Below, in pieces: positions 1 to 64,000 of a DNA stretch of 64,000 nucleotides. The translations under genes were made by a program, and so were the position numbers. Below the pieces are notes generated by a model. It did no database searches. It was not told where the DNA came from and saw only the letters and a list, made by a program, of their open reading frames with translations. Within the stretch, counting starts at the first letter, position 1; every line of letters begins with the position of its first letter. The DNA comes from Trichoplax sp. H2. Lineage: Eukaryota. Where the stretch lies: assembly GCA_003344405.1 (NCBI GenBank), contig NOWV01000149.1, positions 62,001-126,000 of the forward strand. Direction: 5' to 3'.

Positions 1-681
1 ATTTTTTGCAATGGTGGTTATGCTGAATATGTTATTATTCCAAGTTATAAATATCTTGCTAAGATTTCTGGTGTCGATTTCCATGCTGCCACATCGCTTG
101 CTTGCTCAGGTTTAACTGCCTATAATGCAATCAAGAAAGCGAATGTAAGATCTCCAGAATATTTGGTCATCATAGGTACTGGTGGGCTGGGTCTGATGGG
201 CATTCAATTGGCGAAAGCAACAACTCAAGCGAAAATCATTTGTGTTGATATCGATGATCAAAAATTAAATATAGCAAAGAATTTAGGCGCTGATTTTATT
301 GTTAACTCTAGCGATGGCAATGCAGTGCAGAAAATATACTCCATCTGTCCTAAAGGCGTCGATAGTGTAGTCGATTTTGTTAACGCCTCTCCGACGGCAA
401 AGATAGGATTATCCATACTTAAGAAGCGTGGGAATTTAGTGCTTGTAGGATTATTTGGTGGTTCTATCGAAATCTCTTTAGTGACAATACCACTAAAGAC
501 CTTAATTATTCAAGGCGCTTACACAGGTACTTATAGGGAAATGGTAGAGTTGCTACAATTGGCCAAAGAGGGGATCATTAATCCAATTATTTCGAAGCAG
601 TATTCTTTACAAGAGGCTAATACCGCATTAAATGACTTAAAACAGAGGAAGATTGTAGGGCGAGCAGTAATCATCCCATAA
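1..681 (+). CDS. adh: Zinc-dependent medium-chain alcohol dehydrogenase, 5'-truncated by the window edge, no intron in the visible part
   Basis: Frame 1 is open from base 1 (IFCNGGYAEYVIIPSYKYLAK...SLACSGLTAYNAIKK...IIGTGGLGLMGIQ...VDID...GRAVIIP*). It has the GGYAEY motif, the catalytic-Zn Cys in LACSGLT, the Rossmann GxGGLG and an acidic Asp typical of NAD preference. The ORF-track start at 163 is an internal TTG. Confidence 0.93.
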   Translation: MFCNGGYAEYVIIPSYKYLAKISGVDFHAATSLACSGLTAYNAIKKANVRSPEYLVIIGTGGLGLMGIQLAKATTQAKIICVDIDDQKLNIAKNLGADFIVNSSDGNAVQKIYSICPKGVDSVVDFVNASPTAKIGLSILKKRGNLVLVGLFGGSIEISLVTIPLKTLIIQGAYTGTYREMVELLQLAKEGIINPIISKQYSLQEANTALNDLKQRKIVGRAVIIP

Positions 682-2553
682 CGCTGTAACAAGTGACTTT
701 CTTTTACCAATTGGCTATTAATCGTTGATACTTTACTTCGTCTAAAACGTTTAGCAGAGGATGATTCTGGGCTGGATGATAATCATCTTGTACTGTCTGC
801 ATACGTAGAATTAATGATAGTGTTGCATAATGGAGTTGTCATATTATGCGGTATAAAGTCCATGTTCTCGTATTATCCTCCTCCTCCTTATATTAAGAAT
901 ATACGTAACTACTCTCTACTGGCGTTAGTAAGGTTGCCATTTAGATACTTCAATTTTCAGTGGATAATGATTTGGGTAGTTGGTAGATGACAAATTTTAA
1001 ACCATTTCCTAAGCTTAACTAGCACAAGCTAGGTGATTCATAAATTCATGATCACTAAATTACGGTACTACAATGCTTGGCTAAGCTACTATTGCTTATT
1101 GTTACCATGTCCTATCGAAGAAATTGAGCCATATTGAAAGCGTTCTTTTACTGACAGACAAGTTTATTATATTGTACATACATATACCCTTAAATCTTGC
1201 AATTGTAATAAATCAAAAATGGCAAATACCAGCATGATTATGGCATGGCAGGGATCACAGCAACAGCGAGATTATCCAATAATTATAATCTGTTCATTAT
1301 TTTTATATGTATTATTAGCTATCTTTGTCATTCTTAATTTGATTCGCTATCAATTATTGCATGCAAGAAATTTTATATGATTTCTATTTCCTAATTTGCT
1401 ACCACTAGATGATAGCAAAGCCACAACGCTATTTGTACATCCTTTTTCAATCCTAACAGTACTATGGATTCCATTTGAAGAACGGATTAATGCATACGTT
1501 GGTCTATTGCAGGATAAATTTTTATGTTGAACATATAATCTTGATATTTCTAAATTACTTATATCTGCTACAATAAATAATAATCGAACTCTGATATTAT
1601 TAAGTTAGTTTCTGTGTGATATATATAATTTACGAGATATTTCATGCCATGGACACGTACATGTAGAATCGAGTACAGACTTAAAGGCAGGATAAAAATA
1701 AATGAGTGGCAGTTACGGTAGAAGATGGAAGATTCCTTTATCCTACTCGTATAGTTAAATATTTCCGGTGAACAGTAAATGGATAAGAACTTACCTTTCT
1801 ATAGCTAGAATTAGCTGTAATTAGTTGTAAAATAATACGGTTATACTGTTGATACAACGACAATGCTGCTAAACATCACCAGCGTTTTATTAATTTCTGA
1901 TAGTCTTTCATATTGGTGTAACAGATCTGGCAAAATCATGTCTAATTTGTTGCAGCCAATTAGTTACAGGTAAGCACTGGTAAGATGTAACTATACACAA
2001 TTTTTAAAATTGCTGAAGGGTACATGATAACTTATGTTAACACGCTACACGTATGATCAAATCCAATCATGACATTAATGTGTTGTAATTGAAATGTGCA
2101 TACATAAACATTTACAGACCATAGCAATAGGAGGCAATCGTTAATTCACACTTTTTAATACCCAGAAATTGAAAATTTTGTAACATACAGTACAAAGGTT
2201 TCTGAGTGAATTCCCCTTATCAAAGGAGATTAAGTATTCGACATATTATGTATAGGTTTATTTATTTAGATATAATTTTTGTGATGATAAATTGAACTGT
2301 AATGTTAGATTGAATTAGAGTTGAGAATTGTGAAACAACCTCAGCAATACTATATTATGTAATTAATAATATCAAAACTCGAATACAATAAGGTATAGGT
2401 TATGTTAATTATTATCGCGATGACAGTATCCTACATTGATATTACGTTACAGTACGAGAATTTTATCACATACAGTACATCCATTTGAATTTGTGTGCAT
2501 CCTAAATAATACAAGTGCTTTCAGTGGTCAAGATATTACAGTAAATATTTCTT

Positions 2554-5500
2554 TCATTGAGGCAAGCTATCTTTCATGACTAATTCTACGTTCCATATCT
2601 GAAAAATAAAAAAAGAAAGGAAGATTAAAAGACCTTCTAAGTGGTTACTGCTTGTTACCGATTTCCCATACTTTAATTGATCTATCGTTACTGCAGGTAA
2701 CAAGCAAATGCTTGCCATGATGGTAATTCATGGAAGAAATGCCACATTTCGTGTCAAAAAATGTGGCTAACGTTTGCCGACTGAATTAAATAGACAAAAG
2801 CATTTCAAGTATTAAGAATACAGTTTACTAAAAATTATTGTGAGATATACAATAAAAGTATTATAAATATTCTAGCTTACTCTGCGTCAGTTATGGTTTC
2901 ATAACAATCGTTGCATACACGAACTGGAAATTCAAACCCTAGGGATGGCATTACAGACGTGTTTTCACTGCATTTGGCGCAGACTGCTATACCACATTTG
3001 CGACAATGATGCTACAAATATCATTAAAACTAGCAGTTAAATTTAAAGATTTACAACAAGCCGCTTCTGAGGCTCTATGTATTGCCATATTAATAGCAAA
3101 TGTTCAATCCGTAGGATCGCACTAGAATGCAGATATTGACAAATGTTCAAGATACCTGTCGAAATCCAATCTTTTTTTCACTCCACATTTGCTTGACATT
3201 CCAAAAAAATGGAACATCGCAACGCTGACATGAATCAGATTCAAGCCACTCTTTCGTCTTTAAGTAAGAATAAATGAAAACAAAACTGAATTGGTTGTGA
3301 ATGAGTGAATCGACAATCTTGAAATAGCGATATTATAATTTAAATTGATGGGCAGTACTATTGCTTTACATACCTCAGCTCTGTCTACATCCATTTTCCA
3401 TGTAACTATGAAGCCATCATCGGCAACTGAAATTAGCTTGCTTGCCTCGCGAACATAGTGGAGTGCCCGTATTTTATCGCTTTGGGTAATAGCAAGTGAT
3501 CCATTGTGAGAGTAAGTCCAGATGAGGAGAAGGCCATCAGTACAACATGTAATGAGAACGGTAATTTATGTAAGTCAATAAAGTGCTCTTTAAAACACCC
3601 AATGATGGCAGCTTTTTCTACGTTATGCTACAAACCCGTGTCCATGCAATTGGTAAACGGTGCCTTTTCTACCTCCGATATCCCAGACCAGAATAGTTCT
3701 GTCAAAGCTTCCTGAAAATAATAACTGTTTATCGGGATCCCAAGCTAAACAGCGAATACTACCTATAACCGAATAGGAAAAATACGTCGTATAATTCAGC
3801 TGCAATGCAGGCCATTTCATATTTCAAATAATATCATCAAGTATAATTTGTAATCCAGAAGTAAACAATAAGACTTTATTATTATTATCTTGTCTCAGAT
3901 ACCTGAATGGCCTTGTAACGTTGTGACGGGCACCAAACTGGAATTATTGTCTTTAACTCGTAACACAGCGATGCTGCCGCCATAATCACCAACAAAGATA
4001 TGCTTACTATCTTGATCAAATCTGTAATTTCAGTTAAGGCAAAATAGACTACGGCACGATCTCCATGTTATGCTTATTTTTAAAACTACGTAAACGTAAA
4101 ACATTATGGGATATCAGTTCAAGTTCTACCCAATACAGCCTATTGCAATAAATATCAACATTCTTGAACTCTATTTCTACGCCGAAAATTAAGTATCGGG
4201 AGAATACTTGGTGGAAATTCTATCACGGGCGCTATACATAAACTTCAACTAAAATGTCTAATTCTAAGTTAGCTATCTGTGGTAGATCTTTAGAACGTCA
4301 ACTTTAAAAAATAACTGCTATACAATTTATTATTGGATGGATACTCAAGAGCAATGCACCAAGCATTAGCCTGATAACCGCCTAAACGTCGACCAGTTTC
4401 ACAGCAATGCCACTGCATATATTTGTCTCGACTGACACTTAACAACCAATTTAAATTCGGACTGTAAATTATTCCATTAACACGTCCTGAGTGGGCTAAA
4501 GAGAATAAACGAAATATTCTTCATATTGTAATAGAGAGAGAGAGAGAGAGATGTCACAGCACTGTCCTAATTACACTTGTCCATTCGATATCTCTATGTA
4601 TGTTCAATTACAGTGGGCTAACCATCATAAATAAAATCAATTGACTTCATCGAGTATATGGCAATGTTATTCGCAACTTCTACAATTTACTCAATAATAT
4701 TAAGGACCGTGATATACATGGGGTAATTACTCTTTGCTCGTTAGCATATGGGATTGCAAGAAAGCAATGAAGAAATTCATCTTACCGGCATAATCACGCT
4801 TGTGAGTTATTTTGTTGAAATCTTCGGATAATTCAAATTCCTGTATGAATAGTGCAAATAAAAGGCGTCATTAACTGCACAATTACAAGCTATTAACTAG
4901 TACAACATTAGGATTAAAATTTACTGCGGAATGTCTCATTTTCCTTTAGCTAAAGTAAACGAGCGATTGATGGGATAAATCAGACCGTCAAACAATAGCA
5001 TAAAGCGGTTGCAACGGACATTTATTCCTCTATCCATTTCAGCAAGAAAGATACACATTTATGCTTTTGTTCATGATGGATGAACGTTTTCCACTATGCT
5101 GAGCAAATAGACTGTCATTCTAATTAATGTAGGTCTTGTTCAATTCGATCTGACTTTCTAATTAGTAAATTTTGCTGTTAATAATGCTCTAATGAAAAGT
5201 GGGCATGAGTTACTTCAATAGTAACTACAGACATCAAATGATGCATAAAATTGTATTCTTGTTCGTTTGCATAGCTCTATTTGTATGAGGGAATAATCCA
5301 TTCAAGTGACGATAGCATCATTAGCGAGCAATGAATTACAACATCGGCACTGAATGTTTTTGACATGATGTTTACTTTTCAGTCAGCGTAAGTTTACAGC
5401 ACTACAAAATGAAACTATTCATTCTTGTCAACTAAAAATCAACGGATCCATTTTTGTCATGATACGCTCACAAAATGTAGTTAGGGTTTTATGCATACGT

Positions 5501-7284
5501 GTATATACAGTCAGAATTTGAGTTCTAGGTTGATCTGATCCATCGGTTAGAATGGAGTACAGTTGGTGAAGATGATCAGTTAAGCTTTGAATACATCAAG
5601 GTTACCCTTTGTATTCAATTAATCTTACTTAGCGTTACTATTAATAAACATTTTTCATTATAATGGGGCTTGAACTAGTCCGTGATTGAAAATTGAGAGA
5701 AAAAGGTTGATTCAATTGAGCAAATCTTACCGAAATCAATCCGGTCTCGATGCCACAAAATAACTTTCTATCTTGACTGCTGAAATAGAGAGCGGTGACA
5801 GGAGCTAGATAAAAATAAGGAAAGCAAGATTGAGAATAATTTGATCAAGCTAAATCATTGGCTGTTGATAAGCTAAAAATGATCATGATAGGACTACTGT
5901 AGGGATGTAGCATTTCTAAAAGCAATCAATCTATATTTTTATTCCTTGGTAAGATAAAGTACGAGTATAAACAGAACCAATATTAAATTGGAAACTTTAT
6001 CCATAGCAAAACAAACGCCAGTAAGGCGGATAAAAAGAGTGATGGCGACGATAAGCCCTAAAGATAAGCAGAAAAATGTCGCTAATGATGCTACCTACCG
6101 CTCATGGTATGACAAATACTCGGCCAATATTGACCACTGTCTCGCTTGAGCCAAACCATGACATTGCTAGCAAGAATAAGAAAGATTGATTAACATGAAT
6201 ACTGTCAAATCATCGTTGGGAGAGACATTTTGTTGCGATAATACAATATCATCATCGTTGTCATCGCAGGTTTCGAAGAATACAAATCAAAATGAATTAA
6301 ATTTCCTTTCAATGGCTCTTTGCATTTTTGAACTGTATTCTCTCATCAAATCGATTCTACATTATCTACAGTCGATAGGAGAGTTCCACATGGACAATCG
6401 TTTGACTATCCCCATGGATTGTAAGTTGAAACTCGATAAGATGAGAAGGAAAGTGCAAGTGCAATGGAGGTTAATCTGTATCCGATAGGGCACTTCATGA
6501 TTGCAGTAGAGTAGTAGGAAAATGAAGACCAGTCTTAACATTAGTCTCTCTTTCTAGTCGATGTTGGTCTTGGTTGGAATATTTCTACTCTATCACCGCT
6601 ATTCCAACTACTTGGTATTTTCATGGTAGGAAATGAGATCCGTCTGGATGGATCTCGTATCTTGACCATGGTGGAGAATCCTGTATGGACTTATGCCGAG
6701 TAGAATACTATTGTACAACGAAATGGGATAGTAGAAACAAAAATGATGATGCTTCGTTCTATCCATAGAGTCGTTCAGGCCATTGACCGACATCTTACCA
6801 GTCTAAAATACTTTGACAAAGGTTGGAAATGCTATCTTGATGGAGATACTAGTCGTTTTGAGTCCAGCAATACTTCCATCAACAAGACAAAACTACTGGA
6901 TTACAGTAAGGCATAGAAAAATAGCCTTGGCATCACAACAGAATAGCAAGACGACACAATCGACACAAGAATTGTCGTTTGCGATTCCCCCCCCCCGCCC
7001 AAGTTAAATCACGATCACTCCAACTGCAGTCACTTAAACTGGGCGATGATGGATCCCTACTACTCCTCCTTAAAACGATTATCCAGTGGAACTATTCCTA
7101 CTCAGCATCGACCATTGCTGGCAGCCATGATTGAAAACATTGCCTACCGATCATCACTAGCGCTGATGACACCATCTTCTTCGGGTATAATAACTGCTGC
7201 ATTGAGGGTGCCGTTGATCCCTTCCAGTTTATTCAACAGTTCGGGATTATTCAAACGAATTCCATCAATGACTGCGGTAGCCAT
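2554..7284 (-). CDS. WDFY2: WD repeat and FYVE domain-containing protein (WDFY1/WDFY2 ortholog), 12 coding exons, ~407 aa
   Basis: Hand-spliced exons 7148-7284, 6099-6166, 5731-5804, 4786-4840, 4345-4495, 3903-4021, 3636-3762, 3374-3479, 3156-3257, 2881-3011, 2672-2780, 2554-2598. All introns are GT-AG and phase-consistent. The protein has [22 protein letters not shown] and the [39 protein letters not shown], all characteristic of WDFY1/2. Confidence 0.95.
4022..4344 (-). other. U12-type (minor spliceosome) GT-AG intron, intron 5 of WDFY1/2
   Basis: The 5' splice site reads GA|GTATCCATCC (U12 consensus GTATCCTT). The branch site CCTTAAC (4033-4039) lies about 11 nt before the 3' splice site, and there is no polypyrimidine tract (TTGCCTTAACTGAAATTACAG|). 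Confidence 0.8.
4533..4551 (+). repeat. (AG)n microsatellite in a WDFY intron
   Basis: agagagagagagagagaga read directly. Confidence 0.9.
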
Positions 7285-7758
7285 TACTGCAGCAATAACT
7301 CAATAATCAATAGCAAAAGACGATGCAAATGGAGCCAAAAATGGGAAAATCACTTGGGCTTTGGACGATTTCTTTCTATGTTGACTTTTTCCCCTTGATG
7401 CAGGCACTATACCACGCTTGATTCGCTAGCGAGTATCCTCGCCTTGACTAGCCGATCGGACGATGGATGGAGTGGAAACCACCTTCCCAACGACCTCTTT
7501 CATACAGTACCCTCTCAGTGTTCCTCACCACTGCCTGCCGGCCTTAGCGATGACGTATTCCATCAACCGATCCCAAACAGTACTCGCAACTGCACCTCTT
7601 TTTTTGTATACAGAATTTTTATTGTGACTGAATGGTTAGCTTATTCAACTAATTATTGATTACTGTTTGAGTATGTAGATACCAAAAACGAATGGAGGAA
7701 TATAGTCTACAGTTGACGCTGATACTAGGGTGAAGGAATTCATGGTTGATATACAGAT

Positions 7759-8505
7759 AGTGAGTAAAAGCTTATTACTACTCTAGTTCTTGACTACTGT
7801 TTGAGTAGAGAGACTACCGATAATCTTTGGGTACCAGTACCGTTCCGGAACGGCTCATCGCATCCATGCAGTACTGTACACAGTATAGCGATTTCCATCT
7901 CTCTGTCATGTCCTAATGCTCAATCAAGAATAATGATAATAATAATAATAATAACAGTAGTAATAGTAGTCGTAAGTCTTAAGTGAGTAGCATTGACCGA
8001 GGCTAATGTTTGAGTAGAGAGACTACCGATAATTTTCGGTACCAGTACCGTTCCGGAACGGTTCATCGCATCCTTACAGTACTGTACTGTACACTGTATG
8101 TACAGTATACAGTCCTGAGAATCGATTTCCATCTCTCTGTCATGTCCTAATGCTCATGGCTCAATCAATAACAATAATAATAATAATAATAATAGGAATA
8201 ATATTAATAACAGTAGGAATAGTAGTCATACTGTATGTCCTAAGTGAGTAGCATTGACCGAAACTACTGTTTGAGTAGAGTGAATACCGATAATCTTCGG
8301 TACCAGTACAATACTGGAACGGTTCATCGCATCCGTACAGACAGAGAGATGGAAATCGATATACAGTACTGTACTGTACTATATATCGATTTCCTTCTCT
8401 CTGTCATGTCCTATTGCTCATTGCTCAATCAATAATAATAATAAATAATAATAATAACAGTAGCAATTGTAGTCGTATGTCCTAAGTGAGTAGGATTGAC
8501 CGAGT
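7759..8505. repeat. Degenerate tandem array, ~3 units of ~220-260 bp with (AAT)n tracts and internal palindromes
   Basis: AAGTGAG TAG(C/G)ATTGACCGA recurs at 7981, 8242 and 8484. Each unit has TGTTTGAGTAGAG..TACCGATAAT..GGTACCAGTAC and CGATTTCC.TCTCTCTGTCATGTCCTA.TGCTCA followed by (AAT)n. Confidence 0.9.
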
Positions 8506-9644
8506 TATGTTAACGGAGTAGAACACATGTACAATTGCATTAGTAGCATTTGGTATTCGAATATTGCACTTGCAATACTTGATGTATTTTGTGCAGTAAT
8601 AAGATTTTGAAAATTAGTTTTATCACTGCGAAATCAAGGTTAAAAAGTTGAGAGAAACGCTTAGTTATGGGATAGCTTGCATGGGACTTGTAATGAGAAA
8701 GAGATGCCCGTACACTGGCATACTCAGATCCAATTGCATAGCACATGGATGCTATTTGCCTAGCCATTTCTTCTCGTATGACTACAGGGATAGGCATTGT
8801 ATTATACAGTAGCATATCAAAAGAGTGACAAGCTTCTCGGCAAGAAGCTAAATAGAAACACGCTATTCTGGAGATAAACACAAGTTAATTACTACATTTG
8901 CAGCCATTCAGCTTACTGTGGATGTGAAAGATACACACTGTTTCTGATATCCATGTATTCAACTGGATAGACAGATAGACGAAATTCAGTGGTAGTGCAT
9001 GGCTTTTCCTTAACCCTAATTAACGCTGACTTTATAAAGAAACACCATTTTATACTGCACACGATCACTGTATTCCCAAATACTGAATTACTGTCATGAG
9101 CTGAAATCATGGCATCAGCCATACGACGTACATTGAAGTCGAATAGAAGAAAGTATCTATATCGAGGATCAGTCTATCCATTACAACGATATTAACAGAT
9201 CTTTATTTTCTTTCCAATGGCTAGCGTAGATGACCAACGCTTTCAAATAGTGAGCATACTCGGTTGTATGTAGAATATCGCGATACGTAAGGCATTGAAA
9301 GTATAATCTACAAGATAAGGATATCCTGCGATTTTTTTTCATCACGCTACAATTATACGACAGTAATGATATGTATATATTTTATTCAGGAACAGCACTT
9401 TCATGCACCCATAAATTATAATATGCTCCCAATAAGCAATCATTAAAGATAGTAGACAATGTATTAATAGATTCCATTTCATTTATATATAAGAGAATTA
9501 CATAGGTCAATACATTGATATCACAATGTCATTGCAATAAAAGCAATTGATTCTTTCACTTACTATCTACTTCACATTGAGGTCAATATTACGTGTATGT
9601 ACGTATTAGCCTCATAAAATAAGGCACTTTTGCAGCTTGTCGGC

Positions 9645-11416
9645 CTATTTTTGATTAATCTGAAATTCCGAAACAGACTTTAACATTTCCTCACTTACAA
9701 TAGGCTGAAATAACTTATCTCTTTTATTAAAAACATAACAAGTTGCATCTTTAATATCAAACCACAACGAGTATAGCTTTACGGTTCCGGCTGCAATTTT
9801 CTCCTTCATAAAGCTATAAGAATTGACGTGTAAAAGTTGCTGCAACGTATTAATCTGTTGGCAGTATTACAAGTAAATGATTCAATATCGAGAAAAAATC
9901 CACGATGCGACAAGCTCAAAGTATTGTGGATGAATGCAGCAGTCTATAAGTTATCGTAATTTTTAGTGCTTGATGTTCATTTTGCAGTAAATACGAGCAG
10001 AATGATCATAATATCCATTTCGAGTGTACCTGAGATAACTGGTCCTTTGGTAATAGGTTTTGGTTAATTTTAGCTTCGAATTTTAAACCGTTTTCATTAA
10101 ATTCTAAATGCAATGGTTGGTCGCTATTCGATCGATCAACGAGTGTCGTCTTTTCCCATTTAGTGTAAGTCTGACTAGCAAATCGATAGATCCAGTCTAA
10201 CACAAACGATGATTCACTAGGCGCAGTTCCGCCTAAAGAGTGCAATCCGTCCATCGCCTGCAATTACGAATTTATTAATTAGTTCTAATCGCTGATCATT
10301 TATATTGATCTTTCACAGGATAAGAGTGTAGCCAAGGCTCTCCAATCATCTAAAATCAACAGTCAATGTTTAATCATCCTATCATTTCGGTTACTGATAG
10401 TCAATTTTAATATTAAAATTATCGTCCTACAGCGCTTGCAAAGGATTGTTCTATTGCGTAGACGTTAACAGTAACAACATGATATTACCACAATCGATGT
10501 CATCGCTTAGCCTGATATGATTGGCGAAGTGAGTATCCCACTAGAAATGCATGAGGATACTAACCTTACAATCGGAGTGTCCACACACCACAACAGAGCT
10601 GACTTGATTGCGAACACAAGCTAGTTCTAAAGCAGCAGCCTCTGCTGGTGTCCAACGTTCGTATATAAGTTTAGAATGTGGAACAATATTGCCTGCATTT
10701 CTAACAATGAAACTTTCACCAGGCGCAATGGAAGCAATGTTGGATGGAAATACCCGACTGTCCATGCAGGTAATGAAAATGCAGCTTGGCTGTAAAGGCA
10801 GAGAAGATTGATAACCAATTAAAAAGTATCCGGTCTAAGTATCGATTGGAATGACAGTATAGGCATTACTGAAGTTGTAAGTAATTAGTATGGACTATCT
10901 TCTAGTGGTCCAAGGGTCAATAGTCATGATTATAGTACATTCTGCTAGCCCGGTTATCCACATGTTGTTCACTGTTCTGTACAGTATATTCCATCTTTTA
11001 ATTGAAGTAAGATACTGATGGGCACAAAATACCAAGTTTTGCAGAACTTTGGCTTGTAGCTCAACATGTCTACGGAATAGCATGGCACTAACACTGTTAC
11101 TTTACTGTATTGTTATCCCATTGAATTATCTGTTATAATTGAACTAAGTTCTGTGAGGTAGGTATGCTAATCCTGTTGATTGCATCAACTGGTGATCCTT
11201 GTACGCTGGCTAGAACAACTGCTCGATATGATCATTTCAACCACTGTACAAGTCGATTTGTCCACGTCAACGGAATCACTTGCCGTTGCAATTTATCCAG
11301 CAAAAGGGTATGCAACTTACCTGCACTTTTTCAGCTACCTGAGCATACAGAGTCTTATTGGCAGAACTTAAAGAGGCTGAATACCGTAAAACCCCACGAA
11401 TGACTTTCTCAATCAT
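9645..11416 (-). CDS. Beta-class carbonic anhydrase (metazoan type), 4 exons, ~252 aa
   Basis: Exons 11321-11416, 10565-10789, 10030-10257, 9645-9854, all phase 0 with GT-AG introns. Zn ligand motifs TCMDSRV (CxDxR) and CGHSDCKAM (HxxC), plus VRNAGN, QINTLQQL and LWFDI. The N-terminus MIEKVIRGVLRY resembles invertebrate beta-CAs. Confidence 0.95.
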
Positions 11417-11519
11417 CTTTGATACAGTATTTCCAACTGGCGTGGTAGTCCCTAGAATCTGTAGATGGAACTAACGTACAGTAAGCTTGCGAGATCGATC
11501 ATCGATCGGATTCGATTTT

Positions 11520-12775
11520 GCATCAAGTTTGTTCTCTAGTCAACATTGCAATGGTACCAGTACAGTGTACAGTACTGTACGTACAGTACAGTATTGTACA
11601 GTACAGTATGATGGTAACGATGGCAAAGTAGTGTACAGTACGGTACAATGTACAGTACGGTACAATGTACAGTACTGTACAGTACATCAAATACGATCTG
11701 CTCTACCGTACACGGTACAGTACAGTACTTCAGTGTCTTGTACTGTACACTGTACAGGGTGTACAGTACTGTACAGTACAATACAGTATAGTACTGTAAA
11801 CTGTAAGATACAGTACATGTACTGTACTGTACAGTATACTGTACACACGACGGTGGGCGTCAAAATACAGTACAGTACAGTACAGAACAGTAAAGTAGAC
11901 TCAGTACATACTGTACAGTACTGTACATACTGTACTGTATGATGGTAACGATGTTAAGGTACAAACAGTACAGTACAGTACTGTACACTGTACAGTACAG
12001 TACATCAAATACGATCTGCTCTACCGTACACTGTACTGTACAGCACAGTACTATAAACTGTAAGATACAGTACATGTACTGTATACACACGACGGTGGGC
12101 GTCAAAATACGGTACAAAACAGTACAGTAGACTCAGTACATACAGTAGTGTANNNNNNNNNNNNNNNNNNNNGCATCAAGTTTGTTCTCTAGTCAACATT
12201 GCAATGATACCAGTACAGTGTACAGTACTGTACGTACAGTATTGTACAGTACAGTATGATGGTAACGATGGCAAAGTACTGTAGTGTACAGTACGGTACA
12301 ATGTACAGTACTGTACAGTGTACAGTACATCAAATACGATCTGCTCTACCGTACACGGTACAGTACTGTACTGTAAACTGTAAGATACAGTACATGTACT
12401 GTATACACACGACGGTGGGCGTCAAAATACAGTACAGTACAGTACAGAACAGTAAAGTAGACTCAGTACATACTGTACAGTAGTGTACATACTGTATGAT
12501 GGTAACGATGTTAAGGTACAAACAGTACAGTACATCAAATACGATCTGCTCTACCGTACACTGTACTGTACAGCACAGTACTATAAACTGTAAGATACAG
12601 TACATGTACTGTATACACACGACGGTGGGCGTCAAAATACGGTACAAAACAGTACAGTAGACTCAGTACATACAGTAGTGTACTGTATGATGGTAACGAT
12701 GGTAAGGTACAAACAGTACTGTATACTGTACAGTACAAACGACGGTGGGCATCAAAATACTGTACGGTACAGTTG
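11520..12775. repeat. Complex TACAG/CTGTA satellite array with conserved islands, spanning a 20-N gap
   Basis: Islands ATGATGGTAACGATG (11609, 11939, 12256, 12496, 12687), CATCAAATACGATCTGCTCTACCGTACAC, ACGACGGTGGGCGTCAAAATAC and GTAGACTCAGTACATAC are separated by variable TACAG/GTACT runs. Confidence 0.93.
12153..12172. other. Assembly gap (20 N)
   Basis: Run of n in the sequence. Confidence 1.
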
Positions 12776-13170
12776 ACTAAGCGCATAGTGTGATATGTAC
12801 TGTAGCCATCAGAAAGGGTACTTGTACCCGATGTAGCTTCCCATACGTGAGTCCAGTCTCAGTCAAAGCGAGACACGTCTTCCGTCATCATGGCAACCGC
12901 CATCCAATCTTTCTGACTACTCGACTTCCACGACTATCGTCGCAAACCAATAGTTGGCTGCAAGCCGTTATTTTCGAAACGAGAAATCAAGGTGGCGAGT
13001 AAAGTAGTCGAAGCTTGACCAGTCTCAAAATAATCGTTTCATATTCTTGGTGTACACTTGCACGATCAGTCTACAACTTTCCTCCAGTCTTAGTGATTAG
13101 TTGTTGTTGAATTATTCCCTTATTTGGACGATATTACTATCATCGAATAACAAGCATCATTCAATGTGCA

Positions 13171-15686
13171 ATGGAAGGTAAGTTACATACCTGTCCATGG
13201 ATTACTGGTATGACTTGAATGAACAAGGGCACCAGTGCCATCCATCAAGAGCTGTATTTTAAACCGATCATATACTTTACTAGACGTAGAATGGTAATCC
13301 TTCCCATCGAACACAAGATAGTATGGCTAAAATACAATACATCCCATTCTATCATGACCATGCCTACTAGACAGTACAGTATAGTGTATCCCAAACAGTT
13401 TGGAGAGAGACGCATACAGTAGTTTTAAAGTAGGGATAGCTTAGCGTGGTTGTCGGCAATCAATGACAGGCTACGCATTCAAGCTGCAGCAGTAAATCAT
13501 TTCACTAGCTTTGTCCAAAACGACATGATTGTTCAGGATGACTTTTTTCACTTTTGTACAGCAGTAAAATGGACGCTCGAGATGTTATGGACTGTTGACA
13601 TTAAATTAGATTAGTTAATACAAGTCGTGTTAAGCGCAACTACGAGCATGGACAATTCATTTTATTGGATGCCCTTCGGCACTATCTGTTATAGTAATAA
13701 CCCATTAGCTACCATAGTAAATCATGGTATACTTGCTTTGATTCTGTAAAAGTTAGTCTGCCATGAAAGGATTATGGGTTAATAAAAGTAGCCATCATAA
13801 TACGATCGTACCCTACTTCACGCGATCGGCAGTACCAGCGATATTAGATGCAGTAACACCTTATTTAAAATTCATCATGGTTTGTCGACTTGATCACCCT
13901 TCTGCTCTAGTGTGTATTTTAACTGAACGCTAATATGTCAATGAATGAAGATTGTTCCAATGAATACGTCGATGATTGTTGCAACAGCGATTTATTTAAT
14001 TAGAGACGAATTATTAGTATAAAGATAGTAAGTTATGATCGAACATGATCGTCAAGTCAAATGCTATGACGAAAGTGAAAATACAGCTGATACTATAATT
14101 GGAGTACTTGCCTACTACAGGTTGACATTTGTATAAATTATCGTAGTAAAATGTTCAGATCGAAAGGTCTGTCATTTTCTTTACAATCTTACTTTGATTA
14201 AACCAATGATCGTTCATAGGACGTTAATTAATGTTGTTAAGGTTCTAATTATGATGGTCGAGGTCGTGGTAGAAGTAGAGGCGGACGCAAGGGTCGAGGT
14301 CTGAATAGAGGTAACGGTAGAATAGCCGCTAACCGTAGTAATGATGGAAGAAATGAGGATACTGACACATCCAGAGGTGAGAATCGTTTTGTCAATAATA
14401 CAGATAGACCAAGTAGGGGTGCTTCAAGAGGTGGCAGACGTGGAAGAAGAGGTGGACCAGCGGTAAGTAATATATATATACCTTTCAAGCTAAGCAAGTG
14501 TAGCGTAATTGTTAGAGTGTCTTATTATCATGTGGATACATTGTAAACAGGCATATCTATAGAACATTGTATAACATGGACAAATTTTCAACTGTGAATG
14601 ACATCAAAATAATCGCTTTAGTTAACACTTCAACTCCATATCAAATAGATGCACAACAGTGTTTTCAATGAATACTAACTGATATCATTATTTGCTACTA
14701 TGAATACATATTAGTATTACTCACAGCCGCAATACTATGATGATGAATTCCAAGATCAAGTGGAATACGATGACTTTGATGATAGACGATTAAATAATCC
14801 CCGCAATAGAAATCGGCAAAATAGAGATGCCCATATAAGCAAGGCAAGACAGGCAAATTTAGCAAAAAAAAGGAATTTTTATAAAGTAAAGTCACTAAAA
14901 TAGAGAGTATCGCACAAAAGTTGATGAAGAGGCTGTACTTCTCTAAAGAAAATAGTTTCACGTAACTTTCAACCATTGTAGTTACTTCAGGCCCAGTAGC
15001 CAGGTAATAACAGTCTTATCTGCTTTTCATTTATCTGTCATTGATGAAATTACAGAATCGAAATGAAGAACGAGAAAGCTCTGGTAATAGGTAAGCCATT
15101 AAATTATGTCTTGATAGTATGGCTCAACTTTAGGTAAGTTTTGGTGTATCTATAATTTCGCAGATATAACAACCCTGACGGGCAAATGTTAACTATCACC
15201 ATTCCAAATCCTGACGCAATCATGAACACCAAATTCAGGTAATTTTATTTAATGAATAAATAAGGTCGACATTATAAAATGATAACAATATGTGTGCAAT
15301 TCATTGTTTAATCTATATGAAGAACTAGTGGTCGCAGTTCTGAATCAAAATCAAGAAGTAGAACCTTTCCTCCACGTTTTCGGGATAAACAACCTATACA
15401 AGACAGTCAACAAGTTATATTCGTTGCTCAAGATAATGCGAGAAGCAGATCACGCGGAAGAAGTCGACGTAAATATCGAGGTAGAGGCCGAGGAAAACCG
15501 CAAGAAGAACAGAATTTTCGTTCAGAAGATCAGGTTCGATACACAAGAATTGCGTGAATAAATTCATTACAACCGTAAAAATTTACTCTTATCAGTATTG
15601 CTTTTGACTTTCCCTCTCAGTCCTACAACGCAACAGAAAGAGAGGTGGCATTCATCCCTAGCGGCCGATCTGTTAAAATGTATTAG
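13171..15686 (+). CDS. RG/RGG-rich low-complexity protein of unknown family (putative RNA-binding), 6 exons, ~204 aa
   Basis: Exons 13171-13177 (ATGGAAG|gtaagt), 14242-14462, 15056-15090, 15164-15238, 15323-15533, 15621-15686 join in phase: MEGSNYDGRGRGRSRGGRKGRG...SRGGRRGRRGGPANRNEERESSGNRYNNPDGQMLTITIPNPD...RSRGRSRRKYRGRGRGKPQEE...EREVAFIPSGRSVKMY*. The ORF track misses it. Confidence 0.7.
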
Positions 15687-16570
15687 AAATAGCCGAGATT
15701 CTTCACGAGGATCATGAATCAGGATAACAAAGTTTATTTCCCAATTTTTTCAGTGTAGATACTTGCTTTAGGCAATTAATATCATATTATATGTAGAGTC
15801 TAATTAATTCATTGTTGTAAATGAGCAAAATTTATGATAGATTTAGAAAGTTTAGTAGCTCATCATTTATTCATCTACTCGTATTGGGTGCGTTATTTTA
15901 TCATGCCTGGCAACTGCCAATCCATTAAGAATCAATGCCATTGAAATTACACCAAAACGGTACTATCAATACGAATATGAACTAAATCAGTTATCCCTTG
16001 CTCATATTTTATTGTGTATTCAATGGATGTTCGTAATGGTAGTATCTTATTGCAGTCGCATTGTTAATAACATTATTTTCAGCAGGTTTTTAATTAATAG
16101 CAATATAAGACTGCTTTCTTTCAATTGTAGAATATTGTATGAGTTTCAATAGTATATAAAAATAATCATCACCTGTAAAAGTTTAAAATTAATGTATATT
16201 ATTTTTAATATTATCATCATTTTCATTATCATTCAATGATTTTATGAATTTTGATGTTCAAGCTGCGGGTTGATTAACTTCGGCTGCAATTACGAAGCGT
16301 CGAATAAAATTGTGTATCAGACATGAAAATCAAACTTGTGTCTTATTATAAAAGTGAGAGAATAAATGGCATACGATAATTATACTCTCAACTGGTAGGA
16401 CAGTTACAAATTCTGATTGCTGACTGATGTGGGAATATTTATGCACCATCAATCAAACCTAATGTTCACGAGGTGTTAAGAAGCCTATCCGAAATAAGAC
16501 CCCATGGCGTTGCTTTATTTCGTTCACGTTCTATCTTCGTGATACGGCATATTAATTTCATTTTTATATC

Positions 16571-19500
16571 TTACGTGGCCATATTCTCACGCCTTCTCTC
16601 CAATTTAATTATCCCTAAATTAGCAAATAGCAATTTAACATAAAATAATTTATTTAGGTATGTACTCAGTACCGATAAAACCGAGTCTGTTTTCCAAACG
16701 CAGTTTATTAATCAAAATGTTATAATTAAAATTATTCATGGCATAATATTTTAAAGTCAGAGTAATCAATTTATTCACAAACTACAGCTACTTACAGGTT
16801 AAAATCATGCCTAAAGCCAATAAACCAATTAAGACACAATTTGCGATTAAAGTATGGGATGGACGATTAAGAATTCTGTCCATGATACTTATTAATGATA
16901 TTCCAAAGATCTGATAAAACAAAAATTATACTCTGAGGTAACAAGTTTATCTACCGTTTGCAACGAAGGAATCAACGATGAGCTAATCATCAGGATTGCC
17001 CTCCTTATTGCAAGCGCCAAACATTAAATGAAAACTCAGTATTGTAACTATCTCGTAGACACAGCTGTAGTCTAACCTCTTTTCAAAGTATTACTTAAGA
17101 ACTATTGCATTAAAAACCGTCAGGCGTAACAGTAATGCAATGAATAGAGTTTTAGTCTCTAAGATTCGAAATCTACTCAGTCAAAATTTGAAAACGACTC
17201 TACTGTGATTTTATGTTGAACTAGCAATAAATAATAAATCTATTTATATCTAGTAAATCTAACCTGAGCAGAACAATTTAACAAACCAGATGATAGCCCT
17301 TCAGAAATAGGATACGTCATTTCAGCCGCAAACTCAAATCCAACGGGCAATATGGCCGTTGCAAAGAATCTATCCGAAAAAAGTAAAGATTGCTTACGTA
17401 CAAAGAATTCTTCGCTATGTCCAGCAATGAACTACTGTATAAATTACTCAAAATGAAGAATTACCCAAAAGCACCACAAATAAAATAAAGTACTTCAAGT
17501 TGTTTAAAATAAACTCCTAGGGTGAACGCTACAGCGGCGATGACGGAGAAAATGTAGAACGTGACCGTAGTCCCTCTATAGAGAATCACATACCATCATT
17601 TGAACTCAATCATAGACGTATATGGTAACGAATCAAGAAGTGTAAATACTAACTTGAATCGCCTAGTCCAATCAAGCCAAAATCCAACCAGAAAGGCTCC
17701 AACTAGACCACTAATAATAAGAATAAAGCCCATAATACCCACAGCCACTTCTTGATTCTATTTCAGTCAGTGAAATTTATCAAAACGTCTAGTTTGGCGT
17801 ATACCTGAGCCTAATCTCCTGCCAAGATTATATTTTTATTCATTAAATACAAGAGCATGCAATTACCGGTATTTCCGGTAAGATAATTTCGCCTAGAAGT
17901 GTCGAAATTGCGTAGTAGCTTCCAGTAATTATTCCTAAATATTTGCAAAATAGATTCGTAAATACTGTAGGCTCAATTTTATTGAATAGATTTACTTTTC
18001 ATGATCCTGTACTATACTATCCGCTACGATATGATTATTACAAATGTAATCTAGAGAAGACAATCAACTTGCTGGCAACGTATTCTTCGAATCAAATGGA
18101 TCACATACCATAAGATATTAACAGAAGCATAAAATTTCGATTCATTATTAGCATTTTTATGTCTCTCGTAAAGGGATGTCTAGGTGTAACGATGATGTGA
18201 TTTTGATTCCCTGATATACTCTCTTGATCATCATCACGCGCTAACTGTAAGTCTAAGAAATAAAACGAAATTTAAATAAGTTACATATTAAATACCTGAT
18301 AGCAATCGTATATAGTACTCTATTCAAAATGTGAAAAGATTACTAGCCTTTATGGCTATTAATACAGTCAAGAATGCAGAATCAAACAAATTATGACTAC
18401 TTAAAATAAAGCAAACTACCCCCTGCGTTACCTAATACTGACGGAATGTTCTCGTTATCATTATATTGCGCAGTTCCTGTTAATGAAAAGTATAATTTCG
18501 TGGAATTAATACAGTTATAACCAGTGGACATTAAAGCGAGTTCAAGATCGTCTCTTAGAAACGGTATTATTAATCAACTATTAATGACAAATTTGGGTTC
18601 ACCATAACGGACGTTAAGGTCCTTGCTGATATTATTATTCAATTTTTCCGTTCGTGGCTCTTGAGGAAATACTATATATTCATGATTAGATCATTAAACA
18701 GTGCAAGCAATTTAAATTTCAATAAAAAAAATCACATAAAGTGCGTGGTGGCACCAAAATACCTATGAAAATTAAAATGATGATGATCATGCATGAGCAT
18801 GCTTGAGCTAATAGTAAATTCGATAAGTTATGGCTGAATACAGCTCGATTAATAACCACTGGGACCGATATAGGAGAAAGAATAAAGCCGATAGCTGATC
18901 CGACCTGTGGAATAATTCTGTTTAGCAAACGTATTAACGCACTAATAGAAATAGTTTGAGTTTTCGACAGATATCAATAATTTTTACTTAAAGCTCACCT
19001 GATTAGCAAACACAGCTATTGCTGTTGCTGCTGATCGCTGATTCATAGGAAACCAAATAGCTGCCAACCTAAGAATATTATAATAAATGTAAAAATTGAT
19101 TCTCTATTATGAATAGTCTAGCCGAAGAAAAATGATATTCATACGTAAATACCAAGCTTTTTAACCTCCTATACTAAAATGACATCTGAAAAAAATTGTA
19201 TCATTTTTATGCCAGAAATCAAATATTAAATTTTCTCACGAACAGCTTGGAACATGTCAGAAATAGAAAGCCTACTTTGCTGGAATTCCTAATGTGAAGG
19301 ATTGAGCCAATGAAGAAACTATCTGGCCTAGCATCAGCAACCAAAACGTATCAGGATGACTTCCTGAGTATCGTAACCATGCACCAATAGCATTTAGGAG
19401 TCCTCCATATGTAACAGCCGCTTTTAAACCATCCGTTTCCAGCAACCAGGTGGAAGGTAAAATAAATAGAATGTAAGTAGCCATGTATATTTGAGATAAC

Positions 19501-20677
19501 CAGTTAATCGCCGTGGAAGTAACATTATAATAGCCTATCAAAGGCATCAATGAGTCAATCTGACCAATAACGCAATTGAGTGAGATCATATTGTGAATAC
19601 ACAGATCAATTTTAGAAATATGTGAATGAGGTATGGGTTCAGTTTTTATTAAAGAGAGACTAGTGGTGGTGGCTATTCCTCCTAGCAATGGAAAGCTCGT
19701 CAGTGTTGTAGTCATATACAGCAGTCTATAGGTGGGTGTCGGAGAGAATAAAGCTACCAGCAAGCTGATAGTAAATAACTTTCTAGCTGTAGTTTTAATT
19801 TCCTAGTTACAAATTGCACAGTAAAGTATTAAAGCCTATTCTATCGACAAATATCGTTGCAGGCAGTAGTTTGAATTTCTTAACCAAGTACTAAAGCCTA
19901 TTCTATGAGCAGATACAGTATACTTGCAACAACATAGCAATGTAGCAATGGTTTTAATCCCCTTGTTCTAAATTTCCCAACTGACTACTAAAAAGCCTAC
20001 TGTATGAATATTACGCGTATGAGCAGATACCCTAGCGACAATCAAGCAATCTAGTAATTTTAATTTTCGTTATTTTGAAGGAGTTTCCTAACAGTACTAA
20101 AGCTTATCCTATGGACAGATACCTTTACGACAATCAAAACAATTTAGCTGTATGTTTAATTTCCTAACAAAGTTCTAAAGCCTATTCTATGGACAGATAT
20201 CCAGCAATCACTGTACAGTATGCTCTATACTGTAGACTAGAAGGTGGAAAAAAATGCTGAGATTTCCTTACTTAGTATTTAGGTTAATGACTTCGGGGAC
20301 AGTGAATTAGCATTGCTAAGCTGTTGTACCTTACTCGCTAAATTTTGCCAATTGAACTGCAGTTCTGTCATTGTGTGTTCAAACATGGCAATAATAAAAT
20401 ATAATGCAATAAATAGCAAAACGATGATGTAATGCAAACCTTCCAATTGCACAGCGATTGGCGCAAACGTTATCCATTGCATTCCATTGCTACCAGTTAA
20501 TAACGAAAAAGCAAAGAGAGCCATAAAACGCTTACGTCGATTATCTTTACTAGTAAGAGAGTCATTTGTAGATTGGCACTCTTGTTTGCTATTGCCAGCG
20601 ATGATTATGGGAACTGTGTCGGCGTTTTCATCGCTTTCATGAGTTACAACATGTTGTCGATTTTCCATAGGGATCAT
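16571..20677 (-). CDS. FLVCR2: FLVCR-family (SLC49) MFS transporter, probable choline/ethanolamine carrier, 13 exons, ~504 aa
   Basis: Exons 20440-20677, 19276-19534, 18999-19068, 18763-18904, 18603-18671, 18432-18476, 18109-18252, 17867-17934, 17654-17757, 17465-17575, 17264-17369, 16796-16910, 16571-16614 are phase-consistent. Motifs [41 protein letters not shown] and [24 protein letters not shown] are present. FLVCR1 versus FLVCR2 cannot be resolved. Confidence 0.92.
19790..20205. repeat. Degenerate minisatellite (~5 copies) in FLVCR intron 1
   Basis: Recurrent core TTTCCTAAC..AGTACTAAAGCCTATTCTATGGACAGATA, with variants near 19830, 19890, 19990, 20095 and 20175. Confidence 0.75.
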
Positions 20678-23600
20678 TAATTAATTAGTTATGGATAGCA
20701 CTATAAGCATACAATCTATTTAGAGACTAGATTAGCCAAGTTGTCCTTGCTCTTGAAACCAAAAGATAGTCAGGGTATAATAACGTAAAACATGTACAGG
20801 ATATGTATTAATTTCCACCAACCTTCGCGTACATAAAAAATGATTCTGTTCACCAATGTCGATGAATTGTTACACTTCCTCACACTGTTCTTACAGTAGA
20901 ATCATGCCAAACTATGTCTAATACCGTAATATCTTGACCCTGACGAATAAAAATAATGACTTTGACAGGAGCTATTTGGTTGCAGCGAGTACAATCATCA
21001 ACATATAATTTATCAACCACTTGCAATGGATGAAATTTGGGTTAATTTTTTTCAATTTTGACCTAGTAAAATGATTCTTCTACTATAAAACTGTAACAAG
21101 CTGCAGTGAATGATATTTATATGCGAATGTAGCATGTTGATTTATTCGATATAGTTATATATCAATGTCCATCCAGCAAATGGGCAAGACAGCAATAAGC
21201 TTACGTTAATAAAATATTTCTTTCCACAATGAGTAATAGTGCCAGGATTGATAGACTACTGCCGCGATTGAAGGCCTAGTCTAACTTTGTAACTCGCTTT
21301 TCCAATTGGTTATACCGTTGATGTAATAATCAAGCGAACAAATTATTCCATACTGTCATTGGGCTTCACCAAGAAAGAATAACAAAGTACAGCGGTGGTG
21401 CTTTGCTTCCTTTTAGCTAATGTACTAGTGTACAAGTTCATTGCTCGTAAGTAAGTAACATGTCAGTATGAGGTAGAGTACAGTTAAATAACATGGACTG
21501 AATATTAATCGGTAGTGGCCATGACAGTGGACAGACATGACTAGACGACAGACATACGGTAAACGAAAGAGACGAGAAGTCAGTCAAGGTCTCATGGACT
21601 ACTAAAAGAGCGAAATCCTCCTCTAAGTTTTGTCTCTTTTACTAAACCCATCCGTTCAATGATGATAGTAATAAAGGCAGAAGTAAGAGAAAAGATTTTT
21701 GCCTCTATGCTAAACAGTATACGGTACAGTAGTTGCAAAAAACGTTCACAGACCGTTTCAAAGTCTCCATAACCCAGACCGTATTTTAGCACCATTGCTT
21801 TGCCTCTAAAATGTCAAGAATAATGGATGCTCATTTTTGTATCATGCAAATCAACTATGGAGAACAGATTGTAATAATGCTTTTCTACTTCATGCCAATG
21901 AATACAAATATGATCATGATGCAAAATCGACGCAATTGAGTCATAATCAATTTTGTTACTTACTGTAGTTAACGTCAGAATTCTTACTACAATTTATCAA
22001 ATACGACGCCAGACTACGCGCACTCTTTGGTTGAAATGGCTTATTGCATATGTGATCAGTAGGATATAATTAATTAGTTAACTTCATCACCGACAAGGCG
22101 ACAACATACAGTACTTGCGATCGAACCTTGAACAAGAGTAACGAGAAACCATACTCAAAAAAAAAAAAAATGAGGGACGAAAAGTGGTATTCAGTGCAAA
22201 AAAATAAGAGGGAGGCACATCATTTTTCCTGCCATTTCACTTTAATAGGTTACCATGAAACCATTTATCATACTGCACAAAATCAATCTAGCTGCTAATT
22301 AATATATAAACAATTTGAATGTCATCTGCAAGCAGCCATCGACTGGTCTGCAATAGAAAGTGATGATTTTTGGTCTTTGAAGGGGAAGTAAGAAATTGGT
22401 ATTTCTCACAATTTTAGCAAATATTTGAACCATAGGTGTGCCATTTCAACTGTACCGTATTGCGATGGACAAACAACGCTACAGTTAAAAATCAAAATAG
22501 GTTTCACGATAGTGATCTCTCTAAGTAGCATTATTAATTCAATTTTAGACCAGTACAGTACTTTTCAGTGACATTCTACTAATGGACTGTTTTCCATAAT
22601 TTGTGGCTGTGATATTCAGTAGAAAGATGTTCTCGTGTTAGAGGTAAGCGTAAACATTTGACATAATAAAATGCCGATGAATGAGTTCATAACTAAATAA
22701 CTACCGCTTGCTTCGCTGGGCATATAGAATTAATTGTTTAAAATGATTAATGCTGTTAATTTCAAAACTGGTATGATTAATTATTTAAATCCAATTTTAT
22801 GGTGTTGCGCATTCTCTGGTAAATCTTCTCTACACTTTAATCAAATGCAATAGGGGGTAAGTTGGTTGTAAAATTATAATAGTAATGTTAAGATCTATGA
22901 TATGAATTCAAAAAAAATTTCTTACGAAAGAATCACATATTTTTCATATAGTGCTAATATTACAGTTTACGTATTTATGCCTTGGGTCTATAAGTCAAAA
23001 ACATATTTTGATATTTAAGCATTATATTTGGAGAGTTGTAACTTGTCATATTACAATGAATAGATCAAATCAAGATGGATGTTTCTATATTATAAATTTT
23101 ACTTTTCAATATTTATTGAATCGACAATTCCAATGTATTTACAAGTGTTCATTATAATTTTAAATCATTTGTTATATGTGGCCATTCCAATCTATATATC
23201 CACCAAATTTACTGGAACGAACAGGGCGTAAGTTGATACTTAATAACAATAACTTATGATGATACGTATGTGTGCTACAGTATAAATTGAGCTAATTTAT
23301 CTATTAAAGTAGGTAAATTTAATATAGAATGATGATACTGGGTCAGTTTTATATTGTATCAACCATCATACTGAGATAGTTATGTACTAAAAAAGTCTTA
23401 TATTCGTAAAATATGGCAGCAGAAATTAGATAGCTGGTAAGATGCAGCTAATATTATAACAATAATAATAATCTAGACTGCCTTTATAATGAGAATATAT
23501 TTGTTTATTTTGTTCTTACATAATTGAAGCAATAGCAGAATTATAAATATTAACGTTAAAGACTATTAGCACATAAAATTTGCTATTTTAGATCAATTTT

Positions 23601-26011
23601 CAACTATTAATTATTTTCTTATTAAGCCTAAAAATGACGAAAATTAACATTCCTAATAATGTAGTAGAGCATTAGTATTCAATATTCTTCATTCCACCAT
23701 CAAAGTGAATTATTCTAAATTTTGTCTTGGCACGGCGACTACAATAACTCATTTTGATATGATTTGAAAAAAAGTATTGAAATATCGTTAGGTTTAAATA
23801 TTTAATGCCTTTAATTATAAATCTAATCCTATTTTCATTTTATCTTTTTCATTATGCTTCATATTAAAACAATTCATACCTTGGGTATTTGAAATTATAT
23901 AGAAGAAATCATTTCGTCCAAAATCGGTAGGTCCTCAATATAGCTATTAGAATTAGTATAAAAATGGAAGACTGCGCACCTGAAATCTATTTTTATAATG
24001 ATTGTATCTAATATATTCTTAATAAATTTCTTAGAAATAAAACAGCAACTTGATGGCTTTCAGTTGAATAACAAAACTAGTATTAATCGTAAAGAAGAAA
24101 CTGATCGACGGATGGAAGTACCGGTATCAACAACTGCCAACAAATTCCGTTCGCCTCAATTAATGTTAGCCTTGTAGTGATTACATGTAAAACTGGAACG
24201 ACTTTTATGACCATAATCTAGACTGAAAGCCAGTAATATGTTACCGTGATGACATTATCATTGTATCTTGTTCCGTAGAAACTAGTAACTTAGACAGTTT
24301 GTGCGTAGATCGATTAGTTGTACGAATTTTTGAAGTCTACTTCAGCATTTACTGTTAAAAATAATGGTCAGCTTTACTTTTAAAGCATACAGTATTATTG
24401 TGTATGGTGAATATAGACTTTAATGGATTAATAAAATCGATCAAAAAAGTACCACTATTGCAAGAAATAAACTGATTGCGTTATATTACTCAGCACTATC
24501 AGTTGGCTGAATACTACTTGAAAAGCTTTATATATTTCACATTTCATACGAAATATTAGTAGCGCTAAATAATAAGCTGCCTTATTCATTTTGGTGCTAA
24601 ACCTTGGATTAAGACCAAAATCTTCTTTGCGTAATTTTGCATATTTTAAGGTTTTGATTAATATTAATAGAACAACTACAGTCGTATAATAATATTTCCT
24701 GCAAAGTCTATACGATCATTCTCTTTGCAATTGCTATTTATCGATGAATTTTATTAAAAAGTATTCAAAATTCTATCATTCCACACTGAAGTTTTAAGCA
24801 CACATTTATCGTAACTCCCCTAGCTGTTACGATAGCAAGCTTACTAACAGCTGATAGCAAGTTATAAACCTCGGACCTGACTGTGTCATATATGTAAATT
24901 ATATAATCATTGCATCGCCGGTGTGTAGCTTTGCCTAGTTATGATATCAAATATAAACTATTGCGAGATAATATGCTGCAGATTGAAAAGCATGCTAAGC
25001 TTGAACATTTAAACTATATATGGTCGTAGTATGAGCGTTTCAAAAGTACTCATTGCGATGGACTACTTTAAGCAGGTCTTCTTTTGGTTTTCCATGACAC
25101 CTGTATACTATATGGTATACAGCAGAAGCAGGCTGTGACTAGTCACTCTTTTTGACAGACAGACAATTAGGCTCTAACTTTATCTCGTATACATATTTTG
25201 CCAAACTCTTCATAATGACAGTACTTCAGTATGGATAGTCGATTCTGAATCGAGCGATTTTTCTACATTAACAGTTGGTAATGTTACGTTAAATCTTATT
25301 ATCTGTTACCAAGTTTAGCTTGATTACAGCTATATAAAATCGTAAATGTATTTGAATTAGCACGAGTGATTTAGAAAACAAATATGGAAGAAGATCTGTA
25401 CTATGTTCCGTAACTATTTTCGACTTTTACGGTCTTATCTGGTTAGCAAAGTCCGTTAATCGATAATACTGTATAGCTCAGCAGGATTTACCGTTAATCG
25501 CATTAAACTAAATTATACATAATTGTCGATTAAAGCAGTTCCCGAATAATTATAAATGATATAGTCATGTTTTTATTTCATTTTGAGCCGTTTCAGCGGC
25601 ATCTTTGGATATATCGTGGAAAAATTATTGGGTCTAGTGTATAATTTAGCGAAGTAAAAAACGACTTCACATAGGAGGATTCATGTTGCTTTATTAATTA
25701 TTAAATTATACAGGACTACCGATTAATTCAACTATTTCAAATTCGCATAAATGACAATCAGTGTTTTCTTTTACATATCGAATAGACAGCCGCGACATGC
25801 TGATTATGAACTCTATCTGAGTGTTCAAATTATTAGACAATGCTGTCAATTAATATGCCTAAAATGGAGCGTTTGGTATACATCAATTCTAAGGAGGTTC
25901 TTTTCAAAATTGCGAGGCCTTCCACGGCTCTTGGTGTGGAGCTAGTCAGCTGACCTTGTTTACTGGATTGCATAAGAATGTACTGCACATGCTCGGTAGC
26001 AGGCCAACTGG

Positions 26012-26024
26012 ATTGCTTGGAAAC
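26012..26024 (+). promoter_or_regulatory. Candidate RFX X-box upstream of FBXO36
   Basis: ATTGCTTGGAAAC resembles GTTGCYNGGYAAC and lies ~50 bp before the ATG. Confidence 0.4.
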
Positions 26025-26074
26025 GTGAGAGAGACCAACCTGAACTCGTAGTCAAATTGGAGAACTTGGATATC

Positions 26075-26671
26075 ATGGCCAATGTAACAACCGCAAATCG
26101 GAAGCCTCTTATGGATAAAACAGGACAAGCTCCTGCTCCAAGTAAAGATTATCATCAGTTATTGGTCACACATGAAGAAATTATCTGGCGATGGTGGAAA
26201 ATTTCTATGCGAAATAATGCCATTGTTTTTCCAGGGGAAACTAAGATTCCATCGGAAGATTTCGATTACGATGATCGATTGCAGACTGAAATTTTGCGTA
26301 TTTTTGGTAAGGAAACATTGGAAGAAGTAAGACGATTATCCATGTGTAAAGGCGATTACTTAGCTAGTCTACCACTTACAGTATTGATGCAAATTATTGC
26401 TAGCTTGCCGCTGGAAGATATACTGATGTTATCCCAAGTCAATCATTACTTACGATATGTTAGTTCGCTGGACTCGCTGTGGAAGGAAGTCTACATTAAT
26501 TTATGTGGTGCACCAAATGAAGAAATACGCTCCTATGCTAATGAAAATGGCTGGAAGAAGACCCTATTTACAGATAAATTGAAATTAAGAGTTCAATTAG
26601 CACGAAGGAGGAAAGACATGGAATCACCCAAAGCGAATACGTTCATAACGTCTTCTGATTATATAAAGTAG
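26075..26671 (+). CDS. FBXO36: F-box only protein 36 ortholog, single coding exon, 198 aa from the first ATG
   Basis: GQAPAPSKDYHQLLVT..IWRWWKISMR, F-box LASLPLTVLMQIIASLPLEDILMLSQV, and GWKKTLFTDKLKLRVQLARR match the FBXO36 pattern along its length. The ORF-track start at 26057 is a TTG. Confidence 0.9.
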   Translation: MANVTTANRKPLMDKTGQAPAPSKDYHQLLVTHEEIIWRWWKISMRNNAIVFPGETKIPSEDFDYDDRLQTEILRIFGKETLEEVRRLSMCKGDYLASLPLTVLMQIIASLPLEDILMLSQVNHYLRYVSSLDSLWKEVYINLCGAPNEEIRSYANENGWKKTLFTDKLKLRVQLARRRKDMESPKANTFITSSDYIK

Positions 26672-28538
26672 TAAACTGTCAAACAACGTCATTAGCACGA
26701 TTAGATACGATACCACCAGTGCGAATGCAATTTAATCCTTGTACTTAAAGTATCTTACAGCGATAGCTTGAATTGTGAGTATGACATAATTCAATAACTA
26801 AAACATCAAAAATAATCAGATACTCCGTTATCGCTAATTTACTTTGCCAAAAAATTATGAAAGTCAAACCGAAAAAAATTTGAACTACCAATTTGCTAAT
26901 GCTTAACGCCAACGATAGTCAGTTAATTGGTACCATTACTATATGACTAGTAGTTAAATGAATTGTACTTAATTTACATTCTTGTAGATATTGACTAATA
27001 TATTCTGCGGCTAAAGCAACTGTTAACCTGTTAGCGGATAGCTTAGATCATTATTTCTGTATCGCACTGTTCATAATACTTTATATCTTCATAACTATAT
27101 TTAAGCATTGTAGTTAATTATTTTCAATTGAAAATGAAGACCAAATAACAAATATTGTTCTTAAATGATATGAATATACAATTAATTCACGATGCATAAT
27201 TTTATAATGATTTCGAATGCCTATTTATTACAGTGGATATTTTAACCTATAAAATTTTCATTTGTTGCGTATTAAATATGATGGAATAAACGTTCAGCTT
27301 TATAATGCATTGGGGTAGTAATTCCCTTCCATCTTTTGGTTTACCAAGCTTGAACTGTACGCTACGATATACGCTTAAGACTTCTAAACGGTACTGAAAT
27401 TTACGAACTCAGTATAAAGCTCGCTTTTTTAGGCAAGCCCGGTTTCTAGATACCTTACCGGACAGTTAGATTTCTAAACGTCAATGGGATTACCATTAAT
27501 TTATTGGCTAAATCTTTGCATTAGGTCATTATAGTCATTATATAGCTTCTCACTAAAGGTACCACGAATGATAGATTGGAAGTAAAATTTACGTCCATAT
27601 GGTCCTATATGGATAATTCACCATGTTTAAATGCAGTATTGTATAGCTTTTACTGTCCTCTTAAGATTTTCACTATAACAAGTGTTTTAAAATAAAGTAG
27701 CGTCCCAAATTTATCCTATTAATATACAGTAGAGTAGTATCATCAATCTAATAATAATATTGGTCTTCACTCATTGCAGTATCATGCTGTTGTAGCCATA
27801 CCGTATTTAAGCATTGAGTACAAGAATTTGTCTCTTCATCATTTTCATTTATTACTAATTATATTTATTATATATTAGAGCCTCTAAATGAAAGACAAAT
27901 CCAGTGTTGTCAACAAGATTATGATGTACATATTCTATTATTCGGTGAATGGTAAAATTTGTAAGATGATTAAATCTTGTAATTTACTATTGCTTTTTAA
28001 TATAGTAATAATTAACTCATGTTAATTATCTTGCAATAAGATCTACACGAGACACATACATCATAATATGAACAATCTAAGCCTTTTAATCCGTAATAAC
28101 GTATTATATTGTTGGAATAAAATGCCTTCAAAATATTAAAGAACCAATGTTTCTTGTAAAATTGAAATATATAACACATAGTCCGGTTTATCCAACAACA
28201 CTAAGAAGTATCATCCTTTAGTCATCTATCCACAATATATATACACGTACATTACACCAAGATACATTCAACTTCAAATTTTCTTTGTAAAGTCTGACTA
28301 TGTTTCGTCTTAAAGTAATTTTTGGATTTGATATTTTGCGAAGTGACTTTACAAAAGTGCTTCATCAATTTTATTCACAGTCAAAATCAAGGTAATAAAT
28401 TATTCGAGCATTGAAGCTATTTATGATTTAAATCCGGTAAAGTTGAGACACTAGTAAACCTTTATTCACAATTTAAATGAGAAATTCTAGTAAAGTTTTT
28501 ATATCTAATTGTGGTAATTAAGATATTAAAATTATTCT

Positions 28539-28760
28539 TTAATGTTTGTTTTTACAGGTTCTGTTAACATGGCAACTATTTTCATATTTCAAGTTGGCCT
28601 TAAAACATTTGCAGTGTTTACCTGTGCAAGATGTAAAGCAACAGCAATGGCGAAATCCTTGTTTACTTACAAGTGGTTGTAATCTAGCAGCCTTTCGAAG
28701 ATTGATTGTAACTTTATCGTAAACTTCAAATAAATTAAACCAGTGGAAACTTCTTTTCAT
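28539..28760 (-). mobile_element. Remnant of the Cys-rich C-terminus of a Ginger/KRBA2-SCAND3-like integrase-transposase
   Basis: INLRKAARLQ..SKQGFRHCCC..SCTGKHCKCFKANLKYENSCH.NRTCKNK* follows the pattern ISLR.AA...GQGF..C.C...C....C.C.K....CNS.CH....C.NK. No DDE core was seen nearby. Confidence 0.6.
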
Positions 28761-29484
28761 CTTTAAGGTATTATCTAAGTATTTAGATGAATAAATATAA
28801 GCTACTATGGCACTGTACGAGGGTTCTTAAAAATTCTTAAAATTTTTAACCATATCTAATTTATTACTTGCATTAAAATTTTTCTTGAATTTTTTAGTCT
28901 AAATGGTTTTGGTTGAAAATTTTAATAAAGAGGAACACACTATTTTAAAATTTTTTTTAGTAGCAAGTTACGTTATGATTATTCATTTTTTTAATTCCTT
29001 AACTGAATCAAACTTTACTTGAATTAAAGTAAAATAGCTAATTGCTATTTAGATCTATGTCAAGTATAATTTACAAGAGAACAAAGGTAACAGATTGCTT
29101 TTTATAAATAGTAACCTAAATTGAGCGCTCTAAAAACGTAGAGAATTTTTATAAATGATGCCAATATTTGATTTCGTATATCCAATTGAATGGGAAGTTC
29201 CGAATTTTGTATCAGTACTAGTTTAATAGAGCTTACCAACACCCTCAGAAATCAATCCCACCTATTACTAGTATTAAGGTGATAATTATATCGATATACG
29301 AGAAAGCAAACTGGGAAGTCCATTGATGTTTTGATCAAGTTTTAATCATTTACTTGTGATAATTTTATCCCGATATGTAACATTTGAATATGTTCTAATA
29401 TTATATTTTATATGGACGAAATATAGAAATCGCCATAAGCTAATTGATAAAATTCGCTTTGTAACATCTTTGCATCAATATAGA

Positions 29485-31673
29485 TCATACTGTAGTTAAA
29501 GCCATTGCAGGTTCTTTATTTGGAGGATAAGATTGTAATGGCGATATAAGTGGATATAGTCTATCTTCTAAACCAGCCTTTGGAGTCAATTTATTATCTT
29601 GATTTTTAGCAACTAATTGCTGGCCATTACCATTGCTACTAGTACGCGGACCACCGTTGCTACGTTTTGAATATCTAGATGCCCTCGATGTCTTAGTATA
29701 AGTTGCTTGCAAACTTAAACGCAACGATGCACGACGCCGTCTCCTACTAATTCCTAGTAAATTCCATAAACCTCGCCTCATTTCGGAGTTCATAAAATTA
29801 TAAGCGATCGGATTAATGGCGCAATGAGTGAAACTAATTAGAATAGCTATGGAACTAAAAAATCTTAAACCTTCCCTACTAGGATGGTAGGGATCGTCAT
29901 CAAAATAGTTTATAATGAGGACAACGAAAAATGGAGTCCAAGTAAGATAAAATGTACCAATAATGAATACGAAAATAAGAAGTAATTTAAAATCTTTTGA
30001 TGTAATCGGTCTTTTAATATCAGCAGCTCGACTTAATTGACGGTGAAGGCTATTTTGTTGTTTAATTTTTTGTATATGGCCACAAGCCGTTTTAAATACT
30101 ATAGAATAAAGAACTGATAGCAGCAATGCTGGTAGAAAGATATTGACAATAACTAAGACCAGAAAATAGATTTTCTCTCGTGTATGGGTAATAACATGAC
30201 CGCACACATTGATATCCACTTGAGTATAATCATGCCATATTACCATGGGTAATAGTGATAGGATAATCGGTTGCATCCAGATATAAACACTGGCAAGTAT
30301 AAATAATAAAGTAAAGTTAAGCCTGTGCTGAAGAAATGGATAACAAATTGCAATATAGCGATCAATACTAATTGCACAGAAGTTTAAAATGGAAACCATG
30401 ACTAAACCAATACCACATGCATTATAAATGGCGCACCAAAATGGCGCAAATGGCCAATAGCCAAGCAATGCTTGTATCACCATGCCTAAAATCACTATTA
30501 AGGCAAACAAAAGATCGGCAATACTTTGACTGATCATGAAATAATTGGTTGTTGTGCGTAAAAAACGGTTACATAATATAGTAGCAATCACTATTACATT
30601 GCAAACCACGCTGATAATTACTACAGCTAAGCTGAATCCAATAACTATCCATTCACTTGGATTTAAAGGTAGAGCTTCATCAGTGTCATTAGGCTTGGCT
30701 GTATAACCATCATGTCCCGATGATGTTACATTTTTTATTTGATAAGTCAAATTCCATAAGCTAAATGAAATAGATTAGAAAAAGAATCTGTTAGTTTTCC
30801 CTTATTAATACGAATTAGTCAATGAAATTTTCTTTTATTTTTGATGTGATTTGCATATTTTTTAACGATCTTAACTAAGCAACAATTTATGTAAAAGTAT
30901 AATGATACTAAAGTTATTACACGAGTAAATTACGATCTATTAATTTAGATATCTTTTAATCAAAATTTATTAGGGGAAGGATAGAGCCTACACTTTAATG
31001 GCGATATGCATTTTAGTAAAGTAATTACCCTCTATGAGACATTACATTAAAGTTAAGATTTCTAGAAATAAGTATTTGATGTTGAAAGACATCAAATTCT
31101 ATTAGTTTAATATTATCAAATTTAAACAAAATTTTTAAAGAAATTTTGGTAATAATTGCCATAGCAGTTACATATGAAACTTAAAGCCTGATAAATTAAA
31201 ATTTGATTCCTTCTGTCTACTTTTAGTAATATTCTGTATAATTAAGCACATCTACACTACATAGCTTGAGCAAACATAAACATAAGTTAATCGATATTTT
31301 GGTAATAAAATCAACTAGCTTAATTTTGAGTTAGAATTGTTGATTTAGGTCGATTACATCGCTACAGTTACCGATATTTTTAAATTGGTACCTTTGTTTG
31401 CGATTTCAGTGAATAGGAAAACCTTATACCTACTATTAACTTTAGATTTTATAAATCAAATTACTAGTTTAGATCAAAAACAGAAACAATTGTAGTCATA
31501 AGGTTTCTGTGTCAGGTTAAATGGATTAGTTTGGTGCTTCATAAGGGTGTACTGTAACGTTTGGGATAGTAAACACTAGTTAAGCATCATTGAAGATTTG
31601 AATAAAGTCTTGGAACAAAAGCTATATAATAGATAGTGCAGTAAATATATTACCTCAGAACATTCAAATGCAT
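29485..31673 (-). CDS. Rhodopsin-class (class A) GPCR, biogenic-amine-receptor-like; main exon 29485-30760 plus probable start exon 31654-31673
   Basis: Seven hydrophobic segments, TTNYFMISQSIADL, GYWPF..WC, ISIDRY, TWTPFF and NPIAY. The ORF has no in-frame ATG before TM2. The acceptor at 30761 joins in phase with ATGCATTTGAATGTTCTGAG|gtaata (31673-31654), giving MHLNVLSLWNLTYQ. The 5' end is less certain than the 7TM exon. Confidence 0.88.
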
Positions 31674-31836
31674 ATTTCTTTTCTAAAATGCTAACTAAAA
31701 CAACTTATAGCAGATATATACAAGGTATAAATATAGAAAAAAACTATAACGTTTAAAATGTAATAATTTTAAGATAAATCAAACTTTTTCGAACTATCAA
31801 TATAAAATATTTAGATTAGACTAAAAAAAGAGGCAA

Positions 31837-32010
31837 TTTTAATTTTAAAAGTGATCATATTTACGTCTAATCATAAGTATATGATAAGACTTCAACTTGT
31901 AAGCAACATAAAATTACAGCTGATTTTAATTTTGTAAGTGATCATAATTATATCTAAATATAAGTAGATGATGGGAGTTCAACTTATAAGCAACATAAAA
32001 AAAATAGCTA
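31837..32010. repeat. Diverged tandem duplication, ~87 bp period
   Basis: TTTTAATTTT..AAGTGATCATA.TTA..TCTAA..ATAAGTA.ATGAT..GA.TTCAACTT.TAAGCAACATAAAA occurs twice in a row. Confidence 0.8.
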
Positions 32011-35000
32011 CCCTGATGATAATGAATTATTGCGATTTTTCTACTCGTAGCAACCGATACTGACAATAAAAACGTTGATATTAGTGGAATCTAAACTTAC
32101 TGTCTATTTTCAATCTATGGTTAATCTAATGTAATTGATACTAATAAAATGGAATGAAGCATAATATTTTTCCTAAAGCTGTCATCGGATTTCCTATACG
32201 TAATTTCAAGCTATTGAAGTATCTCCCTGTAATTGATAATTTTAAAACTACTATTTATCGGCAGAATTACACATAACACATATATGAATATGTAATAATC
32301 AACTAGAATAATAGCAATGAAACTAACTGGCATTCGATTGGTTTACTTTTCTGATATCATATTTATTATAGATGCATTACTGTAATATCTTTAGCTAATT
32401 ACAGTAGTTTTACTTTTCAAACGTATATTAGGTACGAAAGTAGCTCATTATGCAAATAAGAACAGTCGGCCAGCTGTATTTCGTGCCAATTCTAATGCTT
32501 AAATGATCTTCAGTAAATTTTTCATTTTCATGTTACTATTCAGTGGTATATCGATGAAATATAATGATCGTTAGATTGAAAGTCTTATTATACAACTAAT
32601 TTTAGTGGCAATGTTTAGGAATAATTCAAATGCAAATTATCAAGATGACGATTGCCCTATACATTCAACAATGATGTACAGAAAGAAACCGTCATTAAAG
32701 TAGACTATTTAAGTTTATCTCTATGAATAAACTAGGTAAGATCTAAATAGAATGAGTAGGATTAAGTTAATTTTATACCATTTCGTGATATGAAAGCATC
32801 ATATAAAGCTATCAAAATCTCTTTGGTTATAGTAAATTTTATCCATACTATATACAGGTTCGACCGAATGATACCAAATAAATCACAATTCAAATATCTT
32901 GAGGCTGCCCATTAACTAAAATATTGTCATTTAATAAATACTTGAGAAAATACATTGTTGTTTTCTATGATAATTAAAAGCAAGTCATATCATTTATGGA
33001 AGTATATTATCAAATTGTTCATCACTTTTCAAAGTAATGTTTCATTTTTCATGACATTATCGTTGTATGAAATTTAGACAATTAAATACTGCAGATACAC
33101 CTCAAAGTACCTCTAAAGTCATGCGTTATCAAACAGAAAATAGCTAATTTAAAGTTATTAACCGGACAGATTCGTTTTAAAATAATATTGTAATGGTGGT
33201 TTAATTCCTTTAAAAAGCAATAAGATTGACGAAAGTAAGGTGAAAGTAAGATCCCTTCAATCATAACGATACTAACATTTATAGAGATAGATCTTATTTT
33301 AAATTGTAAATGCAATTTGCCTGTTTTCATTTTAAATGGAAATCGACAGAAATAACAAATTTAGCAATATTTATCTAAAATTTCAGATCCAAGAAGCAGT
33401 TGAAGCTGAACATAACGAAATTAAATCTTACCAATAACAATTGTCCAACAAAAGGCTCAAAAATATTAAAAATTAGCAATTCTGATAGCAATACGAGTAT
33501 AACCAAGAACAGCCATCACTACTTTAACATTTTATATGTACTTCGGTCGAATTATACGATATTCCAGAATAGTAACGCCGTAAACTTATCTGACTATAGC
33601 GAGTCAGTATTAAATTTGGTAGTGCGGTTACCTTATGGAAGAATAAAATAATGTAAGTGCTTTAATAGAACCTGTGAGAAATGCGATAAACTCTTTGGTT
33701 AAATTTAAAGACTTTATATTGAATGAAGTTGTGAACACGCTAATACTTTACTTTTCTTTTATCAAAATTGACAGACTAAAAATTAGTAAATTTGAGTTAG
33801 AAATGGCTATGAATATATCATATTTTAGTAGCTGCAAGGGGCAGCGGTAGTACTACGAAAAGTTATCTTGTTCTTGAATGACTAGACCAAATGCACAACC
33901 ATGCAGATTTAACGTGCTATGTGTTTTGATTTCAACTATTTTATAAGATATATTTTAATAGCTCATAAATCTAGTCCTTTTATAGCTAATGTTGTCAAAA
34001 GATGAAATAGCAATGGTATACCCAAATATCAAGCAAATCTACCATTTTGATTAATAAAGTTGAATACATAGATATATGCCTTGTAAGTCTTCAGATTATT
34101 ATTAAAATAAAAACAAATATTTGAGATGCAACTTACTCCATCTTAATCATTGGAATACCACTAGGGTGGATTAGGATTTTGTTGAAGCTGAAGATCAGCT
34201 AAATTATGGCGTTATAGAAGAATTGCAATGGAATAGAATATAAAGTACAATCCAGTCAATACTATTCTTGCAATTGGTTCAGCTCTTCTGTAGCCGTTAC
34301 CAGAAATGGATTTATTTTTCAAGTTTCAATGTGTATTCTACTATTTGAATGTCAGCAACATTTAGTAATATCGAAACAATTAGCCCTCGTATATAATTAA
34401 GAATTTACAAATATGTTAGTATTTATTTTTCGTGTCACTTTTAGCGTCTAATAAGCTGGGAAAATAGAAGATAATAGCCTATTTAATATGGTTGCAGACT
34501 GAGTATACAAATAATATATTAAGTTCTTTCATATTCTCTACGTTGACCCAAGTTTAGATTCGGCCCAATTAGCAAGGGGGGATTTCTTATTGTTATTACT
34601 ATCAAGCAATTTTGAACTTTATATCAATCTTGTTATTATTCGTTGCCTAGAGGAATAAGAAGATCTCTCTTGCAGCCATGGAGAGTTCGATTTATGGTTC
34701 TAACAATAGCTAGAGACAATAACTTAGCTATGCAATTCATTATTTCCTAAGGAAATTCCGTGCGTGATCAGTTTTATCATGTTTACAACGGAAAGAATGA
34801 ATGATTGGACAAGTAAACTCAGAGTTAATAATAATTATAATACATTTTTTTAAATGATAGTATCATTTAGAAAACAGTCTTAATTGATTAACCTTAACCA
34901 TAGTTAATAGTCAATTTATTAAATGGAATAGGCAATTAAAATTATATACAAAATTACGTTAAAAAGTAAAATATTCGTTCAATTTGATATCTTTTTATTT

Positions 35001-38000
35001 ACTTACTACACGAATTAAAACCGATATTTAGCATCGAAACAAATTCTGAATCAATTTATCTGTCGAATCAAGTGCTAATTTTTGGTATGTATCGACTTTT
35101 GATGCATTTTATCGCCATATTACCTATCGAACCAATCTGATAGAGTTCTTTTCAAGTAAAATCGGATCAATCATAACCTTAATGAATAGAAAATAATTAA
35201 TGAAGTCGTCATAACTCAAGTAAGGAATTTTAAATAATCACTTTTCTTTGAATCGAAAACTTGAATTAGGTACACCTGTCGTCTAAACAATAATCTTTTA
35301 TTGTCTCAGTACAATGAAGGAATAGGTGTGAGCAAATAAATATTCATTTTCATTCAGTTATTGAGAAAATTTGACAAAAATCATTGCAAGTAAATTACGA
35401 ATTATGAGAATGATTTACTTGATCTGCCATTTCGGTACCTATATTTTAAACTTTCTAATTATGCAATTTTTAGAATGTCAAAGATGACATTTATGCTGAG
35501 GTCGATTACCTCTAGCCTTAGTTACTAAAATTAAGTTTATATAAAAATCAAAATTAATGATCAACTCATATATCACTTTCATATATTTTCATATTCCAAA
35601 ATTTGAATGATTTTTCCTCGCATGTGGTTTACAGATTCACAATGCAATAACTTAATATCTTGCAAAATGGATATTAGGTAGAGAAAATCATTATTTTAAG
35701 TCTTCCTTTTCTTTTCTATTACAAGAGATTAGCAATAGTGTAATAACCAACGTAAAACAAGGGTAAATAAATTTATTGTCTTTTCTAAAGATAGCATAAA
35801 AGTATTCAGTATTGTGACTATATTGTATTTAAATAAAAAATGAGAATGATCTACTATAAATCTCGAGGAAATTAATTATTCTGATTATTCCTTGAATAAA
35901 ATGATGTCGTTATTTGGACGAAGAATCTGAGAATTATATCGGTCCTTTCCAAATTGGAATTATTTCTGACTAATGAGAAGAATCTTAATTATACGGACTT
36001 CAAAAAATTTGAACATATTGACGTAACTTAGACCGGAAATTGGCAAACGACTAACACTTACATAAATTGAAGTTGAATTTATATTTGACCAGTGTTACAA
36101 GGGTATGACTTATTTATTCTCGTGCAGTACAGGTTTCGACATAGCAAGCGGACATCATTAAGAAAAAATAATTAATAATCATATTTTTTATATGCTAGAT
36201 ACCAAATCTGAGACTAATGAATTTTACTAAGGTAGTAAAATTTTCATAACTTGCTTTGTGTACCATTGCTTCTAGTACAATGTTTTCAAATTATGTTTTG
36301 TCCTATACCTACCTTAAAAACTTTTTAATTAGTGTAATAAGTTAAAAATCGATTGGATATGTAGCAAAATTACGCCATCCATATTTACAGTATCGTAAAT
36401 TCAACAATCATTCAATTTCCAATTCGCACTATTGATAAAACTTACCCCGACAGATTCTATGAATACGAATGTCTATATATGTTATCTTATAGAATTTATT
36501 TTGCTGCAAGAAAAAGCAAGCAAACTTACGGGTAATAGATTATGCATTATATAAGCTTCATTTTATTAGCATTTATAATTATGACTTGCACATGCTAGTG
36601 ATTAAAGAGATATTACTACTTCTTGGAACAGATACATTTGTGGGTAACTTCTAACTGCCAATTGGAATCAACTTTATCTACGAATATTGAAAGATATTGC
36701 TGTTGAGACCGAAGTAACTAGTAATGCATTACTTTAAAAAATAGAACAAGTGAAACATGAACCTTTATATTCTATCATATTATTAAACAAGCTGCCACAT
36801 TTGCCGAAAAAGAAATTCTATTTGAATGAAATTGTCGCAAAGCCGATGCTATAAATGAAGTGGCTGATGAATTATAATAACGAAATACTGTATCGTTAGC
36901 ATATACCAAATCCTCCAATTTTTTTACAGTATTGGAATCAAACATCGATTCTCCAAATTAATTGAAAAATTCTCTTTACGTTAAACTAATGCATATGAAA
37001 TAGCCTTATTGCTTATGTTTTTTTTAATTTTGGTTCGCAATACTGTTTGAGCCAAGCAGTAAATCTTGTTTAGTGAGTAAATACTGAAATTTTTAGAAAG
37101 CTGTAGCGTAATTAAGCTAAGGCAGATTTGGTAGTTATTATAAATGTGTAAGCACAAATCAATATAAGTTATCGCATTTGTAGTAATGATAAATTAAGTC
37201 ACACATAAATACAGAATGGACATAGATGTAAAAGTAGGATTAGCGTAAAATTAACCATTATCAAAATAATTACTAAAAAAAAATAATTCACAAAACAAAG
37301 AAACCCTTTGAAATAGTTACTCGGCATGCTTGTCCATGAATTACGAGCTTGATAGTCTATTTTAATTATATTTAATAGATAATCTGAAGGTTATACTGAG
37401 AGACTGTGAAGAATGACAATGATTTGAGATCCTGATGAGTCAGGTAAACATTCCCAGTCTAGATATGGTTGCTAATTAGTATAGCAAGATAAGTGTTCTC
37501 AAATTCTGGTCGTACTGCAATAATGTAGCTCAAATTGCTTATTTAGATTGCACGGTACAAATAGACTAGTTCTAGCTTATTTACATACTCGTGTTAGCTA
37601 GGAAACAACTGCGTTCGAATAAAATTTTTATCAAAATTTATGAAGACTTCGTAATTCTTTTCTAATAAGCGATCGATTTTTGTGCTTAATAAGGTGAACA
37701 GCGTACTGTGTATAATTATATCTAGATAATGCACAATATTAAATTGTGCATTATTTCTGTTATACAGTTTGCTCTTGGAAAACCCCCGAAGAAGCAAACA
37801 GATTTTAAGTGTTAAAATGTTTAAAACTGCCGTTTAATTCGTCATTGCATGCTATTGTTCAATCAAGCTGTAAATTCTTTACTGCTCTATAAGTAATGAT
37901 AATAATTTCGAGATGATAAGCATATTAGAATAAATTACTGTATAGTTAACAGTCGATTCATAAGTTTCAAGTTATAACTTTCGACTTGTTTCATTCTTAC

Positions 38001-40301
38001 TTTCGTTAACCTAAGATCTAATATATAATTTTGTTTTTATGGGGGTTCAATAACCTCACGATTTTGATTGAATCCTGTAAGTATGAGTCACAGTGTTAAT
38101 CTCATAAGGTTACTTAGACTCATTTGATGCAGTTCTAATTCGCTATGAATGTTATTCGTAGATTTATCATGGGTTTTGCACTTCAATGTCACTAACTTAG
38201 TTATCATACAACTACGAAACAGCTAAAAATTGTTTTCGATACTGATATATTTGATTAAATTTTCGTAGTGGTAGGTACATAGTCGATCATTAAAATGATA
38301 TCAGAATACAGTAAAAGCCTTATTTATGGGTTTACCATTTATCTTTTTGTGACGGAGCTCGCTCCGAAATGAATAATATTTTGATCTAATATGTGTAACA
38401 ATGTTATTATGGAGGTTGCCGATCTCGACAACAAAATAGTTGTAAATTGAGTTTTGTTATTAATTATCGTAGTAATATACAGCCTGGATATGGTGTTAGC
38501 AATTAAAATGTCAAGCTGTGAAGATTATTATGTTAGTTAATAAGGTGCTAATTAATAATATTAATTTATGGCAAGTAATAAGTAACGCTCGATCTAGTCG
38601 AATCTATAGTAAGCCTGTACTGCACACTTTATAATTTAATGTGAAAGATTAGCACCGATCTTATTTTTGTGACATATGAAACTGTATATAAGCCTGATTA
38701 TTACTTTTTAATCTCAGTTCCACTGAGGCTAGCGTAGGGTACACTGGTACAAACGTAAGCAAGCTAGTAATAAAGATATTGATTAACCTAAATCTATCGT
38801 TTTGACTTGATTACTATAGAATAGCAATAAGTTAGTTTTCTCTTACTGAGGATCTCCGGAGTTAGTCGGAGAACCATAAGAGTAGATCGACTAGTTTAGA
38901 TACGTTCACAGAAGCTGTTTTGTGACACCTTTTAGCTTTTGATAGATTTACACTAGCCACCAGATATCTCATAACAAGGATGAAATTACATTGTCGATCA
39001 TTATTATGATGGGAAAAATCGCTTAAAATTTAAGAGCTTTTTGAATTCGCCTAAGGCCTTTTCCTTAAGAATGTTTCACCTCATTAACCAAAGATATTGC
39101 ATGTTTAAATAATATTGTAAATATTTTATAGGAAAATGATTTTTTATTGTCCTGCAGTAGTCTGTCTCTTGGCTTTAATATTTTTAACGTATTATGAAAC
39201 GATTTCTGATTGGGCTAGTCGTATCGAAATCTTTTACGAGCTATATTTGCAGAAATTAAAAAGTTAAAATGCATTTTTGATGAATTACGAAATATTCATA
39301 AAAATATAAGTACAATAGATAAAATTCTGTTGATTGAAGTAATAGCTTCTTTAAAAGTTCTGCTATTTATTCACATTGCTTAATCGTTAATAGCAATGAT
39401 AGTTTCAAACAATTAAAGGATGATTTGAAAGTAAACGTAAATATTTTGACTGTTTTTAAAGCCGACATGCGTGCCTGCGGTTGCCAACAAAAATTCTAGT
39501 TATCTAAACAGTTAAATCCGTTATGTCCGACAGTAATCGTTGCAGTAAAGGAGCAAAGGAGAAAATCACTATTCTTTTTATCATGAATAAAGTTAGTTGC
39601 AATTCTAACTTTCGCCTGCAAGCTATTTATTAAACTTGCAAGTTAATGTATTACAAGTCAGGGTACAAGTTTTACGACGGATTCGCGGTAAAATTATCCT
39701 TAACTAATGTGCCTGATCCTAAATCAAATTCTGATAAAATAATTGTCTTAGTCAAGACACAATTAGGATAAAGTGCTTTTATTACAGGCAATAAGAATAG
39801 TAGAGTAAAATTAGTTATAAACCAAAATCTAATCTAAAGTATCTTGAGCTTATAAAAGTGAAGCAAATTCAGGCTCCTATCTGCAGTTCTTAAATACTTT
39901 TGGTATAATTTATTTAGGGCAACAAATTTGCCCGCAGTCTGAATTTCATTTTTTAAGGGGACAACTTTTTCTAAAATTTAGCAATATATTCTTGCCGTAT
40001 GAATCATGCAGCTTACAATATTCTTTCATATTTATTACTGTCTAACATTGTAAGATGTTAAACATTTTGCACAATTGCATTACCTCAAGTCATAAATCTT
40101 CTACTATGCTTTCCTGCTTGACTAATATTAGTAGTTAACAGCGTCTAATACTGTAATTAGCAATCATCTTATATTAGCATAGCAATAAAATCTATTATTA
40201 GAAACTTAAAGATTTCAAATATAGCTATCAATGTAATCAAATATCTGATGCATCTATACAGCAGTCTTTACTATATTACATACTAATTTATTGATACTTT
40301 T

Positions 40302-40393
40302 TAGGCACCTAGCTATTTAAAATATCAGAAAAGTAAAGTAAATAATAGGCACCTAGTTATTTAAAATATCAGAAAAGTAAAGTAAATAATAGG
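40302..40393. repeat. Near-perfect 44 bp tandem duplication
   Basis: TAGGCACCTAG(C/T)TATTTAAAATATCAGAAAAGTAAAGTAAATAA at 40302 and 40346. Confidence 0.9.
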
Positions 40394-43300
40394 TGTATGA
40401 GAGTACTTTTCCTTTACAGTGGGCAACTTTTATAATTTAAACATATTAATCAATTTTCGAAGTATTCGCATTCATTAATATCCAACTATTTAGCTTGGAT
40501 GAAATATGGAAGCTAAAGTAAGACAATAAACTTGACGAGAGCGAATTCCGAGCTTGTTGATGAAATAGATAGAACCTAGAATTACGCAAAAACCGTTGCT
40601 GTGAAATTGGGTTATGCTATATGCAATTTTTAGCAAAATGCTCCCGATTCATAGCAGTGTGAGAGGGCAAAAAATATTGAAAATCTAGAAATTCCTATTT
40701 CTCGAATGTCTGAGCCTGTAAGATATTCCAGGTAAAGTTGTAGTACTTAATACAATACGCTTAAGCGTAAATTAGACTAAAATAGATACTATACATCCAG
40801 ATCGTGCTCATAATTTCATCAAATGTACAACGTGTGTAGGATCCATGTGGTCTAATATGTTGATTACAGCTATTTATTTATCATTAATTTTGTCCGCATA
40901 AAGTTCAAAGAAAAGTGCGTTTAATTAATAACTACGCATAATACCTTGACTTCTATGCATAAATGTAATCACCTCCGTATTATTCAAAAGTCGTCATTCC
41001 GCTTCAGATTGATAAGCTCAGAAGTGGTGACTGATTCTCTTCCTTAAAATTAATCTTCAATTTAATAATTTAGAATTTTAAAATATTAAGTGGTGTCACA
41101 AACCAGCTTCGCGACAAGGATTACGTAAAACAAATCTCTAAATTACTATAGTCTCCGGGATTCAGTATCCATTAACTACTTCACAAGAATTTAGACGCCT
41201 TTGATTCTATGCTAAGCTCAACTAGACAATTGAGAACTGCTTTATTCCAACTATCTGACGGGCTTATACACCCTTCTACAGCAGCTAACATTCATGAGTC
41301 ATCTTATAAAAATACTTAGGTGAGAACATCTACTAATTTTTCACAGTCGGACTACAATATGTCCATTCACAGAATCGTTTCAGTGCACATTACAGCACAG
41401 CATTAAATTTACTGTAACACATTTATAATTAGAGTAATTCCTATTGTAAGTAGCTAGTTGTAACATATTATCACTATATTATATTAACCAAATTTAGATA
41501 GCTATTTCTTCACCGTAGTTCGTACCGTGACAAGTCGGTATTCTTATATTTCTCTTTAGGAGTTCTATAGAAAGGCTGTAAAAATATTAAGAATTCCTAT
41601 TTATCCAATTAAAATTTGATGTCATCCGTATTTCTATTTATAAGTAAATGATAATGTTTTGAAAGCATCTAACTTCTACAATCGAATTTAAAAGTGCATA
41701 GAAACTATTCTGTGATGCATTTATTTGAACCTTTGCTCCTATTATCAATCTTATAAGACTTGTTTTGTAATGAAACAATTTTTTAAAGTTAATACTTTTA
41801 TTGATTGACGTTAGCTTCTAATTAGATTAGATTTATCACTGTGTAGTGTTTTTAAATATTTGACTAAAAAAGATTAATGATAAAGCTTAACTTTCATGCT
41901 TAAATAGTTTAGTTATGGAAAATCGTTTTTTTTAAGAAAATATATAAATAATTGTGTAAGTATAGTCTTAAAGAATACTGAAATTGTAATCAATACTCGA
42001 TCTTACGCGTTACCCAATAGCTTTTATAAACGCAAGCTAAGAAGAATTTTTTACTTGTTATTATTTTCATTTTAGACTGCAGAAATTACTATGCTTAAAT
42101 ACGATATCCTAAGTAAAGATCTATTAATAGGCATTTTGATTATATCAAATTATTATCCAGAAACTGTTACTGAAAACGCTGGATCAGAACACACTGCAAA
42201 AATTTAAAGCTTATCCATTGACAAATTTTGTAACATACGAGTAGTTGCACATGCTTTCGGCTGTTGCTTTTCTACAAATTTTAGTTAATTACTCATATTT
42301 GATATGGTTATTGCTAAAAGGAATCTTCTGTTAATGCCTGGAAGAAAATTACTTTTATTGTGCAGTATTTCTAATACTGTAACTGCATTCTTCTCTAGAA
42401 CAGGAGAAAAGTCTGAATGATGTAATAAATTTATTTAGTGTCACTTACGGGTAATTATTGCCGTATTTTTCACTTAATAATTAATATTTTGTTTAGTAAC
42501 AATGATAAATAGTTACTTAGCAGATTGGGTGATGGAATATACCGATGATGGAATTCTGAAGACTTTTCTTTCATAGCTAATTCACTTTGCACGTAATCGA
42601 AAAATTTTCATTATTCGATTATGCTTTAGTTCCTGGATAAGGAAAAACAAAGTACTGCATTAATAAATAAAGTTTTTACTGTAATAAAGTTGTTAGTAGT
42701 TATTTACAATTACTTTTCGATCTTTAAACACCTAGCAATTTTAGATTCCTTGTAAATGAAGGCGAAATCTTCGGAAATAAATTAAGAGATTTCATATAGA
42801 TTGTTCCTGCAATTTTAACTCTGTCGTTTATGAAAGCTTGGCTTAGATGATTTACTTTAGAGATAGTTTAATGATAATATGCGTCTAGGAAAATTAATTA
42901 CCAGTAATTCATATTATACTAATTAAAAGTCCTATAAGGTAATACATGCAACGAAAAGTTAGAACAATGTTTAGATTTTCGCGTTAAACACCTTGCTTGA
43001 TTGTTATGAACGAATAGATTTTTAATTCAATTCCAGATTGTATGATCATTTTTCTGTACACATATTACTTTTTCAATTTTTTGTCGGAGTTCGTGTAAAG
43101 ATTTGCTTCAAGTTTAGTGAATTAATATTCATATTGGTTTCTTTACACAAATGTACATTCCTAATAGTAAGCAAGAACATGCTTATATGAGTTTATAGAC
43201 GTCATTACGTTTGATTTATGTTTACTTATCAGCTTGCTTAGACTTTTTAGGCGTTCATTTACGAAATTTTAAATGTTACCATCTAAGTTCATAATTGGAA

Positions 43301-46300
43301 ATTAGAAAATGTAAGAATTTCCCATTCTGAAATCTAGGTATATCTATCTATAAGCTGGAAAATATTTCGTAATTGCTTAAAGTTCGTAGGGTATGACGAT
43401 TGAATAAAATTTTTAATGCAATTTTGAATTGAAATTCATGCTAAATTGAAAGCACTTTACATTGAGCTTTGTCTATTATAGGAATGATGCGATTATTTGA
43501 TTCTTATATTATAATTAATTCCGCTATAATGATTACGAAAACAACCCTTAGTTTTGTATTGGCATACGAGTTAAATACTATTTCCCCTTTCCAAGCTTAA
43601 TAACTAGCGGTCAATTGCGTGTTCTCAAATCTGTTAGAGTATTTACTTTATTGCGCTGAATAGCCCTAAGAATTAATAATCCAGAATTTTAATATTTAAT
43701 AGTAAACTTTATGTCCACCAGCTCAACATTTATAGTGTGTTGAACTCTAGTCATTGTTAAGTTAAGAGAATTTGACGCAATTATAGTATAAGTGACGATT
43801 TAAGATATTAAAGAGAACACTGATGCTATTATTTTATCGTAGAATGAAAATCCATACAATTAGGATTACGTTCATTATTTGCTAATATGGATTAATAATT
43901 AAGACAACAAGACACCACTTGATGCCATGTTGATTTTAAGAACAGCCTGCTTAAATTTCATCTTCTCAATCAAACCAGTTAGGAATAGATTCGTCATTTT
44001 AACTAGCGATCTTATACGTTTATTAGAAAATAATAACTTCATAAATATTATGACCATAAATAACAAATGTACATGCGATTATATTTCGGTACTATTATCC
44101 TTGGCATTTTAAATTGTGCCGTAAATCATCCACAAAATACTTCATTATAGACTTTGATTAGGAAGACACTTTCCCAAAACCGAAATTTAATATGTCTTAC
44201 CTGAAATTTGTTACGCTACAAAATATATAACAATTCCTGGTAAATCGTTCAATTTATTATAATTGAAGCTATTTCGAGCATTATTTTTCTATGACAGTAG
44301 CTTTCATATTTTTAAACACTATAATTTGACATTACTACTTGAAGATTTAAGACTATATCTCTACCGATCAAAATATTTTAATTTCAAGTTAATACAATGC
44401 GAAATAAATTTTGCATCTGTTGTAAATGTTTGTCAGTAAACCAACGCTCATTTTATTAGAAATTTGGATACTTCAAAACACATAATTTACTAATGTTGTT
44501 AGTAAGAGCAACCGTTAATTTTTCAATAATTCCTTCGAGAATTGGACATTTGTAATTAATTGTTTCATTCAACACTATAATAAATGATGGTGTTTACCTC
44601 ATAATGACATCCTGGTAAGGATTTCATTAATAATGTATTTAATTAAAGATTTAAATGAGATATTTTCACAACTGATATTCATTTTTATCGCATACTGATA
44701 CAAAAATTATATCTGAATATAGCATCAGTTAATCATCCGTGTCTTTGGCAAAGAAATGAATTTTTAAATTATGAATATTGGTAACATTTGATTGTTTAAT
44801 TTTTAATTAATATTATAGAACTATTTTGACGACGGAACAAATGTATCAATAATTAAATGATACGTCTAAGTATAGATCGTCTATGTCATCAGCTCAATAA
44901 CCAATTAATGGAGATGAATAACACCTGCCATTATCCAATATTTAATAACTTAAGTATTCATTACTCAAAATATTATTTTATGGCAGAAAATAATTGGATT
45001 AAAATGTAATAGACGTAATGCCTTCAATATACGACTCAATTTAATTCAAAGCATCATGGCTATACGAAGACAAAGAAAACTCGACCCAATTTCAGATTAT
45101 GCTATGCAAAGTTAACTTATTTATCAATGCAGCTACTCAATAATTATGTGAATGGAATGCTTTACACAGCTTTTGGTACATATGTAAGTCGACTGTTAAT
45201 TTATTACTAGTTTAACTGTAATCATTAAAAATACTAAGAAAAATAAATTTTAAATTACTTAAATTTGATTATTAACTACTGTAAAATTTATTTTTCGTAT
45301 ACGCAAATGTATGAAGCAATTTAGACAAGTAAGTTATAGCAACATAAATTAATTTTATTACATAGTTTAGCTTTCAGTATCAATTTTTATAAGTTTGGCA
45401 AACTTGTAAGAAAGCTATTTTACTGTATTAAAATATGATATGTACGTATAAAAAGCTAATTCGGTCTATCATGGCAACATTTAGATTATAAGTACATATT
45501 TTTAGTGGGTCTATTTATTTCAAGGTTTCGTTATATTCATGATGCTAAATGGAGATCATGAAACAGGCAATAGATAATTTGAGAGTGAATCTAATGATAT
45601 CGTAATTTAAAAGTTCGAAATTAAACATTTTAACGTCATTCATGTAAAATTATCAGCTCTCCTGGAAATTACATGTAACATACGTATATTATATATTGAA
45701 ATAGATCGCTTTAAACATATAAGTAAATTTCTGATCATTAGCGTGTGCCTATTATGACACCATATTGCTCGTTTGGAATAATTTAATTGCAAATGTCAAC
45801 ATTATAGACTATTGCTGAAAAAATTAAAATTTAGATTACTAATATGAGCGCCTTAAATTTTTATTTTCTAAATGTATTATCCTTTTATTTCAAACGAGAG
45901 AAAACTTAATAGCTGATAAAAGATTCAGTCGCTCAATGTTTCATCTTTTGAGCTCAAATAGTTTAATTTATTCACTCTTGTACTTTATAATATGCGAAAC
46001 TCGCTTCAGCAGCATGCTAAATTACTACCGCGAATGATCTTGCTTTGCAATTGATGACTATGTGGGTTTATTATATTAAAATATAATGTTTCTGAAAAAG
46101 AAAATTTATTTCTCTTATTAAATCAAAACCTGAAAGCTAGGTCACAAAAAAAATCTTAGTATCTTATCGGTTACTCATTAAACTATACCGATTTAGTTTG
46201 ACATTTAATACTTCTGCGGCTTTTAATAACATTTTATTATCGTTTTCTATTTTTTCTATTTTACTTATTGTACATCTTTATTTACAATATCTGAATTTGT

Positions 46301-47063
46301 TCTTTATGTTATTTAAAAGTTTCTCTTGCATTTAAAATCTGTCGTGGGAGGTATGCTTTATGTACGTCTAATATCATACCTTTTGTTCATTCAAACTAGA
46401 AAATACCTCTGTCGTCATATGTAAAAGAAGGAATTTACCTTTAACTTGCACTATCAATCCATTGGCATTAATGTAAACTAGCGAAAGAGAACTAAATCCG
46501 GAATTATCGTCGCTATTTCACCACAGTATTTTCTTCGAATGAAAACATTTCATACATTTTCTATGAATCTGTTGGAAATATAGCCAACTTTTTCATGTAA
46601 AACTGTTAATTGCATATACAGTCGACATTTAATTAACAAGAACAAATTTAACCTGTTTTTTCTTTTCGATTTGGGAATCATCTTAATTTAGCTCCCTTTG
46701 TAGAAGAATTTTCAAGGTAGTAATCTTACAGGAACAGACTTGGCACTAGTAATTTTTGCAGTGTAACTCAGATTTATTGAGGCTTACGAAATGAATACTT
46801 AAATTTTCAAAACGCACAGAGAAGTTTTTAAATTTATCATTTGATAGAAATTTTGGTAGTTTACGAAATATCTTATTTCTAGGCGCATACAACTATTTTG
46901 GAATACTTTTCATCTAGCTATACCACTAAAACATTGTCAAACCTGCTGCTCCATGCAGTCATATTTCGTCATCGTTTATTACTAGCTGATATATCTCAAA
47001 GTTTTTCCTTGCTCAAATTTATTATAATTATCAATCGATTCATTATACTCACTTACTAAAATA

Positions 47064-48344
47064 ATGCGGGCCAAGGAAAGCAGTCGATTTTTATTGATTA
47101 TCTATATTCATATATTATTCTTCTCAATTAAGTCTATGGCGATAGAATTTGGAGATATAAGAGTTGAAGCAAAAGGTTTTCCCCCACTTAGTGGCAACCA
47201 TGTGGCTGGAAATCAAGTGTCGAATATAAATAGTCGCTATGGTCAAGAAATAGACTTTAAGACGGTTTATATCTTTACAGTATTCATCACCGGAATTATC
47301 TGCAATGCCATCGTTATTGCTACTATTGCTTATAATCGCCAACTTCATTCTGTAACTAATTATTTTATTGTCAGTCAATGTTGCGCTGATTTCTTATTTG
47401 CGGCTTTAGTTTTACCTGCATACTGTCTGCAAGGTTTATTAGGCTATTGGCCATTTATGCCAGAGTGGTGCGCTATCCATACTTGCTTATCAATTAGTTT
47501 AGTAATGACATCATTACTCAATTTATTTGCAATAAGTCTTGATCGATATTTGGCCATATGTCGGCCTTATCAATATCACACTTGGATGACTACACGTTTC
47601 GTGATTGGAATGCTACTATATATTTGGTTTCAGCCGCTTCTGCTAGCCTTGATTCCAGTATTTGGTTGGAGAGGTGTTCAATCAACTATTGGCAGTCATT
47701 GCGTTGTCGATTTATTTCTATACATAAAACAAGAGAGAATTTATTTGTTAATTATTACATTAATTAACTTTTATATCCCAGCAACAATAATGTTTACTTT
47801 ATATATCCTGATATTTAAAGTTGCTATCCGCCATATTCATAATATTGAACAACAAAGGAATGTTCAAAGAAAGCAACATTATTTTGGATCTATTCAAGAT
47901 CAACTTAATCATCGTTATTTGCGCTTAGCTAAAAACGATTTTCGATTAATACTTGTCTTTGTAATTGTGAATGGCGCATTTTATTTATGTTGGACGCCAT
48001 TTATGACATTTGGCTTAATAAGCTTATTCCATTTAGGACCTGTAACTGATAACTTAGGAATTGCTTGTAGTCTAATGGCGTTTACAAATTGTACACTCAA
48101 TCCGATCATACATAATTTTTTTAATCGAGAAATTCGAAGCGGATTTTTCAGGATGGTTTGCTTCCATACAAGACGCAAGCTTATCAATAGGAGCAACACG
48201 CATATATCTGGCACTCAATGTTCGTCTACTCATGGGAGTACATTTGTTATACGTCACGATCTTATTTCTGCTAAGGATAAAGCGATTATCGAGCAACTGG
48301 TTAACGTGAGCAGGATGAAAGCAAAGAAAGTGACTTATATTTGA
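47064..48344 (+). CDS. Rhodopsin-class (class A) GPCR, paralog of the receptor at 29485, single coding exon (true start may be ATG 47136)
   Basis: 7TM, VTNYFIVSQCCADFL, GYWPFMPEWC, ISLDRY, CWTPF and NPIIH. An acceptor-like TTCTTCTCAATTAAG just before ATG 47136 suggests the first 24 codons may be intronic. Confidence 0.92.
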   Translation: MRAKESSRFLLIIYIHILFFSIKSMAIEFGDIRVEAKGFPPLSGNHVAGNQVSNINSRYGQEIDFKTVYIFTVFITGIICNAIVIATIAYNRQLHSVTNYFIVSQCCADFLFAALVLPAYCLQGLLGYWPFMPEWCAIHTCLSISLVMTSLLNLFAISLDRYLAICRPYQYHTWMTTRFVIGMLLYIWFQPLLLALIPVFGWRGVQSTIGSHCVVDLFLYIKQERIYLLIITLINFYIPATIMFTLYILIFKVAIRHIHNIEQQRNVQRKQHYFGSIQDQLNHRYLRLAKNDFRLILVFVIVNGAFYLCWTPFMTFGLISLFHLGPVTDNLGIACSLMAFTNCTLNPIIHNFFNREIRSGFFRMVCFHTRRKLINRSNTHISGTQCSSTHGSTFVIRHDLISAKDKAIIEQLVNVSRMKAKKVTYI

Positions 48345-50469
48345 GATTATGCAGTTTCAGTAATATATGGTTGCATAACATTTTCTAATGCAAAAGATTC
48401 ATTTATTGCCATCTCTCCATATAAAAGATTTCCAAGCTTAAGTTTCAAATCCACCGTAAAATTGCTAAATATTACCAGAGCCATACTCATATAAGTAATT
48501 TTGCAAGAAGTATGAGATTAAAAAGAAATAATATTCTCTTTCATTATAAAATAACTTTAGGAATAGAAATACTGACATAATAATTTTTGAGAGGTGAATA
48601 TTTTAAATTCCTTTACTAAATCATAGAAAAATATTTCTATCATCAAGTTTTGTAGTTTAGTCGTATATCTGGAACATATAAAGGTATATTTGTATAGTAC
48701 CTATTTAATTGAGGTTGATAAACTCTCTTCATATATCATAATTATTGACTATCTTAAATATTTTAATGAAGGTAATTCTGACGCTAGATATTAGGATTTT
48801 TAAGTATATGCCATGCCAAATTTTTCCCTCGTAACCTGGAATAGGCATTTGGTAAAATGCCAATTTTCCTTTTTTAAATCTCATCTTTAAGAAGTTGTTG
48901 ACATGATGTTATGTGTCACTAGTAAGCGAAGTAACTATTTGGGGTAATTTAATTAAAATCAAAAATTAATAACCTCCAAGCATAGAAAGTTCAGATGAAT
49001 AAAACAAACAAACCATTTTAGTGATATGTAAACTAAAAGATACTACGGTGTACTTTGTAGTATTAGCTTAGAAGATATCAATTATTGATACAATTGTAGT
49101 AGGATTTTGAAGAAAAAATGAAGCTGTAACCAAATGATATTGTATAGGAAGGCATTGATATTATAATTTAAATTTATGATTAAATAAAGGATATCATAAC
49201 AAGAAAATACTGATTCTACATTGAGTAGATTAAAAGTTTGATTAAAAGTTCAGTGTGTCTTATGTGCTATCTACTGTATTTTAGAAGATAAAATTTGCAG
49301 TATATGCTTGTACAGTAAATGACTAGGGTTACACACGCTTAACAATCCCGCTCAAGGCTGCTTTTCTTACAGGATAGTTTATGCTGTTGGCATAACGATA
49401 TCGATGTTAATTATTCACTTAATGCCAGTTATAGTTGTTATAGTTAAGTATATCGTGATGGGAAGGAGCTGGGATTAGCTCACGAAGTACTCCGACTATC
49501 GAAACGTTGGTATATTCGACTTATTGACTCACAATAACTTGGAAATCTTCGGTTAAGTAGTACTCCCTTTCTCGATTAGCTACACTGCCAGTAACTGCAA
49601 GCTAAGAATAATGTAATGCACGTGTATCCTAAGGTATTGCCTGGTGATGCAGGGCTTCTAATCTCTCAGGAGAAATTCAAGTTACTAATTGTACATTTCG
49701 ACAACCAATTTTGAAGAAACAACTGACTCCCGAATACTTGAATACTATACTATTTAAATACAAGTTTTCGTTATGATATGTGTGATCAGACAAGACTGAT
49801 CGGTCCTTTACGCCTAATTTACATTCTAAACCGCAAGCGAGTACAAAACTAAGATTAAAACAATAGCCCTTTTTTTGATCACTAAGCTTGTGAAACTTCA
49901 GATTTTATAAACGGTTTAAGTTGCGTACACTATTGCTGCATTTTTTGGTTACTATTATTAAATTATTCAAGTTCTATTCCGTCACAAATCGTAATTTGTA
50001 ATTAACAATATGGCTTATAGAGTAAAAATTGACGCTACAAAAATACTGTCAATATCTTCAAGAGTATTTACAAAAAAATCTTATGAATAGTACTAGTACA
50101 TTATTATAGCAACTACATCAAACGGCCGAAATGAGAGAAACACAGTAAAAGCACTATTCTTAACTTCTTAATACGATCCGCTTAAATATATGGAATACCA
50201 ATTTGTTATCGAACCAGAATATTGGATAACCTCTGTTATTCCGTTAATACTCTCTGCAGGATGTGTCAAGAGTTCATTAATTAAGCATCCTATACGAGGA
50301 GGCATCTGACAGGAAAGAGAAATATTGCAAGGATGCATTTCTAGTTTCCTCTTCATAATCCCAACAGTAGTTTTCGATCGTTGCTAAGTTATTCCATATA
50401 GCAAAATTATCCAAGTACTATGGTCGAGCGTTCACTAATTCAGTATGAAATCTGTTTTCTACTGAAGTA

Positions 50470-51140
50470 TGCGGACGGTCGATTTTGAGTTGAATCATTT
50501 TTTCTAAATTTAGTACTATTACTTTAAAATTGAATTTTATTATCTATGACTAAGTTTTGCTTAGAAAAATTTCTATAACATCATCAATATTAGTACCAGT
50601 AATTTAGGAAACAGACGCAGAAGATCATTATCGAGTAGCCATTGTTCGAAATTTATGGCCTCATTTGGTGAGAAAAGTCCGCACTGTCAGCCGATTGATC
50701 GATCTTGGATGGACAGACGTTTTCAGCCTCATCTCGTTAAATATCTGTACCAAACAGTCGGTTATAAATATAATACTGTATATAGGTCTAGCTGGACTTT
50801 ACCGGTAACAGCCAGCCATTACTGGTAGTGGCCGGATTACCGGCTACGGCCGTAACATATTTGACTCACATTATACGGACGGTCGATTTTAAATGGACTG
50901 ATTTTTTCTCAATTAAGTAATATTACGTTGAATTTTATTATCTTTTACCAAGTTCCGCTTAGAAATAGTTATGTATAAGATTGTGGACGTTATTTAATTT
51001 ACTACCAGTGATTTGGAAAAGATACTAAGAAGGAAGTAGGCATTGTACGATATTTGCAGCCTCATTTGTTGCTGAAAGTCCGTCTGTCTAGACACTCTTG
51101 GACGGACGGATATTTGGAACAAGATCTGGTTAAAATATTG
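50470..51140. repeat. Two diverged direct copies of a ~270 bp element (50470-50744 and 50873-51139) separated by a GC-rich hairpin
   Basis: Both copies share CGGACGGTCGATTTT, TTGAATTTTATTATCT, GCTTAGAAA, TACCAGT.ATTT.G.AAA, GCCTCATTTG.TG...AAAGTCCG and TCTTGGA.GGAC.GA. Confidence 0.8.
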
Positions 51141-52118
51141 CGCTAGAAGCAAAGTTTGTTACTGTTACATTACGATCGGGACGCGAAATGATGACACCCC
51201 TCGTCCTGTCTTTCTGTCCTTCCATTTGGTAATGTTGGCTATACACTGCGGTACTGTATATGATGCAAATATCTGTCGGCAGAGTACAAACCAGCAAGAC
51301 TGGATGACGAGGAGTGACATCTTTTCGGGTCCAGATCGTAGGTTACCGAATAACGCTTCTAGCGAATTGACAGTTTTTAAACACAATTGTACTACTGTAG
51401 ATGGATTTATTACATGTAATGCCGTAGGTTAGAGTCAGGATGGTACCGTATAAATAGCCTAAACACAGTAGAAAGAACGCGTCTATTTTTTTTTAGCGTT
51501 GCCTTGAGGGTATATCTGACTATGTCTGACTATGACATCACGGCAATTCGTACAGTACGCATGAACGCTTCAACCAGTTCCTACAGCGCATTCATGAGGT
51601 AGAAAAATAGCCAATGGTATACAAGCTCGTTGTTTATATTGGTCATCCGGATCGGTGACAGATGTACAGACGTACCGATCTCCATCAGCACCAACGACGG
51701 TAATGTAGTAACAAGATAAAACATACAGCACGTTACAACCAATCACAGGGGCTTGTAAATCGAGCTTTGAGAGTGGTCGCTGCACCAGAAGCCACTAGCA
51801 ACTTTGCTTGGCAGCTTTTTACACTTTGTTGTTGTCCTGTTTATGGCTGGAATAGATCAATTTTAAATTGGATAAATTCATCATTACGATTCATTTGCAA
51901 CATTGAAACTTACTGTGAAGACTTTCATTCAGTTGAATCCACTTTTGTGTATCATTATAGGCTATCTAGTAGCAGGTTAAAGAATCCCCTTAACTGTAAT
52001 TACAAAGTAATTACAGTTGGAAAGAGCTGCAGATATCAGGTAGCGTGTCTTTGCAACACCGTGACAAGTTGACTAGGCTGCTTCTCGTTTTTCACTCTTG
52101 AAGAAATTATTGCTTACA

Positions 52119-52700
52119 ATGGCGGAACCAAGTCGATGTGCATGGTCTAGTCATGGCAATGCACTATGCAATGACTATCATGATACCGAGTGGGGTGTAC
52201 CTGTACATGATGATGCTAAATTATTTGAAATGCTCATCTTAGAAGGTGCTCAAGCTGGCCTCAATTGGAATACGATCTTGAGAAAACGTGATGGATACCG
52301 TCGTGCTTTTCACAAATTTAATGTTAAAAAAGTAGCTGCCATGAAGGATAAGCAGTTAGAATCGCTATTACACAATCCAGATATTATTCGTAATCGATTA
52401 AAAGTCTATTCTGTACGTAAAAACGCAAAGGCGTTTATAGCTATCCAAAATGAGTTTGGTTCTTTTGACAGTTATGTCTGGCAATTTGTTGACGGCAAGC
52501 CTATTATAGGAAATCGAAAAAAAATCCAAGATTTGCAGTCAAAGTCCGATATCAGTGATGCTATTTCCAAAGATTTGAAAAAGCGTGGCATGAGCTTTGT
52601 TGGTTCAACCATCATGTATGCTTTTATGCAAGCTGTAGGGCTAGTGAACGATCACACTACCAATTGCTTTCGATATCGTCAATTAGTGAATAAAAAATAA
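52119..52700 (+). CDS. tag: DNA-3-methyladenine glycosylase I (bacterial Tag type), intronless CDS, 193 aa
   Basis: RCAW, YHDTEWGVP, LFEMLILEGAQAGLNWNTILRKR, IIRNRLK, SKDLKKRGMSFVGSTIMYAFMQAVGLVNDHTTNCF. The Zn ligands (Cys/His ... HxxxC) and the base-recognition Glu are retained. The first ATG is at 52119. Confidence 0.95.
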   Translation: MAEPSRCAWSSHGNALCNDYHDTEWGVPVHDDAKLFEMLILEGAQAGLNWNTILRKRDGYRRAFHKFNVKKVAAMKDKQLESLLHNPDIIRNRLKVYSVRKNAKAFIAIQNEFGSFDSYVWQFVDGKPIIGNRKKIQDLQSKSDISDAISKDLKKRGMSFVGSTIMYAFMQAVGLVNDHTTNCFRYRQLVNKK

Positions 52701-55001
52701 ATCAATCCTCATGCTGCATTTGGAAATGGAAGACATAACTATAGTTGCCTTACTCTTAATTGGTTATAGTAAGGCAGATTTACTTATGAAATTGATCCAG
52801 ATGTACGTAGCACAACACATATCCGCCTACACAGTAAGTTGACTTTAGGCATGCAATCAATCAATCAAGCTTCTTACCTAGATGATGGTATTTATCTACT
52901 TGTTATCAATGATGGAAAATTACCACAATGTTAAATTGGCAGATGCAAATGACTTAGCAGCCTGTTTCTGCTGAAACTTGAATCGTTCCTGCTGTTCAGA
53001 ATAATGTATACGAGTAAGTAGCTATTCTTCGCTCAATTAAGGAGCAGTTCACGCGAGCAATTGCAGTGCTTTATCTTTGACACTGTTTAGCCTCTACTAG
53101 ATAACTTGCATTTTGATGATAAGACAAAATGTTTTGAACGAATGGTTTATAAGTGCTAACATACTGTATGGGTACTTTTGCTTGATATTTACTGTAAATC
53201 ACTGATACATCAAGGTCTCCAGACGATTTCTTCATAAATTAGTATTTACTGATTTGTTCTAATAACGTCTTGCCGTAGATATCCGTATCTTTAGCAATAT
53301 CTTAATCTTTTGGTTTTACGTTTGTGAAGCTATTTCCTGAGATGATAGTTCTTTGCCACTAATTATCGAGTATCTACTGCATGTGCAATAGAAAGGTGTT
53401 TTAAGAATTGTCTTCTCTTTTGAAACTTGTGGAGAATGGATGTTATATTACAATTTGAGTCAATCATGATCTTAACTTTATTCTTCAATTTAAGGTATTG
53501 TTTATTTCGCTATTTGTTATTGCAATAGTAACTGTAGAATAGACAATATTAACACCATGAAAACTCCAATACAGTAATGTGCTATTTATAAGTAATATTG
53601 ATAGGTAATATTTATCAATCAATCGCTTTGTGAAAAGTAACTTTGTAAACTTCATTACATTTACTATATTTATTGCTTATATACTCCCTGTATCCTATTT
53701 CCAGTATTTCGTGAAGGATATTTTTGATAATTGATTTAATTTTAGCAATGTGAAAGGCAAAAGATAATCAATTACTGTTATTACCAATTTTGATCTTTCT
53801 CAGTTAGATTATTAAATTAATTAAATTGTGCATAACGTTAGTACATTGCTCTTGATGCGGTCGTCAACAATTCTCCGCAATCTTGGAAAGGCATCTTTAA
53901 TAGGAGGTATATGTTAGAGTAACAGTATGTCGATTGTAACGTTATAAAGTCCAATGTTTAAGTTTGAGATAATATAATATCATATAGTACTGTAAAATAC
54001 GTTTTTGCCATTGAGAAAACCAGCTGATGTCCGATATATTGGAAATATTTATTTTATATATAAGTATATGGTACTTACTAGTAGAAATACAACAACAAAC
54101 AGTCCTTCCTGTACTAATTACATTAAAAGCAGAGCTGTCGTGACAACAGCTAATTACTGTAGTTGTATGTTTTGCATTTTTATGGGAATGGTATGAAGTT
54201 AAGACCTGCATACGTTAAAACAGTCAATTTCACTTAATAAATAAACTTAGATTGTGGCTGGTGAGTGATGAAATGGCATACTTATACCATTCGAACTACG
54301 TGTAATTCAAGCTTACTTAGATTTGGTCTCTAAGTATTAAGTGTGGAATTCTTTCATTGTAGTTGTGCGACGTTTTCCCAAGGTGATATAATTAACCACT
54401 AATGCAGTATCACTTCTAAGAGTGATTGCCTTCGATGTGGTATGAGATATCTTTTCAATGTTAGTAGAACTTGTCCATCGACTTGATAATTTCTCATTAT
54501 TAAACTGTAATAGTTTGTGGCCCATAGCTGATGATGTGATGGAGAAGTACGGTATTTGATCTTATAACGATTACTGAAAGCCAGGACTAGCAACTTATAA
54601 GCTGTGTTTAAAATGTGTTAGCAGTTATTACTATTTAATGCTGTTGCTGTGTCTGAGTAGTTCTAAGACAGTAAGATCGCGAACTACAAACCTAAAGTAG
54701 TAGCAGTGAGGCTGCTACTTAACTTTCTAAATTTCAGAGGCGATAACGAAACATAGGAAATAGAACATCAAAATGACAAGTTGGAAATAAATATAGCTTA
54801 GTTTTGATACGAAGTGATTCTTGAAGGATAAAGATTCCTAATTTTTGCAAGTAGTTGAAAATGTTTAAAATTTAAAACGTTTAACGTTCTGGCGATGCGA
54901 GCTTCGAGATGTAGCAAACATTCTTCATGCCGACAGTAATTAGTAATAGAATATATAAGATAATACCCAACAAATGGTTATCCTAAGTCACTACAGTCCA
55001 A

Positions 55002-57740
55002 TTATGAAAGAATTTCGGCAACTTGGTCAACAGTGTTGATTGAATGTATTTTATTGTTAGGAGATTGGTGTTCCTTCTGAGTTTCATTGCAGCCAATATT
55101 AGTGGTGGGTTCCTGTGTATTCGTAGATTTTTCTCGAATACCTCCTTTAGCAAAAGTAAAATGAGAAATATTTTTAGTGGCTTGTGCCCTTGTATTTAAA
55201 TGGGGTCGAAAAAATATAATATACAACTTGGGAAGAAATAAGAAAATCATAGGAGCTGCCCCTAATAAGAGGGTATTTGTTATGCTTAACGCAATAGTAG
55301 CGACGCCTGAGGTAAAGGAATCAACCATAAACGTGGCAATCGCAATTATACTAACAGCAAGTGTAGACATGAAAATATATTTTGACTCATTAAAATTTTC
55401 AGGAAGAGAGCGCGTTTTATAAGCTAGATATAAACAAGTTGAGACAATGACTATGCTCCAACAGACTAAGTTAATATGTCCATAAAAATATTGAATATTA
55501 CAATCAATGACAGTTTGATTCCCATCTCGATATTTTAATAGAGGAAAGGGTAGGATGATTATAAAGGCAGTCAAGATTCCATTAGAAAGGAATAGAAAAA
55601 CCAAGATGAAAGCTACTTGGCAGTAAGTCTTGGTATATTGCTTCCTTCTACTGCTCATGTTTGTTACGTTCTGAAATATATTCTTGACTTGATTTGTTTT
55701 ACATAATATAGTGGTGTATATTCCGATGCAACTCGTAGTAACAAGATAATTCTTGACAGCACATACTTCAGGAGTGGCAGGCAATAAATGGAGGACAGAT
55801 ACTAGTACCAGTAAAGCAAGGAAGGCTAATAGTAGATTTATTAATATGAAATTGGAGCCCTTAACTATAGGTGTCTGTCTTTTTGCGATCATAATGGTCC
55901 AAATAAATATTAATAATAGCAAGTATAAACCTATTGCAACATAACATATTATTGAAATTGGACTAGTATATGATAGCTTTAAAATTGATAAATCAGCGCA
56001 ATATGTTCTATTTATGTCTGGATTAGTTAGAATTGGGCATTTAGTACAAGTAGATTGATTTGTTGTATTAGAAATAGTCCTATTTTGACATAAACGACAT
56101 GACCAGCAGCATGATCGATGTTGCAACTTTATTCGTCTATCTTGATACATATAATATCCTGGAAGACAGTCTTGCGAGCATCGTGACAGGGGTTTATTAT
56201 TCCCAAATAGATGATGATTCCACACAATACTTTCTTCATTAAGAATTAGACCTTCGTTTTGATTCCAATAACCAATATCAACGGGTTCAAATCTTGACGT
56301 ATTTGAATTCATCGATGATTGCAAATTAACAATATTAAAGGATATCTGACTGTTGCCATTAGGTGCAAACCGAAAAGAACGACTTGAGATACCATCAAAA
56401 CGAATCTTACTTAAAATATTATTAAATTGCTGATTATTAAACGATTTTTCAGATATTGATGGGCAATAAGTTTCGTTACAGCCTAGATATTTATGTAGAG
56501 CATGAGCTAATGCTAATGTAGCATCCATAACGAAAGCTGAAATTGGACTTATTTTATAAAATGCTTGAAAATATCGAATTCTAGTCTTATTAAATGTACA
56601 ACTCGGTATTTTAGCATCTATGCTAATTATTTCTTGTAAGGCTTGTCTAAACCAGATGTTATCTAAATTATTACATAAATTAAGGCGATCCAGATAGAGA
56701 TTAAACGCTTGCATAGTAACAGAATTGAAGGAAATGCCGATTACCCCATTAAGGATACTTGATCTAATAGAATAGATTGACGGAGATATCAACCAGTGAT
56801 AGGAACCGATCCAAGTTTTACCTGTTAGCTGATGGATATCAGCTTGTTGAAAGAATCGATAGATGATTAATTCATTACCTAGTAGAACAACTACTTCTGA
56901 TTTAGTTTGATTCTTTAATTTTAAAATAATTTTAGTAATGGAAGACAAAGTATAGTTCTGATCAATCATCAATATCTCATCATAACATATGCCGTGATTT
57001 TGGGGTAGTCGGTTAATATCTTGAATAATATTTTCACTTATGGTATTTCCAGCAATGACAATTGATATCCAATTCCAGTTAAAATAAGTTATAATCTCTT
57101 TAATGGCATACCAATATAGATCATCCGGTACAGAAGTAGAATAAAAGTAAGGAAATTGTTGCTGATCGGTTAAAGACTGATTGAAAAAATAGCTAACTTG
57201 AGTAAAGTGATTTTTGCTTGTATACGATGCCGTTTTAACGGTTATATTGTATAATTTGGCACCAATAACACCAAATATAGGGGAAGAATTAGCCGAAATA
57301 TTGTAAATTGGTTCTGGTAGACTAGATGGAGCGTTATTCGTATTATTGATTTTTGTATGGCTTTGCCCTGTATTCGAAAGTTTTTGATTGGATAAAACAC
57401 TGCTGAGTAATTCCATAGTTTGGTTGATAGATGAAGAAGAATCTAGAAGTGTCCAACCAACTTGAATATTGGGTAGCAAAGCTGGGTTATGATTGATTAA
57501 TTCCTCAATAGTATAAATCATAGCTTGAGTAAGTTGGATATTTTCCGGGTTAAAATACCGAGATAAATTGGACGATTGGTTCTTGTAATCTACTGTGTTA
57601 GGAAAAATACCCACTAACTGCACTTGACCTGGTTTAAAAGTACTGGATTGTGAATTACATAGTTGGAAGTAGCTATGAAAAACAAAATTGGAAAACCACA
57701 ATAGAAATAAGGAGCAAAACGATTTAATATGGTTCTTCAT
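55002..57740 (-). CDS. Class C GPCR (CaSR/mGluR/taste-receptor-like), intronless, 912 aa
   Basis: Signal peptide, Venus-flytrap region (LLPNIQVG, YFNWNWISIV, TWIGS..W), cysteine-rich domain (CSQDCLPG..CCWSCRLC..CTKCP..C), and 7TM with TPIVKGSN, KTRSLPENFNESKYI and FLPKLYIIFFRP. Confidence 0.95.
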   Translation of the reverse strand: MKNHIKSFCSLFLLWFSNFVFHSYFQLCNSQSSTFKPGQVQLVGIFPNTVDYKNQSSNLSRYFNPENIQLTQAMIYTIEELINHNPALLPNIQVGWTLLDSSSSINQTMELLSSVLSNQKLSNTGQSHTKINNTNNAPSSLPEPIYNISANSSPIFGVIGAKLYNITVKTASYTSKNHFTQVSYFFNQSLTDQQQFPYFYSTSVPDDLYWYAIKEIITYFNWNWISIVIAGNTISENIIQDINRLPQNHGICYDEILMIDQNYTLSSITKIILKLKNQTKSEVVVLLGNELIIYRFFQQADIHQLTGKTWIGSYHWLISPSIYSIRSSILNGVIGISFNSVTMQAFNLYLDRLNLCNNLDNIWFRQALQEIISIDAKIPSCTFNKTRIRYFQAFYKISPISAFVMDATLALAHALHKYLGCNETYCPSISEKSFNNQQFNNILSKIRFDGISSRSFRFAPNGNSQISFNIVNLQSSMNSNTSRFEPVDIGYWNQNEGLILNEESIVWNHHLFGNNKPLSRCSQDCLPGYYMYQDRRIKLQHRSCCWSCRLCQNRTISNTTNQSTCTKCPILTNPDINRTYCADLSILKLSYTSPISIICYVAIGLYLLLLIFIWTIMIAKRQTPIVKGSNFILINLLLAFLALLVLVSVLHLLPATPEVCAVKNYLVTTSCIGIYTTILCKTNQVKNIFQNVTNMSSRRKQYTKTYCQVAFILVFLFLSNGILTAFIIILPFPLLKYRDGNQTVIDCNIQYFYGHINLVCWSIVIVSTCLYLAYKTRSLPENFNESKYIFMSTLAVSIIAIATFMVDSFTSGVATIALSITNTLLLGAAPMIFLFLPKLYIIFFRPHLNTRAQATKNISHFTFAKGGIREKSTNTQEPTTNIGCNETQKEHQSPNNKIHSINTVDQVAEILS

Positions 57741-58674
57741 TTTATCGATAATTGGTCAAATAACTGAATGGAAAATTGACTCGATAATTAATCATTGCTC
57801 CTCATGTATTTACATTTACTGAGGCACTAATACTTCTAGATCAACTACTGGACTCGTTTAATGGTTTATATAGAATTCATTCAAGGCCATTTATATTGCT
57901 TAAGCTATAGAACATATTATTCATACCCAGATTCCTTTATTTATATAACTGTTAAGATTAATTAGCTAACTGCTTTCATTGTTTCAAAAAAATAATAACA
58001 TTACCGTTTACGTAAGCGAAATTTTCTTATTCACGTGATGCAATAAAATCTATCATTATTCGAATAGAAAATTGTTTCCTGCTTAAATTTCTTTGTTTTG
58101 GTGATCATAAATTTGTTTTTAATTGAATTGCATAATGTGTTAGAGCTATTTATAAGTTTGAGAAATTGTAAATATTTAACGCTAGAGACCGGATTCGATA
58201 ATAAAAAATAGTTGGCCATCCTATGCTGGATTTAATTAATACGCTTGACTATCCTGGAAGTTTGAAACATAATTTAATGAGTTATAAATCTACAAGTCAA
58301 TTGAATTGCAGTTGCTTCATCTGCCTTTTCCTTAAATTTGGCTATCAACAGTAGAAAGTCATTTAAGCCGATCTGTTTATTGTATAAAGGGCTAAACATT
58401 GGCCAGATGTATACAATACTAATGGAATAGACTAAATATAACTAACTAAATGAACGTAATTTATTTCTGACTGCATTTGTTAACAAATAAATTGCATTGA
58501 TTTCAGATAAACATCTAATAACTGTGACAGATGATAAAATGGCAATTTATTAAAATTTATTCTTTTAACAATCGAATCAATGTTAATAGGAAAATAAGTA
58601 AGTAATTCACATTATGGGGATACAGCTAACTTATTTCATGAAATAAAATCACAAAATCACTTGGGAGTCAAAGT

Positions 58675-58739
58675 ATTGCATTACTCTGGCTAAATTTTAT
58701 TTTTCAGGACAGTTAAAAATAAATTAACACTAAATCATT
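58675..58739. promoter_or_regulatory. Upstream element shared with the class C pseudogene (copy 1)
   Basis: ATTGCA.TACTCT.GCTAAAT...AAAAATAAATTAACACTAAATCATT is also found at 63744-63808. The 25-nt core is identical. Confidence 0.55.
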
Positions 58740-60829
58740 CAACAGAACGGTAATAATACGTATAAACTATTTAAATAGAATTAATTATTAATTACCGAAC
58801 ATATTAGACTTATGAAGAACATGGATTGTATAGATAGTAATAACGGCGAACGGATCGATAAAAGTATGATGTTCGTAATATTAATGATCTGTGATAAATT
58901 GCTAGGGTAAAATGATTCAATATTTTTAGTAATGTCTTTCAAATATTCATTTAACAATCTGTTATCTACTCATTGTGGTAGCAGTTCAATTAAAGACTAG
59001 ATAGCATTTTCCTTCGGTAATAATCGAAATATAAGACAACTATGGTGCTTTACTAAGTGTGTAGTAGATTTTTATTGAGCTCATAGATATAACATTAAAC
59101 ATTGTATAAATGGAATATAAAATAAACTAAACTGATTTTGAGCTTCTATCCTTTGTTGAATGTAATAATCACCAGTGACTTTTAGTGAGAAGAATCTTCA
59201 ATTCTATAGAGGATTTCCTGCAGGAAGTCAGTCCACAAAACAAAATAATAGTAGCATGTTCGTCATGCTAATGCTGTTAGGTTAACTGATATAGTTCTTA
59301 ACGAAGATTGCATTAGCATTAGTTTTTACACATTAGCAAACATAGACTTTAACTTGTATTTGTAATGCGATTCTTTCTTGATCAATTATTTCTTATATTT
59401 TCTGACTGAAACATTAATTAAGCAGCGTCAGTAAAAATGATAAATTAAATGAATAATACCAAGTGGAAGCTGTTAAAAAGGATGGTTGTTAAGGCTTTTC
59501 ATTCATTTGTAGCAGCATGAGTTAAGAGACAATTTCAAAAGTTTCTGAGTTTGTGTTTTTCTCTTTTCTAATGTTAAAATGAAATAACTTAGTCTATCTG
59601 TATTTCCTTGAGCACGGTGTGGGGTTGGTAGATCAAGAATGTTCAAACGTTTTGAAAACTAAGAATCGTTGCACAAAATCTCGTTTATAAATATTCAGCA
59701 TAATCGACAAGCTGAGGACCTCTAACGAGAATGTGCTATTTTATTGTACTAAATTACTCGCATATATACTTTTCCTCGTTAACAATCTTACATACTACAC
59801 ACTGCAGTATTGGCATCTCAAATACAAGATAAATTACACCTTTCATGTGAAGCTCTAGTGTGAGCACTGTAGCACTCTTCTTCAAAAGGATACAATTACT
59901 AAGCTAGCTATATTCAATACTTAACCCTCTAAAAGAATATCTATCATACGCTGAACATAATAACTTCGGTAAACATTAATAAATATATCATCAACTTAGA
60001 ATACAATATTACACTGTCTTACTCATGGATATCAACAAAAACTGAAGAAAGATTGCTTATGTCAAAATTTCTAGAAAATCCGTCTAATATAATGACTTCC
60101 CTAGTTTAATTATTAATATTAAAATATTACTACATGAAAAGTTAAGAATCGACTCAGTTAATCATTAGTTGGTACATATGGTCTGTATATTATCTAAAAG
60201 TTTACCCTATTCGATTTTTCTGAGCTTCCTTTGCTAAGTATTTTATAAACTATTTGAAAGCTATGTCGCTAAAATTTATGTAACATTATTTTCACAAATA
60301 TTCGCCATAATAGGAAAACTTAAGGTTATAAATATTTCGACATCAATATGCACAGGCCAAATTTAAATATACAAAATGGTTTACTACAGTACGTTAAAAA
60401 ATCTGAACCACATCACAATATGGTAATTTCCTAATTTCTTCATTCTATATTGCAGTATAGAGTATATAATGATACTTGCAAGTTAAAAGAGAACTATTTG
60501 ATCACATTTATTTAGAATTTTAATAGTAGACCGTAAAGGATGAATATGACTTCAGCTGTACCTGCGAAAGAATTTTCTTTATTTATCTTTACAAATGTAT
60601 CTATTCTCACATTAGTAAACTTATTCAGCGACGGATAAAATGCTAATTGATTCTGTAACAGCATCCGTCGTTTCAGATTTAAACAAAAATTTATTTTTAG
60701 ATGATAAATTGTCTAATCGATCACTATAGGTTCTTTATTAAAGATCGCGCTTCGTAAATTATCGCAAATGAAATTAGTAATTTCAACTGTGGATGCAAGT
60801 GTTGTGCTAGCTCATGTTTCTTGGATTAT

Positions 60830-63446
60830 TTAGGCTCTAGTTTGCCCTTTTAAAGATTTAAAGGAAAAATCAATGATACTTGCCGTAGCTTCTTGCTTTG
60901 AATTTAATTCAGGACGGAAAGAAATAATACGCAATTTTCGTGACAGGCAGAAAAATAATGCAACTCCTCCACTGTATAATGTACTAAGAGCATGTAAGCT
61001 AGTAGCTAGGCATTCATCTAGCAATAACTCAAAGAAGAGGTCGATTATACTAATGACTATTATTAAAATAGTCGTTAAATAGATATGGTTTGATTCACTA
61101 AAATTATCTGGGAGATGACGACTTTCATAATTAAAAAAAATTAACAGATGCAATATGGTAATCTATACCATTTCATTTAAGTAAATAAAATAGATTAGAA
61201 CATACAAATTCCATTTGATTATCAGCTTTGGGTTACCAATATAATTCTGATGGTGTCCTTAAGCTTATTATAACTGAAATGCTATTAGCGATCAATAAAA
61301 CAAGAACTATCATGAGAATTTGATTATGATTTTTAGTCAATTTATTTCTTAACGCACTTTGATTAAACTTGTACAAAACTATTACATATATTTGATAAAT
61401 TTTACATAAGTTCGTCGTATCCCTACCTACATATGCTGTCGTTGCCAAATATAATCTTGCTTGACAGACAAGAACGGATGATTCTAATATAAAGACAGTT
61501 GATGCAGGAATACATAATGCAATAAAAATCCAAAAATATTAAGAAGCAAGTAATTAGATACTTTACGACAGGTGTATTTCGTTTAGTGATTATAGTTATC
61601 CAAATTGCGACCACAATTATAAAATATATAAACTCAATTAAAGTAACTAAAATCGAAATAGGGTCATTAAACTGTTTCTTTGCTAGTGGCAGATTGAAAC
61701 ATTTAGTCTCGTTATTGTTCGGATCAGCATCTAACAAACATAGAATACAATTATGTCCATTACAACTCTTAGGTATATCTGCATGATATGATTCACAAAT
61801 TCGATAAAATCGACAACATGATTAATATCGATAATACAATGATTCCTTTGATTGTAAATACTGACCAGGAAGGCAGGTATTTAAACATTGTGCTTCTGGT
61901 ATCTGACCCCATGATTGGTTAGCGTTCCAAATTATACTAGCTATATTAATCAATAAACCACGTCTTTGATTCTAATAGCAAATTATAACAGGTTTTGTAG
62001 CTTTATCTAATGTTTCTGTCTCTCTTTTTAAGTTAACAATATCAATTGAGGGTATGCTGGGTGTATTTTCGCAAATAGAAAAGAATGACTAGAGATTCCT
62101 TTAAATTGGATAGATTGTAATATGCCATTGAATTAATGATGATTTAATGTTAGATTTTCAAGTCTTGAACAATATATTGCATTACAGTTTGATATACGAC
62201 CTAATGAATGTACTAATGCTAAAACAGCATCCATGAAAAATATTGAGTGAGCATCAATCTTGTAAAACTGATGGGAATATTGAGTTTTCCAACTGATGTC
62301 AAGTCCGTAATTTGCAATAAAGCTGACATTATTAAAAACCAATTTTTATGAATATTTGACGCCATGCTTTTGTAAACCAAATATTTTGAATGTAATTCCA
62401 TAAATCGAGTTCAATTAAAAAGGTTTTGTATTTGTGAATTTCATTTGAATTAAATGCAACAGCGAGAGCTCCTTCAAGTATATCAGCGCTTATAGAATAA
62501 ATTGACCGTGATATTAATCATTCTACCAAGCCAATCCATGTTTTCCATCTAAATTTTGACTTTCGGCTTGTTTCAATAACTAGTATAAATAATGTGTATT
62601 GCCAAGAAGTAAGACGATTGGTGATTGAGATTGATTTTGTAGTTTCACTATAATACATTTTATATCTGAATGTTTAGATTTATCTCGAATAAAGAATATT
62701 TGATTGGAGCATAAATGATTTTGTTGTAAAACTAACTTAGTTTCATGGATGTTATTTTTAGTAACTGTATCGCCAGCAACGGCGATTGTAATCCAATTCT
62801 ATTTGAAATAGTTTATAACTTCGGGCAAGACATACCTATCAAAGTAGTCGGGAATTGAGGTACGATAAAGATACAGATCACAATTGAACTTGGTACCACT
62901 AATATAATTATTGGATATTTACGGAATTTTTAATAAATTCGTACAATTTGCAATGGAAAGGGTAGTATTTAGTGACTATGCGCCAATAATCGAAATTATG
63001 GATGGATTAATGATTAGACTTTAAATGACGAAAATACTTGAATATGTCGATGTTTTATTATCAATATAGCATTGATGATTAAATAATATTGCGGATGATT
63101 GATAACGGTAAACTTGTAAAAATTGAGTAAAGAAGAATTTAAGGTGATGTTAAAAGATGAAGATGAATCAATTAATGTCCTTTCGATATTCATATCGAGC
63201 AGTAGATGTGTATTTTGATTACTAATAGATCGATGGCATAAATTGCTGCCTGTGCTAGTTGAATATCTTTCTAGATAAACTTGATGGAGTGATTAGAATT
63301 GCCAGATTGCTGCATAGAATTGAGCATGACATTAGGAAAATTATAGGAATCTGGAATTTTTCGGTGCTATTGTAAATTGGTTGTTCTGGAGCGCTCATCA
63401 TAAATCCAAACTTATCTCTTTGACAAAATATAGTCTGTAAATTCAT
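60830..63446 (-). pseudogene. Decayed tandem paralog of the class C GPCR
   Basis: Collinear fragments NYFK*NWI, FMDAVLALVHSL, ITKRNTPVVK, SRHLPDNFSESNHIY and ISFRPELNSKQEAT are broken by several stops (Trp to TAG/TGA) and frameshifts. Confidence 0.88.
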
Positions 63447-63743
63447 AGTGTAATTCTTTTACTTATAGCAAGCACTGTGATTTGATGGTGAGCTTGATAA
63501 TGCTGTAGCTTATTAATTTATGGTGCTAGAAAGAAATTTTGTACCCGGTAAGATTGTTACTGGAGAGAAAAAATTAAAAAGTATTCACTTCTTTAGTTTA
63601 AAATTTAGTATTAACTCGTACACAGATTATGAAAATTTTCTATATATCATCGTTACCTACTCATTATTTAAAAGAAGGGAAGAAAATTATATTCATAACA
63701 CATTTCATGAACTAAATTTATAAAACCGTCTGATTGCAAGAGC

Positions 63744-63808
63744 ATTGCAGTACTCTAGCTAAATATCATTTTTAAAGCAGTCCAAAAATAAATTAACACT
63801 AAATCATT
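63744..63808. promoter_or_regulatory. Upstream element shared with the intact class C GPCR (copy 2)
   Basis: Matches 58675-58739, with an identical core at 63784-63808. Confidence 0.55.
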
Positions 63809-64000
63809 AAGCAAAACTACCTAAGCGTGGTCATACCACTCACTAATTGGGAATAAGGAGGAATAAGATAATTACTATTCATATATTTTTTATCAATAGC
63901 ATTGATAGCTTCGTAGCTCATAATTACCGGCCATTGTAAATGATGATACCTTACGTATAACGTACCATTGGAATAAAGTTAATTACTAATTACCGTACAT

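Follow-up and report, generated by a model that had tools for sequence, protein, structure and literature searches.

An alcohol dehydrogenase gene convergent with a WD40-FYVE gene

The left end of the window (the whole 64,000-nt stretch of Trichoplax sp. H2 DNA analysed here) contains the 3' part of an alcohol dehydrogenase (ADH) gene on the + strand, followed by a spacer and a spliced WD40-FYVE (WDFY-type) gene on the - strand. The mapped features are:

1-681, + strand: Zn-dependent MDR alcohol dehydrogenase, 3' 681 nt (codons 125-350, TAA at 679-681)
103-105, + strand: TGC, Cys, residue 159 of the full ADH protein P0121, aligned to 2eer
175-192, + strand: GTGGLG, glycine-rich dinucleotide-binding motif of the Rossmann fold, same motif in 2eer
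247-249, + strand: GAT (Asp), end of the second Rossmann strand (CVD), aligned with VD of the NAD-dependent 2eer
682-1151, + strand: 3' flank of ADH, probable 3' UTR, on one RNA contig with ADH
1152-1982, no strand: spacer between the convergent transcripts, little or no RNA cover, present in all three DNA runs
1983-2598, - strand: WDFY terminal exon, stop at 2554-2556 and about 570 nt of 3' UTR (RNA joints, ORF 2554-2718)
2672-2780, - strand: WDFY exon (RNA joints)
2881-3011, - strand: WDFY exon with FYVE domain (RNA joints, PF01363)
3156 to about 3261, - strand: WDFY exon, its 5' neighbouring intron inferred from frame
about 3340 to 3479, - strand: WDFY exon, boundary at about 3340 inferred from frame
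3636-3759, - strand: WDFY exon (RNA joints)
3900-4021, - strand: WDFY exon (RNA joints)
4345-4493, - strand: WDFY exon (RNA joints)
4786-4839, - strand: WDFY exon (RNA joints)
5730 onwards (feature to 6000), - strand: WDFY exon (RNA joints)

The ADH frame (frame 1, +) is open at its 5' end at base 1 and encodes 226 aa up to the stop codon, and a 226-codon open frame in DNA of 33-38% GC is far beyond chance. The uninterrupted 681-nt coding sequence described in an earlier, sequence-only reading of this DNA is thus present and carries an ADH_zinc_N domain (PF00107, E=3.8e-26, Pfam), and the peptide strings cited in that reading (SLACSGLTAY, VVDFVNA, LVGLFGG and KIVGRAVIIP) are all found in the translation. 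The first 372 nt of the gene lie to the left of the window, and the full gene consists of 350 codons without an intron, its product P0121 being colinear with the archaeal proteins. The gene model behind the database protein P0001 has 11 residues of P0121 spliced out. In P0121, PF08240 ADH_N (2.3e-27) is followed by PF00107 ADH_zinc_N (6.3e-26, both Pfam), i.e. a GroES-like catalytic domain and then a Rossmann-fold cofactor domain, which is the domain order of the MDR enzymes.

The convergent animal gene of the sequence-only reading was likewise recovered as a spliced minus-strand gene with WD40 matches and a FYVE domain (PF01363, 5.6e-13). RNA joints define eight introns, seven of them bounded by CT..AC, which is GT..AG when read on the minus strand. 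There are at least ten exons in the first 6 kb (nine from joints and one inferred), compared with the twelve given in the sequence-only reading, and the 5' end of the gene lies further on; the extra intron at about 3262-3340 comes from the frame and is not among the listed joints. The ADH gene had been called similarly AT-rich, which agrees with its GC content of 0.385 vs 0.325 for the window; that of the spacer is 0.31.

Linkage of the ADH gene to host genes

An intronless ADH gene on an animal scaffold could come from an archaeon that shared the cultures with the animals, misjoined to host DNA by the assembler. Marine aquaria and biofilms often contain Nitrosopumilaceae, and the composition of the ADH gene is fairly close to that of AT-rich Nitrosopumilus. 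In addition, much prokaryotic DNA was present in the Trichoplax project, as reported in the available text of Driscoll et al. (PMC3641634).

The sequencing data speak against such a contaminant or chimera. Window positions 1-4600 were found in 20 runs from 7 studies, and three DNA runs from three studies, separately assembled, each gave a contig that joins ADH to spliced WDFY exons: 25,480 bp in run X3 (window 1-3808 plus 21.7 kb leftward, i.e. on the other side of ADH), 7,224 bp in X12 (window 1-2586) and 3,125 bp in X5 (window 161-3284). Their mean depths (31.6, 28.2 and 19, respectively) equal those of the adjoining host contigs, although the runs may stem from few laboratory clones, so that they count as independent sequencing and assembly efforts but not as samples of separate wild populations. 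The window has no N before position 12,153, hence no assembly gap at the junction, and the identical ADH is also present in a second database record, on a contig of 187,851 bp, which is also the length of a contig carrying the Tag protein of this window. A search of 682-3300 against 74 archaeal loci gave no tblastx or blastn match to an archaeal neighbour gene, while ADH itself, used as control, matched 73/74; the missing archaeal neighbourhood is as expected for a single transferred gene. Furthermore, no sampled archaeon is more than 74% identical in the ADH despite dense sampling of the family. The ADH gene is therefore physically integrated next to host genes, and a nearby GPCR is 99% identical to TRIADDRAFT_59551 of Trichoplax adhaerens; its contig of 2,399,976 bp has the same length as the one that encodes the ADH protein P0001. 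Contamination or chimerism was one of the two outcomes that, according to the sequence-only reading, would overturn it. Within what contigs can show, these three independent DNA runs refute it, and we give it practically no chance.

RNA cover of the ADH gene

RNA data came from one random-primed, non-poly(A) 'metatranscriptomic' run (X19), used as contigs, which carry no information on strand, ends or level. A contig of 1,344 nt (record 8) covers window positions 1-1151 at a depth of 9.8, and so includes ADH and 470 nt of its flank. RNA depth falls to 0 in 1201-1600 and is 1.1 in 1601-1800, where the DNA runs have depths of 19-32, and this zero-depth spacer serves as an internal control for the ADH cover within the one RNA run. 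Intron-retaining RNA contigs of the WDFY-type gene have a depth of about 10, the same as the ADH contig, which means that the X19 library contains some pre-mRNA or DNA carry-over. The only AATAAA motifs lie at 1207, 1572 and 1697; the end of the RNA contig at 1151 is not closely preceded by one. The ADH gene is apparently transcribed.

Enzyme type and predicted activity

The best solved structures for ADH are the Sulfolobus-type NAD-ADHs 2eer (E 3.8e-85) and 1jvb (E 1.5e-83), and its best sequence relatives are Nitrosopumilaceae ADHs, which bears out the resemblance to both groups noted in the sequence-only reading. The placozoan ADH aligns end to end with the enzymes of Saccharolobus solfataricus (1jvb/1r37) and Sulfurisphaera tokodaii (2eer), and in the alignment to 2eer the catalytic Cys (GVCHSD), His-Glu (GHE) and Cys (ACSG) are all conserved, as are the GxGGxG motif and the acidic residue (Asp) for NAD. 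Identity to the Sulfolobus-type ADHs is clearly below that to the Nitrosopumilaceae group, and the group of the placozoan ADH comes from mesophiles, unlike the Sulfolobus-type enzymes. The two also differ in the structural lobe, where P0121 has four cysteines (C103, C106, C109 and C117), whereas the first ligand in the Sulfolobus enzymes is a Glu (Glu98, aligned with a Cys of the placozoan ADH).

We take the zinc-ligand positions to be those of the Sulfolobus ADH structures, and Cys159 of P0121 aligns with Cys154 of the Sulfolobus-type ADH, a ligand of the catalytic zinc. The Asp at 247-249 is at the adenosine ribose-binding position of NAD-dependent MDRs, and on sequence grounds predicts a preference for NAD(H) rather than NADP(H). 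Judging from these shared features, the placozoan ADH most likely works like a Sulfolobus-type ADH, and we infer that its product would be catalytically active as an NAD(H)-dependent oxidoreductase of alcohols/aldehydes (or ketones), in which hydride would be passed to NAD+ at a catalytic zinc bound by Cys/His/Cys (+Glu), with a Cys4 structural zinc lobe besides. As to its role in the animal, our guess would be the turnover of alcohols and aldehydes from microbial and algal food.

The predicted structure (Atlas model) has a pLDDT of 0.93 and matches an AdhP cluster of Nitrososphaerota with a TM score of 0.98. Of the feature clusters in the Atlas, the nearest three occur most often in Nitrososphaerota and contain no animal sequence. 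The best NCBIfam model for both P0121 and an archaeal orthologue (P0009) is that of the bacterial propanol-preferring AdhP (NF006940), yet with 214.9 and 218.9 bits, respectively, vs a cut-off of 344 bits neither is a member, and neither reaches any other NCBIfam equivalog cut-off.

Other assignments were considered and rejected. P0121 scores 153.1 bits with the Thermoproteota acryloyl-CoA reductase model (NF041172, cut-off 500). The window part scores 58 bits with the model for animal class III ADH/S-(hydroxymethyl)glutathione dehydrogenase (TIGR02818, cut-off 544), which is absent among the NCBIfam matches of P0121 at E<=1e-30, and the gene is thus not an animal class I/III ADH, in agreement with the sequence-only reading. 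In the available text of PMC8287830, no such Zn-ADH is given a place in the archaeal 3HP/4HB cycle, and the NF041172 cut-off is not reached.

Archaeal relatives and phylogenetic position

The window part of ADH gave 4,301 matches, of which the best 119 non-self matches are 70-74% identical, mostly 350 aa long, and include no other animal or eukaryote. Only five of the 119 are named by organism, namely Nitrosarchaeum, Nitrosopumilus (three) and one MAG labelled 'Desulfobacterales'. At full length the ADH is 64-68% identical to its Nitrosopumilaceae orthologues, which are called 'alcohol dehydrogenase' or 'propanol-preferring alcohol dehydrogenase' and have the same length of 350 aa and the same ADH_N and ADH_zinc_N domains; beyond the best-119 group, identity to the next full-length 50%-cluster representatives is 48% and 42%. 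Nine of the eleven ADH loci in the GTDB genome scan belong to Nitrosopumilus, Nitrosopumilaceae or Nitrososphaerota, and the only two bacterial loci have 24-25% identity. The gene is near-core in the Nitrosopumilaceae, being found in 286/301 genomes at E<=1e-60 (279/294 minus seven unpublished genomes). In the two archaeal loci examined it is flanked by ScpA/ScpB on one side and a CxxCxxCC protein on the other, housekeeping genes which give no clue to its function and which are absent beside the placozoan ADH.

For the phylogenetic trees, unpublished genomes were excluded as rows (including L041), and we left out the two bacterial loci (L010/L011, 24-25% identity), distant paralogues (L016-L019), same-place duplicates (L012/L014, equal to L001/L002, and L015, equal to L009) and fragments of less than 300 aa (L069, L070 and L077); 24 near-duplicates and nine outgroup rows of very great length were also cut. 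In the careful IQ-TREE analysis (50 rows) the placozoan ADH is nested inside a 45-row clade with 98/95 support, and three genomes of the family (G237, G008 and G013) fall outside this clade. A topology in which the 42 rows from archaeal genomes form a clade without the placozoan ADH is rejected by the AU test (delta lnL 22, p=0.0018). The 45-row clade contains a polytomy, and a grouping of the placozoan ADH with G042, G017, G100 and G083, which has an SH-aLRT of only 85-88 in quick trees, is no longer present in the careful tree. The placozoan ADH has a long terminal branch (0.57 vs a median of 0.13). A FastTree of the close matches, from which four sequences shorter than 300 aa were dropped (115/119 retained), revealed no hidden placozoan orthologue sharing the stem of the animal gene. 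The protein search and maximum-likelihood phylogeny that the sequence-only reading had proposed as its check therefore place the ADH in an archaeal family and not in a broad eukaryotic clade, and uphold the Nitrosopumilus-like (Thaumarchaeota) affinity it had suggested.

The only eukaryotic relative seen is from the amoebozoan Balamuthia mandrillaris (P0129, the representative of a 50% cluster), which falls in the same 45-row clade. The placozoan and amoebozoan genes could in principle share a single eukaryotic ancestor, the gene having been lost in other lineages, and their pairing survives the AU test (p=0.365), but both are long branches (2.38 for Balamuthia and 0.57 for the placozoan), on which this test has little power. 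Moreover, the Balamuthia protein is 45% identical to the placozoan ADH and 44-45% to the archaeal ADHs, compared with 66-68% between placozoan and archaeal sequences; the Balamuthia protein, equally far from both, thus shows no extra affinity to the placozoan ADH. Even a sister pair would stay nested in the archaeal family, and with no other animal or eukaryote among the best 119 matches and the nearest Atlas clusters mostly from Nitrososphaerota, we consider a shared eukaryotic gene highly improbable.

Another route would be an intermediate carrier, i.e. a bacterium, virus or protist which first acquired the gene from an archaeon. The close homologue with the Desulfobacterales label (P0095), the related gene in a eukaryote (Balamuthia) and the long stem, which could conceal an unsampled intermediate, would all fit. 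However, P0095 lies deep in a tight Nitrosopumilus subclade, as would be expected of a contig assigned to the wrong bin. None of the trees has a bacterial or viral clade separating the animal from the archaea, and the bacterial loci of the GTDB scan are the two distant ones. An indirect route is thus very improbable.

The sequence-only reading proposed a marine donor. The four matches with a Nitrosopumilaceae name are Nitrosopumilus or Nitrosarchaeum, but three of the four archaeal ADH genes nearest in the tree have a locus GC content of 47-56%, vs about 32% in marine Nitrosopumilus loci. High GC is typical of sponge-symbiont thaumarchaea, and this raises the rather doubtful idea that the donor was an animal-associated ammonia-oxidising archaeon and not a free-living planktonic Nitrosopumilus. 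If so, early placozoans would have lived in association with archaea, of which the ADH would be a molecular fossil, and the gene would later have been recruited for the animal's external-digestion or detoxification chemistry.

Constraint, composition and codon usage

The placozoan ADH has kept 71/74 columns that are invariant in 41 archaeal orthologues and 135/149 columns with at least 90% conservation, and the three changes at invariant columns cluster at residues 47-60. It has 24 residues found in 0/41 archaeal rows, with 4-7 such residues in short-branch controls and 17 and 46 in long-branch controls. Divergence from the nearest archaeal ADH genes is about 32-34% at the amino-acid and about 28-31% at the nucleotide level. 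The GC content at third codon positions is 0.33 (host genes 0.26-0.36, archaeal ADHs 0.14-0.95), that at positions 1+2 is 0.41, which is under 15/16 archaeal ADHs, and the RSCU correlation is 0.73 with host genes vs 0.61 with archaeal ADHs. Among the variants listed, one is within ADH (369 A>T, synonymous) vs six in 682-1500. The kept residues and the host-like composition are signs of long residence under purifying selection.

It could be argued that the gene is integrated but of no use to the animal, a foreign ORF with noise or incidental transcription. It has no intron and no eukaryotic signal was seen, the first canonical AATAAA, at 1207, comes only after the RNA contig has ended, the terminal branch is long, and RNA depth is modest (9.8 vs 135 for the neighbouring gene, a ratio which, like RNA-free parts other than the spacer, was not counted as evidence). 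Against this, the amino-acid and nucleotide divergence has accrued without one stop or frameshift across 350 codons of AT-rich DNA, every catalytic residue is kept together with nearly all of the invariant columns, and the composition is host-like. A non-functional insert is accordingly unlikely.

A probable single-gene transfer from the Nitrosopumilaceae

The analyses establish the archaeal ancestry of the ADH gene, the direction of its transfer and its physical integration, and they show that the ORF is intact, keeps every catalytic feature and is covered by RNA. The explanation that we favour with good confidence is that one Zn-dependent NAD-type ADH gene passed from the Nitrosopumilaceae into the nuclear DNA of those placozoans from which Trichoplax descends. 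The donor would have been an ammonia-oxidising archaeon of this family, and the bare ORF alone would have been retained, without introns and tail to tail with the WD40-FYVE gene, to undergo drift to host-like base composition, purifying selection and transcription. The horizontal acquisition from an ammonia-oxidising archaeon put forward in the sequence-only reading is thus supported by nesting in the tree, the AU test and the bridging contigs.

To our knowledge, well-documented gene transfers from Archaea to animals are very few, and the ADH is a new, well-supported case of prokaryote-to-animal HGT with an unusual donor. It satisfies strict HGT criteria better than most, combining nesting and a topology test with independent linkage, constraint and RNA cover. 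The host is an early-branching animal, among the simplest, which feeds on microbial films, and the ADH, being simple and open to assay, offers a way to learn what use an animal makes of a gene that is near-core in ammonia-oxidising archaea.

In the same genome, Driscoll et al. 2013 (PMC3641634) described prokaryote-to-Trichoplax transfers which include dapF, murA, BPL_N, rsmE, PhrB, GNAT and MhpC, and which are, like the ADH, intronless prokaryote-type genes on large eukaryotic scaffolds. In the available text all 12 are bacterial, whereas the ADH is archaeal; that screen sought bacterial sequences only, and the same text contains 'alcohol dehydrogenase' 0 times and 'archaea' once. The HGT screen of Mnemiopsis reports no transfer from Archaea (PMC6005172). 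An archaeal ADH transfer is unreported in the accessible portions of PMC13342648, PMC3641634, PMC13350694, PMC6005172 and PMC12855814, and no published report was found within a scope that stopped short of the HGT compendium gene table, the Driscoll supplements and Ringrose et al. 2013 (Nat Commun 4:1408).

The Tag gene, 51 kb from the ADH gene, is likewise intronless and of prokaryote type. Taken together, ADH and Tag suggest that HGT in placozoans is under-surveyed.

The alcohol dehydrogenase gene and its protein models

Window 1–681, plus strand: 3' part of a zinc alcohol dehydrogenase gene (ADH), 226 residues, frame 1 open from the first base, TAA at 679–681

The protein is a medium-chain alcohol dehydrogenase of the zinc type, and the 226 residues make up its C-terminal two thirds (Pfam ADH_zinc_N, 3.8e-26; top NCBIfam model AdhP); the open frame and enzyme class proposed in the sequence-only reading are confirmed. 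The gene begins 372 nt to the left of the window, and this first part is known from protein models rather than DNA; public databases already list the protein as a prediction. The P0121 model (350 aa; sources NCBI, nr and eukprot) is encoded on a 187,851-bp contig, and the P0001 model has 338 aa and is encoded on a 2,399,976-bp contig. Their sole difference is 11 residues missing from P0001, at a site where the archaeal homologues have sequence. Because the missing residues coincide in position with this archaeal stretch, ADH is an uninterrupted ORF of 350 codons, and the 'intron' of P0001 is probably a spurious mini-intron, an annotation artefact of the 2.4-Mb scaffold.

Archaeal relatives

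Among 4,301 significant matches to the window part of ADH, the best 119 outside its own cluster are 70–74% identical, with a length of 350 aa in nearly all cases; names are given for five, from Nitrosarchaeum (one), Nitrosopumilus (three) and a 'Desulfobacterales' MAG (one). Beyond this close group, identity of the full-length protein drops at once to 48% and 42% (exhaustive search, 50%-identity representatives). A GTDB scan with one genome per species gave 11 ADH loci, nine of them from Nitrosopumilus, Nitrosopumilaceae or unplaced Nitrososphaerota (54–66% identity) and the remaining two bacterial (24–25%). Within the archaeal family the gene is present in 286/301 genomes (E≤1e-60), or 279/294 without seven unpublished genomes on which no other claim depends, and the closest ADH among the 150 matches listed is 68% identical. 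Both archaeal loci examined have ADH between ScpA/ScpB and a CxxCxxCC protein. Given its presence in 286 genomes and the same housekeeping neighbours, ADH is an old, near-core and vertically inherited gene of this family. The three nearest ESM Atlas feature clusters are commonest in Nitrososphaerota. The homologue from the 'Desulfobacterales bacterium' MAG (P0095) sits deep within a tight Nitrosopumilus subclade, and its contig is most likely archaeal and mis-binned.

Phylogeny and direction of transfer

Three trees were constructed: a quick maximum likelihood tree (83 rows), a careful tree (50 rows, IQ-TREE LG+C20+F+G4 PMSF, ultrafast bootstrap and SH-aLRT), and a FastTree tree with 115 of the 119 close matches. 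All three place the placozoan ADH within the radiation of the Nitrosopumilaceae. It belongs, in the careful tree, to a 45-row clade (support 98/95) outside which three family genomes (G237, G008 and G013) branch, and the best tree with the 42 archaeal-genome rows as a clade excluding it was rejected in the AU test (delta lnL 22.05, p=0.0018). The earlier proposal of horizontal acquisition from a marine ammonia-oxidising archaeon is hence supported as to its archaeal (Nitrosopumilaceae) origin. Nearly all genomes of the family in which ADH is nested carry the gene, which fixes the direction of transfer as from archaeon to animal. Its position inside the 45-row clade is a polytomy in the careful tree, and its terminal branch is long (0.57 substitutions per site vs a median of 0.13). 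The nearest rows by path come from the genomes G042, G017, G083 and G100, a grouping with 85–88 SH-aLRT in the quick trees and absent from the careful tree. Three of these four nearest ADH loci (L020 in G042, L023 in G100 and L027 in G083) have 47–56% GC and a GC3 of 0.56–0.67, while Nitrosopumilus ADH loci are lower at roughly 32% GC. Sponge-associated thaumarchaea typically have a high GC content, and that of the nearest loci points toward these, as a lead only.

The one eukaryote among the more distant cluster representatives is Balamuthia mandrillaris (P0129/P0279), of which the ADH has a very long branch (2.38) and falls in the same polytomy. A pairing with the placozoan ADH was not rejected in the AU test (p=0.365). 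The pairwise identities do not hint at a history shared by the two eukaryotes, since the Balamuthia ADH is no closer to the placozoan protein (45%) than to the archaeal ones (44–45%), with placozoan and archaeal proteins 66–68% identical; it may have been acquired separately long ago, or its placement may be a long-branch artefact.

Integration into the animal genome

The convergent minus-strand neighbour of ADH was labelled WDFY in the sequence-only reading, rightly so, as it encodes WD40 repeats and a FYVE finger (PF01363, 5.6e-13; stop codon at 2554–2556). At least ten exons were seen, and eight joints come from the public RNA run X19, seven of them with CT..AC ends (GT..AG on the minus strand). 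Window 1–4600 was found in twenty public runs from seven studies with two organism labels, and four of these (X3, X12 and X5, DNA; X19, RNA) were compared over window 1–6000. A single 25,480-bp contig of X3 spans 1–3808 and extends 21.7 kb past the left end of the window, a 7,224-bp contig of X12 spans 1–2586, and a 3,125-bp contig of X5 spans 161–3284. Each joins ADH to WDFY exons, with 0.5–0.9% differences from the window and at the mean depth of adjoining host contigs (31.6, 28.2 and 19, respectively), and the linkage of the two genes is thus bridged in three DNA runs. There is no assembly gap (N) before window position 12,153. The 3' flank (682–3300) has no similarity to 74 archaeal loci, 73 of which are matched by the ADH part, and the foreign DNA is limited to the ADH ORF. 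ADH is really part of the animal's genome. In a second record, the contig with the protein of another window gene, Tag, has a length of 187,851 bp; as this is also the size of the P0121 contig, it suggests that the ADH-Tag linkage is repeated in a second assembly.

Constraint, composition and RNA

The ORF is intact over 350 codons at approximately one third amino-acid and 28–31% nucleotide divergence from the nearest archaeal genes. A comparison with 41 archaeal orthologues has 74 invariant columns, of which the placozoan ADH retains 71, and 149 columns with ≥90% conservation, of which it retains 135; the three lost invariant columns (residues 47, 55 and 60) are in and beside the loop dropped by the P0001 model. 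In the alignment to 2eer, the Cys, the His-Glu and the Cys of the segments GVCHSD, GHE and ACSG, respectively, are retained, together with four structural-lobe Cys and the glycine motif with the following Asp; the zinc-ligand positions are those of the Sulfolobus-type ADH structures. The composition is host-like: GC3 is 0.33 (five neighbouring genes 0.26–0.36, sixteen archaeal ADHs 0.14–0.95), GC at codon positions 1+2 is 0.41, below 15 of the 16 archaeal genes, and codon usage correlates at 0.73 with host genes vs 0.61 with archaeal ADHs. These four lines (intact ORF, invariant columns, ADH residues and composition) indicate from sequence that the gene is alive. Among the variants listed, beyond which there are a further 51 rows, one is in ADH (369 A>T, synonymous) vs six in 682–1500, a deficit which is only suggestive.

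With regard to expression, a 1,344-nt contig of X19 spans ADH and the next 470 nt, from a random-primed library kept as contigs, of which the cover carries no strand, end or level information. Depth in X19 is zero at 1201–1600, although each DNA run covers this region, and the WDFY introns are spliced out, which argues for transcription rather than DNA carry-over. Intron-containing WDFY contigs have a depth of around 10, similar to the ADH contig. X19 contigs at 3992–4374 and 4812–5550 (depth 4–10) traverse WDFY introns, spliced contigs being at 35–142; the former stem either from retained introns or pre-mRNA, or from some DNA present in the library.

Predicted function and previous reports

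ADH most likely acts as the NAD-dependent ADHs of the Sulfolobus type do, which are its best matches among solved structures (2eer, 3.8e-85; 1jvb, 1.5e-83). It falls outside the AdhP equivalog, with 215 bits against the cut-off of 344 and the archaeal orthologue also below, and neither protein is assigned by the models for acryloyl-CoA reductase or class III ADH. Neither the gene neighbourhood at two archaeal loci nor the accessible text of PMC8287830 holds a clue to the substrate.

Prokaryote-to-animal transfer is known as a kind; what is unusual here is the donor domain, and also how complete the evidence is. A dedicated Trichoplax study has 12 bacterial candidates, with no ADH among them in the accessible text (PMC3641634), and the accessible literature gave no account of placozoans with an archaeal ADH, though a bare listing in supplementary gene tables is possible. 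We consider a real, integrated, constrained and probably expressed transfer of ADH from Nitrosopumilaceae to a placozoan likely.

Neighbouring genes

Window 29485–30774, minus strand: single-exon rhodopsin-type GPCR ORF, 99% identical to TRIADDRAFT_59551 of Trichoplax adhaerens

The matching part of the ORF is 29485–30771. TRIADDRAFT_59551 is on a contig of 2,399,976 bp, equal in length to that of P0001, and the remoter matches of this receptor are animal aminergic receptors. Other window genes include an F-box gene, an MFS transporter exon, a beta-carbonic anhydrase exon, WD40 exons and a class C GPCR (ANF_receptor, NCD3G and 7tm_3 domains); the host of ADH is an animal, a placozoan. Further GPCR ORFs are at 47028–48344 (plus), 55002–57755 (minus) and 60830–61821 (minus), the series comprising two single-exon rhodopsin-type receptors, one single-exon class C receptor and fragments resembling a second class C receptor. 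The rhodopsin-type pair has 38% identity to another Trichoplax receptor and 64% to a Logan contig.

The carbonic anhydrase exon (10541–10834, minus strand; Pro_CA 6.4e-21) is of the beta class, which is prokaryote-type; protozoans, insects and nematodes have reportedly been proposed to have gained beta-CA genes by horizontal transfer (PMC4793742). Tandem or low-complexity repeats at 11400–12900, with several frames open on both strands ('YSTVQYCTV'-like translations), flank the sole assembly gap of the window (N run, 12153–12172).

Window 52077–52700, plus strand: intronless prokaryote-type DNA-3-methyladenine glycosylase I gene (Tag; PF03352, 7.9e-79)

Tag, a second gene of this kind in the window, is 51 kb to the right of ADH, and is absent from the 12 published Trichoplax LGT candidates in the accessible text (PMC3641634). 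Its best matches after its own protein are Logan/ENA contigs (61–75%), and the named ones are bacterial (Paludibacter, Anaerolineaceae, Rickettsiaceae, Babeliaceae and others, 63–68%); the 75% Logan match could be the orthologue of another placozoan or a bacterium.

Follow-up and report, generated by a model that had tools for sequence, protein, structure and literature searches.

Enterobacterial Tag (PDB: 1lmz/1nku/1p7m and 2ofi/2ofk), the constitutive DNA-3-methyladenine glycosylase I, is a small protein of 183–187 amino acids. In E. coli numbering (1lmz_A), Cys4, His17, His175, and Cys179 are the zinc ligands, which join the N and C termini, and Glu38, Tyr16, and Trp46 are residues of the 3-methyladenine pocket. 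The animal alkyladenine glycosylase, MPG/AAG, is unrelated to Tag in both fold and family, and the two enzymes overlap in their substrate, 3-methyladenine.

Passage of a Tag gene from a bacterium to a eukaryote has a precedent in the anaerobic gut fungi (Neocallimastigomycota), for which one study reports a horizontally acquired bacterial DNA-3-methyladenine glycosylase I (bioRxiv 10.1101/487215); the recipients there are fungi, not an animal. Bacterial-like genes in the same animal were treated by Driscoll et al. 2013 (PMC3641634). In that paper, 12 such genes lie on large scaffolds of Trichoplax adhaerens (BPL_N twice, DapF, MurA, RsmE, PhrB four times, GNAT twice, and MhpC). They are mostly intronless genes of bacterial type amid eukaryotic ones, and include four DNA photolyase repair genes. 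Tag is not among the 12, and the terms “glycosylase”, “methyladenine”, and “59553” have no occurrence in the main text. Our literature search found no paper discussing a placozoan Tag gene, and PMC6006793 and PMC4878875 are silent on Tag, while the protein is already auto-annotated as Tag in public databases (UniRef name).

Here we analyze such a gene in a 64,000-nucleotide stretch of Trichoplax sp. H2 (contig NOWV01000149.1, positions 62,001 to 126,000), referred to below as the window. The gene is laid out as follows:

52119 to 52700, forward strand: Tag coding sequence (DNA-3-methyladenine glycosylase I), one uninterrupted, intron-free open reading frame of 193 codons plus a TAA stop.

The open reading frame list and the translation place the earliest ATG at 52119 and the end of the stop codon at 52700, yielding a product of 193 amino acids. 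Residues 12–185 match positions 4–176 of the 177 in the Adenine_glyco profile (PF03352) with 264.4 bits (cut-off 25; E 6e-79), and a Pfam search gave no match to the MPG/AAG family (PF02245) in this protein. Alignment with enterobacterial Tag runs end to end, with E values against solved chains of 8e-57 (2ofi_A) and 1.2e-52 (1lmz_A), the weakest cited being 2.4e-37. The alignment reveals that Tag C7, H21, H179, and C183 occupy the zinc-ligand columns of C4, H17, H175, and C179 in 1lmz_A, and these columns are invariant across nine rows. Similarly, E42, Y20, and W50 fall in the base-pocket columns of E38, Y16, and W46. The open reading frame, the family profile, and the structural alignment thus agree with the preliminary description, which had read the letters as a full-length, intronless gene with all zinc ligands and the pocket glutamate. 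With its Cys/His/His/Cys zinc site, its Glu/Tyr/Trp pocket, and no extra domains, placozoan Tag resembles the enterobacterial enzyme closely, but it differs in its location on an animal chromosome amid G protein-coupled receptor (GPCR) genes, in its host-like, AT-rich codons, and in a short, placozoan-specific C-terminal tail.

The protein scores below the cut-offs of both relevant NCBIfam models, the subfamily model TIGR00624 “tag” (213.1 against 232.5) and the equivalog model NF007678 (212.7 against 349). We calibrated the former with five bacterial or presumed bacterial sequences, of which four also fell short (Paludibacter, 219.2; Legionella, 213.8; Gastranaerophilaceae, 225.4; P0034, 226.1) and P0020 alone passed, at 235.4. 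The cut-offs therefore shut out much of the bacterial subgroup as well.

The closest relatives identified are bacterial. Of the 8000 hits that were scored, the top 120 are 61–75% identical to Tag; among these, only two rows carry organism names, both of them bacteria (Paludibacter and Anaerolineaceae), and there is no organism-named eukaryote besides the placozoan and no row sourced from EukProt. The preliminary description had held that orthologues widespread in holozoans and following the species tree would speak against transfer; these best hits contain none under a name, within a sampling of eukaryotes that is thin. The best loci in species genomes are bacterial in 80 of 80 cases (58–67% identity), and bacterial relatives overall, distributed over many phyla, are 60–70% identical. 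The three nearest clusters shown by the ESM Atlas are likewise all bacterial Tag, and the hits of a search for longer proteins were all bacterial fusion proteins, with none from a named eukaryote.

One further protein, P0002, stands apart from these. It has 194 amino acids, is 75% identical to Tag, is its reciprocal best hit, and is placed as its sister with 100/99 support. Both share the motif LCNDYHD and a C-terminal RY.QLV.K, seen in no other row of the alignment, and P0002 too retains the E42/Y20/W50 pocket and every zinc ligand. These features suggest that P0002 represents a second placozoan lineage. With P0002 as the query, the 120 best hits again include no organism-named or EukProt-sourced eukaryote, and a metagenome scan gave 80 loci of 56–65% identity, none of them placozoan-like.

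In four trees placozoan Tag falls among bacteria, within an enclosing group of 28 rows supported at 88/86. The nearest bacterial Tags (a group with sequences from Paludibacter, Gastranaerophilaceae, Legionella, Chlamydiota, and Opitutia) are 65–70% identical, share the same region of the tree, and score 213–235 bits against TIGR00624. The placozoan trio, in contrast, sits on a stem of its own (100/99 support; 0.32 changes per column), and no one phylum is its sister. The named eukaryotic Tags (Selaginella XP_002988078.2, Cryptomeria XP_057872814.2, and one MMETSP transcript) are 45–49% identical to placozoan Tag and are placed away from it. The plant proteins have the PF03352/TIGR00624 domain in common with placozoan Tag, but they are only 45–47% identical, bear N-terminal extensions of ~250 residues, and form a separate clade on a long stem with 100/100 support. 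These placements are to be read with the composition of the 43-row set in mind: it was hand-picked after a 94-row quick tree, with long-branch rows omitted; outside the trio it holds three eukaryotic rows with an organism or source name, plus a fourth, nameless row that grouped with the two plants; and many rows are nameless Logan/ENA/JGI predictions, some possibly eukaryotic.

These data bear directly on the possibility that Tag is an ancient eukaryotic gene, inherited vertically and lost in all other animals, with no transfer to placozoans. Tag-family genes do exist in eukaryotes, and in an AU test a tree constrained to unite the trio with the MMETSP row and three plant rows cost 25.3 lnL and was not rejected (p-AU 0.111); without the MMETSP row the result was borderline (p-AU 0.0487). 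The topology tests are weak and not decisive, and the trees single out no donor phylum. Vertical descent nevertheless has to accommodate a higher identity to bacteria of many phyla than to any named eukaryote, unconstrained trees that put placozoan Tag inside a bacterial group and the plants elsewhere, and best hits to either placozoan-type query that lack named eukaryotes. In addition, the Selaginella row has alanine at the E42 column, where placozoan and bacterial rows have glutamate. We consider vertical descent unlikely, and the horizontal acquisition proposed in the preliminary description is upheld with respect to bacterial relatives, while on the side of descent the tests leave its competitor standing at a borderline level.

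RNA evidence is available as assembled contigs from two runs, a form of evidence that is blind to strand, transcript ends, and expression level, and DNA may occur in RNA libraries. The principal contig defines one feature and bears on another that had been suggested from the letters:

52075 to 53018, forward strand (strand taken from the open reading frame): stretch colinear with one RNA-library contig (run X19, record 12), a probable mRNA body.

52040 to 52103, forward strand: previously proposed 64-nt 5′-UTR intron, bounded by GT and AG letters but unsupported.

The X19 contig measures 951 nt, of which 944 are placed on the genome, with seven loose letters past 52075. It is the sole RNA contig over the whole coding sequence, extending ~44 nt ahead of the ATG and ~318 nt past the stop. 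In the second run (X20), record 18 covers 52462–52888, so that Tag coding sequence lies under RNA contigs in both runs. In the intergenic bins from 50510 to 51311, by comparison, RNA depth is zero in both RNA runs, whereas the DNA runs reach 53–62 there. Two spliced joints found at places other than 52040/52103 indicate that the libraries contain real RNA. Tag is thus probably expressed.

The same contig weighs against the intron that had been proposed 15 nt before the ATG. The letters themselves are present (CAG|GT at 52037–52041 and AG at 52102–52103), but the X19 contig reads colinearly through the proposed acceptor and then 29 nt into the proposed intron (52075–52103), and no joint between 52039 and 52104 appears among the assembled contigs of either run, from which assembly may drop a minor spliced isoform. 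Moreover, 354 GT..AG pairs spaced 40–300 nt apart occur within the 500 nt that precede the ATG, and the pair at 52040/52103 is therefore no more than chance would supply. The proposed intron thus lacks support, and the data are best explained by a gene of one exon whose 5′ leader is short. Stretches without an RNA contig, such as 51955–52075, prove nothing by their missing cover, and one idea is that an upstream exon is joined to the AG at 52075–52076. The CCAAT pentamer at 51739–51743, earlier put forward as a promoter box, does exist, but it lies 336 nt upstream of the end of the X19 contig, where RNA contigs also cover part of the sequence, and a promoter role is unsupported.

Placozoans also possess the animal-type enzyme: an MPG/AAG homologue (PF02245) is recorded for Hoilungia hongkongensis, with T. 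adhaerens XP_002116268.1 as its best hit (PMC6067683 supplement). Tag is consequently an addition rather than a replacement. This agrees with the earlier proposal that Tag adds alkylation repair insofar as the gene is extra to MPG/AAG; the repair activity itself is a prediction from sequence.

Because MPG/AAG is present, Tag fills no gap, and one may ask whether Tag persists in the chromosome as a relic without function, or serves a use other than 3-methyladenine excision. The low RNA word depth over Tag (10.3 and 4.5) and the so far predicted character of its activity would fit such a state. A relic would, however, hardly be expected to look like this gene, whose open reading frame is unbroken in all three sequences (the window, T. 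adhaerens, and P0002 at 75% identity), with zinc and pocket residues all retained. The differences listed between runs within the coding sequence amount to two synonymous changes and I129V, and differences from the window number 5 in 1036 positions for the contig bearing the coding sequence, compared with 14 in 663 and 22 in 1740 for upstream contigs of the same run. Loss or diversion of function accordingly strikes us as improbable.

The chromosomal setting of Tag is given by the following features:

47028 to 48344, forward strand: upstream neighbor, a class A (rhodopsin-type) GPCR open reading frame of 438 amino acids from stop to stop (7tm_1, 1.3e-47).

55002 to 57755, reverse strand: downstream neighbor, an intronless class C GPCR open reading frame of 917 amino acids from stop to stop (ANF_receptor, 1.4e-40; NCD3G, 2.8e-12; 7tm_3, 1.8e-38).

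29485 to 30774, reverse strand: a further class A GPCR open reading frame (7tm_1, from Pfam).

50880 to 58500, no strand assigned: span under one DNA contig of run X18 (8888 nt, depth 33.4), joining Tag and the class C GPCR.

The domains on either side bear out the earlier observation that Tag is embedded among animal GPCR genes. Linkage of the gene to its flanks, which the preliminary description had singled out for checking, is found in three assemblies: the contig containing the window (187,851 bases), a T. adhaerens scaffold of 2,399,976 bases, and the X18 contig. The latter differs from the window at 113 letters and 29 gaps, and hence derives from another strain and not from the window’s own assembly. 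On the T. adhaerens scaffold, Tag corresponds to TRIADDRAFT_59553 (XP_002115530.1), identical at 192 of 193 residues, which a published variant table places at ~1.524–1.526 Mb on NW_002060953.1, flanked by TRIADDRAFT_29696 and TRIADDRAFT_59554. X18 depth at Tag equals that at the flanks. None of 1934 open reading frames from 80 bacterial loci matched the interval 48400–55000 of the window, Tag itself excepted, leaving 3.7 kb upstream and 2.3 kb downstream of Tag free of any other bacterial-like open reading frame. The GC3 of Tag (0.32) lies within the range of five host open reading frames (0.26–0.37), well below the median of 80 bacterial homologues (0.61). Tag is therefore physically part of the animal chromosome and has GPCR genes around it, in two or more species or strains of placozoans.

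Although Tag is intronless, bacterial in length, and bacteria-like in sequence, and although placozoans harbor intracellular bacteria (PMC3641634), bacterial contamination or an assembly chimera is highly improbable given the same junctions in all three assemblies, among them an independent DNA contig that ties Tag to the class C GPCR, together with the matching depth, the host-like GC3, and the lack of bacterial-like neighbors.

In sum, a full-length Tag, its linkage to an animal chromosome, its bacterial nearest relatives, and its probable expression make bacterium-to-placozoan transfer the best reading. We regard it as likely that Tag is a functional, host-integrated gene acquired from a bacterium by an ancestor of living placozoans. 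Defense against algal methyl halides, named in the preliminary description, would be a speculative ecological rationale for such a gene.

On this explanation of acquisition and retention, the 22-kDa protein, which carries no added targeting sequence, would presumably reach the nucleus by diffusion and act there as a monofunctional glycosylase, as bacterial Tag does. 3-Methyladenine, and also 3-methylguanine, would be flipped into the Glu42/Tyr20/Trp50 pocket, where the already labile glycosidic bond would be cleaved, and the abasic site left behind would pass to host base-excision repair. Tag would thereby operate alongside the animal-type MPG/AAG and not in its place. More tentatively, and with slightly less than even confidence, we propose that the placozoan phylum has kept a bacterial Tag at work on nuclear DNA beside MPG since its deepest sampled lineages parted.

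Since transfer of Tag to eukaryotes has already been reported for gut fungi, the placozoan gene represents no new kind of biology. However, animal chromosomes have so far yielded few well-documented cases of bacterial genes that are expressed, and these are often disputed; placozoan Tag offers clean linkage, an intact active site, a probable orthologue in a second lineage, and a simple biochemical test. It would stand as a fifth DNA-repair gene beside the four photolyase genes that PMC3641634 proposes as bacterial acquisitions in Trichoplax, and five such genes hint that repair functions are a favored class of acquisition in this animal. Trichoplax is a very simple, DNA-damage-tolerant animal (PMC8635375). 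If Tag is indeed active beside MPG throughout the phylum, this would be the first demonstration of a Tag-family glycosylase at work in an animal. Placozoans would then have a second and highly specific means of clearing 3-methyladenine, a lesion that blocks replication, and this might aid their unusual tolerance of DNA damage.

The window carries one intact coding sequence for DNA-3-methyladenine glycosylase I (Tag), set among animal GPCR genes. The features considered here are the following.

1-681, plus strand: zinc-type alcohol dehydrogenase ORF (ADH_zinc_N 3.8e-26), open-ended at the window edge, uninterrupted over 226 aa, GC3 0.33
11475-11942, plus strand: 155-aa stop-free frame with repeated ...YSTVQY/CTVQ... 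units
19272-19802: MFS fragment
26000-26671: F-box ORF
29485-30774, minus strand: rhodopsin-type GPCR ORF
46568-46653 and 47717-51503, up to ~51695, minus strand: spliced transcript, defined by two joints of an X20 RNA contig
47028-48344, plus strand: rhodopsin-type (class A) GPCR ORF
52119-52700, plus strand: Tag coding sequence, a single ORF of 193 codons with a TAA stop
55002-57755, minus strand: class C GPCR (ANF_receptor, NCD3G, 7tm_3)

We note that the repeated units at 11475-11942 indicate a short tandem DNA repeat, not a gene.

The Tag frame, in line with its earlier description as full-length, matches the Pfam profile PF03352 (Adenine_glyco) over positions 4-176 of 177, with 264.4 bits (cut-off 25). 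It starts at the first ATG (52119), with A at -3 and G at +4, and an in-frame TAG stop (52074-52076) lies just upstream. Solved Tag structures align end to end with the window protein (2ofi/2ofk, E 8e-57; 1lmz/1nku/1p7m, E 1.2e-52; 4aia/2jg6, ~1e-37). In the pairwise alignment with 1lmz_A, C7, H21, H179 and C183 fall on C4, H17, H175 and C179, while E42, Y20 and W50 fall on E38, Y16 and W46. We take the former to be the zinc ligands and the latter the 3-methyladenine pocket, as in the E. coli and Salmonella enzymes; with these roles, the alignment upholds the zinc site and pocket glutamate claimed earlier. The protein misses two NCBIfam cut-offs (TIGR00624, 213.1 vs 232.5; NF007678, 212.7 vs 349), but four of five bacterial or presumed bacterial neighbours scored for calibration also miss that of TIGR00624, and this miss therefore carries little weight against Tag membership. 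The GC3 of Tag, 0.32, falls inside the 0.26-0.37 of five host ORFs, against a median of 0.61 (range 0.17-0.94) in 80 bacterial homologues.

Four lines of evidence establish that Tag is a real part of the animal chromosome. First, the window's own contig spans 187,851 bases. Second, besides the window protein, its 90% cluster contains just T. adhaerens TRIADDRAFT_59553 (XP_002115530.1, UniRef100_B3S5Y7), named 'DNA-3-methyladenine glycosylase I' in UniRef and encoded on a contig of 2,399,976 bases; 192 of 193 residues are identical, the sole difference being I129V, so that the window belongs to T. adhaerens or an animal very closely related to it. Rows of a variant table (supplement file 9, PMC8635375) place this gene at ~1.524-1.526 Mb on NW_002060953.1, between TRIADDRAFT_29696 and TRIADDRAFT_59554, and consequently in the scaffold interior, at a distance to the next gene that fits the class C GPCR of the window. 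Third, contigs from four public runs were aligned on 46500-58500, and one 8888-nt contig of the DNA run X18 (depth 33.4) covers 50880-58500, and with it both Tag and the class C GPCR, bearing out the physical linkage to the flanks. Its 113 differing letters and 29 gaps relative to the window indicate another strain. Shorter contigs of X7, a DNA run with another species label, tile the region at 99% identity or more, and carry at 52503 the G that accounts for the Val in the T. adhaerens sequence. Fourth, when 1934 ORFs of at least 70 aa from 80 bacterial Tag loci were compared with 48400-55000, 200 of the 202 matches fell within Tag and two were antisense frames overlapping its 3' end. No trace of bacterial neighbour genes was found around Tag in this comparison, and the bacterial-like part is Tag alone.

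Tag is read as transcribed on the basis of RNA contigs, which lack strand, ends and level, from libraries of a kind that can contain DNA. Both RNA runs, X19 and X20, are recorded as random-primed. A 951-nt contig of X19 is colinear with 52075-53018 (944 letters aligned, 7 loose beyond 52075), and its word depth over Tag, 10.3, is the highest of the 30 depth bins of X19; a 427-nt contig of X20 covers 52462-52888. The bins at 50510-51311 have a depth of zero in X19 and X20 and of 53-62 in the DNA runs. In addition, two spliced joints of X20 elsewhere in the stretch reveal that the libraries contain real RNA.

The 5'-UTR intron of the preliminary description (GT at 52040, AG at 52102-52103) finds no support: the X19 contig includes 52075-52103, and no splice joint at 52040-52103 is seen in the contigs of either RNA run. 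In fact, the 500 nt upstream of the Tag ATG contain 354 GT..AG pairs spaced 40-300 nt apart. An alternative splice is possible, for example with an acceptor at 52076, where the X19 contig has its 7 loose letters. Likewise, the proposed CCAAT box at 51739 is unsupported; it lies 336 nt from the end of the X19 contig in a stretch partly under other low-depth RNA contigs. In the X18 strain, 4 nt at 52004 and 8 nt at 52009 (within window positions 52004-52020) are missing, and 7 nt are added after 51779. This stretch, which directly precedes the Tag RNA contig, is indel-tolerant, as expected of non-coding sequence.

The two joints of the X20 RNA contig skip 46569-46652 (84 nt; CT..AC on the plus strand, GT..AG on the minus) and 47718-51502 (3785 nt; GC..AG on the minus strand). 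In this minus-strand transcript, the 1065-nt middle exon (46653-47717) overlaps the beginning of the class A GPCR ORF in antisense, and the upstream exon faces Tag head-to-head, with ~400 nt between it and the RNA contig of Tag. Such an arrangement suggests a possible bidirectional promoter between ~51700 and 52075. The interval 49708-51311, which separates the class A GPCR from Tag, looks like a repeated element: word depth is raised in both DNA runs (49-78 vs ~28-37 in flanking bins), and contigs break and have loose ends at ~49721-49733, 50149 and 50878-50943. Most of the interval is without an RNA contig.

Of 8000 candidates scored in a word-indexed search, each with E no higher than 0.001, the best 120 are 61-75% identical to the window protein; among them the only two rows with an organism name are bacterial (Paludibacter sp., Anaerolineaceae) and none derives from EukProt. 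When 50%-identity representatives were searched exhaustively, 12,517 proteins reached an E of 0.001 or lower, the top one 62% identical. A scan of prokaryotes, with each species represented by a single genome, matched 586 stretches, of which 528 encode a relative; the best 80 of these, all with bacterial titles, are 58-67% identical and come from many phyla (including Gastranaerophilaceae, Burkholderiales, Legionella, Opitutia, Chlamydiota, Acidobacteriota and Bacteroidota). Named eukaryotic Tags from a cluster look-up are 45% (Selaginella XP_002988078.2), 47% (Cryptomeria XP_057872814.2) and 49% (an MMETSP transcript) identical.

Outside the 90% cluster, the top match of the window protein is P0002 (194 aa, from Logan contigs of up to 5289 nt), at 75% identity; P0002 in turn finds the window protein as its top match, with all following matches at 72% or less. 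Two features set this pair apart from the other 6 aligned rows: LCNDYHD close to the N terminus and, at the C terminus, the tail RY.QLV.K. Six rows of the PMC6067683 supplement give Hoilungia-Trichoplax identities of 57-88%, a span that includes the 75% of P0002; in the GO table of PMC6067683, GO:0008725 has a 'many-1' row comprising 2 genes. Judged by sequence, P0002 is likely an orthologue from another placozoan genus.

Three trees place this trio (window protein, TRIADDRAFT_59553 and P0002) among bacteria. In a FastTree of 466 Tag domains from 404 proteins and 80 loci (18 proteins with fewer than ~150 aligned residues left out), the trio is joined at 0.997 within a 156-row clade of bacterial top matches; the nearest bacterial row is 0.83 changes per site away, and the plant and MMETSP rows 2.3-2.4. 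A quick IQ-TREE of 94 rows agrees with this placement (trio, 99 SH-aLRT). In the careful IQ-TREE (LG+C20+F+G4 PMSF), built on 43 hand-picked rows after long-branch rows of the 94-row tree were excluded, the trio (100/99, 0.32 stem) sits in a 28-row, otherwise bacterial or unnamed group at 88/86, and three plant-type rows form a separate 100/100 clade on a 1.01 stem. In the topology tests of a single eukaryotic clade, uniting the trio with the three plant rows and the MMETSP row costs 25.3 lnL (p-AU 0.111), and with the plant rows alone 24.3 lnL (p-AU 0.0487). The tree thus prefers a bacterial origin, with 192 columns and topology tests that are weak against such a clade, and singles out no donor phylum. 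The bacterial relatives and the tree placement favour the horizontal acquisition proposed earlier, while the topology tests leave room for a single eukaryotic clade; horizontal transfer is probably the right explanation and the best supported, more through similarity ranking and tree placement than through the topology test.

A side observation concerns proteins P0298-P0384 of our list: many are Helicobacter-type proteins of 1100-1600 aa in which a Tag domain is fused to GMP synthase and to several GNAT acetyltransferase domains, named 'glutamine-hydrolyzing GMP synthase' by NCBI. This unusual bacterial fusion has no bearing on the placozoan Tag.

The preliminary description also raised the presence or absence of MPG (AAG, PF02245), the unrelated animal-type alkyladenine glycosylase, and it is on record for Hoilungia. 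Rows of the PMC6067683 supplement list the transcript braker1_g04981.t1 with PF02245 (Pur_DNA_glyco, 4.8e-64), mouse 3MG as best Swiss-Prot match and XP_002116268.1 as best T. adhaerens match (77.9% identity), and placozoans therefore also have an animal-type MPG.

The window protein has bacterial length without an N-terminal extension, and since Cys7 is already a zinc ligand there is no room for a presequence. At ~22 kDa it could enter the nucleus passively. From family knowledge, the intact zinc site and Glu/Tyr/Trp pocket would let it act like bacterial Tag: a flipped-out 3-methyladenine or 3-methylguanine would be bound and then released without a catalytic Asp, through the lability of the cationic lesion, and the abasic site would pass to AP endonuclease and the further base-excision repair steps of the host. 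Methyl halides as an ecological rationale are speculation.

On large scaffolds of T. adhaerens, Driscoll et al. (2013; PMC3641634) reported 12 genes of bacterial-like sequence, four of them photolyase genes; Tag does not appear in the main text of that article. Anaerobic gut fungi are described as having a horizontally acquired DNA-3-methyladenine glycosylase I (10.1101/487215). Our full-text literature search found no paper discussing the placozoan Tag, and the locus tag TRIADDRAFT_59553 had 0 matches in main texts, occurring only as a label in the PMC8635375 variant table. The placozoan Tag would belong to a known kind of finding, a repair gene of bacterial origin that an animal has domesticated.
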